The notes under the pieces: model-generated | Databases searched by the model: none | Told to the model about the DNA's origin: nothing | What the model saw: only the letters and a program-made list of their open reading frames with translations | In this document: one piece after another, positions 1-26,880 of the stretch | Layout of the letters: each line of letters starts with the position of its first letter | How positions within the stretch are numbered: position 1 is the stretch's first letter | Program-made: the position numbers and the translations under genes | IMG/VR virus record: IMGVR_UViG_3300049201_000036 | Location: 1 to 26,880 of that record | Source of the DNA: a virus | Lineage: Duplodnaviria > Caudoviricetes | Reading direction: 5' to 3' (one strand) | DNA length: 26,880 bases

Positions 1-477
1 CCCGCCTGTGTAACCCCCCCCCCCCCCCTCCTCCTCCCACTTCTGGCCCTCCTTGCGAACGGTGAAGCCGAAGGAGCTTTGGTCTACGTCGCCGCGGGCG
101 AGCGAAACCATGAGGTCGCGGCCTGCCTGCGTGTCGGGCGCTTCGAACTCATACCAGAGCCCGCGCTCATCCACGCCGAGGGAGAGCGTGCCTTTTCCGT
201 CGCCCTTTGAGCGGGCAAGGATCAGGTTTGAATCGTGGTTGAACAGTGCGCGGACGTCGTCCTTCAGCACGTCATCGAATGCGCCGACGTCGATGCGCTC
301 GATCATCCGGTATTTCTCGGTGCCGAGGTTTTCGGAGTCGGAATTGAAGACGGCGGCGTATCCGCGAACCTTGCGCTTGGCGCTGGCGCCCTCGCCTTCG
401 GAGCGGAGCTCGACGGCGCCCGCGGTGAAGCGGCGCTCAATGGGTGGCTGGTTGAAGGCTGGCGTGGCGGTGCTCAT
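1..477 (-). CDS. HK97-family prohead protease (3' end runs off the window)
   Basis: Not in the ORF track. Manual translation from ATG 477 gives MSTATPAFNQPPIERRF...VRGYAAVFNSDSENLG...VRALFNHDSNLILARS...GTLSLGVDERGLWYEF...RGDVDQSSFGF, with the NH and SFGF motifs of this family. It lies directly downstream of the portal. Confidence 0.92.
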   Translation of the reverse strand, partial: MSTATPAFNQPPIERRFTAGAVELRSEGEGASAKRKVRGYAAVFNSDSENLGTEKYRMIERIDVGAFDDVLKDDVRALFNHDSNLILARSKGDGKGTLSLGVDERGLWYEFEAPDTQAGRDLMVSLARGDVDQSSFGFTVRKEGQKWEEEGGGGGYTGG

Positions 478-479
478 GG

Positions 480-1787
480 TCAGGCGGCGGCGGGTTCGGT
501 CTTGGGATCGGCCGCGGGCTCATTGGCCGGCGTGCCGCTTGAAGAGGAGTTGAGCGGGGCGCGGGCGTCATCCATGCCGGGCGCGTCACTCTTGGAGTAG
601 CCCAACCACTCGCGGGAATCGTTCGGCGAGAACACGCCCGTCGTCCGCATCGTGGAGATGAACGCGGCTTGAGCTTGCAGCGCCACGGCCGCGATTTCCT
701 CGCGGTCGAACTTGAAGCGGAGGCCCGCGCGAAGCTCGTCGGTGGTGAGCAGCGTGTAGTTTAGCGACTGCTCCCAGTTCACGAGCCACGGATTCAGGCA
801 GTAGGCGAGCAGCGCCAAATTCATCTGTTCGATGCCGGCGCCGAAGCTGGTCGCGGCGGTCGTGTCGCCGATGAGGACGGGCGGAATGCGGTAGAGTCGC
901 GCGATCTCCTGGAGCTCGAAACGCCGGGATTCTATAAACTCTGCGTCGCGCGCGGACATGCCGCCAACGGCCTTGAATTGAACACCCCACAAGACGGGGG
1001 TCTTTCCGGAGTTTCCGGCGCCTTCGTGGCGGGCGGCCCACTCGCGTCGGACGTCCTCAAGCTGATCCTTGCGAAGCGCGGCCGGCGCTTCAATGACTCC
1101 ACCGAAGCGGGCGCCGTTGCTAATCATCCGGCCGGAAGCCTCGCGTTGCGCAATGCTCGTCCCGATGGACTCGCGCAGCATGGTAACGGGCGAACGGCCC
1201 ATTATCCCGTCGGTCGATAGCGCGCGGACGTGCGCGATGTCGTAGCGCGTGAGCAGATTTCGCTCACCGTTGACACGGTAGGTGATGAAGCGCTGGCCAG
1301 TCAGGCGCTGCGGGCAGACATCCACCGGGGAAAGCCACTCAAGCTCGCCGGGGTTGCCGGCGCCGTCGCGGTGCACGCGGGCGTAACCGTTGCCACCGAG
1401 ACCGGCGCCCGTTTGCACGAGCTGCCGCATTTCAAAAGAGGTGTGAAGGTCGCCCGGGCGCTCGATTGCCTGCGCGGCCGGGTGGTTCTTGAACGGGACG
1501 TCGCCGCGGTCGGTCTCACGCACGAGGTGGCAAGGCAGAAGCGCAACCATGTCAGCCAGCAGGCCGACACATGCGGTTACAGCGGAGACGCCTAGCGCCG
1601 TGTGAGTGTTGACTGCCGCACCAGATGAGGAGCTAGACCCGACAAAGATCTCGTAAGCCCGGTCGCTATTGAGCGAGTAGTTACCGCTCCTTTCCTCGCC
1701 GCGCTCAGCCAAGGCCCGCTCTGCCTGAAGCGCGCGATTGCGCCAGACGACCGGATGGTCCTTGCGGTTGATCGGGAAGAAGCCCAC
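480..1787 (-). CDS. Phage portal protein, HK97 family
   Basis: 435 aa with AVTACVGLLADMVALLP, GNGYARV, HVRALSTDGIMGRSP, EFIESRRFELQEIARLYRIPP and NPWLVNWEQSLN motifs; sits between TerL and the protease. Confidence 0.95.
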   Translation of the reverse strand: MGFFPINRKDHPVVWRNRALQAERALAERGEERSGNYSLNSDRAYEIFVGSSSSSGAAVNTHTALGVSAVTACVGLLADMVALLPCHLVRETDRGDVPFKNHPAAQAIERPGDLHTSFEMRQLVQTGAGLGGNGYARVHRDGAGNPGELEWLSPVDVCPQRLTGQRFITYRVNGERNLLTRYDIAHVRALSTDGIMGRSPVTMLRESIGTSIAQREASGRMISNGARFGGVIEAPAALRKDQLEDVRREWAARHEGAGNSGKTPVLWGVQFKAVGGMSARDAEFIESRRFELQEIARLYRIPPVLIGDTTAATSFGAGIEQMNLALLAYCLNPWLVNWEQSLNYTLLTTDELRAGLRFKFDREEIAAVALQAQAAFISTMRTTGVFSPNDSREWLGYSKSDAPGMDDARAPLNSSSSGTPANEPAADPKTEPAAA

Positions 1788-1887
1788 GCCGGCGAGCGTG
1801 GGAAGTATCCGCTTTCCCGCTACACCACAGCCCGCTCATTTTCTTACGGCTCCTTGCGGTTCCGTGCAAAAACTTGACGCCGCGGAC

Positions 1888-3717
1888 CTACACCATCGCC
1901 ATTCCAGCGGCGGGCGCGGGGTTGGCCTGTGATTGCTGGCGGGAAAAAAGCGCCATGGCTAGCGCGGCCATGCCATCGATGCGGCCCGTGTTTTTGTATT
2001 TCGCAAGCAGCATCCCCCCGCTTTGACCACGAAGAATAATTGCGTTTCTCGCGTGATTTTCGGCGATTGGATTTCCTCCGTGGTCGAGAGATCGCGAAAC
2101 GACATACCGCTCCATTTCGAGAAGCGGCGCTGTCATGGTGGAGTATCGCTGCAAACACGTGAGTGTTGGCATGCCGTGCTCGTCCTGAAACCGCTGCCCG
2201 ATTGCTCGCGCGTAGGCAGGATCATAGGAAATGAAGCCTAATTCGGAATCGGCAATTTGGTCTACGATGTCCTTTTCGATTTGCACTATGTCCGAAACGT
2301 TTCCCGGTGTCAGAGTCAGAAAGCCCTCGCACGCCCATAAGTCGTATGGCAAATGGTCCCTTGAGCAGCGGCCTATAAGGTCTTCGTCCGGCACCCAAAA
2401 ACGCCAGGCCGCAAGTAATCTGTTTGGGTTTTCGGGGTCTTCTGCGATAGCGCAGAATGCGCTTAGATCACCACTTAGGGCTAGGTCGAGTCCGCACCAA
2501 ACACGCAATCCTTTCATTCGCTCCCAGCACTCTCCGTGTGACAGTGGGCTGACGCTTCCTGAGCACCACGCTTCTGGGTCGAGCCAGCGCTCGGGTCCGG
2601 TGGTCTGGCGGATGTTGAGCTGCTTTGTGAGGAAGTCGCGGCGGGCCGACATGGAGGAGCGCGCGCCGGCCATGAGGGAGCGCATTTCGCCGAGGTCTTT
2701 CACGGTGCCGAGCGATGGGTTTGCCTTGTGCCATGTCGCCTCGTCGTCCCACTTGTCGCCCTTGTCCGGCTGCCAGAGGGCGCCGAAGTAAATGCCTTCG
2801 TCGGCGGTCGAGCCCTCGGGCAGGCCGCGGTAGGTTTCGCGCTCAACCGCCTCGAGCACGGCGACGACGCGGTCGTCCTGCTCTTTGAGGAGGCCGCAAG
2901 GGTCGTCGCCCTCGGTGGTGATTTGCAGGATGAGCGGAGAGAAAGCGGCGCCGCAGGCCGAGTTCATTACGTCCCACAAGCGGCGATCCTTCCACGCGTG
3001 GAGCTCGTCCATGTTGACCAACTCGGGGCGCAGGCCGTCGAGCGTGTCAGAATCGGAGCCGAGCGGTATCCACTCCGAGTTGCTGGCGTGGTGCTTGAGT
3101 GTCTTGTGATAGGCGCGGAAGTGTGGCGACCACTCGGCGCTCGTGCGAAGGAGCCCCATCGCGTCGTCTTTCAGCGCGATCTTGGCAATCTCCTCCTTGG
3201 TCGCGAGCGAGTAGACTTTTGCGTTGGAGCCCGGCGGGGGGTGCGAGAGCTGGAAGAGGCCGAGCGGCGCGATGAAGCCGGTTTTCCCGTTCTTGCGGGG
3301 GACCTTTATGAGCGCGTAGCGGAAGCGGCGTTTTTGCGGGTTCTCACGCTTCCGCCATCCGAAGATCATCGCGGCGCAGAAACGTTGCCACGGCAGGAAG
3401 CGCAGCGGTTCGCCGGCCCCGTGGCCCTGCAAGCCCTTGAACTCGGCGGCGAAGGCGGCGGGACGCGCGGCGCGGCGCACGTCGTAGACGAATGGATACG
3501 AGGCGCTGCGGGAAAAACCGAGGTCGAGCGCGTGGCGTTTGCACGCGAGGTGCACCCAGCGATTATGCTTCTTGGGGTGGGCGGCGACGTCCTCGGCGAA
3601 AGGGCGCGCCGGATCGTCTTGCGGGTAGGCGGCGAGATCCTTGGCGGTGAACACCCACCGCTTGGCTTTCAACTTGGCCGCCCGGCCGGCGCGCGGCTTG
3701 GGCGCGACGGGTGTCAT
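1888..3717 (-). CDS. terL: Terminase large subunit
   Basis: Adenine-binding LPWQRF, Walker A VPRKNGKT, Walker B MDELH, motif C ITTEG, nuclease GLDL, YDP and IDGMAAL. Start placed at ATG 3717, which overlaps the upstream stop (ATGA). Confidence 0.95.
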   Translation of the reverse strand: MTPVAPKPRAGRAAKLKAKRWVFTAKDLAAYPQDDPARPFAEDVAAHPKKHNRWVHLACKRHALDLGFSRSASYPFVYDVRRAARPAAFAAEFKGLQGHGAGEPLRFLPWQRFCAAMIFGWRKRENPQKRRFRYALIKVPRKNGKTGFIAPLGLFQLSHPPPGSNAKVYSLATKEEIAKIALKDDAMGLLRTSAEWSPHFRAYHKTLKHHASNSEWIPLGSDSDTLDGLRPELVNMDELHAWKDRRLWDVMNSACGAAFSPLILQITTEGDDPCGLLKEQDDRVVAVLEAVERETYRGLPEGSTADEGIYFGALWQPDKGDKWDDEATWHKANPSLGTVKDLGEMRSLMAGARSSMSARRDFLTKQLNIRQTTGPERWLDPEAWCSGSVSPLSHGECWERMKGLRVWCGLDLALSGDLSAFCAIAEDPENPNRLLAAWRFWVPDEDLIGRCSRDHLPYDLWACEGFLTLTPGNVSDIVQIEKDIVDQIADSELGFISYDPAYARAIGQRFQDEHGMPTLTCLQRYSTMTAPLLEMERYVVSRSLDHGGNPIAENHARNAIILRGQSGGMLLAKYKNTGRIDGMAALAMALFSRQQSQANPAPAAGMAMV

Positions 3718-3977
3718 GTTGGCAGCGAGAACAGGCCGGCGGCGCGTCGAGTGGAGGAGCGAGGCGACCACTCGGGGTGCGCGAGTATCCAGGCGACGGC
3801 ATCGGACGCGCGAACAGTGTAGCGGCAGGCGACAGGGGCGCCGGTTTCGCGCATGGCCTTGATGAGCCGCTGCGCATCCCACTCGGAATTGACGCGCTCA
3901 AGCCCGGCCGCAGCGAGGGCGTCGGGCAGCTCCTTGGAGCCAAGGAATCGCTCGGGCTTCGCGGCGGGTGCGATCAT
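3714..3977 (-). CDS. Small hypothetical protein between TerS and TerL, possibly DNA-binding
   Basis: 87-aa ORF coupled by ATGA overlaps to both neighbours. Confidence 0.65.
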   Translation of the reverse strand: MIAPAAKPERFLGSKELPDALAAAGLERVNSEWDAQRLIKAMRETGAPVACRYTVRASDAVAWILAHPEWSPRSSTRRAAGLFSLPT

Positions 3978-4423
3978 GCGGCGTCGGCGCCGTGCTCGGC
4001 GGCGAATGCAGCGGGGCCGGTCGGTGAATCGGATGCAGGCAAGCCGGCGGGCGAGCCGGACCGCGCACGGGCGGCAGGCGACAGGCCAAGTTTATCAGCG
4101 CAGCGTTCAATAGTCTTCTGGCTGGATATGCGGATATTGACCAGCGGGTTCACATACTGCCCGCCAGCTCCGGATGTGAGCGCCATGTTGTCCGGATTTA
4201 TCTTGCGCGAAAGCTCCGCGGCTTCGTTCACCGCCTGCGCATAGATCGCTAGCAAAACCGAGTCCGCCGCGGTCAACGTCTTCACGGTATCCGCGATGCG
4301 CCGATACTCCGCAGCCGCTCCCGGAAGCAGCCAGTCAGGCGGAGGCGGCAACGGCTCACCGGCCGACGTGTTGCCGGTTTTGTTGCCAGTCGCGGCGCGC
4401 GGAAGTGGTCCTCGTTGGCCCAT
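3974..4423 (-). CDS. terS: Terminase small subunit, P27 family
   Basis: MGQRGPLP N-terminus, PPDWL, LAIYAQA, YVNPLV and KLGLSPAARAR motifs; upstream of terL. Confidence 0.88.
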   Translation of the reverse strand: MGQRGPLPRAATGNKTGNTSAGEPLPPPPDWLLPGAAAEYRRIADTVKTLTAADSVLLAIYAQAVNEAAELSRKINPDNMALTSGAGGQYVNPLVNIRISSQKTIERCADKLGLSPAARARSGSPAGLPASDSPTGPAAFAAEHGADAA

Positions 4424-4425
4424 GG

Positions 4426-4611
4426 TTAGGCATTAGCCGAAGCCCATGCCTCGGCCGCTTCCCTCGTCTCGAAGGGGATAAGGCTAATCGGCTGATGCTT
4501 CCACACTCCGTCTTTCCCTACGAAAGCGGCGCTAAACTTGCCTCGCTTGCCCGAGTAGTCGACGACGATGAAGCCGCCCGCGTAATCTTCGATTTGGATC
4601 TGGTCGCTCAT
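4426..4611 (-). CDS. Hypothetical protein (61 aa)
   Basis: MSDQIQIEDY...FETREAAEAWASANA fills the gap between HNH and terS. Confidence 0.6.
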   Translation of the reverse strand: MSDQIQIEDYAGGFIVVDYSGKRGKFSAAFVGKDGVWKHQPISLIPFETREAAEAWASANA

Positions 4612-4616
4612 GGTTT

Positions 4617-4949
4617 TTAGTCTTTCCGCGTCAGCCCCGCACGCCGGTCCGCGTGAGTCTTCACGGCGTGGCATCGGCGGCAGAGCGATTGATGGTTGTC
4701 TGGGTTGAAAAAGTTGGCGTCGGACTCGCCGTGAACCGGCGTGATGTGGTCGACCAACTCGGCGAGCGTTGACCGATTCACCGACAGGCACCGCGCGCAA
4801 AGCGGATTCTGCGCGAGGTGTAGCGCTGCCGCCTTCTGCCACCTCGCACCATACCCACGCGCAGCCGAAGACGGGCGACGGTCAACCCGCGCGACCGTTG
4901 GCGCGGTAATTCTCGGGCGGGCTCCTAAAGTTGGTGGACGTTGCGGCAT
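4617..4949 (-). CDS. HNH endonuclease (terminase-associated, HK97 gp74-like)
   Basis: SAARGYGARW, NPLCARC, VDHITPV and NHQSLCRRCHAVKT motifs; adjacent to the packaging genes. Confidence 0.92.
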   Translation of the reverse strand: MPQRPPTLGARPRITAPTVARVDRRPSSAARGYGARWQKAAALHLAQNPLCARCLSVNRSTLAELVDHITPVHGESDANFFNPDNHQSLCRRCHAVKTHADRRAGLTRKD

Positions 4950-5245
4950 TTTCGCGAGCGCTGCGACAGGGTGACGCAATAGCACAACCCACGACTAGTG
5001 CACAAGCAGAAACCCCCGCCCCTATCAAAACTCCCTGTGTTTTCTTGAAGACACCAAGTGTGGTCTAGGCTGTTGGTCCATAGGCTTTTACCCCTCCCCC
5101 GGGGTGCGATATTGATCTGTAATGGATACGTGAATACATTTAGACTCGACAGGCCTCCCGAAGGGTGAAAGCCGTATAGCATACGGTTGCGCGCCGACGC
5201 GAAGCGCAGGCGGCAAGGCGAGCGGGAGCGGTAAGCCTTTGCTGG

Positions 5246-5410
5246 TTATACGTGTGCCTTGGTTGCCGGCTCACATGTGGAGATCAGTGCCATCAGCCGG
5301 CCAATTTCCTCGTCCTTGCACTGAACCTTGGCATTTGCGATGTCTCGTTCCTTGCGGGCGTCGTCCAGCTTGGATTCGAGCTCGTTGGTTTCCCCGCCGG
5401 ATCGAACCGC
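5246..5410 (-). pseudogene. Probable frameshifted coiled-coil cassette gene remnant
   Basis: One frame reads ETNELESKLDDARKERDIANAKVQCKDEEIGRLMALISTCEPATKAHV* and stops in the GTTATAC box, but has an upstream in-frame stop and no clear start. Confidence 0.4.
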
Positions 5411-5412
5411 TC

Positions 5413-5532
5413 AGCGAACCAAGCGATACCGCTCTTGGGCTGATGCGTGCAAGTAGGTCCGCCGAGTGTGGCGACGATGTTGCGAGCGAGGCAGGCGGGG
5501 CAGTGGTCGGGTGCGATGCTTATTGGTTGAGC
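5413..5532 (+). repeat. Degenerate attC-like site (candidate)
   Basis: AGCGAAC-CAAGC at the left and GTTGAGC at the right, overlapping the end of ORF 5520-5816; arm pairing is weak. Confidence 0.35.
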
Positions 5533-5816
5533 GCGGATCGCTTCATGGCGCTTTCGATTTCGCTGAGTGCGGCGCGAATAGCCTGCTCGGCATCCAGCGG
5601 GGCGTGTGACCCCTTTGCGCCGACTGCTATCCATCCGGCCATCCAGTTGATGAGAGAGTAGGGGATTTCGTAGCGCAGTCCGGCGTAAGTCAGGATGGCC
5701 ACCGGCTCGGGCGGAACCGCAGGCCAAGCCGAAGGCCGCCACAAGAGAGCCGAATCAGGCACTGAGGAAGGAAGGCCGGTATCTGCCGGCGGTTGGGAGT
5801 TGGTTGGTGTTTCCAT
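5520..5816 (-). CDS. Hypothetical cassette protein whose N-terminus is encoded in the attC-like site
   Basis: 98 aa; N-terminus METPTNSQPPADTG is nearly the same as that of ORF 8120-8614. Confidence 0.65.
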   Translation of the reverse strand: METPTNSQPPADTGLPSSVPDSALLWRPSAWPAVPPEPVAILTYAGLRYEIPYSLINWMAGWIAVGAKGSHAPLDAEQAIRAALSEIESAMKRSALNQ

Positions 5817-5918
5817 GGTTGCGAGGATAGCTCATCCCGTGCGATGGCGACAACCCCGCAGGCGATGTTGTGCACGGTCTGATATACAAACGGCCGTTGG
5901 CTGAATCAGTGGTTAGGC
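5749..5918 (+). repeat. Degenerate attC-like site A
   Basis: GCCGAAT-CAGGC ... GTTAGGC; shares a 45-bp block (42/45) with site F. Confidence 0.55.
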
Positions 5919-6179
5919 GGAAATGGGTTCGGGGCGTTTCACGCCGGAGAATCCGCGGCGCTTGAGCTTCACTTCGACCTTGCCGACCGTCTTTCCGCGA
6001 CGGTCCTTGGCGGTCCAGTAGGCGTATCCGCCTTGCCACCACAGACTGTCGCCCTCGGATATGGAGCGAGCCTCCGCCGTGTTCTCGACGTAGATTGCGC
6101 AGGTGTCGCGCTTGTCCTGAGTGTTCACCCATACGCGATCACCGACGACGATTGTTTCGATTACTTTTCCACCGACCAT
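5913..6179 (-). CDS. Hypothetical cassette protein (beta-rich, 88 aa)
   Basis: AAGGA RBS upstream; TAA stop lies inside GTTAGGC; bounded by complementary R boxes. Confidence 0.8.
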   Translation of the reverse strand: MVGGKVIETIVVGDRVWVNTQDKRDTCAIYVENTAEARSISEGDSLWWQGGYAYWTAKDRRGKTVGKVEVKLKRRGFSGVKRPEPISA

Positions 6180-6225
6180 TTTAGTTCCTTTGTTGAGGTT
6201 GATTTTTACTCGAAAGATTTGAGGC

Positions 6226-6283
6226 GCCTAACCGGCCGCCGGTCGCAACGGGGCTACGCCCCGCGCGACGCCTCGGTGTTGGG
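6226..6283 (+). repeat. attC-like site B (58 bp)
   Basis: GCCTAAC-cggcc-gccggtcgc...gcgacgcc-tcggt-GTTGGGT, with one extra base in the left arm. Confidence 0.85.
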
Positions 6284-6478
6284 TAGAGACTGAAAGCGGT
6301 CCGCCGTTAACATCGTGACAAACGCGCATCCGGAGTCTGGCCCGGCTGCTTCGATGCCTTGGTCGGTCACGAAAATGGACATCTTGAGTTCCTCGCACCA
6401 AAACTGGATGCGATCAGGAGCGGCCACGCGGACGAATGTGAGGTTTTCGGTATGCTCGAATTTTTGTTTGGGAGTCAT
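6254..6478 (-). CDS. Hypothetical cassette protein (74 aa)
   Basis: Fills the B-C interval; C-terminus PNTEASRGA is read from site B. Confidence 0.7.
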   Translation of the reverse strand: MTPKQKFEHTENLTFVRVAAPDRIQFWCEELKMSIFVTDQGIEAAGPDSGCAFVTMLTADRFQSLPNTEASRGA

Positions 6479-6489
6479 GAGGGAAAATT

Positions 6490-6616
6490 GCCCAACCAGG
6501 CGGCGGGAAACAACGCTCGGGGCTCGCTGTGAACTATCCGGAATTTCAGGATAGTTGGCCGTTGTGTATTTCAGTTTTGGTTACGCTCGCGGGCGTTGCT
6601 GGTATCGGTGTTAGGC
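6490..6616 (+). repeat. attC-like site C (127 bp) with inner palindrome
   Basis: GCCCAAC-caggc...caacgctcggg / cgcgggcgttg...tcggt-GTTAGGC. Confidence 0.75.
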
Positions 6617-6822
6617 ATGATGATTTCCGCGTTGCCCGCGTAGGATGTCCCGGCATCCCGGTAGAACCACCAAGCGCCGCACGAGCTATCGACCGCGAAG
6701 CTATGGCCATCGGCGCAGCACACGGTCATCTCCATGTCGCCGGCTTTGTGCGCGATGTTGTCGGAGTGATTTCGCACCATGACTTTATCGCCGATCTGGA
6801 TGTTACTGAGTTTTGTTTTCAT
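6571..6822 (-). CDS. Hypothetical cassette protein (MKTKLSNIQIGDKV...)
   Basis: Fills the C-D interval; C-terminus is read from site C. Confidence 0.7.
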   Translation of the reverse strand: MKTKLSNIQIGDKVMVRNHSDNIAHKAGDMEMTVCCADGHSFAVDSSCGAWWFYRDAGTSYAGNAEIIMPNTDTSNARERNQN

Positions 6823-6834
6823 GGGAAATCTGGA

Positions 6835-6921
6835 GCCCAACTAGGCGGTAGAGAAACAACGCTCGATGCTCGCCGTGAGCTATCCGGAAATTCCGGATAG
6901 TTGGCTGGAACGGTGTTCACC
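6835..6921 (+). repeat. Truncated or hybrid attC-like site D
   Basis: The left ~73 bp repeat the left part of site C; the right arm does not pair; ends cggt-GTTCACC on the DnaC-like stop codon. Confidence 0.6.
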
Positions 6922-7636
6922 GCGCGAAGTCGACGACCTCGCAGATATCCAAGAGGCGGGTCAGGATCGCGTCTTGTCGGATGGCGTTGCGGTCGTTTGT
7001 GCCGGCGATTTCGGCCGAGCGGAGGTTGGTCGAGGCGATGAGCGGAAGGGCGAGCTCGCGGCGGATGTCGAGGAACTGCATAAACCAGCCCTCCGACCAA
7101 TCGGCGCGGGCTGAGAGCATGGCCTGCTGCCCGATGTCATCCATGATGAATACGGGGGCGTTGGCTTGGTCGCGCACCCATCGGCGGGCGTCGTCGGTGC
7201 CGTAGCGAACCTGCTCGTTGAGGCGGGCGAACCAGTCGGCCGCTTTGGCGTAGCGCACGGTGACGCGCTCGTCGATGGCGAGGCGGCGGTATAGATCCGC
7301 AATCGCGCGGGTCTTGCCGCGGCCGGACGGACCGGCTGCCAGGATGCCGCGCGGGGATAGCTGCCAGCCGCGAATGCGTGCGATTTGCGGGGCATACGGG
7401 GCAAGGTTGGGGTTGTCCCACTGGGTGGTGCGGTATGTCGGCCCGATGTCGCTTTCGTAGGCTGCCAGCCGAGCGGCCGCGACCTGCTCGGCGATCATGC
7501 GGGCGGCTCGGGCTTGGCGGCGGGTTGCGATCTCCTCGGGCGACTCGGCCGGTATGCTCGCCATGTCCACGCCGAGTTGGGCGGCGAGAACGGCGACAAA
7601 GTCGGCGACTGGGGCGGGAGATTCGCGGGTGCTCAT
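6917..7636 (-). CDS. DnaC/IstB-like AAA+ ATPase (helicase loader)
   Basis: Walker A GPSGRGKT, Walker B FIMDDIG, IASTNL sensor and ILTRL; start placed at ATG 7636. Confidence 0.88.
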   Translation of the reverse strand: MSTRESPAPVADFVAVLAAQLGVDMASIPAESPEEIATRRQARAARMIAEQVAAARLAAYESDIGPTYRTTQWDNPNLAPYAPQIARIRGWQLSPRGILAAGPSGRGKTRAIADLYRRLAIDERVTVRYAKAADWFARLNEQVRYGTDDARRWVRDQANAPVFIMDDIGQQAMLSARADWSEGWFMQFLDIRRELALPLIASTNLRSAEIAGTNDRNAIRQDAILTRLLDICEVVDFAR

Positions 7637-7673
7637 GTTATCCGACGCTGAGTCGCACAATCACTTGTTCAGC
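7631..7673 (+). repeat. attI-like site 1 (40-bp repeat copy 1 plus R box GTTCAGC)
   Basis: GCTCATGTTATCCGACGCTGAGTCGCACAATCACTTGTTC, 38/40 identical to 13005-13044; not a hairpin; heads array 2. Confidence 0.7.
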
Positions 7674-8058
7674 AAAGCGCAGCAGCTGCCTTTTCCAGCG
7701 CCTCGGCTTCTTCTAGTGCCCGGCGTGCTTCCGCGCGTTTTTCAGCCGCCTTTTCCGCTGGATTATCCGCCATCTGGCTTCGCAGGTGTGTGATAGCCGA
7801 CGAGACCGTTGCGTGCGTCATCGCAAGCGCCCGCCCCGGCCCATGCATGGTCCACGAGAGATCGTAGTATGGGTTTTCCTGCCACCGGTATTCGCGCAGA
7901 TTACAGTTTAGTTCGAGATCGGGGGTGAGCAGCCCAGCGGAGCGGCTCGCCGAAAGACGCGCAGCGACCCACATACAGACATCGGCTTCGGTGATGCGAT
8001 CGAGAATTGTCAGGTCGATTTGATCGGCCGGGATTTTGGTGTATTCGGACATGTGCAT
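7669..8058 (-). CDS. Hypothetical cassette protein (129 aa, helical C-terminus)
   Basis: TGA stop inside GTTCAGC; fills the attI-like 1 to E interval. Confidence 0.75.
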   Translation of the reverse strand: MHMSEYTKIPADQIDLTILDRITEADVCMWVAARLSASRSAGLLTPDLELNCNLREYRWQENPYYDLSWTMHGPGRALAMTHATVSSAITHLRSQMADNPAEKAAEKRAEARRALEEAEALEKAAAALC

Positions 8059-8083
8059 GTTTTTGTGAGGTTAAATTTTCGGA

Positions 8084-8189
8084 GCTGAACCAGGGCGCCA
8101 GAGCCAATGCGAATGGGCGTCAGGGGTTATTCGATAAGCGGCCAACGGACGGGCCTCGCCCGTCGCATGGCTCACCGCCGTTGTTCGAC
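8084..8189 (+). repeat. attC-like site E (106 bp)
   Basis: GCTGAAC...gagccaatgcgaatgggcg / cgcccgtcgcatggctc...GTTCGAC with extra bases in the left arm. Confidence 0.9.
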
Positions 8190-8614
8190 GAACCGGCGAG
8201 GGCCTGCTCGACGTCGAGGTGGAGCCACGAGTGCTCGTAGAGGATTCCGCCATGCTCCTTCGCCGCGGCGTGCACCTTCGCCAGAAGGTCCCGGTGCTGG
8301 ACGTTGCAGCGCGCGGCGAGACGGGCCTCGAAAGCACGGAGGTATCCCGGCGCGGCGAAGCCCTGTAGCCACGAGATCAGGGCGTTTTCGTTCGCCCCCT
8401 TGCCGTCCTCATCGTCGGGGATCACGCCGCCTGTCATGCGGCCGCGGTCCGGCTTATCGTGCCGGCGCTCGATCAGGAAGAGTGTCGTCTTCGGATCGTC
8501 GGCGAGATACCCGCGGAGCCATGCTCCGTCGGCATCCCACAAAATCGTCGAACCAGTCGCTGGAGGAGGAACGCCGGTAGCTGCCGGCGGTTGGGAGTTG
8601 GTTGGATTTTCCAT
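8120..8614 (-). CDS. Hypothetical cassette protein (164 aa)
   Basis: Starts inside site F and stops inside site E. Confidence 0.7.
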   Translation of the reverse strand: MENPTNSQPPAATGVPPPATGSTILWDADGAWLRGYLADDPKTTLFLIERRHDKPDRGRMTGGVIPDDEDGKGANENALISWLQGFAAPGYLRAFEARLAARCNVQHRDLLAKVHAAAKEHGGILYEHSWLHLDVEQALAGSSNNGGEPCDGRGPSVGRLSNNP

Positions 8615-8671
8615 GGTCAGAGAGAGGGCGAGGCATCGCCGCCACCGGCGTTCCTCAGCTGGTTGTTAGGC
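8547..8671 (+). repeat. attC-like site F (125 bp)
   Basis: GTCGAAC-cagtc-gctggag..gaggaacgccggtagc / gccaccggcgttcctcagc-tggtt-GTTAGGC. Confidence 0.9.
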
Positions 8672-8929
8672 ACGGAGCGATTGGCCCACTTGCCACGCAC
8701 GCCGGACGCTTGGCGGCAAGCTTGCCAGCTCCGACTCGTCGTAGTCGTCGAAGATGCCGATGCAGGCGTCTGCCGCGCGAAGCTTGGCAACTAGCTTGCG
8801 CACCTCTTCCGGCTCTCTCTTTAGGTCGTCGGCCGTGCAGACGGCGGCCAGCTTGGCGATCCGGCGGGGATGGGTCGCCGGAATGTTGTCCCGGCCAGGT
8901 GGCATTTTCGATGTATCTATGTTGTTCAT
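8666..8929 (-). CDS. Hypothetical cassette protein (87 aa)
   Basis: TAA stop in GTTAGGC; fills the F-G interval. Confidence 0.75.
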   Translation of the reverse strand: MNNIDTSKMPPGRDNIPATHPRRIAKLAAVCTADDLKREPEEVRKLVAKLRAADACIGIFDDYDESELASLPPSVRRAWQVGQSLRA

Positions 8930-8945
8930 ACGAAATAAAAAGGGT

Positions 8946-9002
8946 GCCTAACCTGACGCCTATCCCAACGAGCTGCGCTCGTGGGATGCCTCGGTGTTCA
9001 GC
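8946..9002 (+). repeat. attC-like site G (57 bp)
   Basis: GCCTAAC-ctgac-gcc(t)atccca(a)cgagc-tgc-gctcgtgggatgcc-tcggt-GTTCAGC; two extrahelical bases. Confidence 0.92.
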
Positions 9003-9243
9003 CGAGGTCGGCGAGGAGCGTCCGGCCATCGTTGGCCAGCGCGAAGCACGCACAGGTTTCGCCGGTCATGTGTCCGTCATCGTCCACGACTTCGCATTCG
9101 CTCACGTATTCGATGAGGCCCACGTCTTCGAGCTGCTTGCAGTGCTGGTAGGTGTCGCCTTTCGCGGCGAGCCCGTCGTGGCCCTGCGATTGAGCGCGGG
9201 CGATGTTTTTCAGAAGCGTGATGTCACTTGGATGTAGTTTCAT
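8998..9243 (-). CDS. Hypothetical cassette protein, winged-helix-like (81 aa)
   Basis: Pattern LLKNI...CKQLEDVGLIE...FALANDGRTLL resembles a wHTH; TGA stop in GTTCAGC. Confidence 0.7.
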   Translation of the reverse strand: MKLHPSDITLLKNIARAQSQGHDGLAAKGDTYQHCKQLEDVGLIEYVSECEVVDDDGHMTGETCACFALANDGRTLLADLG

Positions 9244-9258
9244 TTTCGTGGCGTTTTT

Positions 9259-9352
9259 GCTGAACTAGACGCCGATCCCAACACGGGCCGTCGGCTGCAT
9301 TTGTTATTCGTGGGCCGGAGAGAGGCCCGTGTTGGATGCCTCGGTGTTCTCC
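9259..9352 (+). repeat. attC-like site H (94 bp)
   Basis: GCTGAAC-tagac-gccgatcccaacacgggcc / ggcccgtgttggatgcc-tcggt-GTTCTCC. Confidence 0.92.
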
Positions 9353-10188
9353 TAAAAGCCGGTATCGAAGCAGCCGCAGGGCATTGGCCACGCGTCCACA
9401 TCCTCCAGCAGCTTCATTTGCGCCTTGTCGGCCTTCACCAGATCTTCCCATGACCAGTGCCGCCCGAGGCCCTTCACCGTCGTCGCGGCGGTGGCGTTTC
9501 TTTCCATCTCCACGGCTCGCGCGAAGAGGTCCGGGTTATTCTTCGCCAGCTCGATCACGTCCACCTTGCGCGAAGCCGGGCAGTAGAAGCATGCGCTCTT
9601 TGCCGGCGTGAAGCCGGCTTTGCTCACGACGCGTTCGCACCAGACGCGATCCCAGCCCCAGTGGACCAGCGGATACTGGACCACGAATTTCTTGTCGTCG
9701 TAGTCCTTGAGCCGATGAGTCTCATTCACGTCGTAGCCGATGAGCTTCACGACCTTCCCACCTGCGGCCCACGCATCGAGCGCGGGTTGCCACTTGGCGA
9801 GGTAGCGATTTTGCGGCCGCACCTTGTATTTGTCGGAGCAGGATCGGAAGCCGAACGCCAGAGAGGGCAGCGTGTTCGCGGCGCGCACTTCTGCTTCCAG
9901 CGTGGTCCGGCCGTCCTTCACGATGGTTACGGGCGGCAGGCCCTTCATCACGAGCCACGCCGAGAAGGCGTGCACGAATTCGTAGGTCTCGGGCCTCTCA
10001 CCTCCAGTGTCGGAGAAGAGGATTAGATCGGGGACGACGTGGCGCACCGCTGCCATTTCGATGAGCATGGCGGCGCTATTGGTTCCGCCCCCGAAAGAGA
10101 CCACGATGGGCCATTTTACGGAGGGAGAACCGGCCGCCTCAGACAAGCCGGCTACGGTCCGGCCGGCGGGAGCTTTGAGGGTATTCAT
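9352..10188 (-). CDS. PAPS-reductase-like / PP-loop adenine nucleotide alpha-hydrolase protein carried as a cassette
   Basis: IVVSFGGGTNSAAM PP-loop, FSDTGGERPETY, CSDKYK, YPL and KSACFYCP Cys motif. Confidence 0.85.
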   Translation of the reverse strand: MNTLKAPAGRTVAGLSEAAGSPSVKWPIVVSFGGGTNSAAMLIEMAAVRHVVPDLILFSDTGGERPETYEFVHAFSAWLVMKGLPPVTIVKDGRTTLEAEVRAANTLPSLAFGFRSCSDKYKVRPQNRYLAKWQPALDAWAAGGKVVKLIGYDVNETHRLKDYDDKKFVVQYPLVHWGWDRVWCERVVSKAGFTPAKSACFYCPASRKVDVIELAKNNPDLFARAVEMERNATAATTVKGLGRHWSWEDLVKADKAQMKLLEDVDAWPMPCGCFDTGF

Positions 10189-10245
10189 TGGTTGGTTACG
10201 CTGTCGTTAGATTAGGGGGCCGGCTGTCTGGCCTCGGTGTTGTGC
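10124..10245 (+). repeat. attC-like site I (122 bp)
   Basis: GGAGAAC-cggcc-gcc(t)cagaca(a)gccggc / gccggctgtctggcc-tcggt-GTTGTGC; contains one start codon and one stop codon. Confidence 0.9.
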
Positions 10246-10421
10246 GGAAGATAAAGGGTGGTCCAGTAGTGGCCGCATTCCGCATGCTGAAGCGCTGTAA
10301 GTGTCTCCCATCCTTCGTTGAAGAGACGTGCCATTATCGCGATACCGGCTCGCGCGCTGCCGTGCGTGAAGATGATCTCCATCGTGCGGGCTGGGAGTTT
10401 ATCTTGTTCGGTGAGTTGCAT
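10212..10421 (-). CDS. Hypothetical cassette protein (69 aa)
   Basis: Fills the I-J interval; C-terminus HNTEARQPAP is read from site I. Confidence 0.65.
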   Translation of the reverse strand: MQLTEQDKLPARTMEIIFTHGSARAGIAIMARLFNEGWETLTALQHAECGHYWTTLYLPHNTEARQPAP

Positions 10422-10438
10422 GCTGAGTTAAGTTTTCA

Positions 10439-10498
10439 GCCTAACCAGACGGCCTGTCGCAACGTGGCTACGCCCCGCGCGACGCCTCGGTGTTAAAA
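10439..10498 (+). repeat. attC-like site J (60 bp), sister of site B
   Basis: GCCTAAC...gtcgc...gcgacgcctcggt-GTTAAAA; its 29 bp ending in GTT are identical to site B. Confidence 0.85.
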
Positions 10499-11434
10499 CG
10501 CATTCCTGCGCTGCATGATCGGGTCGTCGGGCGACATGCCCGGGTATTCGCGGGACGTGCCGTGGCCGTGGGCTTTCGCGATGTCGCAGCGGGCCCAGTG
10601 CCGGGCCAAGGCCGGCGCAGTCAGGGCGGCGCCGTCGAAGTGCGTGTGGTAGTTCGCGGCACGTCGGGCGATTTCGAACGGCGTCAGGTCGGGCGAGACC
10701 TTGACGATCTTGGCAAGGGACACGCCGACAGCTCGTGCGGTGTCGGCGGTCAGCTGGGACGGCGCGCCGTCTGTGGCCTCGGCAAGGGCGTCGAAGAGCG
10801 GGTTGCGGTCGCGGGTTCTGGGCGGCGTTGCGGCGGGCGTGGCAGGGGCAGGGGCAGGCGGCGGAGGCGGGGTTGGCTCAGGTGCGGCGGGAGGCACCGC
10901 GAAAAGCTCTGCGGCCTCGCCCCCATCCGGTGCCCCGGCAGGGGCGGCGGAAGATTGATTCCCTTTCTCCTTCCTTTCCCCTTCTCCTTCCCTTTCCCCT
11001 TCCGCTTTCGCAAAAATAACCGACGTTGGTTTCTCTTGGGTTATGCCGTGGGTTATCTCGTGGGGGCCAACGTTGGGTCCCACGTTGGCCCCGGTATTGG
11101 TTTTTTCAGGACGGCCACCACGCAGGCCGTTCTTGCGGGCAACCTCGCGCCGAGTCTTCACCTCGTTCTCTTTTTCTCCGGGGTAAAAGCCGACGATCAG
11201 GTCGTCGCCATCCCACTTCCAGAGGCCGCAAGAGACCGAGACCTCGCGCAGGGTGACGCGGGCGAGCTGCTGCCACTGGCGATCCTTCCAAGTGCGTCCG
11301 CCGACGATGCGGCCGGAGTTCTCTTGGCCGATACAGAAGCGGAGCAGGCAGAGCCAGGTCGAGCGCTCGACGGGTGATGAGCCGACGAACTCGGGGGAGT
11401 CGAGGGTGGATGTGTGAAGATTAAGCCAGTCCAT
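10493..11434 (-). CDS. Phage replication initiator-like protein
   Basis: MDWLNLH N-domain, RKNGLRGGRP, repeat-rich linker, EGEREGEGE tract and helical C-domain ending LARHW; upstream of the DnaC-like gene in the operon. Confidence 0.75.
   Translation of the reverse strand: MDWLNLHTSTLDSPEFVGSSPVERSTWLCLLRFCIGQENSGRIVGGRTWKDRQWQQLARVTLREVSVSCGLWKWDGDDLIVGFYPGEKENEVKTRREVARKNGLRGGRPEKTNTGANVGPNVGPHEITHGITQEKPTSVIFAKAEGEREGEGERKEKGNQSSAAPAGAPDGGEAAELFAVPPAAPEPTPPPPPAPAPATPAATPPRTRDRNPLFDALAEATDGAPSQLTADTARAVGVSLAKIVKVSPDLTPFEIARRAANYHTHFDGAALTAPALARHWARCDIAKAHGHGTSREYPGMSPDDPIMQRRNAF
10960..11092. promoter_or_regulatory. Candidate replication origin inside the initiator gene
   Basis: ~12-bp phased repeats TGGGTTATGCCG / TGGGTTATCTCG, an 11-bp inverted repeat (11063-11073 / 11082-11092) and an adjacent purine/pyrimidine-skewed tract, as in lambdoid O genes. 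Confidence 0.55.
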
Positions 11435-11688
11435 GGCTAGAAAAGAGACTCCGCGCCCCGCGTCCATTTTTGGAAAGACCCTCGAAAGACAAAGGGCGTG
11501 GACGCGGTGGCGCGGGTAATTGGGTGGTGTCTTTCATTTGAACTGAGACTTTTCCGGCGCTTTCCACGCACCGAACCTAAGCCTGAATCGGTCGTAGAAA
11601 TCGGCGCGTGAACTTCAAGCAAGTATTGGTGATATGAATACGTATGTGCGGATTCACTCCGCCATTACGAAAACTTACGGCGGTTAGG

Positions 11689-11898
11689 TTATTTTGAGGC
11701 GATGCAGTCGCCGTCGGTGTTGTAGCCGTCAAAGGCAAAGAAGCAGACAGGGGCGAGTGTGCATCCGTCGCATGTGAACTCGGAAACCTTGCGGCCCTCC
11801 TGCCTCTCGCGCTCCAGTGATTCGTGGCGAAGCTCCGCAAGTTCGTCCGGAGTGCGGGGCGTCTTTAGGTCGGCGAACCTTTCTTCGTCTATGCTCAT
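11689..11898 (-). CDS. Small Cys-rich hypothetical protein
   Basis: CDGC-x4-C...C motif; ATGA overlap with the upstream ORF. Confidence 0.7.
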   Translation of the reverse strand: MSIDEERFADLKTPRTPDELAELRHESLERERQEGRKVSEFTCDGCTLAPVCFFAFDGYNTDGDCIASK

Positions 11899-12251
11899 GT
11901 CGGCATTTGAGCGTCTGCGCGGCCGGCGTGGTAGGCATCCACGACAGCGGACGCCTTGCCGACTTCGTGAGCGATGAGCGCGGGCGACGTTGAGCCGTGG
12001 TGTGGGGCGGCCTTTTCAGTGATCCACCACAGGACATGGTCACAGTCGCCGCTTTCCGTCAGTGCATCCTTCACATCCTGAGGCGCGCCCAACTTATCCA
12101 GCGCGGCAAGCAGGGTGTTGGTTAGGTTGCTGAGAAGGACGATGGTCGTTTTGCTAATCGGTGCCGGAGTAAATCCGGCGTCATAAAGTCCAGCATTTAG
12201 GACTCTCTGGGTTTCGGGGGCATGCGGTCCTAGTTTGTTTGTGGTGTTCAT
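11895..12251 (-). CDS. Hypothetical protein (118 aa)
   Basis: ATGA overlaps at both ends. Confidence 0.65.
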   Translation of the reverse strand: MNTTNKLGPHAPETQRVLNAGLYDAGFTPAPISKTTIVLLSNLTNTLLAALDKLGAPQDVKDALTESGDCDHVLWWITEKAAPHHGSTSPALIAHEVGKASAVVDAYHAGRADAQMPT

Positions 12252-12538
12252 GGGTGGTTTGGAAAAAACGTCGGCAACTCAGTGCACGGCGGCGTGAGGT
12301 AAGCATCTCGCCACGCCTCCACGTCCCATTGGTAGAGCGGAAGCGCTAGGTCCACGGTGCGGAGTTCGTCGCGGTCCTCACGGATCATTGGAATCCGCGG
12401 AAGCAGGATCGTCGCAATGATAGGCGCTGGCCTACGGCGTGGCTTGCTGACCTTCGGTGCGGCCGGCTTCCGCTTTTCAACGTGGCGGCCATACCAGTGC
12501 GCCGTGACCTTGCGGCCTTGATAGATGATGCGCCTCAT
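12248..12538 (-). CDS. Hypothetical basic protein (96 aa)
   Basis: Operon position and stop/start overlap. Confidence 0.6.
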   Translation of the reverse strand: MRRIIYQGRKVTAHWYGRHVEKRKPAAPKVSKPRRRPAPIIATILLPRIPMIREDRDELRTVDLALPLYQWDVEAWRDAYLTPPCTELPTFFPNHP

Positions 12539-12551
12539 AATCGGGTCGGTG

Positions 12552-13010
12552 TTACGGGAAAATTTCCTGCGTGGCCCAAGTTCCCGCGCGCCTGTCGCGC
12601 CAAACGAGAACGAAGCGAATGAAGGGAAAGAGGCGGGCTGCGACCTTGAGCTTCACCGCGGCGTCGTCGCGCATGTGGCCCTTGACCTCGTAGGCGGTGA
12701 GCCGCGATGAGCCGGCGGGGTCAGCGACCATGAAATCCGGATTGTAGCGCACGCCGTTGCCGAGCTTCAGGGCCATCGGCTCGCGTTCGATCCACGCGCC
12801 CGGATGCGTGGCCTTGAGGTGCGCAAAAAACAGCGCCTCGGTTTTGTTCATGCCGGCGCCGGACTGCCGGAGCATCACGCGGCCCTCCGCCGGGTGGTCT
12901 GGCCGAACCGCGACCGAATCGGCCGCTCGCGCACCGCCACCCAGCGTCGCCGCGATCTGCGCGCGGTATCGCTCGGGCAACGACGCGGGGTCTATTCGGG
13001 TCCGGCTCAT
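12552..13010 (-). CDS. PD-(D/E)XK nuclease, DUF1064-like
   Basis: MNKTEA, RYNPDF, AYEVKG and VKLKVAA motifs; start placed at ATG 13010. Confidence 0.8.
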   Translation of the reverse strand: MSRTRIDPASLPERYRAQIAATLGGGARAADSVAVRPDHPAEGRVMLRQSGAGMNKTEALFFAHLKATHPGAWIEREPMALKLGNGVRYNPDFMVADPAGSSRLTAYEVKGHMRDDAAVKLKVAARLFPFIRFVLVWRDRRAGTWATQEIFP

Positions 13011-13049
13011 GTTATCCGACGCTGTGTCGCTCAATCACTTGTTCGCTAC
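13005..13049 (+). repeat. attI-like site 2 (40-bp repeat copy 2 plus R box GTTCGCTAC)
   Basis: GCTCATGTTATCCGACGCTGTGTCGCTCAATCACTTGTTC; heads array 3. Confidence 0.7.
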
Positions 13050-13210
13050 TCGAGTTTCGTCACCAGATGGATGACTTCGGGTGTCGATGAGTTGTCGTAG
13101 GTGGCGACGCGCTGGATTGGCACGGACACTTCGCCGCAGACCCATTCGACCACTACTTCGGGGTCGCCGGGGAATGTATTCAGAATCTGGATGAGTTCGT
13201 TTTTAGTCAT
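13046..13210 (-). CDS. Hypothetical cassette protein (MTKNELIQILNTFPGDPEV...)
   Basis: Common phage small-protein N-terminal pattern; fills the cassette. Confidence 0.7.
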   Translation of the reverse strand: MTKNELIQILNTFPGDPEVVVEWVCGEVSVPIQRVATYDNSSTPEVIHLVTKLE

Positions 13211-13228
13211 AGGTTTCGTTGCGTTTGT

Positions 13229-13342
13229 AGCGAACCAAACGGTGGAGAAGCAACGCTCGGGGCTCAGGGGTTTTCGTGGCTTGGTCCAACGCTCGGGGCT
13301 CGCTGATCGCTCGCCCGAGCGTGTCTCACCTCGGTGTTCAGC
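13229..13342 (+). repeat. attC-like site M (114 bp)
   Basis: AGCGAAC-caaac-ggtggaga..caacgctcggg / cccgagcgtgtctcacc-tcggt-GTTCAGC. Confidence 0.88.
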
Positions 13343-13569
13343 TTGAAGATTCGCCGCCACATGGAGGGCCTAGATTTTTCATTCACGCGCACCGCGATCC
13401 TGCGCCGAAGCTCCGGGGCGTTGGCGTTCCGTATCTCATCGAGTTGCTTATTAGCCCAGTTCTCGCAGTCGGAGCACACGTCCTTGACGGTCGCCGTTTG
13501 GTAGCACGAGCGCAGGTCTGCCATGCTGCTGGCGGGTTGTTGTTTGCCGCATATATCGCATTTAGCCAT
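13264..13569 (-). CDS. Zinc-finger-like cassette protein
   Basis: CDIC...CSDC motifs; C-terminus is read from site M. Confidence 0.75.
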   Translation of the reverse strand: MAKCDICGKQQPASSMADLRSCYQTATVKDVCSDCENWANKQLDEIRNANAPELRRRIAVRVNEKSRPSMWRRIFKLNTEVRHARASDQRAPSVGPSHENP

Positions 13570-13595
13570 TTTGGTATTCGGTTGGTGGTTACGGA

Positions 13596-13689
13596 GCTGA
13601 ACCAGGCGTCGCAGAGAACCCGGCTAAGCGTGGCAGGTAGGCGTAGGGTTTAGGTGGTCGGGCCGGGTTCTCTGGCCTCGGTGTTCAGC
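13596..13689 (+). repeat. attC-like site N (94 bp)
   Basis: GCTGAAC-caggc-gtc(g)cagagaacccggc / gccgggttctctggcc-tcggt-GTTCAGC. Confidence 0.93.
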
Positions 13690-13881
13690 CTATAGCTCAG
13701 GGAGCGCGGCCACCTGCTCCTCGGTCATTTGTCGGGCTTCGATGGTGATGCTCTCGGCCTCGGGGTTTTCGTTGAGCCAGTTGGTGACGCCCGCGATGAC
13801 GGCGTTTTTGTCGTCGGTGACAGTGCGCGAAACTCCGTCCGCCATCTCGGCGGGGAGGACATAGTAGGTTTTCGTTTTCAT
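13690..13881 (-). CDS. Hypothetical acidic cassette protein (63 aa)
   Basis: MKTKTYYV...MTEEQVAALPEL fills the N-O interval. Confidence 0.7.
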   Translation of the reverse strand: MKTKTYYVLPAEMADGVSRTVTDDKNAVIAGVTNWLNENPEAESITIEARQMTEEQVAALPEL

Positions 13882-13902
13882 GGGATATTGTTGGTGTTCG
13901 AG

Positions 13903-13962
13903 GCTGAACCGGGCGGCGGAGGACGACGGCGCTAAGCGCCGCGCCTCACCTCGGTGTTCAGA
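13903..13962 (+). repeat. attC-like site O (60 bp)
   Basis: GCTGAAC-cgggc-ggcggaggacgacggcgct-a-agcgccgcgcctcacc-tcggt-GTTCAGA. Confidence 0.9.
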
Positions 13963-14111
13963 CTGCTTCGTGGCGCCTGCCAATCGAGGCGGGCGGCTGT
14001 GTCTTTCGCGGCCTTGAGGATCTCGACGTAACCCGTGCGTGGGTCGCGGTGCTTGCCGCGCAATGGGCTGAGCTTTCCGCACGCGGGCTTGGTGAAGAGG
14101 GGCTTGGTCAT
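13932..14111 (-). CDS. Hypothetical protein reading into site O
   Basis: ATG 14111 overlaps the upstream stop; ends LNTEVRRGA. Confidence 0.55.
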   Translation of the reverse strand: MTKPLFTKPACGKLSPLRGKHRDPRTGYVEILKAAKDTAARLDWQAPRSSLNTEVRRGA

Positions 14112-14296
14112 GCCACCGCTCCCTTCTCCGCGCGCTTGGCCCGGATGAGCGCAGTTGCGCGGTCGATGTCGCCCTTCGTGACTAATACGATGCGGTGCGC
14201 CTTGGTGCCGGTGCTGCATGCCACGGTCCGAAGCGAATCCCAAATCACCTCGCTCAGCTCGGCGTCGGTCAGTTGGTCTAGGGTGTCGGTGCTCAT
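14108..14296 (-). CDS. Hypothetical protein (62 aa)
   Basis: MSTDTLDQLTDAELSE..., GGGAGG RBS and ATGA overlaps. Confidence 0.65.
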   Translation of the reverse strand: MSTDTLDQLTDAELSEVIWDSLRTVACSTGTKAHRIVLVTKGDIDRATALIRAKRAEKGAVA

Positions 14297-14616
14297 ATTG
14301 AAGCCCTCCCGAAGATCCGGACCGCGCGTGACACCGTTGAGCGTGCGACTCCGAAAAGTGCGGCCGTGTCTTCGTGCGAGCGGCCCTTTGCGGCCTTCGC
14401 GATTTTCTCGAGGTCGATGCGAATCTTTGCCGGCACCATGTTGTTCAGCCGGCACGATCTGCGGACGAGGAACGGCGAGACGCCGAAGCGCTCGACGGTC
14501 GCGCTTGTGCCCTCGCGTGCGGCGAACTTGGCCAGCATGCGCGTCTCTTCTTTGGTGAGCCGGCGGAATATGTTTTTCCCGCCGTTGTCTCGGGTGGGTG
14601 CGTTGAGGCGTTTCAT
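14293..14616 (-). CDS. Helix-turn-helix DNA-binding protein
   Basis: SHEDTAALFGVARSTVSRAV HTH plus a second HTH-like segment. Confidence 0.75.
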   Translation of the reverse strand: MKRLNAPTRDNGGKNIFRRLTKEETRMLAKFAAREGTSATVERFGVSPFLVRRSCRLNNMVPAKIRIDLEKIAKAAKGRSHEDTAALFGVARSTVSRAVRIFGRASI

Positions 14617-15272
14617 AGGGCACCTCCTTCCACCCGCTTGAACTCCACGACCCACACGTTGGGATTCGCGTCCCACGAGCCGGCGCCGTTGATGGATTCC
14701 CAGAGGGCGCGGTAGGAGCGGCGCGGGTCGGTGAATGCCTCCACCGGGCCTCCGCTTACATCCTTGTTAGGGAAATAGTTTCTCCAGAACACGGAATCGC
14801 CGTGCATGACACGCTCAATGCCCTCAGCCACCGCGTCCGCCTCGCTGATGTCCTGCAACCGCTCCACGCGGACGGAGGTGATTTCGAGGGTGATGCGGGA
14901 GGCGAAGCGGGGCATGTGAATCGATGGACGCCAGCGGAACACGGCGCGCAGGTCCCCACCTTCGTCGTCCGCCGGATAGCTGACATGGTAGCCATCAGGA
15001 AGCGCCTTCGGGATGCCCTTGGCGTAGTCGTAGGCGATACCCTCGCCGTCGTAGAGTCCCCAAGTTTCGCGGACCCAGAGCGTATCGCCGGGGGCGCCGT
15101 AGGGGCAGGGCAATTGATCCAGCGGAACGGGGTGGTCGCCGTTGAGGGACCATCCCTCCTCCCACTCGACAAGGTCGCCCTTGAGGATCCGCCGCGTCTG
15201 CCCCTTCGGGTCGATCTCGCGGAGCAACGCGCGCACCATCGGCGCGGAAAATAAAATGGGCCGGGATTTCAC
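14613..15272 (-). CDS. Conserved phage protein (RPILFSAPMVRA / WRPSIHMPR family, ASCH-like)
   Basis: CPYGAPGDTLWVRETW, SRITLEITSVRVERLQDISEADAVAEG and WDANPNVWVVEF; GTG start with AGGAGG RBS. Confidence 0.85.
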   Translation of the reverse strand: MKSRPILFSAPMVRALLREIDPKGQTRRILKGDLVEWEEGWSLNGDHPVPLDQLPCPYGAPGDTLWVRETWGLYDGEGIAYDYAKGIPKALPDGYHVSYPADDEGGDLRAVFRWRPSIHMPRFASRITLEITSVRVERLQDISEADAVAEGIERVMHGDSVFWRNYFPNKDVSGGPVEAFTDPRRSYRALWESINGAGSWDANPNVWVVEFKRVEGGAL

Positions 15273-15943
15273 GAGGCACCTCCTTTCGCGTCGGCATCCG
15301 CTGCGGTCGCTTTCCATTCGCCGATTGGGGCGAGATTAAAACGGGCTCGCGCCTCGTTGTAGCGGACGGCGAACGCGAAAAGCTCGGCTTCGAGTTTCTC
15401 GGTAAATTCATCCCGCACCACGCGCAGGTGAAACGGGGCAGCGTGGCGCGCATAGCTGAAGAAGTCCCACCACGGGCGGCCAGTCACGGCGAGGTAGCCG
15501 TGAACCTGGCACTTGTAGTCCGCCGGCAATACACCGGCGCGGACGTAGCCGATGTGAGTCGAGAGGTTGGGGCACTTGATTTCGACGCCGCCGGACTCGC
15601 CGACGATGGCATCAGGCGATCCGCCGAAAAGCCCGCTGTCGTGCATGACGAAGCCGACCTCCGAAAGCGGTTCCTTGGCGTGCTCCAGCTCGTAGCAACA
15701 CCGCGCCTCCGCCTCGAGCTTAACGCCCTCTTCCATATCGGGCGACATGAACGACGGCTTCAGCAGGCCCTCGGCAGGCGGGAGGATACTCTCGGCGACC
15801 AGCTCGTTAATGAGCTTGTCCTGCGCCGTGGAAGGCTGGCCCTTGGCGGCGGTCAGGATCTGGTCGAAGCGGCTGGCGGTGGGCACGCCGCGGCGGATAG
15901 TGAACCACTCCTCGGAGCGCTGGTTGAGGTTGTAGACCTTCAC
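15269..15943 (-). CDS. YqaJ / lambda-exonuclease-family recombination nuclease
   Basis: QRSEEWFTIRRGVPTAS, GGSPDAIV, VEIKCP and YKCQVHG motifs. Confidence 0.92.
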   Translation of the reverse strand: MKVYNLNQRSEEWFTIRRGVPTASRFDQILTAAKGQPSTAQDKLINELVAESILPPAEGLLKPSFMSPDMEEGVKLEAEARCCYELEHAKEPLSEVGFVMHDSGLFGGSPDAIVGESGGVEIKCPNLSTHIGYVRAGVLPADYKCQVHGYLAVTGRPWWDFFSYARHAAPFHLRVVRDEFTEKLEAELFAFAVRYNEARARFNLAPIGEWKATAADADAKGGAS

Positions 15944-16677
15944 TTGCCACCCCCGAGCTTACGGCGGAGCGCATCGCACACGTTGATGAACCGGCCGGCG
16001 TGGACTTCCTGCGCGCAGGTGGCCCCGGCGAACTTCCAGAAAGCTGCCTCGTTGAAGTCCGGGACCCCACGGGCTGCTTGGAGTAGGTCGGTAATCTGCC
16101 GAGTCTGCTCGTCGCTCACGAACACGGCTCCGGCCGCGTGGCCGTCGTCGTCGTCACCGGTCACAATGCCGAGGGCGGAGCACATGGCGTATCGTCGCGC
16201 ATAGGTGCTCGCGCTGCCCATCTGCTGCGCCTTGTTCTGCCCCTTGATCAGCTCGGGAACCGGGATGTCTTGGATGATTCGCTCCCCGTGGCCGTCGCGG
16301 TGGCGGAGTTGGCCTTCCACGCGACAAAGGCCTTCGCGTAGCTCGCACACCTGCCACGTGATCGAGAGTCCAAGCTGCGTCAGAAGCGGGCGGATGGTCC
16401 TCCAGATGCGGTCAAGGCGCGCATACTCTTTGTCATATGCCTTGTCTCCCTTTTCGATGATGGGGGCGCGGCGTTGAAATTCGGATACCGCGAGGTTGTA
16501 GGCCTTGCGGGCTTCGTCGGCTTCCCAATCGCGGCGGACGGCGAGAAGCTCGCGGAGGTATTCGGGACTCGCGCCGGTGCGCGTGGCCTCTTGGATGAGC
16601 GAGAGGACGCCAGTAGTGGCGCGATCCTCGCGAACGGCCAAAGCGTCAGACTTGACTGCGGTGTTTTCGGTAATCAT
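15940..16677 (-). CDS. erf: ERF-family single-strand annealing protein
   Basis: YARLDRI and AQQMGSASTYARRYAMCSALGIVTGDDDDG signature; paired with the exonuclease. Confidence 0.9.
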   Translation of the reverse strand: MITENTAVKSDALAVREDRATTGVLSLIQEATRTGASPEYLRELLAVRRDWEADEARKAYNLAVSEFQRRAPIIEKGDKAYDKEYARLDRIWRTIRPLLTQLGLSITWQVCELREGLCRVEGQLRHRDGHGERIIQDIPVPELIKGQNKAQQMGSASTYARRYAMCSALGIVTGDDDDGHAAGAVFVSDEQTRQITDLLQAARGVPDFNEAAFWKFAGATCAQEVHAGRFINVCDALRRKLGGGK

Positions 16678-16711
16678 GAGACAGGTTTTGTTGTAAGTTG
16701 ATAGTTTCCTT

Positions 16712-16746
16712 GAACGCCCCGGTTGACGCCGGGGCGTTCTGCTTTT
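16712..16746. terminator. GC-rich hairpin, probable intrinsic terminator or RNA processing site
   Basis: GAACGCCCCGG-ttgacg-CCGGGGCGTTC, an 11-bp stem followed by TGCTTTT on the plus strand; intergenic. Confidence 0.55.
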
Positions 16747-17459
16747 CAGGCGGTGGCGGGTTCAGTTCCGGGGATCGGCGATTGCTTCTCGGCCTTGTTT
16801 TTCTTCTGCGTCTCGCGCACCCAGCCCGGCAGCGTCTCGGCGTTTTCCGAGCGCAGCGGCATGATGATGCCGAAAAACTGGGGGTGGCTGGGGAATTGAA
16901 CAGTGATGGGGCGCTCGGCGCCAAACGTGCGGAGCGCGAGTCCGTATCCCTTTTCCCCTACGATGAGGCGCGCGGCCTTGCCGAAGTCCGCCAAGAGTTC
17001 GTGGCTGATGGTAATTTGCTGGATGCTTTCGGGCGCTCCGCCCGGGATAACCTCGCGCCATGCGGGGAACTGCGCGCCGTGCTCGGCTTCGATTCGGGTC
17101 GCCGTGTATCGCAGCTTTTCCGCGATGAAGTCGGCGTGCTTGGCGAACACCTCGACGGTTACGCAATCGGCAGGAGCGACCTTTGGCAGTTTCGCGCAGC
17201 CGTTCAGGTCCAAGAGGAGAACGTCGCGCTCGGGGATCTCGCCAAAAAGAGTCTCTTGAAGGATCTCGGTCGAGTAGCTGGCGAGGCGCCTTCCGTCGGT
17301 AGAGATTAGCGTGAGGTTGCAGTGGCCGCTGGGCGTCTTGGCGACTTCGAAGCAGGTGCAGAAAAGCGACAGGCGGGTTTCGTCGTCGCTCTGGAAAAGC
17401 GCCATCGCCTTGAGTAGACCGCGCGGGAGCTGGAATGAATACAGAGGATCGGATGACAT
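16746..17459 (-). CDS. Truncated DNA polymerase III beta-clamp-like protein
   Basis: DETR, ISTDGRRLA, FPAWREVIP and IIMPLR motifs match the middle and C-terminal domains of DnaN; only 237 aa. Confidence 0.7.
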   Translation of the reverse strand: MSSDPLYSFQLPRGLLKAMALFQSDDETRLSLFCTCFEVAKTPSGHCNLTLISTDGRRLASYSTEILQETLFGEIPERDVLLLDLNGCAKLPKVAPADCVTVEVFAKHADFIAEKLRYTATRIEAEHGAQFPAWREVIPGGAPESIQQITISHELLADFGKAARLIVGEKGYGLALRTFGAERPITVQFPSHPQFFGIIMPLRSENAETLPGWVRETQKKNKAEKQSPIPGTEPATA

Positions 17460-17567
17460 AAAGTTTTTCGGGCTGGTGATTACTTTCGGCTGATGCCGGT
17501 TTGTTTCGCCGCTGACTCGACGAGTTCGGGGGTGAGTTTCTTGCTCATGGCTAGGCGCGGGTGCGGG

Positions 17568-17789
17568 TTAGGGGCGCGAGCGAGGGCGGGACCTGCTGCC
17601 GGATGCGATTACAACGACCATCGCAATCCCGAGAATGACGATGGCTATGGCGGCGCTAATCCACAGCGGGCAGAGCACCCACCACCACGACCAATCGATT
17701 TTGCCGATCAGCTTGAGGGTGATGAATACGATGGTGAGAAGCCCGGCGAAACCGATTCCGCCAGCTGATGAATTTGATGAGTTGCTCAT
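17568..17789 (-). CDS. Small membrane protein
   Basis: GIGFAGLLTIVFITLKLIGKIDWSWWWVLCPLWI, two hydrophobic helices; a common phage family. Confidence 0.8.
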   Translation of the reverse strand: MSNSSNSSAGGIGFAGLLTIVFITLKLIGKIDWSWWWVLCPLWISAAIAIVILGIAMVVVIASGSRSRPRSRP

Positions 17790-17910
17790 GTTGTTGTAGT
17801 GGTTCCTTGATACGTTTACGCCCTTAATCCCCGGCTCTCTCATGGAGCGGCCGGGGCGGGTGCTGGGATGTATGTTTCGTTGAAGGCTTTTGTGGTTTGG
17901 CCCGTTATTT

Positions 17911-18207
17911 TTATTCGGGGCGCTGCGCCTCATGGTTTCCTTTCTGCTGAGTTTTGCCCAAAATGGTTTCACCGCCGGCCGCGTCGGCGCGGGGACCCTT
18001 CCCCTGGCTACGACGGTCGCCGCTCTCCTTTTCAGCGGCCAAGCCGGGCGCGGTCACGACGGTGAAAGTTGACGGCGGGACGATCCCGCCAAAGTTGCGA
18101 CGGCGGCTGAACCGGCGAAACGGCCGGCCGGGATGCAGCGGAACAGGCGCGCTCACGTCGCCTCCGCTCGCTGCTACGTCCGCTAGGTATTCGCCGAAGT
18201 CGCTCAT
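17911..18207 (-). CDS. Hypothetical protein (98 aa)
   Basis: ATGA overlap with the methyltransferase stop; no motifs recognised. Confidence 0.45.
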   Translation of the reverse strand: MSDFGEYLADVAASGGDVSAPVPLHPGRPFRRFSRRRNFGGIVPPSTFTVVTAPGLAAEKESGDRRSQGKGPRADAAGGETILGKTQQKGNHEAQRPE

Positions 18208-19202
18208 GTGGTCACGCGGTCGCCGCTGGCTTCGGTGAACGCTTGGATGAATTCCGCGGCGACTTGTGGAACGATAGCGTTGCCGTAACCGCGCAGTCGC
18301 ACCACGCGGGCGGGAACCCCATGAGCCAGCGGGAATGTGCCGGATTCAACGCGCCGCGTTTTTCCATCGGCGCAGGGGATGAGGTCGAATTGCGACCAGC
18401 TAGTAATACCTGAGATTCCCCCGGTTTTACCTGACACAGTGCCGCCTGCCGCGGGAGTTGGTCGAGCCGCAGACGCGTCGAGCCGTCCGGGTTGGTCCCC
18501 GTCGTGCTCATCCCCGGCGTGTCCTTCCAGTCTCTCGCCGACGGAGTCATCCATCCTACGAGCGAGGAGCACCCCGTCGCGGACTTCATGCTCCCATCCT
18601 TCGGAAGTTGGGCCCGGGCATCCGCAGTCGGCGAAGTCGGTGCCGCACAGGGGGCAGTTTCCATCTGCGTCGCACTCGTGATCGAAGACGACGCGCTGCC
18701 AGCCAATGCCGGCGCCCCAAAATAATCGCTGACGGATGTGCGGCGCGCCGACGCCCGCAGCGCACAAATCCGCCGCCCCGACGGCGTAACCCGCGTCTTC
18801 CAAGTCAGCGCATACTCCATCGAGCCAGCCGAGCCCAGCCGAGCTCGCAACCTGCTCGCCAAAGACGACTGGAGGCCGACACTCGCGGATGAGCCCAAAG
18901 AAGGTTGGCCAGAGGTGGCGGGGGTCGGCTCCGCCGAGACCTTTGCCAGCGTCAGAGAATGGCTGGCAGGGACAGGAGCCAGTCCACACAGGTCGAGCTG
19001 CTGGCCATCCTGCGAGTTGCAGGGCGAGACTCCATCCGCCGATGCCGGCGAAGAAGTGACATTGGATGTATCCAGAAAGTTCATTCGGTTTGATTTCGGT
19101 TATGCTGCGTTCGTCCACGTCGCCCGGCGGAATCAGACCTTGGCGGATCAGCTCGCGGAGCCATGCGGCGGCCTTCGGGTCGAACTCGTTGTAGTAGTTC
19201 AC
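18204..19202 (-). CDS. DNA (cytosine-5)-methyltransferase, large polypeptide
   Basis: Motif I FFAGIGG, IV GSCPCQPFS, VI GEQV, VIII PHIRQRLF and X LRGYGNAIVPQVA; GTG start at 19202 overlaps the upstream TGA. Confidence 0.92.
   Translation of the reverse strand: MNYYNEFDPKAAAWLRELIRQGLIPPGDVDERSITEIKPNELSGYIQCHFFAGIGGWSLALQLAGWPAARPVWTGSCPCQPFSDAGKGLGGADPRHLWPTFFGLIRECRPPVVFGEQVASSAGLGWLDGVCADLEDAGYAVGAADLCAAGVGAPHIRQRLFWGAGIGWQRVVFDHECDADGNCPLCGTDFADCGCPGPTSEGWEHEVRDGVLLARRMDDSVGERLEGHAGDEHDGDQPGRLDASAARPTPAAGGTVSGKTGGISGITSWSQFDLIPCADGKTRRVESGTFPLAHGVPARVVRLRGYGNAIVPQVAAEFIQAFTEASGDRVTT
18212..19084 (-). CDS. Alternative-frame polypeptide nested in the methyltransferase, carrying a motif IX-like segment (true start uncertain)
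   Basis: 290 open codons in a second frame with GWMTPSARDWKD, LDQLPRQA and GALNPAHSRWLMGFPPAW. Confidence 0.7.
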   Translation of the reverse strand: MNFLDTSNVTSSPASADGVSPCNSQDGQQLDLCGLAPVPASHSLTLAKVSAEPTPATSGQPSLGSSASVGLQSSLASRLRARLGSAGSMEYALTWKTRVTPSGRRICALRASARRTSVSDYFGAPALAGSASSSITSATQMETAPCAAPTSPTADARAQLPKDGSMKSATGCSSLVGWMTPSARDWKDTPGMSTTGTNPDGSTRLRLDQLPRQAALCQVKPGESQVLLAGRNSTSSPAPMEKRGALNPAHSRWLMGFPPAWCDCAVTATLSFHKSPRNSSKRSPKPAATA

Positions 19203-19378
19203 GGCTGGTCCTCCTCTTCGCCCTCGGTGTTGTCCGGGTAGCAGAAGGCGCAGATGACAAAGTAAACCCCGCCCATGACCCCGAACGCGAGGAACAGCAG
19301 CACGAGCAGCCAGCCGGCAAACGCCTCGGGGCTCAGCGCGCGAACCCAGTCGCACAGCGCGATGAAGGCGTCACGCAT
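19199..19378 (-). CDS. Small single-pass membrane protein (59 aa)
   Basis: Not in the ORF track; manual translation MRDAFIALCDWVRALSPEAFAGWLLVLLFLAFGVMGGVYFVICAFCYPDNTEGEEEDQP, with GGAGG RBS. Confidence 0.7.
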   Translation of the reverse strand: MRDAFIALCDWVRALSPEAFAGWLLVLLFLAFGVMGGVYFVICAFCYPDNTEGEEEDQP

Positions 19379-19688
19379 AGCGGGTGCCCTCCTGCTGCGC
19401 GGTGCGTGCTACGGTCTTCCGGCGGAGATAGTCGCGCAGGCCGCACTCAAAGACGTGAGCTGAATTGTCGTAGCACGCGACCGGATACAGCTCTTGACGT
19501 CCGATCATTGCGGCTACCTCGAAAACGTCGCGGGCGATCAGCGCGGACGCGTTGCAGATCGTGAGCCGGCGAGCGGTCTCGAGCTCGTGCTGCTTCCCGA
19601 GCGAGTCCTGCCAGATTGGGCCCTTGTCGCCGATGAGCAGGCCGGGGCAGTTGCCTAGGGCGGTGATGAGTTCGGCGTGCGCGCTCAT
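19371..19688 (-). CDS. Hypothetical protein (105 aa)
   Basis: GGAGG RBS and overlaps with both neighbours. Confidence 0.7.
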   Translation of the reverse strand: MSAHAELITALGNCPGLLIGDKGPIWQDSLGKQHELETARRLTICNASALIARDVFEVAAMIGRQELYPVACYDNSAHVFECGLRDYLRRKTVARTAQQEGTRYA

Positions 19689-19879
19689 GGTTTCGCCTCC
19701 TGCTTCACCGGCACGAAACAGCGCATCGTCTCCGCCTCAGTCGTCGCAATTGGCGCACCCGGACCGCCCCACCAGCGCTCTGCGTTATCGCGAACAGCAT
19801 CGGTCAGCGCGCGCTCGCAGTTTCCAGCCTTCGCGCAGCCGGTCGCGGTGCAGAATGTTTTGCCGGCGTAGCAGATCAT
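19685..19879 (-). CDS. Small Cys-rich protein (MICYAGKTFC...)
   Basis: C-x6-C-x4-C-x5-C pattern; AAGGAGG RBS and ATGA overlaps. Confidence 0.7.
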   Translation of the reverse strand: MICYAGKTFCTATGCAKAGNCERALTDAVRDNAERWWGGPGAPIATTEAETMRCFVPVKQEAKP

Positions 19880-21378
19880 CGTCCGCCCTCCTTCGCGGCC
19901 TGCATCGCGGCGCGTCCACAGCCCTCGCGGACACAACCAACAGGAACAAGCCCGCACTCGGGGCAGTAACCCAGTTCCATCATGGCGTTCAGGTTCTGGG
20001 CCATGTGCCACGGATCATCGGTGCGGGCGAACCTCACCATCTCCTCGGTAACGCGCTGAGATGGCGGACGGACCGCATTCGACTGCCCGGCGCCCGTGTC
20101 GACTCCCGCGCCGTTTTTCGACAGGTCGGCCGGACGTGTTGATGATGTGGATACGTTGCCGCCGAGCTTCTCCCGGAGCCTCAGGATTTCCAAGAGCAGC
20201 GTCAGCACCCATTGCTGTTCCGGGCAGTCCTTAAATGCCGCGGTGATTGCCTCTGCGGTTCCGTAGATCTCAACCTTGCCGTCCTGAACTTGCGCCAAGG
20301 GGGCCGGAAATACTGTGTCGTCCGTTACCTTAAAGCCCCATGCGCCGGTTTCGGTTGGCGAAGCATCATCGAGAAAGCGAACGGCTGTCGGCGTGCCCTT
20401 AGCGGGGCCGATAATCTTGGTTTGTGGGGCCGGCGTGGATACGTTGGCCGCAGTCGCGCCGCCGTTGTCGGCGAGGGCGGCGTCCAATGCGGCAATTGCA
20501 CGCCTCATGCGGGCGTCGTCTCCATCGGGACCGACCCGATTGCCGGTTCGCTCAAACAGCAGCGCCTTCCCCGCCGCGACGAGGCGCTTGATGGCGAAGA
20601 AGTCGTGAACGATCTGCTCAGGAAGTAGCTTCGCTTGATCCTGCTTCCGCACCCACTCGGTAAGGCGCTCCACGCGGCACGCATACCACTGCTTAGAATG
20701 CTCCAATGATTCGGTCAGCTCGGACACGCGTGCGCGCAGGGCGTCGCGGTCAGCGGCCAAGTCACGAATGTCCTGCCAGAGTTCCTTTTTGGGGTCGGGG
20801 TAGCCAGCGGCGAGCAAAACGTCGCCCGCGCTGTTTACCTCCGCATCCCGCTCGGCGAGCTGCTGGCGCAGGGCGGTGATCTCCGCGTGGTCGCGAGCCG
20901 TGTTGTCTGCTGCTGTCTGCTGGTCTAGCTGCGCGCGCGCCTCAACTTCCCGCAGCCGCTTGAGCTCCTCGCCCATCGTGGCGGGCGTCTTGGCGCAAAC
21001 GATAGCTGCGCGCTCAAGGTCTGCGGTGGTGAATTCTGCCTCTGCTGGATCGAATCCGGATTCAGCTATAACGACCTTTCGGTGGCCGCCTTTCGGCAAT
21101 ATCCATGTTGCCCACTCGGCGCGAAAAGGTTCCAGCGCGTCCCGCAGCTCCGCGCACAGCGCGCGCATCGCGTCGTTCGCCTCCTTCGCGATTTGCTCGC
21201 GCGCACGCAGGTCCTGATTGCGAATGCGCAGGTCGTCGTTCTCCCGCTGCATCATCTCCGTGATCCGCGCCGGCGTCGCCAGCGGTGGAAAATTCGCCGA
21301 CACTCCCGCTCCTGTCGTCGCAATATCCACCATTGCCGTGCCGAGATTGCCGCCTGCTCCAGTGTTGTTGTTGCTCAT
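19876..21378 (-). CDS. Mosaic coiled-coil phage early protein (500 aa)
   Basis: Long ORF with heptad-rich segments, modular junctions and a C-terminal CPEC; AAGGA RBS. Confidence 0.75.
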   Translation of the reverse strand: MSNNNTGAGGNLGTAMVDIATTGAGVSANFPPLATPARITEMMQRENDDLRIRNQDLRAREQIAKEANDAMRALCAELRDALEPFRAEWATWILPKGGHRKVVIAESGFDPAEAEFTTADLERAAIVCAKTPATMGEELKRLREVEARAQLDQQTAADNTARDHAEITALRQQLAERDAEVNSAGDVLLAAGYPDPKKELWQDIRDLAADRDALRARVSELTESLEHSKQWYACRVERLTEWVRKQDQAKLLPEQIVHDFFAIKRLVAAGKALLFERTGNRVGPDGDDARMRRAIAALDAALADNGGATAANVSTPAPQTKIIGPAKGTPTAVRFLDDASPTETGAWGFKVTDDTVFPAPLAQVQDGKVEIYGTAEAITAAFKDCPEQQWVLTLLLEILRLREKLGGNVSTSSTRPADLSKNGAGVDTGAGQSNAVRPPSQRVTEEMVRFARTDDPWHMAQNLNAMMELGYCPECGLVPVGCVREGCGRAAMQAAKEGGR

Positions 21379-21458
21379 GTTGTGTTGTTCCTTCTCGAAA
21401 TTTTCGCCCGCGTTTTGGCTCCGTTGACGCGGAGGCGGGCGGTGATTGGGTGGGGGCG

Positions 21459-21740
21459 CTAAGCTGCCGCCGACATGTGTCGCGCCATGTAGGCGTCGAA
21501 GTCGGAGCGGCGATAAATGCGGATGCCCTTTTTCGCGCCCTTGGTGGTCTTCTTGTAGAAAGAGGGGAGTCGCTCAGCGGGGTCCGGATCCGTCGCCCAA
21601 CTGGCAGCAGTCTCCGCCGAGATGCCGTAGATCTCGGTTACGTCTCGCGGCCGAAGCCAGACGGCGCGCTCGAGGTCGCGGAGCTTGCGGCGACGCTGGA
21701 CCGGCGGAACGTCGCGGAGGGTGGGGGATGCCTCGCTCAT
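21459..21740 (-). CDS. Excisionase/AlpA-like HTH protein
   Basis: WLRPRDVTEIYGISAETAASW...IYRRSDFDAYM pattern. Confidence 0.75.
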   Translation of the reverse strand: MSEASPTLRDVPPVQRRRKLRDLERAVWLRPRDVTEIYGISAETAASWATDPDPAERLPSFYKKTTKGAKKGIRIYRRSDFDAYMARHMSAAA

Positions 21741-21913
21741 CGCTGATCCTCCGCGGAGTCGTAACGCGCGCTGTCCTGCTCAAGCAGCCGGAGCGCTTTG
21801 ATCAGGATCCAAGCAACCACGGAGAAGGCTAGGACCGCGAGAACGACGAGGGACGCGAGCGCGAATGGATTCAGGCCGGCGACCCAGTCGACGAGGGCTA
21901 GTGTGGTGCTCAC
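21737..21913 (-). CDS. Small single-pass membrane protein (58 aa)
   Basis: Not in the ORF track; GTG start, MSTTLALVDWVAGLNPFALASLVVLAVLAFSVVAWILIKALRLLEQDSARYDSAEDQR; overlaps both neighbours. Confidence 0.7.
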   Translation of the reverse strand: MSTTLALVDWVAGLNPFALASLVVLAVLAFSVVAWILIKALRLLEQDSARYDSAEDQR

Positions 21914-22227
21914 GCTGCGCCTCCCGTGGCTTTGGCGATGGCGGCGCGGGCGGCGGCCAGCGCGTCGACTGCATCGTTGTGGCGGATGCCGAAGACATCG
22001 CCGTCAGCTTTGGAATTGAATGCCGCTTCCAGCGCGTCACGCGCCGAGATCAACGCAGATACGAGCTCTGGTGCGGCGGCAATCAGGCGAGCGTTGGCGT
22101 GGTAAGTCTCGCGCGAAACGTAGCCATGCCGCACGGTGCAGATTCGCGCATCCTTCGTCATGATGTCGCGATAGCTGCCTTGGTCGTAGGACATTTCCCA
22201 AGGGCCGGGCGTGTGGGCGGTGCTCAT
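21910..22227 (-). CDS. Conserved phage protein (HTPGPW...ANARLIAAAPEL family)
   Basis: Characteristic motifs and AGGAGG RBS. Confidence 0.85.
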   Translation of the reverse strand: MSTAHTPGPWEMSYDQGSYRDIMTKDARICTVRHGYVSRETYHANARLIAAAPELVSALISARDALEAAFNSKADGDVFGIRHNDAVDALAAARAAIAKATGGAA

Positions 22228-22436
22228 GATGCACCTCCTGCTAAGCTGCCCTTAGCGCTAGCCGCGTGGGCCTGCCGAGAGCGGGGGCCGCACATCGGGA
22301 TGATGTCCTTCATGGTCATCCATGAGGTGTCCGCTAGCGGCGCGGGCTTCGCGTCTCCGCGGGCGAGTCGGGCGGCATCGACGGCCGCTTGGCGCGGCTC
22401 CGTATAGGAAAGCTGGCGGCAGGTGTCGGCGCTCAT
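22224..22436 (-). CDS. Hypothetical protein (70 aa)
   Basis: AAGGAGG RBS and ATGA overlaps. Confidence 0.6.
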   Translation of the reverse strand: MSADTCRQLSYTEPRQAAVDAARLARGDAKPAPLADTSWMTMKDIIPMCGPRSRQAHAASAKGSLAGGAS

Positions 22437-22624
22437 GCGGCCGCCTCCTTCGCGCGCTGGTTGATGGTGGCGGCGATGATCTCCTCGGGCTTGCTGTTCG
22501 CCTCAAGGAAGCAGGCAACGGCAGCGCGGATGATGTCGGCCTTGCGAATACCGGTTTTCTTCGCGGCTTGGTTGAGGGTTTTTTGCTGAGTCGGACTCAG
22601 GCGAATTCCCATTGTGGCGCTCAT
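22433..22624 (-). CDS. Ribbon-helix-helix regulator in the Cro-like position
   Basis: TMGIRLS beta strand followed by two helices (LNQAAKKTG, KADIIRAAV); first gene of the early operon. Confidence 0.8.
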   Translation of the reverse strand: MSATMGIRLSPTQQKTLNQAAKKTGIRKADIIRAAVACFLEANSKPEEIIAATINQRAKEAAA

Positions 22625-22737
22625 GTGGTGCCACGATGCGCCACAACGTGCCACAATCAACACCGGAAAATCCCCTATGTTTTAACACACCTATTACTAG
22701 TATCTTATCGCCTATCTGTGCCACAACGCGCCACAAG
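22611..22737. promoter_or_regulatory. Divergent promoter region with six 10-bp operator-like repeats (GYGCCACAAN)
   Basis: Direct copies at 22628 (one mismatch), 22638, 22648, 22718 and 22728 and an inverted copy at 22611-22620, around an AT-rich spacer. Confidence 0.8.
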
Positions 22738-22743
22738 GGGACT

Positions 22744-23088
22744 ATGGGGAAAACTAAAAACATAGGCATCAGGCTGGATGCTGACACCGAACAAAAGCTC
22801 TCTGCTATCGCGGCAGGGAAGGGAATTACGCGCGCTGCCGTGATAGACATGGCGCTAAAGTTTTACGTCGAATCCGGTGGCGCTCAGCGAGATGGCGTAG
22901 TGAAACAAGACATCGAGCATATCATGTCTCGAATCGATAAATTGGAGCGCCTAGCGCACTCCATGGTCCCGCCTAAGGCTCGGACTGGCGTGAAAAAAAC
23001 AATCAAGGCTGCTCAGGTTGTGAGTCGCCCACCAGGTGCGGCTTCGCCTTCGCCTCGCTCGGCGCAAGGCGAGTCTTCGGCGGCATGA
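22744..23088 (+). CDS. Ribbon-helix-helix regulator with coiled-coil tail in the repressor position
   Basis: KNIGIRLDADTEQKLSAIAAGKGITRAAVIDMAL; GGGG RBS; divergent from the other RHH gene. Confidence 0.8.
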   Translation: MGKTKNIGIRLDADTEQKLSAIAAGKGITRAAVIDMALKFYVESGGAQRDGVVKQDIEHIMSRIDKLERLAHSMVPPKARTGVKKTIKAAQVVSRPPGAASPSPRSAQGESSAA

Positions 23089-23263
23089 GGCCAAGATCGC
23101 GGATCGCCTGCTTATGCGCCTCCAGCTCTTCCACGAGCGCGAGCGCGTAGCCCTTGACCGTCTTAAGGTCCCGCGCAGCCCGAATATCCTGCCGCCAATA
23201 AAACGCTGATGGTCGGTAAGACGACGGTTTCGCGAGGGCTTCCTTTTTGGCTTTATCGGGCAC
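23003..23263 (-). CDS. Hypothetical protein (86 aa)
   Basis: GGGAG RBS, GTG start and plausible helical content; converges on and overlaps the repressor-like gene. Confidence 0.5.
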   Translation of the reverse strand: MPDKAKKEALAKPSSYRPSAFYWRQDIRAARDLKTVKGYALALVEELEAHKQAIRDLGLMPPKTRLAPSEAKAKPHLVGDSQPEQP

Positions 23264-23286
23264 GCTCCCTAAGTAGAACTAAGATT

Positions 23287-23925
23287 ATGAAGATCAAGAC
23301 CCTGTTGGTGGTGATTCTTGCTCAGTGTCTCGCGTCGGTTGGCTTCGCGCAGAAAATACCTGACGCAGAGATGGCCAAAGCGGCAGCAATCGAAAACAGC
23401 GTGCAAAGGCTGGCGGCATACGACGCCATCGCGGCAAAGCATAAGCTCACCAAGGATACCAATGCCAGCGCAGTCAGCGCAGGCAATTGGATGATACGGG
23501 AGGACGTCTCTCCAATAGACGATTCGCGCACAGTGATCGGGATTCTCGACGCAGACTCACCGAGTAAAATTGGATACCGGAGCGTAACGCCCGCGCTAGT
23601 CATTCGATATGCCGAGAAAAAACTGTCCGCCTACATTCGATATGACGCGTTTATTGGAACGGATGCGGCCGAGGTAACTATCCGTTACGGAAAGGACGAG
23701 CCGATGACCCTCGATTGGAATGTTTCGACCGACCATAAAGCCATCTTCGCACCAAATGAAGGCGCCTACTTCCTGAGTAGGATTAAGGAAGTCCCATCCA
23801 TCGTGGTGCGTGTGACGCCATACGGGGAGAACCCCGTGACAAACTCTTTCACGATGGCCGGAGTTGAGGCCGTTATGGCAAAGATCAATGAGGCCAAGCA
23901 AGCGAGCTCGGGGGCTGCAAAATGA
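23287..23925 (+). CDS. Secreted protein resembling T6SS-associated VasI/TagO
   Basis: Signal peptide, AIENSVQRLAAYDAI helix and GNW...SPIDDSRTV motif; recognised from memory of the family, not by search. Confidence 0.65.
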   Translation: MKIKTLLVVILAQCLASVGFAQKIPDAEMAKAAAIENSVQRLAAYDAIAAKHKLTKDTNASAVSAGNWMIREDVSPIDDSRTVIGILDADSPSKIGYRSVTPALVIRYAEKKLSAYIRYDAFIGTDAAEVTIRYGKDEPMTLDWNVSTDHKAIFAPNEGAYFLSRIKEVPSIVVRVTPYGENPVTNSFTMAGVEAVMAKINEAKQASSGAAK

Positions 23926-24197
23926 GCCTACCTCTGATTCTTGAGATTATCCTGCTCATCCTCGCTGTCATCTGGTGGGCGTGGTTCGCGCAAAAGCTCA
24001 ACGGCATCCACGCCGAGACCAAGCGCGCAGCGGACGCCCTCGAAGCAATGAATACGCGCGAGCTACGTGCGGACGCCAAGGCACGGGCAGCCGAGTCGGC
24101 GAGGCTTTCCGCGCAGGCCGAGCCAGAGAGCACGGCCGAAATTGACGCAGAGGCCGCGCGCATCCGCGAAGAGACCCGGCGCCGCGCCGGCCTGTGA
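23922..24197 (+). CDS. Membrane-anchored helical protein
   Basis: N-terminal hydrophobic helix; ATGA overlap. Confidence 0.7.
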   Translation: MSLPLILEIILLILAVIWWAWFAQKLNGIHAETKRAADALEAMNTRELRADAKARAAESARLSAQAEPESTAEIDAEAARIREETRRRAGL

Positions 24198-24388
24198 CCC
24201 GAGCCGCGCTCGCGATCCTGGCGGCGGTGCTGATTTTCGCGCTGGGGTTTGTCGTAGGAGCAGGCGAGGCGCTGAAGCTGAAAGAGCGCGAGGCGATAGA
24301 CGAGGGGTTCGCCGTGCGTGAGGCCGACGGGTCGTTTCGCTGGCGCACTAGCCGGGAGATCGAGCGGAAGCCGGCGCGGAGGAATTAG
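24194..24388 (+). CDS. Small membrane protein
   Basis: N-terminal hydrophobic helix; GTGA overlap. Confidence 0.65.
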   Translation: MTRAALAILAAVLIFALGFVVGAGEALKLKEREAIDEGFAVREADGSFRWRTSREIERKPARRN

Positions 24389-24394
24389 GTGGGT

Positions 24395-24446
24395 GCGAAA
24401 TTACTTCGCTTTTAGTGTTGACCGAAGCGAAATAACTTCGCATGGT
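24395..24446 (+). promoter_or_regulatory. Candidate promoter with two palindromic operators GCGAA-N5-TTCGC
   Basis: GCGAAATTACTTCGC (24395-24409) and GCGAAATAACTTCGC (24427-24441) flank TTGACC (24418-24423). Confidence 0.7.
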
Positions 24447-24488
24447 GGGCGAGTCGAAGGGCAATCCCGCCCGAGACCCACCGATCAG

Positions 24489-24662
24489 ATGACCACCGAA
24501 AACACTCCCACCAACGAAGAGATCTACGAAGCCCGCTTTAACAACGGTCGCATTCTTTGGCGCGGCACCCGTGCCGAGTGCGAAGAGGCCGCCAAGGGCA
24601 CCAGCGCGAAAGTCTGCAAGGCCAAGCCTGAGACTGCCGACCAAGAGGAGACCGAAGAGTGA
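24489..24662 (+). CDS. Hypothetical protein (57 aa)
   Basis: ATG 24489 downstream of the promoter; stop overlaps the HTH start. Confidence 0.6.
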   Translation: MTTENTPTNEEIYEARFNNGRILWRGTRAECEEAAKGTSAKVCKAKPETADQEETEE

Positions 24663-24856
24663 AATTCGCCGATCAGCTACGGCCCCACGTCGAGCGGATC
24701 GGGACTGCCGAGTCTGCTCGCATCTGCGGAGTGACGCCGCGAGCGATTCAGCTTTGGCTCGCGAATCCAGAGAGCCCACCGAACGCCGCGACGCAGGCCG
24801 GGGCGCTGCTGCTACTCAAAAAAGCAAAGACGCCGGCCGGACGCGGTTCGGGGTGA
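24659..24856 (+). CDS. Cro/XRE-like HTH protein
   Basis: GTAESARICGVTPRAIQLWL HTH. Confidence 0.75.
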   Translation: MKFADQLRPHVERIGTAESARICGVTPRAIQLWLANPESPPNAATQAGALLLLKKAKTPAGRGSG

Positions 24857-25250
24857 TTTCATTTTCCCCTCTTCCCTTGGGTCCTTTTCGCCTCTGCTCC
24901 CCCGTCATCCGCTGCCGTCGACCTCGTGTGATTCGGGTCAATCTGAAGCAGTCGGGTTAGTCGTCGCTCCACACTTCACCCCTGCTCGGGATGGAGTGTG
25001 AGTTGATTCGGGTCTGAATCAGTTCGGAAGCCTGCGCCCCTTGTCCCGGTCGGCCGTGCTGGTTCCGCTCTCGCGCCCACGTTCCGATATCGGGATTCCG
25101 ATATCGCTCCGACCGGCATTCACCGCGCCCCACAGGCAGGCACCGCAACATTAAAAGCCGGGAGGGTGTCTTCCAGCTTGCCAGTCTCTCCATCCGTCAC
25201 GCCGAGGCGCTCAGGGCTGGGTTTGTTTTTCCGCACCGGGCGGCATCGGG

Positions 25251-25295
25251 CAAAAACAGAAAGCCCGCCAAGTGGGTGACGGGACTTGGCGGGCT
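25251..25295 (-). terminator. Probable intrinsic terminator downstream of the integrase
   Basis: 12-bp stem AGCCCGCCAAGT / ACTTGGCGGGCT followed on the minus strand by TTCTGTTTTT. Confidence 0.6.
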
Positions 25296-25416
25296 CAAAG
25301 TTGAGCGGGCTATCTGCAAGTTTCCTTGCAGTGTCACCCGCTCGGATGAGCATGCACCGAGTCTTTTGGTGTGCGACTTGGCAAGCCTTGTGTAGTGGAT
25401 ACGTGATACAGCGCAG

Positions 25417-26631
25417 TCAAACCGACGGCACCTTGGCCAGCTCTGCCGCGGCCTGATCGAGTTCCGTGTGCGTGTAGCCCCGATTTACCGCCTCGTCCTC
25501 GTGGCCGATCAGCCGCATCCGCCAGTCCTCGCCGACGCCCGCCGCAGCAAGCCACGAAGAGAGCGAGTGCCTGAGAGAGTGGAGCGAATATTCGGCGAGT
25601 CGCCGGCCGAGCCCTCGCCCCTCTCCGCTGGCGAACTCCTGCACGATCCCGGCACGCGGCAGGATGCCCCGGCGGAACTCGTTCGAGACGTGCCGGCGCT
25701 GCATGGCTGCGATATGCGGCATGACCTTGCCACGCCTGTCCGCCTCGGGCGTCCGCGCCAGATGCGCAGCAAGCGAGGCATGGAGCGGAATCCAGTGCTC
25801 GTCCCCGTTCTTCGCGCGCTCGAGCATGATCCGGCGCCGGGTCAAATCGACCTGCGCCCATGAAAGCTGCGCCGCCTCCTGTTGCCGCGCGCCGGTGTAG
25901 CCGCACACCATTACGAGGGTCTGCCAGTCGGGCGGTAGCGTGAAGTTTTTGCCGCGCCCTCCGGCGCCCGGTCGCACGTAGTCCGGCGCCGTCACCCTCA
26001 CCAATTCACGGAATTGCTCAAACGTGAACGCACGTCGCTTCTGCGCGGTTCGCTTCTCGCCCTTCACGTTGATCCCGCGGGCGGGGTTGACGGAGAGAAG
26101 GCCGGTCGTGTGCGCCTCGGCGAATGCCTGAGCAAGCACCATCAGCGCCTTGTTTACCGTGCGCGCCGACTTACCCGCCGCCCCCTCAGCGTCGCGGAAC
26201 TCGACCACGCGCGCGCCCGTGATCTCGCCAAGCGGGCCGCCGGCGCGAGGGCCGAGGAAGGCAAGGAAGCCGTCAACGATGCTGCTGTAGCGGACGTAGG
26301 AGGCGGGCTTGAGCGACTTTTCCCGCCCGCGCAGCCAGCCCCGCAAGTAGTCGTCAGTCTTGACCGTCGCCCCCGTGCTGACGCCCACGATGGCCTCGAT
26401 CTCAGACAGGAAGCGCCGGGCCGCGCTTTCACCCCATCGCTTCTCCGCTGCTGCCAGAGCCGCGCGCTCGTAGCTGATCGCGAGTTGCAGCGCCTTGGTC
26501 TTGTCGTCCGTGCCGGCGGATCTTTGGACGCGACGAAACACGGGCTTTCCCTTGTCGTCGATCTGCCCGGTCGGCATCTTGTAGCACGCGAACCAGTGAG
26601 AAGTGCCTGCGCGAGATCGAACGGAAGCCAT
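25417..26631 (-). CDS. int: Phage integrase (tyrosine recombinase)
   Basis: Catalytic R (YTGARQQE), K (AKNG), HSLRH, IGH and Y (RGYTH), with N-terminal arm-binding and core-binding regions; start placed at ATG 26631. Confidence 0.93.
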   Translation of the reverse strand: MASVRSRAGTSHWFACYKMPTGQIDDKGKPVFRRVQRSAGTDDKTKALQLAISYERAALAAAEKRWGESAARRFLSEIEAIVGVSTGATVKTDDYLRGWLRGREKSLKPASYVRYSSIVDGFLAFLGPRAGGPLGEITGARVVEFRDAEGAAGKSARTVNKALMVLAQAFAEAHTTGLLSVNPARGINVKGEKRTAQKRRAFTFEQFRELVRVTAPDYVRPGAGGRGKNFTLPPDWQTLVMVCGYTGARQQEAAQLSWAQVDLTRRRIMLERAKNGDEHWIPLHASLAAHLARTPEADRRGKVMPHIAAMQRRHVSNEFRRGILPRAGIVQEFASGEGRGLGRRLAEYSLHSLRHSLSSWLAAAGVGEDWRMRLIGHEDEAVNRGYTHTELDQAAAELAKVPSV

Positions 26632-26816
26632 GACAACAGGACTGACCACAGCCGCCCATTCCAAGTCAACTGACCTTTGCTGCCACCCTAGGTAAGTTGC
26701 TTAAAAATAGCGACTTGCGGACTCCCTACAGCTGCACCACTCTCCACACAACCCGCTAGCCTCCAGAGGTTAGCGGGTTTTTAGTGGCTGAGACTGACAA
26801 CGGAACCGACAACAGG
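26631..26816 (+). other. Attachment site, probably attP: tRNA 3'-end core with arm-like repeats on both sides
   Basis: Core GACT-CCCTA-CAGCTGC-A-CCA (26720-26739); repeats TGACAACAGG, TGACCACAGC, TGACAACGGA and CGACAACAGG at 26631, 26643, 26795 and 26807. Confidence 0.75.
26750..26782 (+). terminator. Intrinsic terminator following the tRNA 3' fragment
   Basis: AACCCGCTAGCCT-ccag-AGGTTAGCGGGTT-TTT. Confidence 0.8.
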
Positions 26817-26880
26817 CGCAGGTCCTCAAAGCACAACCCCGGGATCAGCATCGGGGCGGAACGGCACGGCGGCGTTTAGG

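Follow-up and report, generated by a model that had tools for sequence, protein, structure and literature searches.

Putative reversed integron-type cassette arrays in the early region of a tailed phage, and the likely involvement of an integrase supplied in trans

Background

Integrons are gene-capture devices of bacteria, in which the polarity of the attC sites makes newly captured genes point away from Pc. How cassettes are created in integrons is, to our knowledge, unexplained. The anatomy of the attC site has been set out by Bouvier et al. 2009 (PMC2727003), and two or more clustered attC sites without a neighbouring intI are known as a CALIN (PMC9024848). Such clusters occur in phages: Qi et al. 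2023 reported 17 CALINs in 10,705 phage genomes, with 2-4 sites per CALIN, and IntI1 recombined five of the six sites tested (PMC9892861).

The window examined here (the whole stretch of 26,880 nucleotides, a 26.9-kb Caudoviricetes fragment of a soil phage with a CheckV estimate of 33%) is like these phage CALINs in having attC clusters without intI in a phage early region, and unlike them in holding 13 sites in three arrays (PMC9892861). Under our own attC model, one of the examples of Qi et al. (TJE1) has its genes in the normal sense and another (MW202573) has them antisense; the part of their report available to us gives no account of an antisense rule, of gene starts inside attC, of several arrays per operon, of entry sites or of exchange between relatives (PMC9892861). 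A sequence-only reading of the window knew of no description of the arrangement. Phage attC clusters as such are published and recombine with IntI1 (PMC9892861), while for the reversed layout, and for the phage IntI groups discussed below, our literature search found no description.

The window also shares its attC sequence family, boxes, extra-base arm and core complementarity with the sedentary chromosomal integrons of Verrucomicrobiota (L161, L209-L225). Those integrons differ in having intI beside the array, an L'-R' spacer of mostly 6 nt (5 nt in eight window sites) and cassette genes on the top strand; in this host-integron control, 29 of 33 intervals had their longest ORF on that strand. 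A further parallel is insertion at attG, in which IntI acting in trans puts cassettes outside attI (Loot et al., bioRxiv 10.1101/2022.09.11.507474) and which could seed arrays at several phage positions. Insertions at attG are single events at short motifs (bioRxiv 10.1101/2022.09.11.507474), whereas in the window the same conserved 40-bp repeat heads two arrays, which contain 3-6 cassettes.

Results and discussion

Hairpin sites with attC anatomy

All 11 clear hairpins named in the sequence-only reading are present at the starts it gave, and measure, in order, 59, 127, 106, 125, 57, 94, 122, 60, 114, 94 and 60 bp. Each is closed by an R'' core (..AAC) and an R' core (GTT..), and the hairpins have attC anatomy, the + strand being the top strand. 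Eight sites end in the 10-mer CCTCGGT-GTT, as had been claimed (at most 1 in 200 dinucleotide shuffles). Three degenerate sites had been proposed as well, two of which could be located (5749-5918 and 6835-6921).

A first scan by fold energy lacked specificity, passing 82 of 354 pairs, and was replaced by a scan for arm pairing. The latter returned nine non-overlapping AAC..GTT hairpins in 5200-14000, with three matches in the remaining 18 kb of the window and a mean of 1.2 (maximum 4) in 60 shuffles. All nine carry extra bases on the + strand 5' arm, the marker of the R''-L'' arm in attC (PMC2727003), and their bottom-strand folds have paired L boxes, extrahelical bases and an unpaired central spacer, although the L boxes of some sites contain mismatches.

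We then scored the region with a covariance model for which bacterial integrons were the sole source, namely 48 attC sites adjoining host intI genes (58 sites minus 10 near-duplicates; 7 of the 21 host integron regions yielded no retained array). With this model, which is our own, trained on sites chosen by our own scanner and roughly calibrated, seven of the 11 sites reached E<0.01 (19.8-34.1 bits), all on the + strand and all in 6226-13962, and no match elsewhere in the window fell below E 0.05. The expectation of CALIN-type sites on the plus strand was thus borne out; the window holds a cluster of at least two attC sites, and no intI adjoins them. Two sites scored around 14 bits (8946 and 10439), 6490 gave a partial match and 9259 gave only a weak match on the opposite strand, so that four of the 11 'clear' sites score below 15 bits or are missed, in addition to the two degenerate ones.

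In true cassettes the R'' of a site is complementary to the core of its own cassette, as expected of the circular form. R'' pairs at all four positions with its own cassette core in 9 of the 13 cassettes; for the adjacent core this is so in one of 13. None of 100,000 permutations reached nine. The corresponding counts are 25/28 (own) and 8/28 (adjacent) in host integrons, and 16/24 and 1/24 in IntI-bearing viral arrays. This likeness to real cassettes supports the identification of the sites as attC.

It could be argued that the hairpins are RNA elements of the early transcript (terminators, or processing and stability stems) that resemble attC by chance, as their positions are intergenic within one operon and they would be transcribed if the genes are. 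An Rfam search produced no match near the gathering score, a terminator scan gave 15 matches against 10.4 in shuffles with none covering a whole site, and RNA structure leaves both the core pairing and the breakpoints described below unexplained. We find this explanation scarcely credible, while the hairpins may have an RNA role on top of their DNA role.

Reversed cassettes

The 13 cassettes depart from the canonical layout, in which a top-strand gene lies upstream of its own attC: every ORF in the three arrays is on the - strand, antisense to attC polarity. These ORFs are real genes, as seen from 110 homologues of one of them (5913-6179) and a Pfam PAPS_reduct match of another. A cassette unit extends from a G|TT core across the reversed gene to an attC ahead of the gene start, which makes the hairpin the leader of the gene, with the start codon inside it in three cases. 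The earlier description of one small ORF between successive sites needs amending accordingly, since three ORFs start inside a hairpin (5816, 8614, 10188), several enter the next site and one is 278 aa long. Neither the antisense orientation nor the hairpin-internal starts had figured in that description.

Array 1 includes the degenerate site 5749..5918 (+, crossover G 5912), which has no model match and departs from the attC pattern (hairpins of about 55-140 bp closed by AAC and GTT cores) in its R'' (AAT instead of AAC) and its 170 bp. The start codon of a 98-aa ORF without family match (5520..5816, -) lies in its loop. There follow the 88-aa cassette gene with 110 homologues (5913..6179, -), whose stop codon is within the cassette core, the attC 6226..6284 (+, 25.0 bits, crossover G 6278), a 74-aa cassette ORF extending into that site (6254..6478, -), the partly degenerate attC 6490..6616 (+, 10.4 bits, crossover G 6610), an 83-aa cassette ORF (6571..6822, -) and the degenerate attC 6835..6921 (+, crossover G 6915). 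Position 5245, the left limit in the sequence-only reading, was not accepted as the boundary of array 1, its core match being 1/4. A DnaC-like helicase loader (6917..7636, -), whose protein gave no tblastn match against annotated phages, separates arrays 1 and 2.

Array 2 is headed by a putative entry site, attI-like by its position (7631..7673, +, crossover G 7667), which overlaps the start of the DnaC-like gene. Its first cassette ORF (129 aa, 7669..8058, -) has no family match, and a viral contig search yielded no relative except the window's own copy. Next come the attC 8084..8189 (+, 34.1 bits, crossover G 8183), a 164-aa cassette ORF reaching from its start in the 8547 loop to within the 8084 site (8120..8614, -), the attC 8547..8671 (+, 30.3 bits, crossover G 8665), an 87-aa cassette ORF (8666..8929, -), the attC 8946..9002 (+, 14.2 bits, crossover G 8996) and an 81-aa cassette ORF (8998..9243, -). 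The attC 9259..9352 (+, crossover G 9346), missed on the + strand by the model, is recognised by arm pairing and core complementarity. It is followed by the PAPS-reductase-family cassette gene (278 aa, 9352..10188, -), whose start codon is in the loop of the next attC (10124..10245, +, 25.3 bits, crossover G 10239), by a 69-aa cassette ORF extending into the latter (10212..10421, -), and by the attC 10439..10498 (+, 14.1 bits, crossover G 10492).

Between arrays 2 and 3 lie a probable replication initiator (10493..11467, -), which has no family match and is proposed from its look-alikes, phage replisome-organiser-type proteins, and a Holliday junction resolvase (12552..13010, -). The separation of the arrays by core genes is thereby upheld, loader and resolvase being assigned by family. 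Array 3 starts at a second copy of the entry site, 95% identical (13005..13047, +, crossover G 13041), and contains a 54-aa cassette ORF (13046..13210, -), the attC 13229..13342 (+, 26.6 bits, crossover G 13336), a 101-aa cassette ORF extending into it (13264..13569, -), the attC 13596..13689 (+, 30.3 bits, crossover G 13683), a 63-aa cassette ORF (13690..13881, -) and the attC 13903..13962 (+, 19.8 bits, crossover G 13956). Twelve of the 15 ORFs in or adjoining the arrays had no tblastn match in any locus retrieved, and ARAGORN found no tRNA.

The 40-bp repeat heading arrays 2 and 3 (7631-7669, 13005-13043) was ruled out as an attC; no head repeat of this type was found for array 1. Its copies mark breakpoints, and a by-eye alignment with phage attI regions is possible. 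A profile built from six such regions, which detects other phage attI sites, gives the window's repeats about 3 bits (E about 6), and the exact repeat was found in the related sequence G001 and the window's copy only. The repeats, standing before the DnaC-like and resolvase genes, would be entry sites, in which case a new cassette would land at the end of its array that is far from the promoter, the reverse of bacterial integrons. A top-strand Pc would be unable to transcribe genes on the bottom strand; they would instead be read by leftward phage early transcription. A sigma-70-type promoter scan of 5000-14300 gave 0 sites.

Breakpoints in related sequences

In comparison with one another, related sequences have gained, lost and reordered cassette units at G|TT. 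In G001, a block of 1,189 bp at 99.7% identity starts at G10492, five short common blocks end at or just past GTT, and two near-identical copies of the 8946 site stand beside different genes. In metagenome loci, a homologue of 5913-6179 relocates as a 382-bp unit bounded by GTT at either end, the sequence before the G being unrelated, and a 268-bp unit shifts place. Block ends coincide with GTT in 18 of 40 cases in array loci (junctions that are not mutually independent) against 1 of 24 outside, with a background of 4-10%; many left junctions fall on stop codons too. In a contig of run X7 the 8547 site is fused to the backbone at 13953, the two sharing one letter, and one contig of run X8 lacks the 305-bp cassette 6610-6915. 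The comparison of relatives, which could have gone against attC exchange, instead places breakpoints at G|TT, and together with the covariance model this comparative evidence favours attC recombination as a means of early-gene turnover.

Two other histories have to be weighed against these data. In the first, an ancestor bearing intI built the arrays and lost the gene, and the sites now decay and act as leaders. Phage integrons of the same layout with their own intI do exist, one of them with an internal deletion in intI (L387), and the two degenerate sites and four weak scorers would fit decay, as would runs X1 and X2, in which the region is unchanged and no joint was found. The flanks in G001, however, are 95-99.9% identical with other genes between the sites and a boundary at G10492, nine cores are still perfectly complementary, and contigs from other runs carry G|TT joints. 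We therefore hold a fossil integron to be unlikely.

In the second, the hairpins are dispersed repeats used by Red-like recombination of the phage, with no current part for IntI. The window does encode a YqaJ-like exonuclease and an Erf-like annealing protein (15269..16677, -) outside the cassette system. The 5749 and 8547 sites look chimeric, having 81 bp in common at 83%, G001 has a deletion between 6-bp direct repeats at 5518/5862, and most ends of window-G001 blocks lie away from GTT (one of the nine ends within the region falls on GTT when only blocks of at least 100 bp are counted). Homologous exchange does not, however, predict R''-core pairing over several hundred bases, units starting at the G of GTT after unrelated sequence, or a joint with one shared letter. 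As the sole process it seems to us distinctly improbable; the Erf/YqaJ pair is a candidate second route for gene exchange, and homologous exchange through it probably operates as a second process.

We consider it likely, from the sequence evidence, that the window carries three reversed integron-type arrays whose cassettes an integron integrase supplied in trans excises and inserts at G|TT. The enzyme would act via folded bottom strands and circular intermediates.

The integrase

The contig yielded a single tyrosine recombinase, an ordinary phage integrase (25417..26631, -), which could in principle recombine the folded sites itself. It was ruled out as an integron integrase, in agreement with the sequence-only reading, since it scores 18 bits against the TIGR02249 cut-off of 265 and shows a gap at the IntI insertion when aligned with four phage IntIs. 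It also lies 11 kb from the arrays, and the complete phage record G410 has three reversed attC sites and no PF00589 match; its action on these sites is very improbable. Within the 26.9-kb fragment no intI with the IntI-specific insertion stands beside an array, and none was found in G001; as the window is a fragment, intI may sit in the missing part.

The host is probably a member of Verrucomicrobiota, and 115 of 401 genomes of this phylum have an IntI above the cut-off, among them the two bearing the closest relatives of the phage integrase; around these relatives (L174-L177) our scanner found no array. Four viral contigs carry a full IntI directly downstream of antisense arrays. Of 80 viral IntI loci, 68 had sufficient upstream DNA to be included in a further comparison, and a tree was built with FastTree. 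The trans supply of IntI proposed earlier is retained, but a host origin is not required, because related viral contigs encode their own. The enzyme would come from a chromosomal integron of the host or from an intI-bearing co-resident phage, sources that we regard as about equally probable.

The IntI-bearing viral contigs recall integrons with an inverted integrase, in which the orientation of intI with respect to attC is flipped (Cury et al. 2016, PMC4889954; PMC13323075), as intI and cassette genes end up co-directional in both. They differ in that it is the cassette genes that are turned, intI and attC keeping their usual placement on opposite strands; the window itself is without intI.

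A possible phage cassette pool

In a host integron, cassettes of this reversed kind would stay silent, which points to phages having a cassette pool apart from that of the hosts; if an IntI from the host or another phage swaps them, phages would own a cassette system. More broadly, and tentatively, temperate phages may operate their own reversed integron system, in which virus-only IntI lineages are placed at the ends of early operons, phage genes turn into cassettes when they acquire an attC as 5' leader, and phages that lack intI, like the present one, tap the same pool via several entry sites; we would rather doubt this idea than assert it as a whole. Given the reversed polarity and the phage-gene cargo, site-specific recombination would add to the causes of mosaic early regions in temperate phages, to which homologous and illegitimate recombination also contribute.

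A pattern scan of genome contigs (120 loci) gave, on inspection, chance matches only, and 27 viral pattern matches included three real sites (the window's own copy, G001 and G008). The 5913-6179 family has no attC match in 42 viral loci (default filters) and has them in only 9 of 80 metagenome loci. For the PAPS family, 14 of 24 loci were scanned with the attC model; a 71% identical gene (L351) has no attC alongside. The search for this cassette gene in the 401 Verrucomicrobiota genomes at E 1e-30 found none, which shows little as it had no positive control. Since the same gene families exist with and without attC, cassette creation could be traced gene by gene, the PAPS-reductase and 5913-6179 families, with and without the attC leader, being a test case for cassette origin. 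One of the IntI-bearing viral contigs has a PAPS-reductase cassette 72% identical to that of the window.

attC sites in the phage early region

The 11 hairpin sites claimed by the sequence-only reading were all found where it placed them (they are named here by their start coordinates). An arm-pairing scan of 5200-14000 returned 9 non-overlapping hairpins, compared with 1.2 on average and never more than 4 in 60 shuffles, and a shared 10-mer occurs 8 times, as against at most once in 200 shuffles. Covariance-model support, also anticipated in that reading, was obtained with a model of our own, trained on regions beside IntI genes in Verrucomicrobiota genomes (58 sites kept from 14 of 21 regions, 48 of them aligned); this model is roughly calibrated, is not the IntegronFinder model, and was run on the window with filters off. 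Seven sites match it at E<0.01, and all of these strong matches are on the plus strand: 8084 (34.1 bits), 13596 and 8547 (30.3 bits each), 13229 (26.6 bits), 10124 (25.3 bits), 6226 (25.0 bits) and 13903 (19.8 bits). The 8946 and 10439 sites score about 14 bits, the 6490 site is matched partially, and the 9259 site weakly and on the opposite strand only. There is no match below E 0.05 outside the arrays in the whole window. These attC sites are a real feature. The window has the make-up of a CALIN, as defined in the available text of PMC9024848, and its sites pass as attC in the tests applied to the sequence; it has the make-up neither of a canonical cassette nor of a complete integron.

Two attC sites (segments 5739-5819 and 8537-8617) have in common a loop segment encoding a start codon and N-terminal peptide, so that unrelated ORFs start with nearly identical 18 residues. 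A third, chimeric version of this segment is found in G001, a 41 kb relative of the phage.

Cassette units and crossover points

The two ends of a true cassette meet in its circular form, so that the 4 bases flanking the AAC of R'' on the outside pair with the 4 that follow the GTT of the opposite end of that cassette. This pairing is perfect in 9 of the 13 window cassettes, as opposed to 1 of 13 when the adjacent GTT is used, and none of 100,000 permutations reached 9. As a check of the rule, host integrons gave 25/28 for the own core versus 8/28 for the adjacent one. By this measure the window sites behave as cassette ends. The pairing fixes the crossover Gs at 5912, 6278, 6610 and 6915 in array 1, at 7667, 8183, 8665, 8996, 9346, 10239 and 10492 in array 2, and at 13041, 13336, 13683 and 13956 in array 3. 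Position 5245, previously taken as the left limit of the system, finds no support as a cassette boundary (core match 1/4).

The cassette genes are reversed

Extra-helical bases sit on the R''-L'' arm of attC (according to the available text of PMC2727003), and in the window this arm comes first on the plus strand in 9/9 scan matches. The ORFs of the window cassettes are on the minus strand and all strong model matches of attC on the plus strand. As the attC top strand is the plus strand, the attC of every cassette thus precedes that cassette's gene. In 29 of 33 intervals of host integrons, by comparison, it is the top strand that carries the longest ORF. That the minus-strand cassette ORFs are real genes is shown by 110 homologues of 5913-6179 (-) and by the membership of 9352-10188 (-) in the PAPS-reductase family. 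Three ORFs begin within a hairpin loop (at 5816, 8614 and 10188). Several have their stop in the core, and several extend into the neighbouring hairpin. No sigma-70-type promoter was found in 5000-14300, so we infer read-through from the early promoter, by which the cassette genes would be expressed. The mechanism proposed in the sequence-only reading has to be amended in this respect, its cassettes being reversed.

The same genes also occur in other loci, with and without attC. No model match lies beside the 5913-6179 homologues in 42 viral loci; in 80 metagenome loci, 23 matches were found in 9 loci, each on the strand opposite to the gene. The homologue is part of a 382-bp unit there, which starts at a GTT and ends at the GTT of the homologue's own attC, some 90 bases past the start codon; a 268-bp unit differs in position between two loci (L342 and L343). 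Among the genes nearby are matches to PHROG families for HNH nucleases, methyltransferases and a DNA polymerase. Among the closest PAPS-reductase relatives (69-72%), a reversed attC stands at the start of the gene in 5 of 14 scanned loci; none was found beside the gene in L351 (71%) or beside relatives at 48% or less. The complete provirus G008 carries three reversed attC sites upstream of its initiator.

Breakpoints in relatives

G001 has its backbone, but not its cassette genes, in common with the window. A 1,189-bp block of 99.7% identity begins at G10492, and short shared blocks end at or just after the GTT at 5914, 7669, 8998, 13043 and 13959. Against exchange at G|TT, just one of the nine ends that blocks of at least 100 bp have inside the region falls at a GTT; the remaining ends are ordinary mosaic joints, one of them between 6-bp repeats. 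Over all compared pairs, whose junctions are non-independent, block ends fall at GTT in 18/40 cases within the arrays versus 1/24 outside.

Contigs of eight metagenome runs (X1-X8) were also compared with the array region. X1, the possible source run, and X2 both match the region and show no joints. A crossover G lies no more than 4 bases from an end of 5 of the 13 joints listed. One, in X7, joins the 8547 site to 13953, with 1 shared letter and a short side of 112 bases. The cassette 6610-6915 is absent in X8, where the short side has 30 bases, and three more joints of this run fit crossover Gs; X8 resembles G001 and is not independent evidence from it. Loose contig ends lie within 3 bases of a crossover in 8 cases among the 39 listed of 86. 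Relatives of the window differ at G|TT, as seen at junctions in G001, the metagenome units and X7/X8; most ends of G001 blocks of at least 100 bp lie elsewhere.

In the X7 relative, a 6226-type attC precedes the start of gene 11895-12251 (joint of 12258 to 6226), while the window copy is without attC; this is possibly a cassette made or unmade.

Phage and host

The window is the entire 26,880-bp virus record and, by CheckV estimate, a fragment; it belongs to a temperate tailed phage. At the left lie portal, terminase and HNH genes, followed by a long leftward early region with genes for a DnaC-like loader, a resolvase, YqaJ, Erf and a DNA methyltransferase, and by an integrase at the right end. 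Among 401 Verrucomicrobiota genomes this integrase has 7 matches, including relatives of 55% and 51% identity, and the nearest Atlas cluster of the probable initiator (10493-11467) is mostly from this phylum; the host is therefore probably a member of the Verrucomicrobiota. At least one quarter of the array region is present in seven soil metagenome runs.

Several features lie outside the cassettes. In a C5 DNA methyltransferase gene (18204-19355 and 18212-19084, minus strand), two overlapping frames each match PHROG methyltransferases. The probable initiator gene contains a 30-bp palindrome (11063-11092) and a pyrimidine-rich repeat (10965-11014), such as a replication origin would be expected to have. 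Upstream of the integrase, 26690-26790 holds a stretch ending in CCA, then a hairpin and T run, kept in G001; it resembles the tRNA-end half of an att site, but ARAGORN called no tRNA gene there.

Possible sources of an integron integrase

As the sequence-only reading had it, the window integrase (25417-26631) is not an IntI, scoring 18 bits on TIGR02249 (cut-off 265) and missing the IntI insertion. No IntI match was found in the window record, in G001, or in the complete records G008 and G410, and an IntI acting in trans is therefore needed; G410 has three reversed sites yet no tyrosine recombinase match. The host could supply it, as IntI is found in 115 of the 401 Verrucomicrobiota genomes, including the two with the closest relatives of the window integrase (G116 and G401).

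A phage could equally be the supplier. The viral record G409 encodes a full IntI that starts about 15 bases past the first crossover in its reversed array; one cassette of this array is a PAPS cassette of 72% identity. The same layout is seen in L383, L384 and L385, where 14, 5 and 3 attC matches respectively lie upstream, and in L387, with 7 matches and an internally deleted intI. The four full IntIs are all above the TIGR02249 cut-off and have phage genes as neighbours. Core pairing holds in 16/24 cassettes of these IntI-bearing viral arrays (13/13 in L383). The L387 remnant (5963-6230) lacks most of the middle of intI and still stands at the end of its seven-site reversed array.

A wider scan gave 86 viral IntI loci, of which 80 were kept and 68 submitted to a crude ORF test; 48 intervals were antisense versus 15 sense. 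By locus, antisense intervals prevailed in 11 and sense intervals in none. A FastTree phylogeny built from 50 host and 68 viral IntIs places the viral ones in virus-only groups of 30, 20, 10 and 7 (supports 0.95, 0.99, 0.82 and 0.42), apart from one single sequence; the host IntIs are from one phylum only, so monophyly of the viral ones does not follow. The well-supported group of 20 IntI-like proteins includes loci (L400, L432, L440, L451, L456, L459, L465) with attC downstream of intI on the same strand, which differs from the reversed-array layout.

Exchange of attC cassettes by an IntI in trans, as first proposed, is well supported by these sequence comparisons, with the amendment that the enzyme may be phage-encoded.

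Repeats heading arrays 2 and 3

Copies of a 40-bp repeat, 95% identical, lie at 7631-7669 and 13005-13043. Arrays 2 and 3 have their first cassettes starting where it ends, and each copy shares bases with the start codon of the core gene that follows. Its position and the breakpoints make it a candidate entry site. Its alignment by eye with the DNA preceding phage intI genes shows a match, but a profile of six such regions scores it at about 3 bits only.

Many viral contigs (L417, L419, L421, L433, L443, L449 and others) have a conserved 40-bp element ahead of intI. Its six-sequence profile has 38 matches (E up to 10) in viral IntI loci, the best held-out one among the 25 listed scoring 34 bits, and no significant match in 57 host loci.

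Relation to known systems

Among 10,705 phage genomes, Qi et al. counted 3 integrons and 17 CALINs, and IntI1 recombined 5 of 6 tested phage attC sites (PMC9892861, available text), so attC clusters in phages were already known; reversal of the cassettes is not described as a pattern in that text. The literature covered, which takes in few subscription papers and neither preprint supplements nor the Dryad file of Qi et al., yielded no account of the reversed layout or the phage IntI groups. In the inverted-integrase integrons, as far as PMC4889954 and PMC13323075 were available, intI is turned and the genes are not, whereas here the genes are turned. Insertion at attG (bioRxiv 10.1101/2022.09.11.507474, available part) could seed arrays; the parts of PMC13108822 and 10.64898/2026.03.17.712381 available added nothing to the comparison. 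Rescored with our model, two of the examples of Qi et al. differ, TJE1 having genes in the normal sense and MW202573 reversed ones. The published CALIN of the latter (2069-3446) carries its genes antisense, unremarked in the available text of PMC9892861.

Follow-up and report, generated by a model that had tools for sequence, protein, structure and literature searches.

The window analysed here, the whole 26,880-nucleotide stretch of a tailed-phage record (IMG/VR IMGVR_UViG_3300049201_000036), is the early region of a temperate phage whose host is likely a member of the Verrucomicrobiota, and it carries minus-strand genes within cassettes whose attC sites have plus as their top strand. This reversed layout is confirmed. 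The region is read, with a probability of roughly three in four, as a set of integron cassette arrays with their genes on the attC bottom strand, likely belonging to a phage-adapted integron served by one early transcript that runs towards a compact attI-like site. In the textbook account, strand selectivity in integrons keeps captured genes sense to Pc; a large pool of phage cassettes with opposite polarity would mean that the same chemistry serves a second reading direction. No published account of the reversed layout was found in the literature searched.

Organization of the cassette arrays

The initial annotation had placed all cassette genes between 5520 and 14111 antisense to the attC top strand. 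This holds for the cassettes, as the highest-scoring ORF lies on minus in all 13 inter-site segments and none of the 13 genes occupies the classical position on the top strand upstream of its own attC, but the DnaC-like, likely initiator, and resolvase-like genes in the same span belong to the phage backbone and lie between arrays. As also proposed earlier, the cassette genes share the orientation of the phage early operon and are directed towards the attI-like site, and the attC bottom strand is by geometry the non-template strand. Having no intI but at least two attC sites on one strand within 4 kb, the region falls within the CALIN definition (10.1101/030866). The features are as follows, G001 being a close relative of this phage and G/TT denoting the crossover between the G and the TT.

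5413..5532, plus: site A, degenerate attC-like, hand-delimited; contains the stop codon of ORF 5520-5816; left part common to G001; no covariance-model match
5520..5816, minus: cassette ORF; ATG at 5816 inside site B; repeat D3; leader common to ORF 8120-8614; the gene caller favoured a shorter start at 5702
5749..5918, plus: site B, a chimera of an F-type attC left arm and an attI-like right part (about 5862-5918, crossover after 5912); in G001 the right part is present with a different cassette after G/TT
5913..6179, minus: cassette ORF, 88 aa; stop within the site B R' box; no match in Pfam or PHROG
6226..6284, plus: attC site C, 30.1 bits on plus
6254..6478, minus: cassette ORF, 74 aa; crosses the site C crossover with AAC in frame
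6490..6616, plus: site D1, degenerate attC, 10.9 bits on plus
6571..6822, minus: cassette ORF; end inside site D1
6835..6921, plus: site D2, decayed attC at the DnaC-like stop codon; 25-nt palindrome; left arm deleted in G001
6917..7636, minus: DnaC-like helicase loader (backbone; PHROG 3277 and 50, Pfam IstB); ATG within the attI-like repeat
7631..7673, plus: attI-like site 1, crossover after 7667; head of a six-cassette array; repeat D13
7669..8058, minus: cassette ORF, 129 aa
8084..8189, plus: attC site E, 26.6 bits on plus
8120..8614, minus: cassette ORF, 164 aa; ATG 8614 in the site F loop, stop inside site E; the gene caller favoured TTG at 8542
8547..8671, plus: attC site F, 23.8 bits on plus
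8666..8929, minus: cassette ORF, 87 aa; stop within the site F R' box
8946..9002, plus: attC site G, covariance-model match; a near-identical body serves two other cassettes in G001
8998..9243, minus: cassette ORF, 81 aa; stop within the site G R' box
9259..9352, plus: attC site H, detector and covariance model
9352..10188, minus: cassette ORF, PAPS-reductase-like, 278 aa (PF01507, PHROG 424); start within the site I loop
10124..10245, plus: attC site I, detector and covariance model
10212..10421, minus: cassette ORF, 69 aa; crosses the site I crossover with AAC in frame
10439..10498, plus: attC site J, 24.7 bits; crossover after 10492 adjoins the stop codon of the likely initiator; a junction with G001 is located here
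10493..11467, minus: likely replication initiator (backbone), so named from its position; no family match; 148 homologues; 99.7% DNA identity with G001
12552..13010, minus: Holliday junction resolvase-like gene (backbone; PHROG 190); ATG within the second attI-like repeat
13005..13047, plus: attI-like site 2, crossover after 13041; head of a three-cassette array; a contig of run X4 departs from the window here, after 13043
13046..13210, minus: cassette ORF, 54 aa
13229..13342, plus: attC site M, 15.0 bits on plus
13264..13569, minus: cassette ORF, up to 101 aa; end inside site M
13596..13689, plus: attC site N, detector and covariance model
13690..13881, minus: cassette ORF, 63 aa
13903..13962, plus: attC site O, detector and covariance model
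13932..14111, minus: ORF that enters site O from the promoter side
15269-16677: Erf-like and YqaJ-like genes
25417..26664, minus: phage integrase, not IntI (PF00589, PHROG 1)

Strand assignment of the attC sites

The claim that plus is the top strand is supported. Extra bases lie in the plus left arm of site N (GTC(G)CAGA versus TCTGGCC), site G (GCC(T)ATCC), and site I (GCC(T)CAGA), and the rule that an extra base in the 5' arm marks the top strand agrees with Bouvier 2009 (PMC2727003), Nivina 2016 (PMC5027507), and the aadA7 oligonucleotides in Table S3 of Qi et al. 2023 (PMC9892861). A covariance model trained on 33 host attC sites oriented by intI assigned the top strand to plus at 11 window sites (10.9-30.1 bits), its sole minus match overlapping the array scoring 8.8 bits inside site E. 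A strand-symmetric attC detector (a custom script, like the gene caller) likewise reported six window sites at a score of at least 12, all with plus as top, against a mean of 0.1 sites in 10 dinucleotide shuffles of the window; its stricter first version gave one further, ambiguous site outside the array (25251-25306).

The sites possess AAC and GTT boxes, spacers of 5-6 nt, paired L boxes, and extra bases on the R''-L'' arm, with A, B, D1, and D2 being degenerate or chimeric. The bottom-strand extra base in the window is C or A rather than the canonical G. Of 128 phage sites, 94 have C as the first such base and 11 have G; of 45 host sites, 24 have C and 3 have G. C in place of G is a lineage trait, and the G-to-C change had a minor effect in Bouvier 2009 (PMC2727003). 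Unlike the average folding bias described by Nivina 2016 (PMC5027507), it is the top strand that gives the more stable fold in 6 of 10 intact sites, and site I lacks a canonical hairpin; neither folding energy nor spacer purine content discriminates between the strands in the window.

It might be argued that minus is the true top strand, the sites being mirror-image attC of a different recombinase with ordinary sense cargo: many stop codons fall in a minus-read RYYYAAC, as in classical cassettes, and plus often has G as its extra base and often gives the more stable fold. Such a reading is barely credible, however, as it is contradicted by the host intI orientation, the plus-strand covariance matches, and the junctions with G001. 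Moreover, host sites belonging to this family have the classical orientation with respect to intI, the attI-like site has its fixed half on the left, and genes start inside the right-hand site, so that a left-end crossover would sever the start. Insertion of a group IIC-attC intron was also rejected, with no reverse-transcriptase protein in Pfam or PHROG and no such Rfam match, the Rfam search of the window returning chance matches only.

Cassette boundaries, turnover, and reading frame

The cassette boundaries are supported by the pairing of each R' with the next R'', since 10 of 13 neighbours match over 3-6 nt beyond GTT and the pairing sum was reached by none of 20,000 permutations, although P values overstate independence because the sites are related by descent. 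Pairing is lost at the other 3 of 13 junctions. Over the 30 kb compared, the window and G001 have backbone stretches at 89-99.7% identity and 0 of 13 cassette bodies in common, and all five junctions examined break at or just after G/TT on plus; the two phages therefore differ by whole cassettes. No excision joint at attC was present in contigs of 4 of 19 sequencing runs, which is no evidence of inactivity because contigs drop rare variants.

These junctions bear on the proposal that the arrays are fossils whose cassettes are now moved by homologous or slippage recombination (Erf, YqaJ) between similar attC bodies rather than by IntI. The Erf-like and YqaJ-like genes, the chimeric site B, the decayed D2, the duplicated attI-like repeat, attC bodies recurring at about 95% identity, and a contig devoid of IntI are all compatible with it. 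However, the breaks fall at G/TT and not along common bodies, and R'/R'' pairing is retained in 10 of 13 cassettes, making this proposal quite unlikely.

The attC sites are also integrated into the coding sequences. AAC is in frame in 67 of 69 read-through genes, and a stop codon lies in the Asn frame at 119 of 128 phage sites versus 24 of 45 host sites. The attI-like repeat, whose function is putative, has a fixed left half that accepts different cassettes at one base, and its start codon, heading the DnaC-like and resolvase-like genes, lies 30 nt from the crossover. This is a phage-type spacing: the intI ATG-to-crossover distance is 14, 29, 29, 53, and 56 nt in five phages and 417 nt in a sixth, whereas hosts have at least 74 nt. 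The AAT-n5-GTT end of the repeat occurs in only 1 of 45 host attC sites, and blastn and direct search found no copy of the repeat beside host intI. A scan of 4900-14300 for a Pc-type promoter gave 0 sigma-70-like sites with 1.7 expected, though such a scan may not fit this host.

Distribution of the reversed layout in phages and hosts

The survey of phage contigs yielded antisense, sense, and uncalled counts of 27, 5, and 10 (n=42), 68, 8, and 23 (n=99), and 18, 4, and 8 (n=30) in three samples, and some of the sense calls may be strand errors of the kind seen in L401, where an apparently inverted site was dropped because the model assigns that site and its neighbours to one strand. In host controls, the attC top strand is opposite intI at 50 of 53 sites, and the site's own gene is sense at 36, antisense at 3, and uncalled at 14. 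Reversed cassettes are thus general in these phage contigs and opposite to host integrons. Records MK672802, M16-3, and P12002L were left out of the counts because most of their sites escape both the host-trained model and the detector, which performs poorly on sites that are AT-rich or of the long Vibrio type: it recovered 1-2 of 16 reported sites in MK672802 and about 1 in M16-3, and in P12002L it did no better than chance. Other searches were less productive. A window-specific sequence pattern had 0 matches in the window itself, and a relaxed version yielded 26 viral loci, most of them chance matches, including one real relative and another record of this phage; blastn of two attC sites against annotated phages returned short chance matches only, and a DnaC query had no match among metagenome contigs.

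The reversed layout likely gives phages their own swappable gene pool. The pool differs from that of the host in its DNA-modification cargo and in the lack of blastp matches between 86 phage and 23 host cassette proteins, but the suggested label of phage-specific is too strong, as phage TJE1 carries 3 of 3 cassettes in the classical sense orientation and a chromosomal integron beside an ileS-like gene (G116) has three antisense cassettes.

Phage-encoded IntI and a proposed mechanism

IntI is encoded in 7 of 36 phage records with reversed cassettes, 3 of them above the TIGR02249 cut-off, and these proteins form phage-only clades; the best solved relative is the Vibrio structure 2A3V, aligned along its length (E 5e-54). 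The phage intI lies on the cassette genes' strand, co-oriented with its neighbours, with antisense cassettes directly upstream in five of the seven loci and no called cassette upstream in the other two. IntI was not found in 29 of the 36 records, including 6 of the 7 records with a completeness of 90% or more, and a scan for further phage IntI returned the two query loci only. The window's own early region, present from integrase to terminase, has no intI next to an array; five relatives have one. The phage integrase (25417-26664), considered as the cassette enzyme, was rejected since it matches neither TIGR02249 nor a solved structure, and it is likely a bystander.

It is proposed that one early transcript would read the attC bottom strand through the cassettes towards the attI-like site. 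In relatives, a phage-encoded intI comes next on that strand, leaving the attC-attI-intI geometry normal and only the cargo reversed. The present phage has likely lost or displaced intI, its attI-like start codon now heading the DnaC-like and resolvase-like genes; since IntI is found in neither the window (33% complete) nor G001 (56% complete), only the spacing points to such a loss. The IntI of a host or co-resident phage would then act in trans. Each attC precedes its own gene in the reading direction, often supplying its start codon, and gives an Asn-frame stop to the gene upstream. Because attC modules carry start and stop, reshuffled cassettes would stay translatable.

The initial annotation had also suggested that transcription or phage replication could expose the recombinogenic bottom strand and couple shuffling to lytic growth, and the polarity may have been selected for such exposure. 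The bottom strand is indeed non-template, lagging-strand position and supercoiling raise attC folding (reviewed in PMC8946536), and cassette polarity tracks local gene direction, being flipped in L166. Replication as the cause is nevertheless not supported: 9 of 11 sites upstream of the initiator gene and 21 of 23 downstream are antisense, the same polarity on both sides arguing against bidirectional replication from there (an origin placed by lambdoid analogy). The sources consulted report no transcription effect on strand choice. The phage-encoded intI located within the early operon of relatives explains the polarity more simply, and intI co-orientation and the need for expression suffice by themselves; selection for exposure is therefore very unlikely.

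An alternative without any phage integron in the lineage supposes that host IntI dropped cassettes at attG GTT sequences at gene ends and that selection kept those facing the transcript. GWT sites across the genome are targets of IntI insertion (Loot et al., bioRxiv 10.1101/2022.09.11.507474), window crossovers adjoin the stop codon of the initiator and the start codon of the small terminase, IntI is present in 39 of the 151 genomes sampled from the likely host phylum, and a host-type integron with antisense cassettes exists. The origin of bottom-strand cassettes would nonetheless be left unexplained, host cassettes being sense, and the alternative is unlikely given arrays headed by a fixed repeat, varied cassettes at one base, phage-attI spacing, and the phage-only IntI clades.

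A broader interpretation of the phage-adapted integron is that tailed phages of several bacterial phyla run their own integron branch, with a domesticated early-operon IntI, a minimal attI, phage-gene cassettes, and portable start/stop attC sites, a proposal whose chances we put slightly below even. If true, the reversed polarity would mean that phages and hosts share one chemistry while each pool is largely silent in the other's array, predicting that host anti-phage cassettes fall silent on entering a phage array. It would also represent a site-specific engine of phage accessory-gene mosaicism, offering an account of the fast turnover of small early genes and of DNA-modifying counter-defence genes, and a visible route of cassette birth. 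A PAPS-reductase-like gene is found both bare and fused to different attC leaders at the same conserved residues; cassette birth becomes testable because bare and cassette forms of one phage gene can be compared.

Relation to known integron systems

Among the closest counterparts are the sedentary chromosomal integrons of Verrucomicrobiota, which share the attC family, the extra-base side, the G/TT crossover, and similar attI ends. Their cargo differs, comprising ParE, GNAT, PIN, and immunity proteins in hosts versus methyltransferases, DpdA, Mom, and Tad2 in phages, as does its polarity (sense 36 and antisense 3 at 53 host sites versus antisense 13 of 13 in the window), and the phage gap between start codon and crossover is too short for a cassette promoter. 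The phage CALINs of Qi et al. 2023 (PMC9892861) likewise comprise attC clusters without intI, and DNA-methyltransferase cargo occurs in related arrays; gene strand versus attC strand is not tabulated in the part of that study drawn on here, and its TJE1 example is sense, whereas the window has bottom-strand genes, arrays interleaved with replication genes, and translated attC. Class 1 and Vibrio integrons (PMC2727003, PMC5027507) share the R and L boxes, 5-nt spacers, and 1-2 extra bases on one arm, but their bottom-strand extra base is G instead of C or A, and their strand choice keeps genes sense to Pc, while in the window the correct choice delivers genes antisense to the top strand.

SALINs and attG insertions (10.1101/2022.09.11.507474) also place cassettes off-platform at GTT sites by gene ends; the window, by contrast, is multi-cassette with a fixed entry site and one polarity, and the Loot study saw no insertion strand bias. 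In the inverted-integrase integrons of Treponema, as described in 10.1101/030866, intI lies on the cassette genes' strand as in the phages, but phage intI keeps its usual place on the strand opposite the attC top strand, the reversed part being the cargo. Finally, attC has been engineered as coding sequence or linker in synthetic protein-embedded sites (PMC7439510), while the window sites are natural and frame-locked. The phage pool also implies that many phage protein ends are translated attC, which is relevant to annotation.

Orientation of the attC sites and the early operon

All cassette genes in the window run antisense to their attC sites, as the initial annotation had proposed: plus is the top strand of the sites, and the cassette ORFs lie on minus. 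The left-arm sequences quoted there are confirmed, and they place the top strand on plus by the convention that extra bases sit on the R''-L'' arm, which holds in Bouvier 2009 (PMC2727003), Nivina 2016 (PMC5027507) and, with two-strand aadA7 oligos, Qi 2023 (PMC9892861). A two-strand detector recovered six window sites, all with the top strand on plus (shuffle mean 0.1). A covariance model with a hand-written structure, trained on 33 host sites picked as short and intI-opposed, gave matches on plus to 11 window sites and no convincing match on minus, although it is not fully independent, as its training sites came from our own detector. In each of the 13 segments, the minus ORF scored above its plus-strand counterpart.

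As a host control, 43 loci surrounding intI were drawn from genomes belonging to the host phylum. In 20 of these loci this detector picked up 53 distinct sites, 50 of which are opposite to intI; the cassette's own gene was sense in 36, antisense in 3 and uncalled in 14, the antisense cases including one integrase gene and another overlapping the intI position.

The window contig is the entire virus record, a linear fragment with an estimated completeness of 33%. Since all 44 genes called by our own gene caller between 480 and 22612 lie on minus, the cassette span belongs to one leftward operon, whose early promoter is assumed, by likeness to lambdoid phages, to lie near 22612-22740. The main non-cassette features are:

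480-4985, minus: portal, terminases, HNH
10493-11467, minus: likely replication initiator
Elsewhere: DnaC-like loader, resolvase, YqaJ and Erf recombination genes, methyltransferase, repressor region, phage integrase

Gene 10493-11467 gave no family match, and its likely role is judged from position. The host likely belongs to Verrucomicrobiota because this name stands in the title of 16 of the 20 genome loci carrying a relative of its protein. The C5 methyltransferase gene has a long second open frame overlapping on the same strand (18204-19355 and 18212-19084). A symmetric hairpin with AAC/GTT ends at 25251-25306, close to the integrase gene end, scored on both strands and is probably not an attC.

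Traces of cassette recombination

The window cassettes are genuine and are cut on the side expected if plus is the top strand. R' and the next R'' match over 3-6 nt past GTT in 10 of 13 neighbours, and the match sum was reached in 0 of 20,000 permutations. The PAPS-reductase-like gene begins within site I (10124-10245), so the left-hand gene and this site must move as one unit. Compared over 30 kb with G001, a close phage relative, the window has backbone stretches that are 89-99.7% identical and none of its 13 cassette bodies in common. Five junctions between the two, aligned side by side, break at or directly past G|TT:

7631-7673 and 13005-13047: both copies of the 40-nt attI-like repeat
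About 5862-5918: right part of site B
Initiator stop
Small-terminase start

The left half of the 40-nt repeat is constant and has three different cassettes attached (two in the window, one in G001), and a contig from sequencing run X4 diverges from the window at the same base. As judged from these alignments, the repeat would behave as an attI does.

Several smaller features adjoin the arrays. The minus ORF 4426-4611 (window 4424-4616) ends in GTTAGGC adjoining the small-terminase start codon, and G001 has another ORF at that base; it is likely a cassette whose attC has since been lost. A 25-nt near-perfect palindrome, possibly an operator or terminator, is present in both the D1 and the D2 loop (6532-6556, 6878-6902) and is retained in G001. 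Right-arm remnants of the TCGGT-GTT type occur at gene ends between arrays (11683, 11707-11725, 12539-12557); the X4 contig omits 11674-12552. In G001, an HNH gene end is partly duplicated, with the joint at CATGGTT (L010 3254-3703).

Reversed polarity in other phages

The survey of phage attC and ORF orientation that the initial annotation had called for gave antisense:sense ratios of 27:5, 68:8 and 18:4 in three samples. The first, picked via the initiator protein and not via attC (181 loci, 2.0 Mb, redundant records kept), held 42 distinct sites in 26 loci, against 3 in one shuffle, with 10 genes uncalled. For the second, a generic L-box motif yielded 102 viral loci, of which 44 held a site; 23 genes were uncalled and, per locus, there were 36 antisense, 5 sense and 3 ties. 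The third, picked via a class-1-like motif (10 loci), left 8 uncalled, its sense cases being confined to L396. Phage and host polarity differ with Fisher P values of 2e-11 and 1e-18, both inflated by relatedness.

The suggested phage-specific pool holds in part. Cassettes of phage TJE1 are sense in 3 of 3, and the chromosomal integron of genome G116 carries three antisense, phage-type cassettes with gene starts within attC loops (L253 7470-8309, G116:C24); the pool is therefore phage-centred, not phage-confined. This host-type integron adjoins an ileS-like gene (named by eye from sequence). Apparently, antisense cassettes can be accepted by an IntI of host type.

The observation is right and represents a general integron variant, apparently unpublished. 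Neither phage cassettes with bottom-strand genes nor an intI within the early operon of a phage were found described in the freely available literature searched, including the text consulted of Qi 2023, whose figures and Dryad annotation could still show gene strands, and the consulted parts of related integron work (PMC8946536, PMC7439510, 10.1101/030866, 10.1101/2024.07.02.601686, 10.64898/2026.09.14.751636 and the Loot preprint).

A viral contig carries a site near attC aadA7 in sequence by by-eye comparison (L393 3915-3974), with antisense genes on either side. The detector also found a pair of related hairpin elements, each 146 nt long and with no gene called next to it (L081 5800-5945 and 9767-9912).

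Integron integrases in phages

An IntI-family protein occurs in 7 of 36 phage records with antisense arrays, three above the curated cut-off, and, within the host phylum, in 39 of 151 genomes; intI is absent from most such phage records, including 6 of 7 near-complete ones. Phage intI shares its strand with all neighbours and frequently overlaps the start or stop of one. Five of the 7 have cassettes immediately upstream whose top strand is opposite to intI; locus L401 has 14 co-oriented sites by the covariance model. One phage IntI aligns end to end with the solved Vibrio enzyme 2A3V. In a FastTree phylogeny of 56 IntI proteins, phage members fall in phage-only groups (support 0.996, 1.0 and 0.968), with 36-47% identity to the nearest sampled host enzyme.

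The distance from phage intI start to attI crossover is 14, 29, 29, 53 and 56 nt, whereas in hosts it is at least 74 nt; a sixth phage distance of 417 nt likely reflects a missed site. In the window, an ATG lies 30 nt from the crossover of the 40-nt repeat, which had no sequence match beside any intI. IntI-family genes also occur in phage early regions without a called upstream attC (L124 18060-19022, L107 7953-8969, L399 8907-9911), possible empty phage integrons.

Proposed basis of the polarity

We favour, with a probability of about three in four, a phage-adapted integron read along the bottom strand toward the attI-like site. An integron positioned for the early transcript to express intI would be read along its bottom strand, only bottom-strand cargo would then be useful, and the polarity would perpetuate itself because IntI insertion keeps register. 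In this phage the entry sites would have been retained after loss of the enzyme. Counting against this reading are the lack of intI in most phage records with such arrays, near-complete ones included, and the missing match to the 40-nt repeat beside any intI. The initial annotation had suggested that transcription or phage replication could expose the bottom strand and couple shuffling to lytic growth. The bottom strand is indeed the non-template strand, as stated there; it is not the stabler fold in 6 of 10 sites. Sites on either side of the initiator gene are mostly antisense, 9 of 11 upstream and 21 of 23 downstream, which speaks against two-way replication from that gene as the source of the polarity. 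In L166, polarity reverses along with local gene direction. Taken with the constancy across the initiator gene, this reversal indicates that polarity tracks transcription, not two-way replication from that gene; such tracking is no demonstration that transcription drives recombination. Co-orientation of intI with the early transcript would be the simplest explanation.

Translation through attC sites

Phage attC sites are fitted to translation along the bottom strand. In a set of 128 distinct phage sites, the upstream gene continues past the crossover in 69 cases, 67 of them with AAC in frame; other upstream genes end within the R box (17) or ahead of it (15). At 119 of 128 phage sites an AAC-frame stop lies inside the site, versus 24 of 45 in hosts (P 2e-8); when lengths are matched, the figures are 106 of 114 versus 16 of 22 (P 0.012). 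An in-frame ATG falls within attC in 48 of 88 called cases. The PAPS-reductase-like gene occurs at 24 loci: this phage, five whose 5' end bears an antisense attC, and 18 without a called attC, one of them at 71% identity. The five have differing leaders joined directly ahead of the same conserved residues, a pattern that would fit capture of a phage gene into a cassette.

Cassette cargo

Family scans covered 60 of 86 collected phage cassette proteins and 21 of 23 host proteins. The majority of the 60 had no family; the others included nine DNA methyltransferases as well as Mom-like, DpdA, PAPS-reductase-like, HNH and Tad2-like proteins. Host matches included ParE, GNAT, PIN and immunity domains, and blastp between the two sets, a small test, gave no match. 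Three phage cassettes carry counter-defence cargo:

L010 4243-4986, antisense: DpdA
L075 12737-13033, antisense: Tad2-like anti-Thoeris domain
L116 15551-16087, antisense: Mom-like protein

What the first reader, a model, noticed from the sequence alone, without database searches (positions are those of the whole stretch)
7631..13049. Two near-identical 40-bp attI-like sites head arrays 2 and 3 and contain the start codons of core genes
Seen: GCTCATGTTATCCGACGCTGWGTCGCWCAATCACTTGTTC occurs at 7631-7670 and 13005-13044 (38/40). Identity ends just after GTT, the site is not a hairpin, and it lies at the top-strand 5' end of an array, where attI sits. Its bottom strand gives the N-termini MCDSASDNMS and MSDTASDNMS of the otherwise unrelated DnaC-like and nuclease genes. 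As I recall it, class 1 attI1 reads ATGTTA-N11-AGTCGC-N11-GTT, against ATGTTA-N10-WGTCGC-N10-GTT here; this comparison is from memory. Inference: the phage carries its own duplicated primary insertion sites, with core genes in the position normally held by intI.
Basis: partly seen in the sequence, partly recalled or inferred. Interest (0 to 1): 0.85.

Follow-up and report, generated by a model that had tools for sequence, protein, structure and literature searches.

The report
Portable integron docking sites in phage
This soil phage has two copies of the short DNA docking site where integrons insert swappable genes, each wedged directly in front of a core gene and with no integron enzyme gene found nearby; the site was likely carried in as a 30-base piece by an enzyme supplied from elsewhere, which would let gene-capture points spread through a virus genome.

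Summary
The repeat is real: 38/40 identity, only two copies. It is an attI-type site. The two best outside matches (29/33, 28/33) lie 5 nt from the start of a divergent integron-integrase-like gene in other phage-like contigs, and it aligns with fetched attI1. Eight different first cassettes follow its right G^TT, and one is the second cassette in a sister phage. No IntI was found here or in the near-whole sister genome.

GCTCATG belongs to the flanking gene. The shared unit is the 30 bp between two GTT boxes.

Best mechanism (inferred): a trans-acting IntI excised core plus cassette at the left GTT and inserted it via attC at GTT junctions between coupled genes. Removing array 2 restores rep TAA-C-ATG dnaC, the spacing seen in relatives. 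A site-less allele diverges right after the left G, and one contig has tandem cores. Against: two outside flanks end in A, not G.

The scan found antisense phage arrays and orphan attI copies before on other DNA; a prophage with two attI is published.

The parts
7637..7673 (+). attI-type site A. Left GTT box GTTATCC (G at 7637, proposed entry crossover), CGAC-N5-GTCG dyad, L box GCACAAT 7655-7661, 5-nt spacer, right crossover G^TT at 7667 (R box GTTCAGC). Core between the crossovers = 7638-7667, 30 bp.
13011..13047 (+). attI-type site B. Left box G at 13011, L box GCTCAAT 13029-13035, crossover G^TT at 13041 (R box GTTCGCT). Differs from A at 13025 and 13031.
6917..7636 (-). DnaC-like helicase loader, 239 aa; its ATG directly abuts the left GTT box of site A
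   Evidence: PHROG 3277/50, PF01695, homologue N-termini
12552..13010 (-). Holliday-junction-resolvase-like nuclease, 152 aa; its ATG directly abuts the left GTT box of site B
   Evidence: PHROG 190, homologue alignment
7668..10492 (+). Array 2: six cassettes with junctions at 8183, 8665, 8996, 9346, 10239 and 10492; attC sites start at 8084, 8547, 8946, 9259, 10124 and 10439; ORFs are antisense (one is a PAPS-reductase-domain protein, 9352-10188)
   Evidence: R'/R'' match 7/7 in five cassettes and 5/7 in one
10493..11434 (-). Putative replication initiator gene (by position and likeness to neighbours in relatives; no family hit). Its TAA stop overlaps the last junction of array 2 (G^TTAAAAC).
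13042..13956 (+). Array 3: three cassettes with junctions at 13336, 13683 and 13956; attC sites start at 13229, 13596 and 13903; ORFs are antisense
   Evidence: R'/R'' match 7/7 in all three
5245..6921 (+). Array 1: attC array ending at the dnaC stop, with no attI-type site at its head (internal contrast)
25417..26631 (-). Ordinary phage integrase; not an IntI
   Evidence: phrog_1; no TIGR02249 match; 23% identity to IntI1 over 175 aa

Best explanation
The two repeats are attI-type cassette docking sites in a phage with no integron integrase gene found, and each was likely delivered as a 30-bp core riding at the front of a cassette circle, to be used by an integrase presumably supplied in trans.

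Shown: the anatomy (GTT box, dyad, AAT L box, 5 nt, G^TT); homology to sites beside intI-like genes; variable first cassettes; and exact adjacency to a start codon.

Inferred step 1: IntI from the host or a co-resident phage recombines an attC with the left, DR1-like GTT box of an intact attI and excises a circle made of core + cassette + attC.
Inferred step 2: that attC inserts at a GTT secondary site. Stop-to-start junctions of coupled genes (bottom strand TAAC-ATG or TGAAC-ATG) supply such a GTT, and insertion there leaves both genes intact.
Inferred step 3: the delivered core then takes further cassettes at its right G^TT, so an array grows inside the early operon, where antisense cassette ORFs would be read with the phage transcript.

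Site B is probably the older position, because the sister phage shares it; A is probably a later copy.
For: attI identity:
- Of 53 stretches hit by loose patterns (30 viral, 23 metagenome), the best outside matches are L109/L136 (29/33, one element seen twice) and L152 (28/33). Each lies 5 nt from the ATG of a divergent ORF whose top family is integron integrase TIGR02249 (233 bits), 38% identical to IntI1.
- 18 of 59 scored viral intI-like loci have a GTTA..AAT..GTT layout within 45 nt of the start (spacing 30-31 in 17), against 0 of 354 control windows. The only two matches in the window are these sites.
- Fetched attI1 aligns at GTTA, GTCG, AA and GTT.

Use:
- Eight different sequences follow the right G^TT (window x2, G001, runs X2, X3, X4, L109, L152).
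- X2's first cassette matches G001's second cassette at 28 of 30 letters (by eye).

Left boundary:
- Identity with L109/L152 starts at GTTA.
- An X6 contig follows the nuclease start to G13011 and then diverges, with a TGA 2 nt before the ATG.
- One X3 contig has two cores head to tail, joined at G^TT.
- Removing array 2 at G^TT gives rep TAA-C-ATG dnaC. rep and dnaC overlap or lie within 2 nt in 6 of 6 distant relatives examined, with TGA-C-ATG in L241.
- G001's array 3 gives TGA-AC-ATG with an in-frame stop. Nuclease homologues are coupled in 9 of 10 scored.
- ATG-to-box distance is 0 nt here but 5-41 nt in all 18 intI-linked sites.

Chemistry: IntI inserts attC cassettes at GWT genome sites, excises them at nearby other sites, and barely uses attI1 as donor (bioRxiv 10.1101/2022.09.11.507474, passages).

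No IntI in G000 or G001.
Against: - Two outside left flanks (X4, and the outer core in X3) end in A, not G, before TTATCC, which a clean G^TT insertion would not leave.
- The tandem core could equally come from slippage between the two TGTT repeats, and rests on one 151-nt contig at depth 4.
- In the window, the TGA at the far end of array 3 is not in frame with the ATG-started ORF from 14111. That ORF reads through the junction, so the stop-start reconstruction fails there.
- No empty rep-dnaC allele with the window's flanks was seen. G001 has an unrelated 148-codon ORF there and no site.
- The X6 allele shares only one base beyond the start codon.
- The layout pattern was written after viewing.
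- The neighbouring integrases score below the TIGR02249 cut-off (233 vs 265).
- G000 is 33% complete by CheckV.
- I found no paper showing a crossover at DR1.
Confidence: 0.6

Rival explanations
1. Integron relic plus ordinary duplication. An intI-attI module once sat before the nuclease gene and intI was deleted. The 40-mer, including ATG-AGC, was later copied to the dnaC start by illegitimate or homologous recombination. The sites are real attI, but their spread is not integrase-made.
For: Phage intI-attI modules of this family exist in differing positions (L109 before an HNH gene, L152 before a methylase-like gene). Both copies share GCTCAT, and the flanks share ATTC..GGGT just beyond it. 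Two outside flanks lack the G. In Shewanella prophage M16-3 the second attI is part of a copy of at least 130 bp.
Against: No intI remnant was found. It does not explain the exact TAA-C-ATG reconstruction, the 0-nt spacing against 5-41 nt, or the site-less allele that keeps GCTCATG. ATG-AGC is common here anyway.
Confidence: 0.3
2. The repeat is an operator or translation-control element for dnaC and the nuclease (CGAC-N5-GTCG dyad just upstream of both starts), with no role in integration.
For: Position directly upstream of two DNA-metabolism genes; short dyad.
Against: Absent before dnaC in the 95%-identical sister gene and before 10 of 10 scored nuclease homologues. Conserved instead beside intI-like genes and in attI1. 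The sequence changes exactly at G^TT with matching R'' boxes. No sigma-70-like promoter in 5000-14500.
Confidence: 0.05
3. The site is a decayed attC or a chance secondary site at which the arrays began.
For: Array 1 has no such site, so arrays can exist without it. A faint likeness (GACG-N4-GTCGCA) to the left arm of the attC at 10439 is visible by eye.
Against: No hairpin; 28-29/33 identity to intI-adjacent sites; conserved across phages and samples.
Confidence: 0.05

Closest known systems
attI1 of class 1 integrons (65 bp: DR2, DR1, L box, R box)
   Same: Upstream GTT box, GTCG, AA of the L box, 5-nt spacer and G^TT crossover align with fetched attI1 (definition from PMC12901181). Non-hairpin; heads an attC array.
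   Different: 30 rather than 32 bp between the boxes; no DR2 equivalent; no intI beside it; two copies; cassette ORFs antisense; sits between phage core genes.
attI of phage-borne integrons with an Opitutaceae-type IntI (L109, L152; related layout in 18 of 59 viral intI-like loci)
   Same: 28-29 of 33 bases, with the right 18 bp identical to copy A; cassette with matching R'' behind; gene reading away on the bottom strand.
   Different: There the bottom-strand gene is intI, 5 nt from the box. Here it is dnaC or the nuclease, 0 nt from the box.
Shewanella prophage M16-3: complete integron plus a CALIN with its own attI (PMC9892861)
   Same: A phage genome with two attI sites, one heading an array away from intI.
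   Different: M16-3 encodes IntI, is thought cryptic, and its cassette ORFs are annotated reading away from intI. The second attI is part of a copy of at least 130 bp, not a 30-bp core between two GTT boxes.
Delta-attI-type cassettes of class 1/2 integrons (PMC12901181) and attG/SALIN insertion (bioRxiv 10.1101/2022.09.11.507474)
   Same: attI fragments travel with cassettes and stay recombinogenic; attC inserts at GWT sites outside integrons.
   Different: In Delta-attI cassettes the fragment replaces the attC downstream of the ORF. Here the fragment precedes the cassette, starts at the upstream GTT box and founds a new array. The attG passages I read describe single cassettes, not transfer of a docking site.

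Membership tests
attI site | R box G^TTRRRY-like crossover at the head of an attC array | tested here: met
   GTTCAGC/GTTCGCT with 7/7 complementary R'' in the first cassette; top-strand polarity from extra bases. The 7-mers deviate from strict RRRY, as many junctions in these arrays do.
attI site | Inverted L box 5 nt upstream of R | tested here: met
   GCACAAT/GCTCAAT + CACTT; aligns with attI1
attI site | Upstream direct-repeat IntI boxes (DR1, DR2) | tested here: inconclusive
   A DR1-like GTTA box is present 30 bp upstream; no DR2, since gene sequence begins there
attI site | Non-palindromic, no attC-like hairpin | tested here: met
attI site | Variable cassette in first position across relatives | tested here: met
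   eight different sequences after G^TT
attI site | Homologous site adjacent to an intI gene | tested here: met
   L109/L136 and L152: top hit TIGR02249 at 233 bits, below the cut-off of 265; 38% to IntI1 with no large gap
attI site | Bound and recombined as double strand by IntI | not testable with these tools
   needs binding and recombination assays
complete integron | intI gene next to attI | tested here: not met
   no IntI in G000 or in sister G001
complete integron | Pc promoter driving sense-oriented cassettes | tested here: not met
   ORFs are antisense; no sigma-70-like match (weak test)
CALIN (attC cluster lacking intI) | At least two attC sites and no intI nearby | tested here: met
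   6 and 3 attC sites; IntegronFinder itself was not available
attG / secondary-site insertion | Conservative insertion at a GWT site with an empty allele in relatives | tested here: inconclusive
   All junctions are GTT; reconstruction fits at rep-dnaC and in G001 but not at the window's array 3 far end; one site-less nuclease allele; two flanks lack G
host chromosomal integron attI | Identity with the host's own attI | not tested
   No Opitutaceae genome handle was obtained: genome scans gave 0 pattern hits and 14 distant loci, none from Opitutaceae

The most novel reading that the evidence does not exclude
attI is itself a mobile unit. Integron integrase uses the upstream GTT box as a second crossover, cuts out a 30-bp docking core with a cassette, and plants it scarlessly at stop-start junctions. 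Integrase-free phages (and perhaps chromosomes) thus gain new, working cassette-capture points and use a shared IntI in trans: a distributed, self-seeding integron.
Probability: 0.45. Interest if true: 0.8.

Novelty: new variant of a known kind. Interest (0 to 1): 0.63.

Why it matters
attI sites are hard to recognise and are normally treated as fixed, one per integron, beside intI. This case gives a short, conserved attI with natural variants and shows it heading changing arrays with no intI beside it. If the left-box route holds, it offers a testable origin for arrays that lack an integrase (besides loss of intI), a second role for the DR1-like box, and a route for phage mosaicism by precise gene insertion between coupled core genes. 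The layout pattern found here also works as a search handle for attI in phages.

Tried and rejected
- TTG-started N-termini: rejected.
- My early idea that ATG-AGC is a captured intI start: rejected. The intI ATG lies 5-41 nt from the box and the N-termini are the genes' own.
- The window's integrase as the enzyme: rejected.
- Host attI: the strict pattern gave 0 hits in GTDB genomes. The DnaC alignment returned 14 distant loci, none from Opitutaceae.
- BLASTN of 7600-7700 against GenBank phages: one chance-level hit.
- 80 viral nuclease loci held no near copy of the site.
- Most of the 53 loose-pattern hits lie inside long, unrelated ORFs and look like chance. Only 5 flanking ORFs were HMM-scanned, so intI beside the others was judged by eye.
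- M16-3 as a second example of the 30-bp unit: rejected, since its copy is longer.
- Promoter scan: nothing.
- No contig joint skipping array 2 or array 3 was listed in four runs (35 loose ends were not shown); contigs cannot show absence.
- L002/L003 are 100% identical to the window and are not independent. X2 and X3 also hold near-identical DNA.
- One search dropped 21 of 80 loci (12 without an ATG found, 6 duplicates, 3 near contig ends), and 2 of its 45 listed gene starts were misplaced.
- could not score 3 of 13 loci; one search left out the weak locus L247.
Full report
Setting. The window is a whole linear viral record of 26,880 bp, 33% complete by CheckV. It holds portal, terminase, HNH, DnaC-like loader, nuclease, recombination genes, methylase and an ordinary phage integrase. 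Named homologues point to an Opitutaceae host, and holders are soil and rhizosphere metagenomes.

Observation. The repeat is at 7631-7670 and 13005-13044, with 38/40 identity and no third copy; shuffles give none. It forms no stable hairpin. Each copy heads a row of attC-like hairpins, six in array 2 and three in array 3. The extra bases lie on the left arm in most of the 12 attC sites aligned, so the + strand is the top strand. The 7-mer at each site's right GTT is the exact complement of the first cassette's R'' box. Cassette ORFs read on the bottom strand. The claimed N-termini are unlikely: homologues align from the ATG at 7636 and 13010.

It is an attI-type site. Loose patterns hit 30 viral and 23 metagenome stretches, most of them apparently chance. 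The best matches outside this phage group are L109/L136 (29/33) and L152 (28/33); the next best is 24/33. In both, an ORF starts 5 nt left of the GTTA box and reads away on the bottom strand. Its top family is integron integrase TIGR02249 at 233 bits, below the 265 cut-off, and it aligns with IntI1 at 38% over 316 aa. Of 80 viral loci related to this integrase, 59 could be scored. Of these, 18 have a GTTA..AAT..GTT layout within 45 nt of the start, against 0 of 354 control windows inside the gene, and the only two matches in the window are our sites (the pattern was written after viewing). attI1 aligns at the same columns.

The site has been used. The sister phage G001 has one copy, with copy-A letters, at the nuclease start, followed by a different cassette with a 7/7 R''. 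Contigs of runs X2, X3 and X4 add three more first cassettes, and L109 and L152 two more, making eight in all. The one in X2 matches G001's second cassette at 28 of 30 letters by eye, which is the reordering expected of an integron. No IntI was found in the window or in G001. G001 runs from the nuclease through integrase, tail, head and terminase genes round to rep, so it looks nearly whole although CheckV gives 56%. The enzyme is therefore inferred to come in trans. Integrases of the cognate clade are named from Opitutaceae MAGs.

The shared unit is 30 bp, not 40. Identity with L109 and L152 begins at the left GTTA. An X6 contig follows the nuclease start to G13011 and then continues with other DNA that puts a TGA 2 nt before the ATG, so GCTCATG belongs to the gene. 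ATG-AGC begins 15 of 45 listed genes, two of my coordinates being misplaced. One X3 contig carries a diverged core directly followed by a second core, joined at G^TT. Joining the far end of array 2 to the base before the core gives rep stop TAA, one C, dnaC ATG. In six of six more distant phages examined, the upstream gene and dnaC overlap or lie within 2 nt, and L241 has TGA-C-ATG. In G001 the same operation on array 3 gives an in-frame TGA, AC, ATG, and 9 of 10 scored nuclease homologues are coupled to the gene before them. The ATG-to-box distance is 0 here and 5-41 nt at all 18 intI-linked sites.

Mechanism (inferred). IntI recombines an attC with the left GTT box, releasing core + cassette + attC as a circle. 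The attC inserts at a GTT formed by a stop-start junction, sparing both genes, and the core then accepts more cassettes. The component reactions have support: attC inserts at GWT genome sites, excision can use nearby other sites, and attI1 is a poor donor (bioRxiv 10.1101/2022.09.11.507474; passages only; its closed supplement on imprecise excisions bears on step 1). attI fragments travel in cassettes and stay active (PMC12901181; parts 1-2 of 9 and passages). attI1 lacking DR2 still recombines at a lower rate (PMC3518468; passages). Secondary GNT sites are used in rearrangements (PMC10127599; passages). Hansson 1997 and Partridge 2000 were seen only as citations.

Against this. The left flank in X4 and the outer core in X3 end in A, not G. 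The tandem could be slippage between TGTT repeats and rests on one short contig. At the window's array 3 far end, the ATG-started ORF from 14111 reads through the junction, so the reconstruction fails there. No empty rep-dnaC allele with these flanks was seen, and G001 has an unrelated ORF there. The flanks of A and B share a few letters beyond the ATG, which fits ordinary copying. I put the left-box route at 0.6 overall, loss of intI plus ordinary duplication at 0.3, and an operator or a decayed attC at 0.05 each. That the site is attI-type I put at about 0.9.

Known and new. Phage integrons, CALINs and a prophage with two attI sites are published (PMC9892861; parts 1-4 of 7 read; supplement not read). 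In that prophage the second attI is part of a copy of at least 130 bp. Earlier scan notes report antisense phage arrays, a complete phage integron of this orientation, and scattered orphan attI copies in other genomes; these are unchecked leads. Nine literature searches found no account of an attI core moved by a crossover at its upstream box; the library lacks most subscription papers.

Verdict: real; an attI-type site working without a linked intI; a new variant of a known kind; interest 0.63.

Noticed in passing
window 5245-6921: Array 1 has attC-bounded antisense cassettes ending at the dnaC stop but no attI-type head; its left junction and first attC are degenerate. G001 has different cassettes there, and its last junction reads GCT instead of GTT.
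   Followed up: partly
window 8547-8671, 10124-10245, 8084-8189: Several cassette ORFs start inside the loop of their own attC and translate through R''. ORFs 5520-5816 and 8120-8614 share an 81-nt, 83% identical start region.
   Followed up: no
L001 402-1014: In G001 the nuclease keeps the first ~22 codons and last ~11 codons of the window's gene, but the middle is a different sequence that looks like another resolvase; the long ORF starts at 893.
   Followed up: no
L148 6001-6033 (- strand; G002): Another phage (68 kb, 87% complete, no IntI found) has an attI-class site heading antisense cassettes; its left flank is not a start codon.
   Followed up: partly
L141, L146, L153, L133: Bacterial-looking contigs carry the same GTTAT-x-CGAC-N5-GTCG layout, with sense cassettes behind and no intI ORF seen in the short flanks. 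L141/146/153 end in the attI2-like core, share about 200 bp upstream and differ in the first cassette.
   Followed up: partly
L156 1405-1420: The class 1 intI1 start has the same CAT-N5-GTTAT arrangement as L109 and L152.
   Followed up: no
run X4, flank before 13012: An exact copy of the core follows a perfect 10-bp hairpin that looks like a bottom-strand terminator, a non-phage-start context that may be chromosomal.
   Followed up: no
window 13229-13342, 6490-6616, 6835-6921: The attC at 13229 contains an internal repeat of a 15-nt segment; the attC sites at 6490 and 6835 share a 53-nt palindromic stretch.
   Followed up: no
window 13932-14111: A small ORF reads through the last junction of array 3 and stops inside the attC; without the array it would run in frame into the nuclease ATG.
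   Followed up: partly
355 IMG/VR stretches encode a relative of this integrase at E <= 1e-3 (other tyrosine recombinases may be included), suggesting phage-borne integrons are commoner than the few in GenBank (9 records).
   Followed up: partly
window 18204-19202 and 18212-19084: The C5 methylase gene overlaps a 290-aa ORF in another frame on the same strand.
   Followed up: no

Follow-up and report, generated by a model that had tools for sequence, protein, structure and literature searches.

The 26,880-nt viral sequence analysed here (the window) carries, between phage replication genes, a series of short palindromic sites that separate small ORFs, and the question that it raises is whether these units are mobile gene cassettes of the integron type and how such cassettes would operate within a phage. 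We consider it highly probable that the window holds three integron-type arrays in the early operon of a temperate phage, with likely attI sites at their heads, cassette ORFs in inverted orientation, and an IntI-family integrase that likely acts in trans.

Three arrays interleaved with phage replication genes

The window belongs to a temperate soil phage, probably of Opitutaceae. Its twelve cassettes form three arrays (A, B and C, with 3+6+3 cassettes) that are interleaved with core replication genes, all of these on the minus strand: a DnaC-like helicase loader (6917..7636; phrog_3277/50), with 53% identity to a protein attributed to Opitutaceae bacterium TAV5; a probable replication initiator (10493..11431), so called from its position and without a match in Pfam, PHROG or NCBIfam; and a gene resembling Holliday junction resolvases (12552..13010; phrog_190, E 5e-9). 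The stop codons of the first two overlap the crossover points G|TT at 6915 and 10492, respectively (TAA in the latter case), while the start codons of the first and third adjoin the heads of arrays B and C. The tyrosine integrase at 25417..26664 (minus strand; phrog_1, E 1e-45) is the phage's own and not an integron integrase (18 bits with TIGR02249, the cut-off being 265), and a profile search of the 26.9-kb contig, itself a fragment of a genome, found no integron integrase (IntI).

Cassettes are described here on the plus strand and their ORFs lie on the minus strand. Array A consists of A1 (5913..6278; ORF 5913-6179, 88 aa, with its stop inside the R' box; attC 6226-6284), A2 (6279..6610; ORF 6254-6478, 74 aa; decayed attC 6490-6616) and A3 (6611..6915; ORF 6571-6822, 83 aa; decayed attC 6835-6921). 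The ends of A1 match over 8 bp, and its attC core is 95% like that of B6, while in both A2 and A3 the ends match at 6/7 positions and L''/L' are unpaired; the terminal site of A3 is more decayed still in the related phage G001, with GCT in place of GTT. To the left of this array, an ORF on the minus strand (5520..5816) that starts inside the left arm of an orphan attC (about 5748-5790) is probably a cassette remnant. Its first 18 residues are all that it has in common with one G001 cassette ORF (89%), and it is missing from the same place in G001.

Array B consists of B1 (7668..8183; ORF 7669-8058, 129 aa, stop inside R'; attC 8084-8189), B2 (8184..8665; ORF 8120-8614, 164 aa, starting inside attC 8547-8671; 9-bp end match), B3 (8666..8996; ORF 8666-8929, 87 aa, stop inside R'; attC 8946-9002; 9-bp end match), B4 (8997..9346; ORF 8998-9243, 81 aa, stop inside R'; attC 9259-9352), B5 (9347..10239; ORF 9352-10188, 278 aa, starting inside attC 10124-10245) and B6 (10240..10492; ORF 10212-10421, 69 aa; attC 10439-10498; end match 5/7, with L'' one base out of register). 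Array C consists of C1 (13042..13336; ORF 13046-13210, 54 aa; attC 13229-13342; 9-bp end match), C2 (13337..13683; ORF 13264-13569, 101 aa; attC 13596-13689; 8-bp end match) and C3 (13684..13956; ORF 13690-13881, 63 aa; attC 13903-13962; 9-bp end match). Only the ORF of B5 among the twelve is named by Pfam, PHROG and PADLOC, as PAPS-reductase-like (PF01507, phrog_424, PADLOC SspD with E 5e-17), apart from marginal matches (E above 0.002); a 41% homologue likewise lies within a cassette in L131.

Complementary cassette ends and attC anatomy

At all twelve sites R'' ends in AAC and R' starts with GTT, and the sites measure 57–127 bp, within the accepted 57–142 nt, while the RRRY part of the R boxes follows the consensus loosely. 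The L''/L' repeat, the unpaired L'' base on the R'' arm and the unpaired spacers are in register in 9 of the 12 (the eight found by an attC scanner and 13903); the repeat is one base out of register in one and broken in two. The scanner reported eight sites on the plus and one on the minus strand. With twelve same-strand sites between 6226 and 13962, the locus falls under the definition of a CALIN (two or more attC on one strand within 4 kb, with no integron integrase nearby).

The first-pass annotation had listed nine R''/R' pairs joining the two ends of a cassette, and all of them are found where it placed them and are exact reverse complements. As it claimed, the ends of 9 of the 12 cassettes match exactly over 7 bp (runs of 7–9 bp), and the others at 6/7, 6/7 and 5/7. 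Over the four variable bases, R'' fits the R' at the far end of its own cassette (44/48) better than the in-array R' (25/48), with cassette-end pairing superior in ten cassettes and tied in two. When R' boxes were permuted among cassettes the mean was 26.7, with 44 or more reached in 5 of 1,000,000 permutations and nine exact pairs in 17 of 1,000,000, so that chance does not account for the matches; pooled over the window, G001 and a second related phage, G004, the value was 102/108 against 62.6 by permutation (0 of 300,000 permutations). Circularised sites, folded with the AAC/GTT pairs of the R boxes forced, were more stable than the in-array sites in ten cases and equal in two. Imperfect end matches (three cassettes) and broken attC sites (two) all occur distal to the respective head.

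Extended R''/R' complementarity is a textbook footprint of cassette circles, as described in PMC2727003. The annotation's wording that it "shows" circular intermediates is too strong, as a footprint of circles is not the circles themselves. The assembled contigs of six of the 17 listed runs (X1–X6), a form of data that drops rare forms, contained no circle or excision joints. A single 877-bp skip (11674-12552) did appear in them, but it is weak, with 29 letters on its short side, and is not at a G|TT.

The other part of that claim, that these are mobile integron-type cassettes and neither terminators nor plain hairpins, is upheld by the attC anatomy and by sequence breaks directly after GTT (see below). 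Palindromic and mostly intergenic sites might suggest hairpins or terminators whose end matches arose by chance, a reading to which we give practically no credence: it is refuted by the permutations and by the breakpoints, none of the 16 terminator-like matches coincides with an attC on the transcribed minus strand, and five ORFs read through into the neighbouring site while two start inside one. Rfam gave no match in the window.

Inverted polarity of the cassette genes

All twelve ORFs run against the polarity of their attC sites, on the minus strand together with the core phage genes, and none has the canonical polarity. Orientation was assigned by the longest ATG-initiated ORF, a rule based on length and not on expression that was applied equally to phages and controls; under it, the minus strand carries this ORF in 12/12 cassettes of the window, 7/7 of G001 and 8/8 of G004. 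It took the place of an earlier rule that gave no call for 25 of 49 control cassettes and did not work for several cassettes of the window either. At 80 viral loci with an IntI-family integrase, 77 cassettes were inverted and 15 forward, or 69 inverted and 12 forward, with one tie, among the 82 that remained after removal of near copies; 38 of these 69 inverted ORFs start inside an attC. In 20 bacterial integrons, used as controls, 30 cassettes were forward, 11 inverted and two tied, with 8 of the 11 coming from the single locus L107, which has a repeated 198-bp cassette.

It could be argued that the polarity has been misread, the plus strand being the one that folds, with crossover at the AAC end and canonical ORFs that stop in R''. 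The stops of four window cassettes do lie inside TAAC/TGAAC boxes that resemble a canonical R'', the extra base of the plus strand is often G, and the common cores are bounded at both ends. We nevertheless regard a misreading as very improbable, since it is the 5' arm of the plus strand that carries the extra bases, which is the top-strand geometry (PMC2727003), and the scanner returns the canonical answer on the controls. Moreover, each array has a hairpin-less site at its left and a full attC at its right, and in integrase-bearing phages the hairpin-less site adjoins the integrase gene, as expected of attI.

The conserved bottom-strand G as first extrahelical base is mostly replaced by C or A in the window. 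On the top strand, this base is G in five, T in two and C in one of eight window sites, compared to C in 50 of 64 control sites, while G (68) and C (47) share most of the 135 sites at the phage IntI loci. The exchange of G for C is reported to have only a 1.3-fold effect (PMC2727003), so a base other than G does not exclude function.

An attempt to explain the inversion by canonical ORFs that turned between complementary ends was not successful: among 126 cassettes, none of seven homologous pairs was in opposite orientation, which is a weak test.

Array heads resembling attI sites

Each array begins, on the plus strand, with a simple site that lacks a hairpin partner. Head A (5900..5918) consists of an L box GCTGAAT, 5 bp and G|TT at 5912; its best attC-like pairing scores 8.5, compared to at least 13 for the eight attC sites found by the scanner, and it precedes different cassettes in G001. 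Head B (7637..7669; L box GCACAAT, 5 bp, G|TT at 7667) and head C (13011..13043; L box GCTCAAT, G|TT at 13041) are two copies of a 33-bp site, a duplication that had no match in 100 shuffles. G001 likewise has two copies of this site, and an array in L198 begins with a near copy.

The pattern AAT, 5 bp, GTT without a hairpin partner is found at all three heads, none of which adjoins an intI in the window, and at 5 of 637 GTT in total, although the motif was picked post hoc and two of the heads are copies. The minimal attI2 and a Shewanella attI likewise end in AAT, 5 bp, GTT (PMC12901181). With a weight matrix built from 33 integrase-adjacent attI sites, the heads rank 4, 10 and 25 among the 637 GTT, with one attC end at rank 20. 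We take the array heads as likely attI sites. A scan of the genome collection for the head motif returned two matches, in Bradyrhizobium and Roseateles, which cover the first 20 bases only; they were taken as chance because the L box and GTT are absent.

Related phages differ from the window at GTT

The window and G001 share a replication gene with 99.7% identity, the similarity beginning exactly at G 10492, and their homology ends at GTT 7669 and at GTT 13043. G001 carries other cassettes at two of the window heads and has none of the twelve window cassettes. Three contigs of other runs also diverge from the window directly after a GTT: after the GTT of head C, two of these contigs, like G001, continue with other sequence, and a contig of run X4 differs directly after the GTT at 13685, at the end of C2. 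A whole window cassette was not found in another phage.

Would these arrays be frozen relics, that is, old captures now moved as blocks by mosaic recombination of phages in a lineage without an integrase? The contig has no intI, two attC sites are broken, and the same array is present in runs X1 and X2, whose long contigs show no letter differences. Further breaks in the homology to G001 lie at gene ends unrelated to attC. In a block-wise exchange, however, it would be hard to understand that a phage with a nearly identical replication gene shares 0/12 cassettes and differs right at GTT, that three more contigs diverge at such positions, and that 9 of 12 end pairs are still perfect. We thus consider frozen relics quite improbable and favour arrays that exchange their cassettes at G|TT.

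A pattern derived from the 6226/10439 core had no match in viral contigs, and a looser attC pattern reported 56 loci, of which L076 is the sole new array while three represent G001 or the window's twin; L002, which reads as identical to the window, was not taken as independent. No attC was found within up to 10 kb in 61 of 80 phages that have the same replication protein.

Integrase-bearing relatives

A full-length IntI-like protein is encoded in 4 of 14 related records, with scores of 193–255 bits that are under the curated cut-off of 265, and is absent from the other 10, including three at 91–100% completeness. The alignment of the L169 protein (247 bits vs 265) with IntI4 of V. cholerae (PDB 2a3v, E 5e-42) extends across the integron-specific insert, and the gene of this protein lies about 50 bp from an array head, giving the layout of a complete integron (intI next to attI and array). 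In many related phages the window's layout recurs beside an intI that looks intact. At the 80 viral IntI loci, 149 of 169 attC sites are located upstream of intI and on the opposite strand, which is the classical geometry, and 20 elsewhere. The viral loci thereby differ from a reverse integron (intI on the attC strand, ORF stop in R''), L242 and L243, with three attC each on the intI strand, being exceptions.

An integrase could instead have been supplied by a host chromosomal integron, with insertion at chance secondary GTT sites and retention of rare cassettes that happened to fit the direction of the operon, in which case the heads would not be true attI sites. CALINs from secondary-site insertion have been discussed and integrons are present in Verrucomicrobia (both PMC4889954), the stops of two core genes overlap G|TT (6915 and 10492), and the matrix gives moderate support to the heads. 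Judged by the phage sequences, we consider such a spill-over improbable, as the 33-bp head occurs twice both here and in G001 with a near copy heading the L198 array, phages carry their own intI adjoining such heads, and flipped or rare host cassettes would not explain why over half of the inverted ORFs at the viral loci start inside an attC. We read the system as a phage variant of integrons, with an integrase that likely acts in trans.

Comparison with known systems

Complementary cassette ends alone are ordinary, textbook integron biology. The real finding is the surrounding phage system, with its inverted ORFs, attI-like heads, phage setting and integrase-bearing relatives. Integron cassettes (PMC4889954 and PMC2727003) share with the window the R''-L''...L'-R' hairpins (57–127 bp here) with extra bases on the R''-L'' arm, the G|TT crossover, the extended R''/R' complementarity and one ORF per cassette. 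Unlike in those, the window ORFs face the head and not the attC, some start inside an attC, G is mostly missing as the first extrahelical base, and it is the phage operon that would drive expression.

Clusters of attC sites in phage genomes have been described for Shewanella prophage M16-3 and Tetrasphaera phage TJE1 (Qi 2023, PMC9892861), a survey with 21 cases in 10,705 phage genomes, and in M16-3 an attI copy heads an integrase-less array besides a complete integron (PMC9892861). The same scanner assigns canonical, forward ORFs to both phages, whereas those of the window are all inverted; moreover, core replication genes alternate here with the three arrays, and divergent integrases are encoded inside the operon in relatives. 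In the reverse integrons of Treponema (PMC7691350; PMC13323075), it is the integrase that is flipped, and ORFs have their stop in R'', whereas the phages have intI, attI and attC in classical geometry and flipped ORFs. Short attI fragments that recur within arrays are also known as delta-attI or duplicated attI from integrons of classes 1 and 2 (PMC12901181), but the window copies head separate arrays before core phage genes, away from any integrase. Our literature search found no published description of the inverted-cassette layout in phages. Integrons are usually seen as bacterial devices that are occasionally picked up by phages; in the present case, integron machinery with reversed gene polarity is built into the phages' own operon across a broad set of uncultured phages.

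Possible mechanism and origin of cassettes

We propose that an IntI-family integrase would release the cassettes in circular form and carry out their insertion at G|TT, with the folded minus strand as the probable recombination substrate. For the window, possible sources of the integrase are a missing part of this genome, a co-resident phage and the host's chromosome. New cassettes would enter at the head, so that old ones drift away and decay. Reversed polarity requires a different expression logic: a sigma-70 promoter scan gave no sites and no cassette promoter was found, and the cassettes and, in integrase-bearing phages, the integrase as well would be expressed by phage transcription that crosses the array in the direction of the head. 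The promoter would then be most distant from the newest cassette, and transcription would reach the integrase last.

How cassettes are created was described as unknown by Cury 2016 (PMC4889954). We tentatively raise the possibility, which we regard as speculative and somewhat unlikely, that phages use integrons of their own as cassette factories, in which cassettes are first made and then shuffled by phage-encoded integrases. A free attC core, often with a start codon, would be joined before a phage gene, the 3' end of that gene would supply the GTT, R'' would be fitted to that end, and integrases would shuffle the products among attI copies across the early operon during lytic replication. 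If true, this would provide a visible route to how cassettes are made. Concrete substrates for the study of cassette origin are in any case available as common cores on unrelated ORFs and as a fused N-terminus. Near-identical attC cores serve ORFs that are unrelated, and in each case R'' is fitted to the far end of the particular cassette; an example is the core of B3, which is 97% identical to two G001 cores on other ORFs. Three ORFs that are otherwise unrelated carry the same attC-encoded N-terminus as a fusion, those of B2, of gene 5520-5816 and of one G001 cassette.

Cassette ends and ORF polarity

The window carries attC sites of integron anatomy with cassette ORFs in reversed polarity, with turnover at GTT and with relatives that bear an integrase. 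The complementarity of the cassette ends is real and already known; the phage system with inverted ORFs is a new integron variant.

Three arrays, with 12 cassettes, could be delimited. The crossover G is at 5912, 6278 and 6610 in array A (closing at 6915), at 7667, 8183, 8665, 8996, 9346 and 10239 in array B (closing at 10492), and at 13041, 13336 and 13683 in array C (closing at 13956). The first-pass annotation had claimed that R'' of a site matches R' at the far end of its own cassette, indicating circles joined at G|TT. The nine pairs it quoted are all exact and correctly placed, and its tally holds (7–9 bp in nine of 12 cassettes, 6/7 in two, 5/7 in one). At four variable bases in each of the 12 cassettes, pairing is 44/48 across the cassette and 25/48 within the array; permuting R' among cassettes gave a mean of 26.7 ± 3.2, with 44 reached in 5 of 1,000,000 permutations. 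Sites circularised in silico fold more stably than those in the array in 10 of 12 cases and equally in two. Such end complementarity is an established feature of integrons: Bouvier 2009 (PMC2727003) describes a crossover located in R' and pairing extended to 9–11 nt in most cassettes, and Cury 2016 (PMC4889954) describes excision as circles and chimeric sites. Assembled contigs from 6 of the 17 runs covering part of the window contained no excision or circle joints.

In the attC sites it is the left arm of the + strand that carries the unpaired bases, and a scanner requiring this left-arm geometry finds eight sites on + and one on − in the window; + is therefore the attC top strand, which places the hairpin at the right end of each cassette. 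The longest ATG ORF, length being the sole basis for identifying cassette ORFs, is on the − strand in 12/12 cassettes, as are the surrounding core genes. Four ORFs stop within the R' box and three within 10 nt of it, five extend into the adjoining site, and two start within their own attC; the stops of the loader (6917–7636, −) and replication gene (10493–11431, −) overlap G|TT too (6915 and 10492). Of 48 cassettes from 20 bacterial integrons, 43 have matching ends, and the same code called 30 of these forward, 11 inverted and 2 tied, or 24 forward vs 3 inverted without control locus L107; cassettes of the published phages M16-3 and TJE1 are forward by the same scan. The first extrahelical base is atypical in the attC sites of the window, which counts against the mechanism proposed below.

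Repeated blocks are common to three attC interiors (6500–6560, 6845–6905 and 13245–13300), which look like mosaics of one another, and the two broken attC sites both have a strong inner palindrome within their repeated blocks. A similar leader lies between R'' and the start codon in two cassettes that are otherwise unrelated (9243–9265, and 1347–1374 of locus L001).

Array heads

Each of the three arrays starts at a head, a site that lacks a hairpin partner. Two heads are copies of a single 33-bp sequence, each immediately before the ATG of a core gene, and all three carry AAT (the end of the L box), 5 bp and GTT, an arrangement present at 5 of the 637 GTT in the window. The Shewanella attI in Qi 2023 (PMC9892861) and the attI2 minimum given in PMC12901181 have the same ending. 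In a ranking by a weight matrix built on 33 distinct attI sites adjoining phage integrases, the heads take places 4, 10 and 25 of 637 and the attC ends places 20–482, moderate sequence support for the heads as putative attI. The imperfect cassettes A2, A3 and B6 and both broken attC sites are distal to their heads, a placement that fits insertion at the head but is suggestive only.

In a run X3 contig aligned to 13010–13043, a variant copy of the ~30-bp head unit stands in tandem immediately before the head, which suggests that duplication of this unit between its two GTT is possible. Paired similar heads occur in locus L169 (5821, 11864; one adjoining intI, the other far downstream), in locus L163 (two) and in the related phage G001 (36883, 38076), so that attI copying seems recurrent across phages.

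Turnover in relatives

G001 shares heads A and C, but with 4 and 3 different cassettes behind them, and has no array between replication gene and loader. Its homology with the window stops at GTT 7669 and 13043 and resumes at G 10492; many further breaks lie away from GTT crossover sites. In runs X3 and X4, contigs diverge from the window directly 3' of GTT at 13043 (twice) and 13685. In the provirus G004, an AAT-N5-GTT head is followed by 8 cassettes and lies upstream of the counterpart of the window's resolvase-like gene (12552–13010, −). In G001 and G004 together, ends match exactly in 12/15 cassettes and ORFs are inverted in 15/15. No whole window cassette was found elsewhere among the compared phage cassettes.

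Other differences were noted. A small gene between small terminase and HNH gene (4426–4620) is swapped for another in G001, the change beginning immediately beyond a GTTAGGC box at 4425 and without attC. Upstream of the replication gene, an inverted repeat with imperfect arms (11573–11690), not scored as attC, lies where G001 homology ends (11680) and a weak run X4 joint begins (11674). A lone attC right-end motif (CCTCGGT then GTT, 19223–19235), for which no left arm was found, coincides with a G001 homology break. Overlapping methyltransferase-like frames (phrog_363 and phrog_1008) occupy the same DNA at 18204–19355, a block missing from the corresponding place in G001 and without attC at its bounds.

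Integrase-bearing relatives

The window fragment encodes no integron integrase, which also counts against the proposed mechanism; the phage's tyrosine integrase was ruled out as IntI (18 bits vs a cut-off of 265). Among 80 replication-protein loci kept from 182 viral relatives, 44 attC are opposite to the gene and 6 on its strand, with at least two opposite attC at 9 loci and none at 61. Full-length IntI-like proteins, all under the curated cut-off, are encoded in 4 of 14 site-bearing records, and none was found in three such records of 91–100% completeness. Relative to the replication gene of L169, the IntI-like gene is two genes upstream, with an attI-like site ~50 bp before it; ten attC extend away in classical geometry, and the ORFs face back to the IntI-like gene. 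The protein aligns with IntI4 (PDB 2a3v), integron-specific insert included; its best 120 of 260 relatives come from contigs no longer than 71 kb, one named from a Verrucomicrobiota MAG.

At 80 IntI loci kept from 242 viral relatives of this integrase, 149 attC are on the opposite strand upstream of the integrase gene and 20 are elsewhere; at least one of the former is present at 46 of the 55 loci having 2 kb upstream. Distinct matching-end cassettes (n=82) were inverted in 69 cases, forward in 12 and tied in one, and 38 of the 69 inverted cassettes have the ORF start inside attC. Downstream of 20 loci (60/70 ORFs examined) there were virion or packaging genes in 9, only a primase in 1, only integrases or ParB in 5 and no match in 5, so that phage status is supported for some loci, not all. 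In a quick tree (62 viral and 20 control rows, without chromosomal Verrucomicrobiota IntI), viral integrases are divided between at least two places, with 11 of them grouped among control enzymes. Cassettes at the loci of this group are mostly inverted as well, which suggests that inversion goes with the viral setting more than with a single enzyme lineage.

Loci L242 and L243 are exceptions in that each has three upstream attC sharing the intI strand; their ORFs are nonetheless inverted with respect to attC. In the deposited phage L293 (KX853513, Virus Rctr41k), an IntI-like gene annotated xerD (4680–5678) lies amid co-oriented small genes, and the scan found one opposite-strand attC (8415–8545).

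Proposed mechanism and setting

IntI recombines folded bottom-strand attC with double-stranded attI via circles. In the window, the heads would be detached attI copies, the integrase would act in trans, and phage transcription entering from the far end would express the array. The lack of circle joints in the contigs and the calling of ORFs by length also count against this scheme. Clusters of attC in phages were already known (Qi 2023, PMC9892861). In the open-access literature we found no description of inverted ORFs in phage arrays, although the Qi 2023 supplement could contain inverted cases. In the Treponema reverse integrons, as described in PMC7691350 and PMC13323075, the integrase is flipped and not the ORFs, whereas in the window the ORFs are flipped.

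The window spans the complete record, and its gene content (portal, terminases, HNH nuclease, DnaC-like loader, resolvase-like gene, ERF, YqaJ exonuclease, methyltransferases, tyrosine integrase) is that of a fragment of a temperate tailed phage. The phage's host is probably a member of the Verrucomicrobiota, since the loader has its best named relative in Opitutaceae bacterium TAV5 (53%) and the tyrosine integrase is matched best, among phages, by an Akkermansia phage. The two runs covering nearly the whole window are soil metagenomes, and the window may derive from one of them.

Possible origin of the cassettes

Eleven pairs of attC cores at least 85% identical occur on non-homologous cassettes; R'' differs in 6 pairs, and exactly matches its own far end in 17/22 cases. 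One attC-encoded N-terminus starts three otherwise unrelated ORFs (8120–8614, 5520–5816 and a G001 cassette). PAPS-reductase-like genes are carried by cassettes in the window, locus L131 and G004, with distant homologues in L145 and L193, where the scan found no opposite-strand attC. These observations would fit a joining of cores to phage genes, by a mechanism that is hypothetical. The cassette ORF at 9352–10188 is similar both to SspD of DNA phosphorothioation systems (PADLOC, E 5e-17) and to PAPS reductases of phages, and its product may function in DNA modification or counter-defence.
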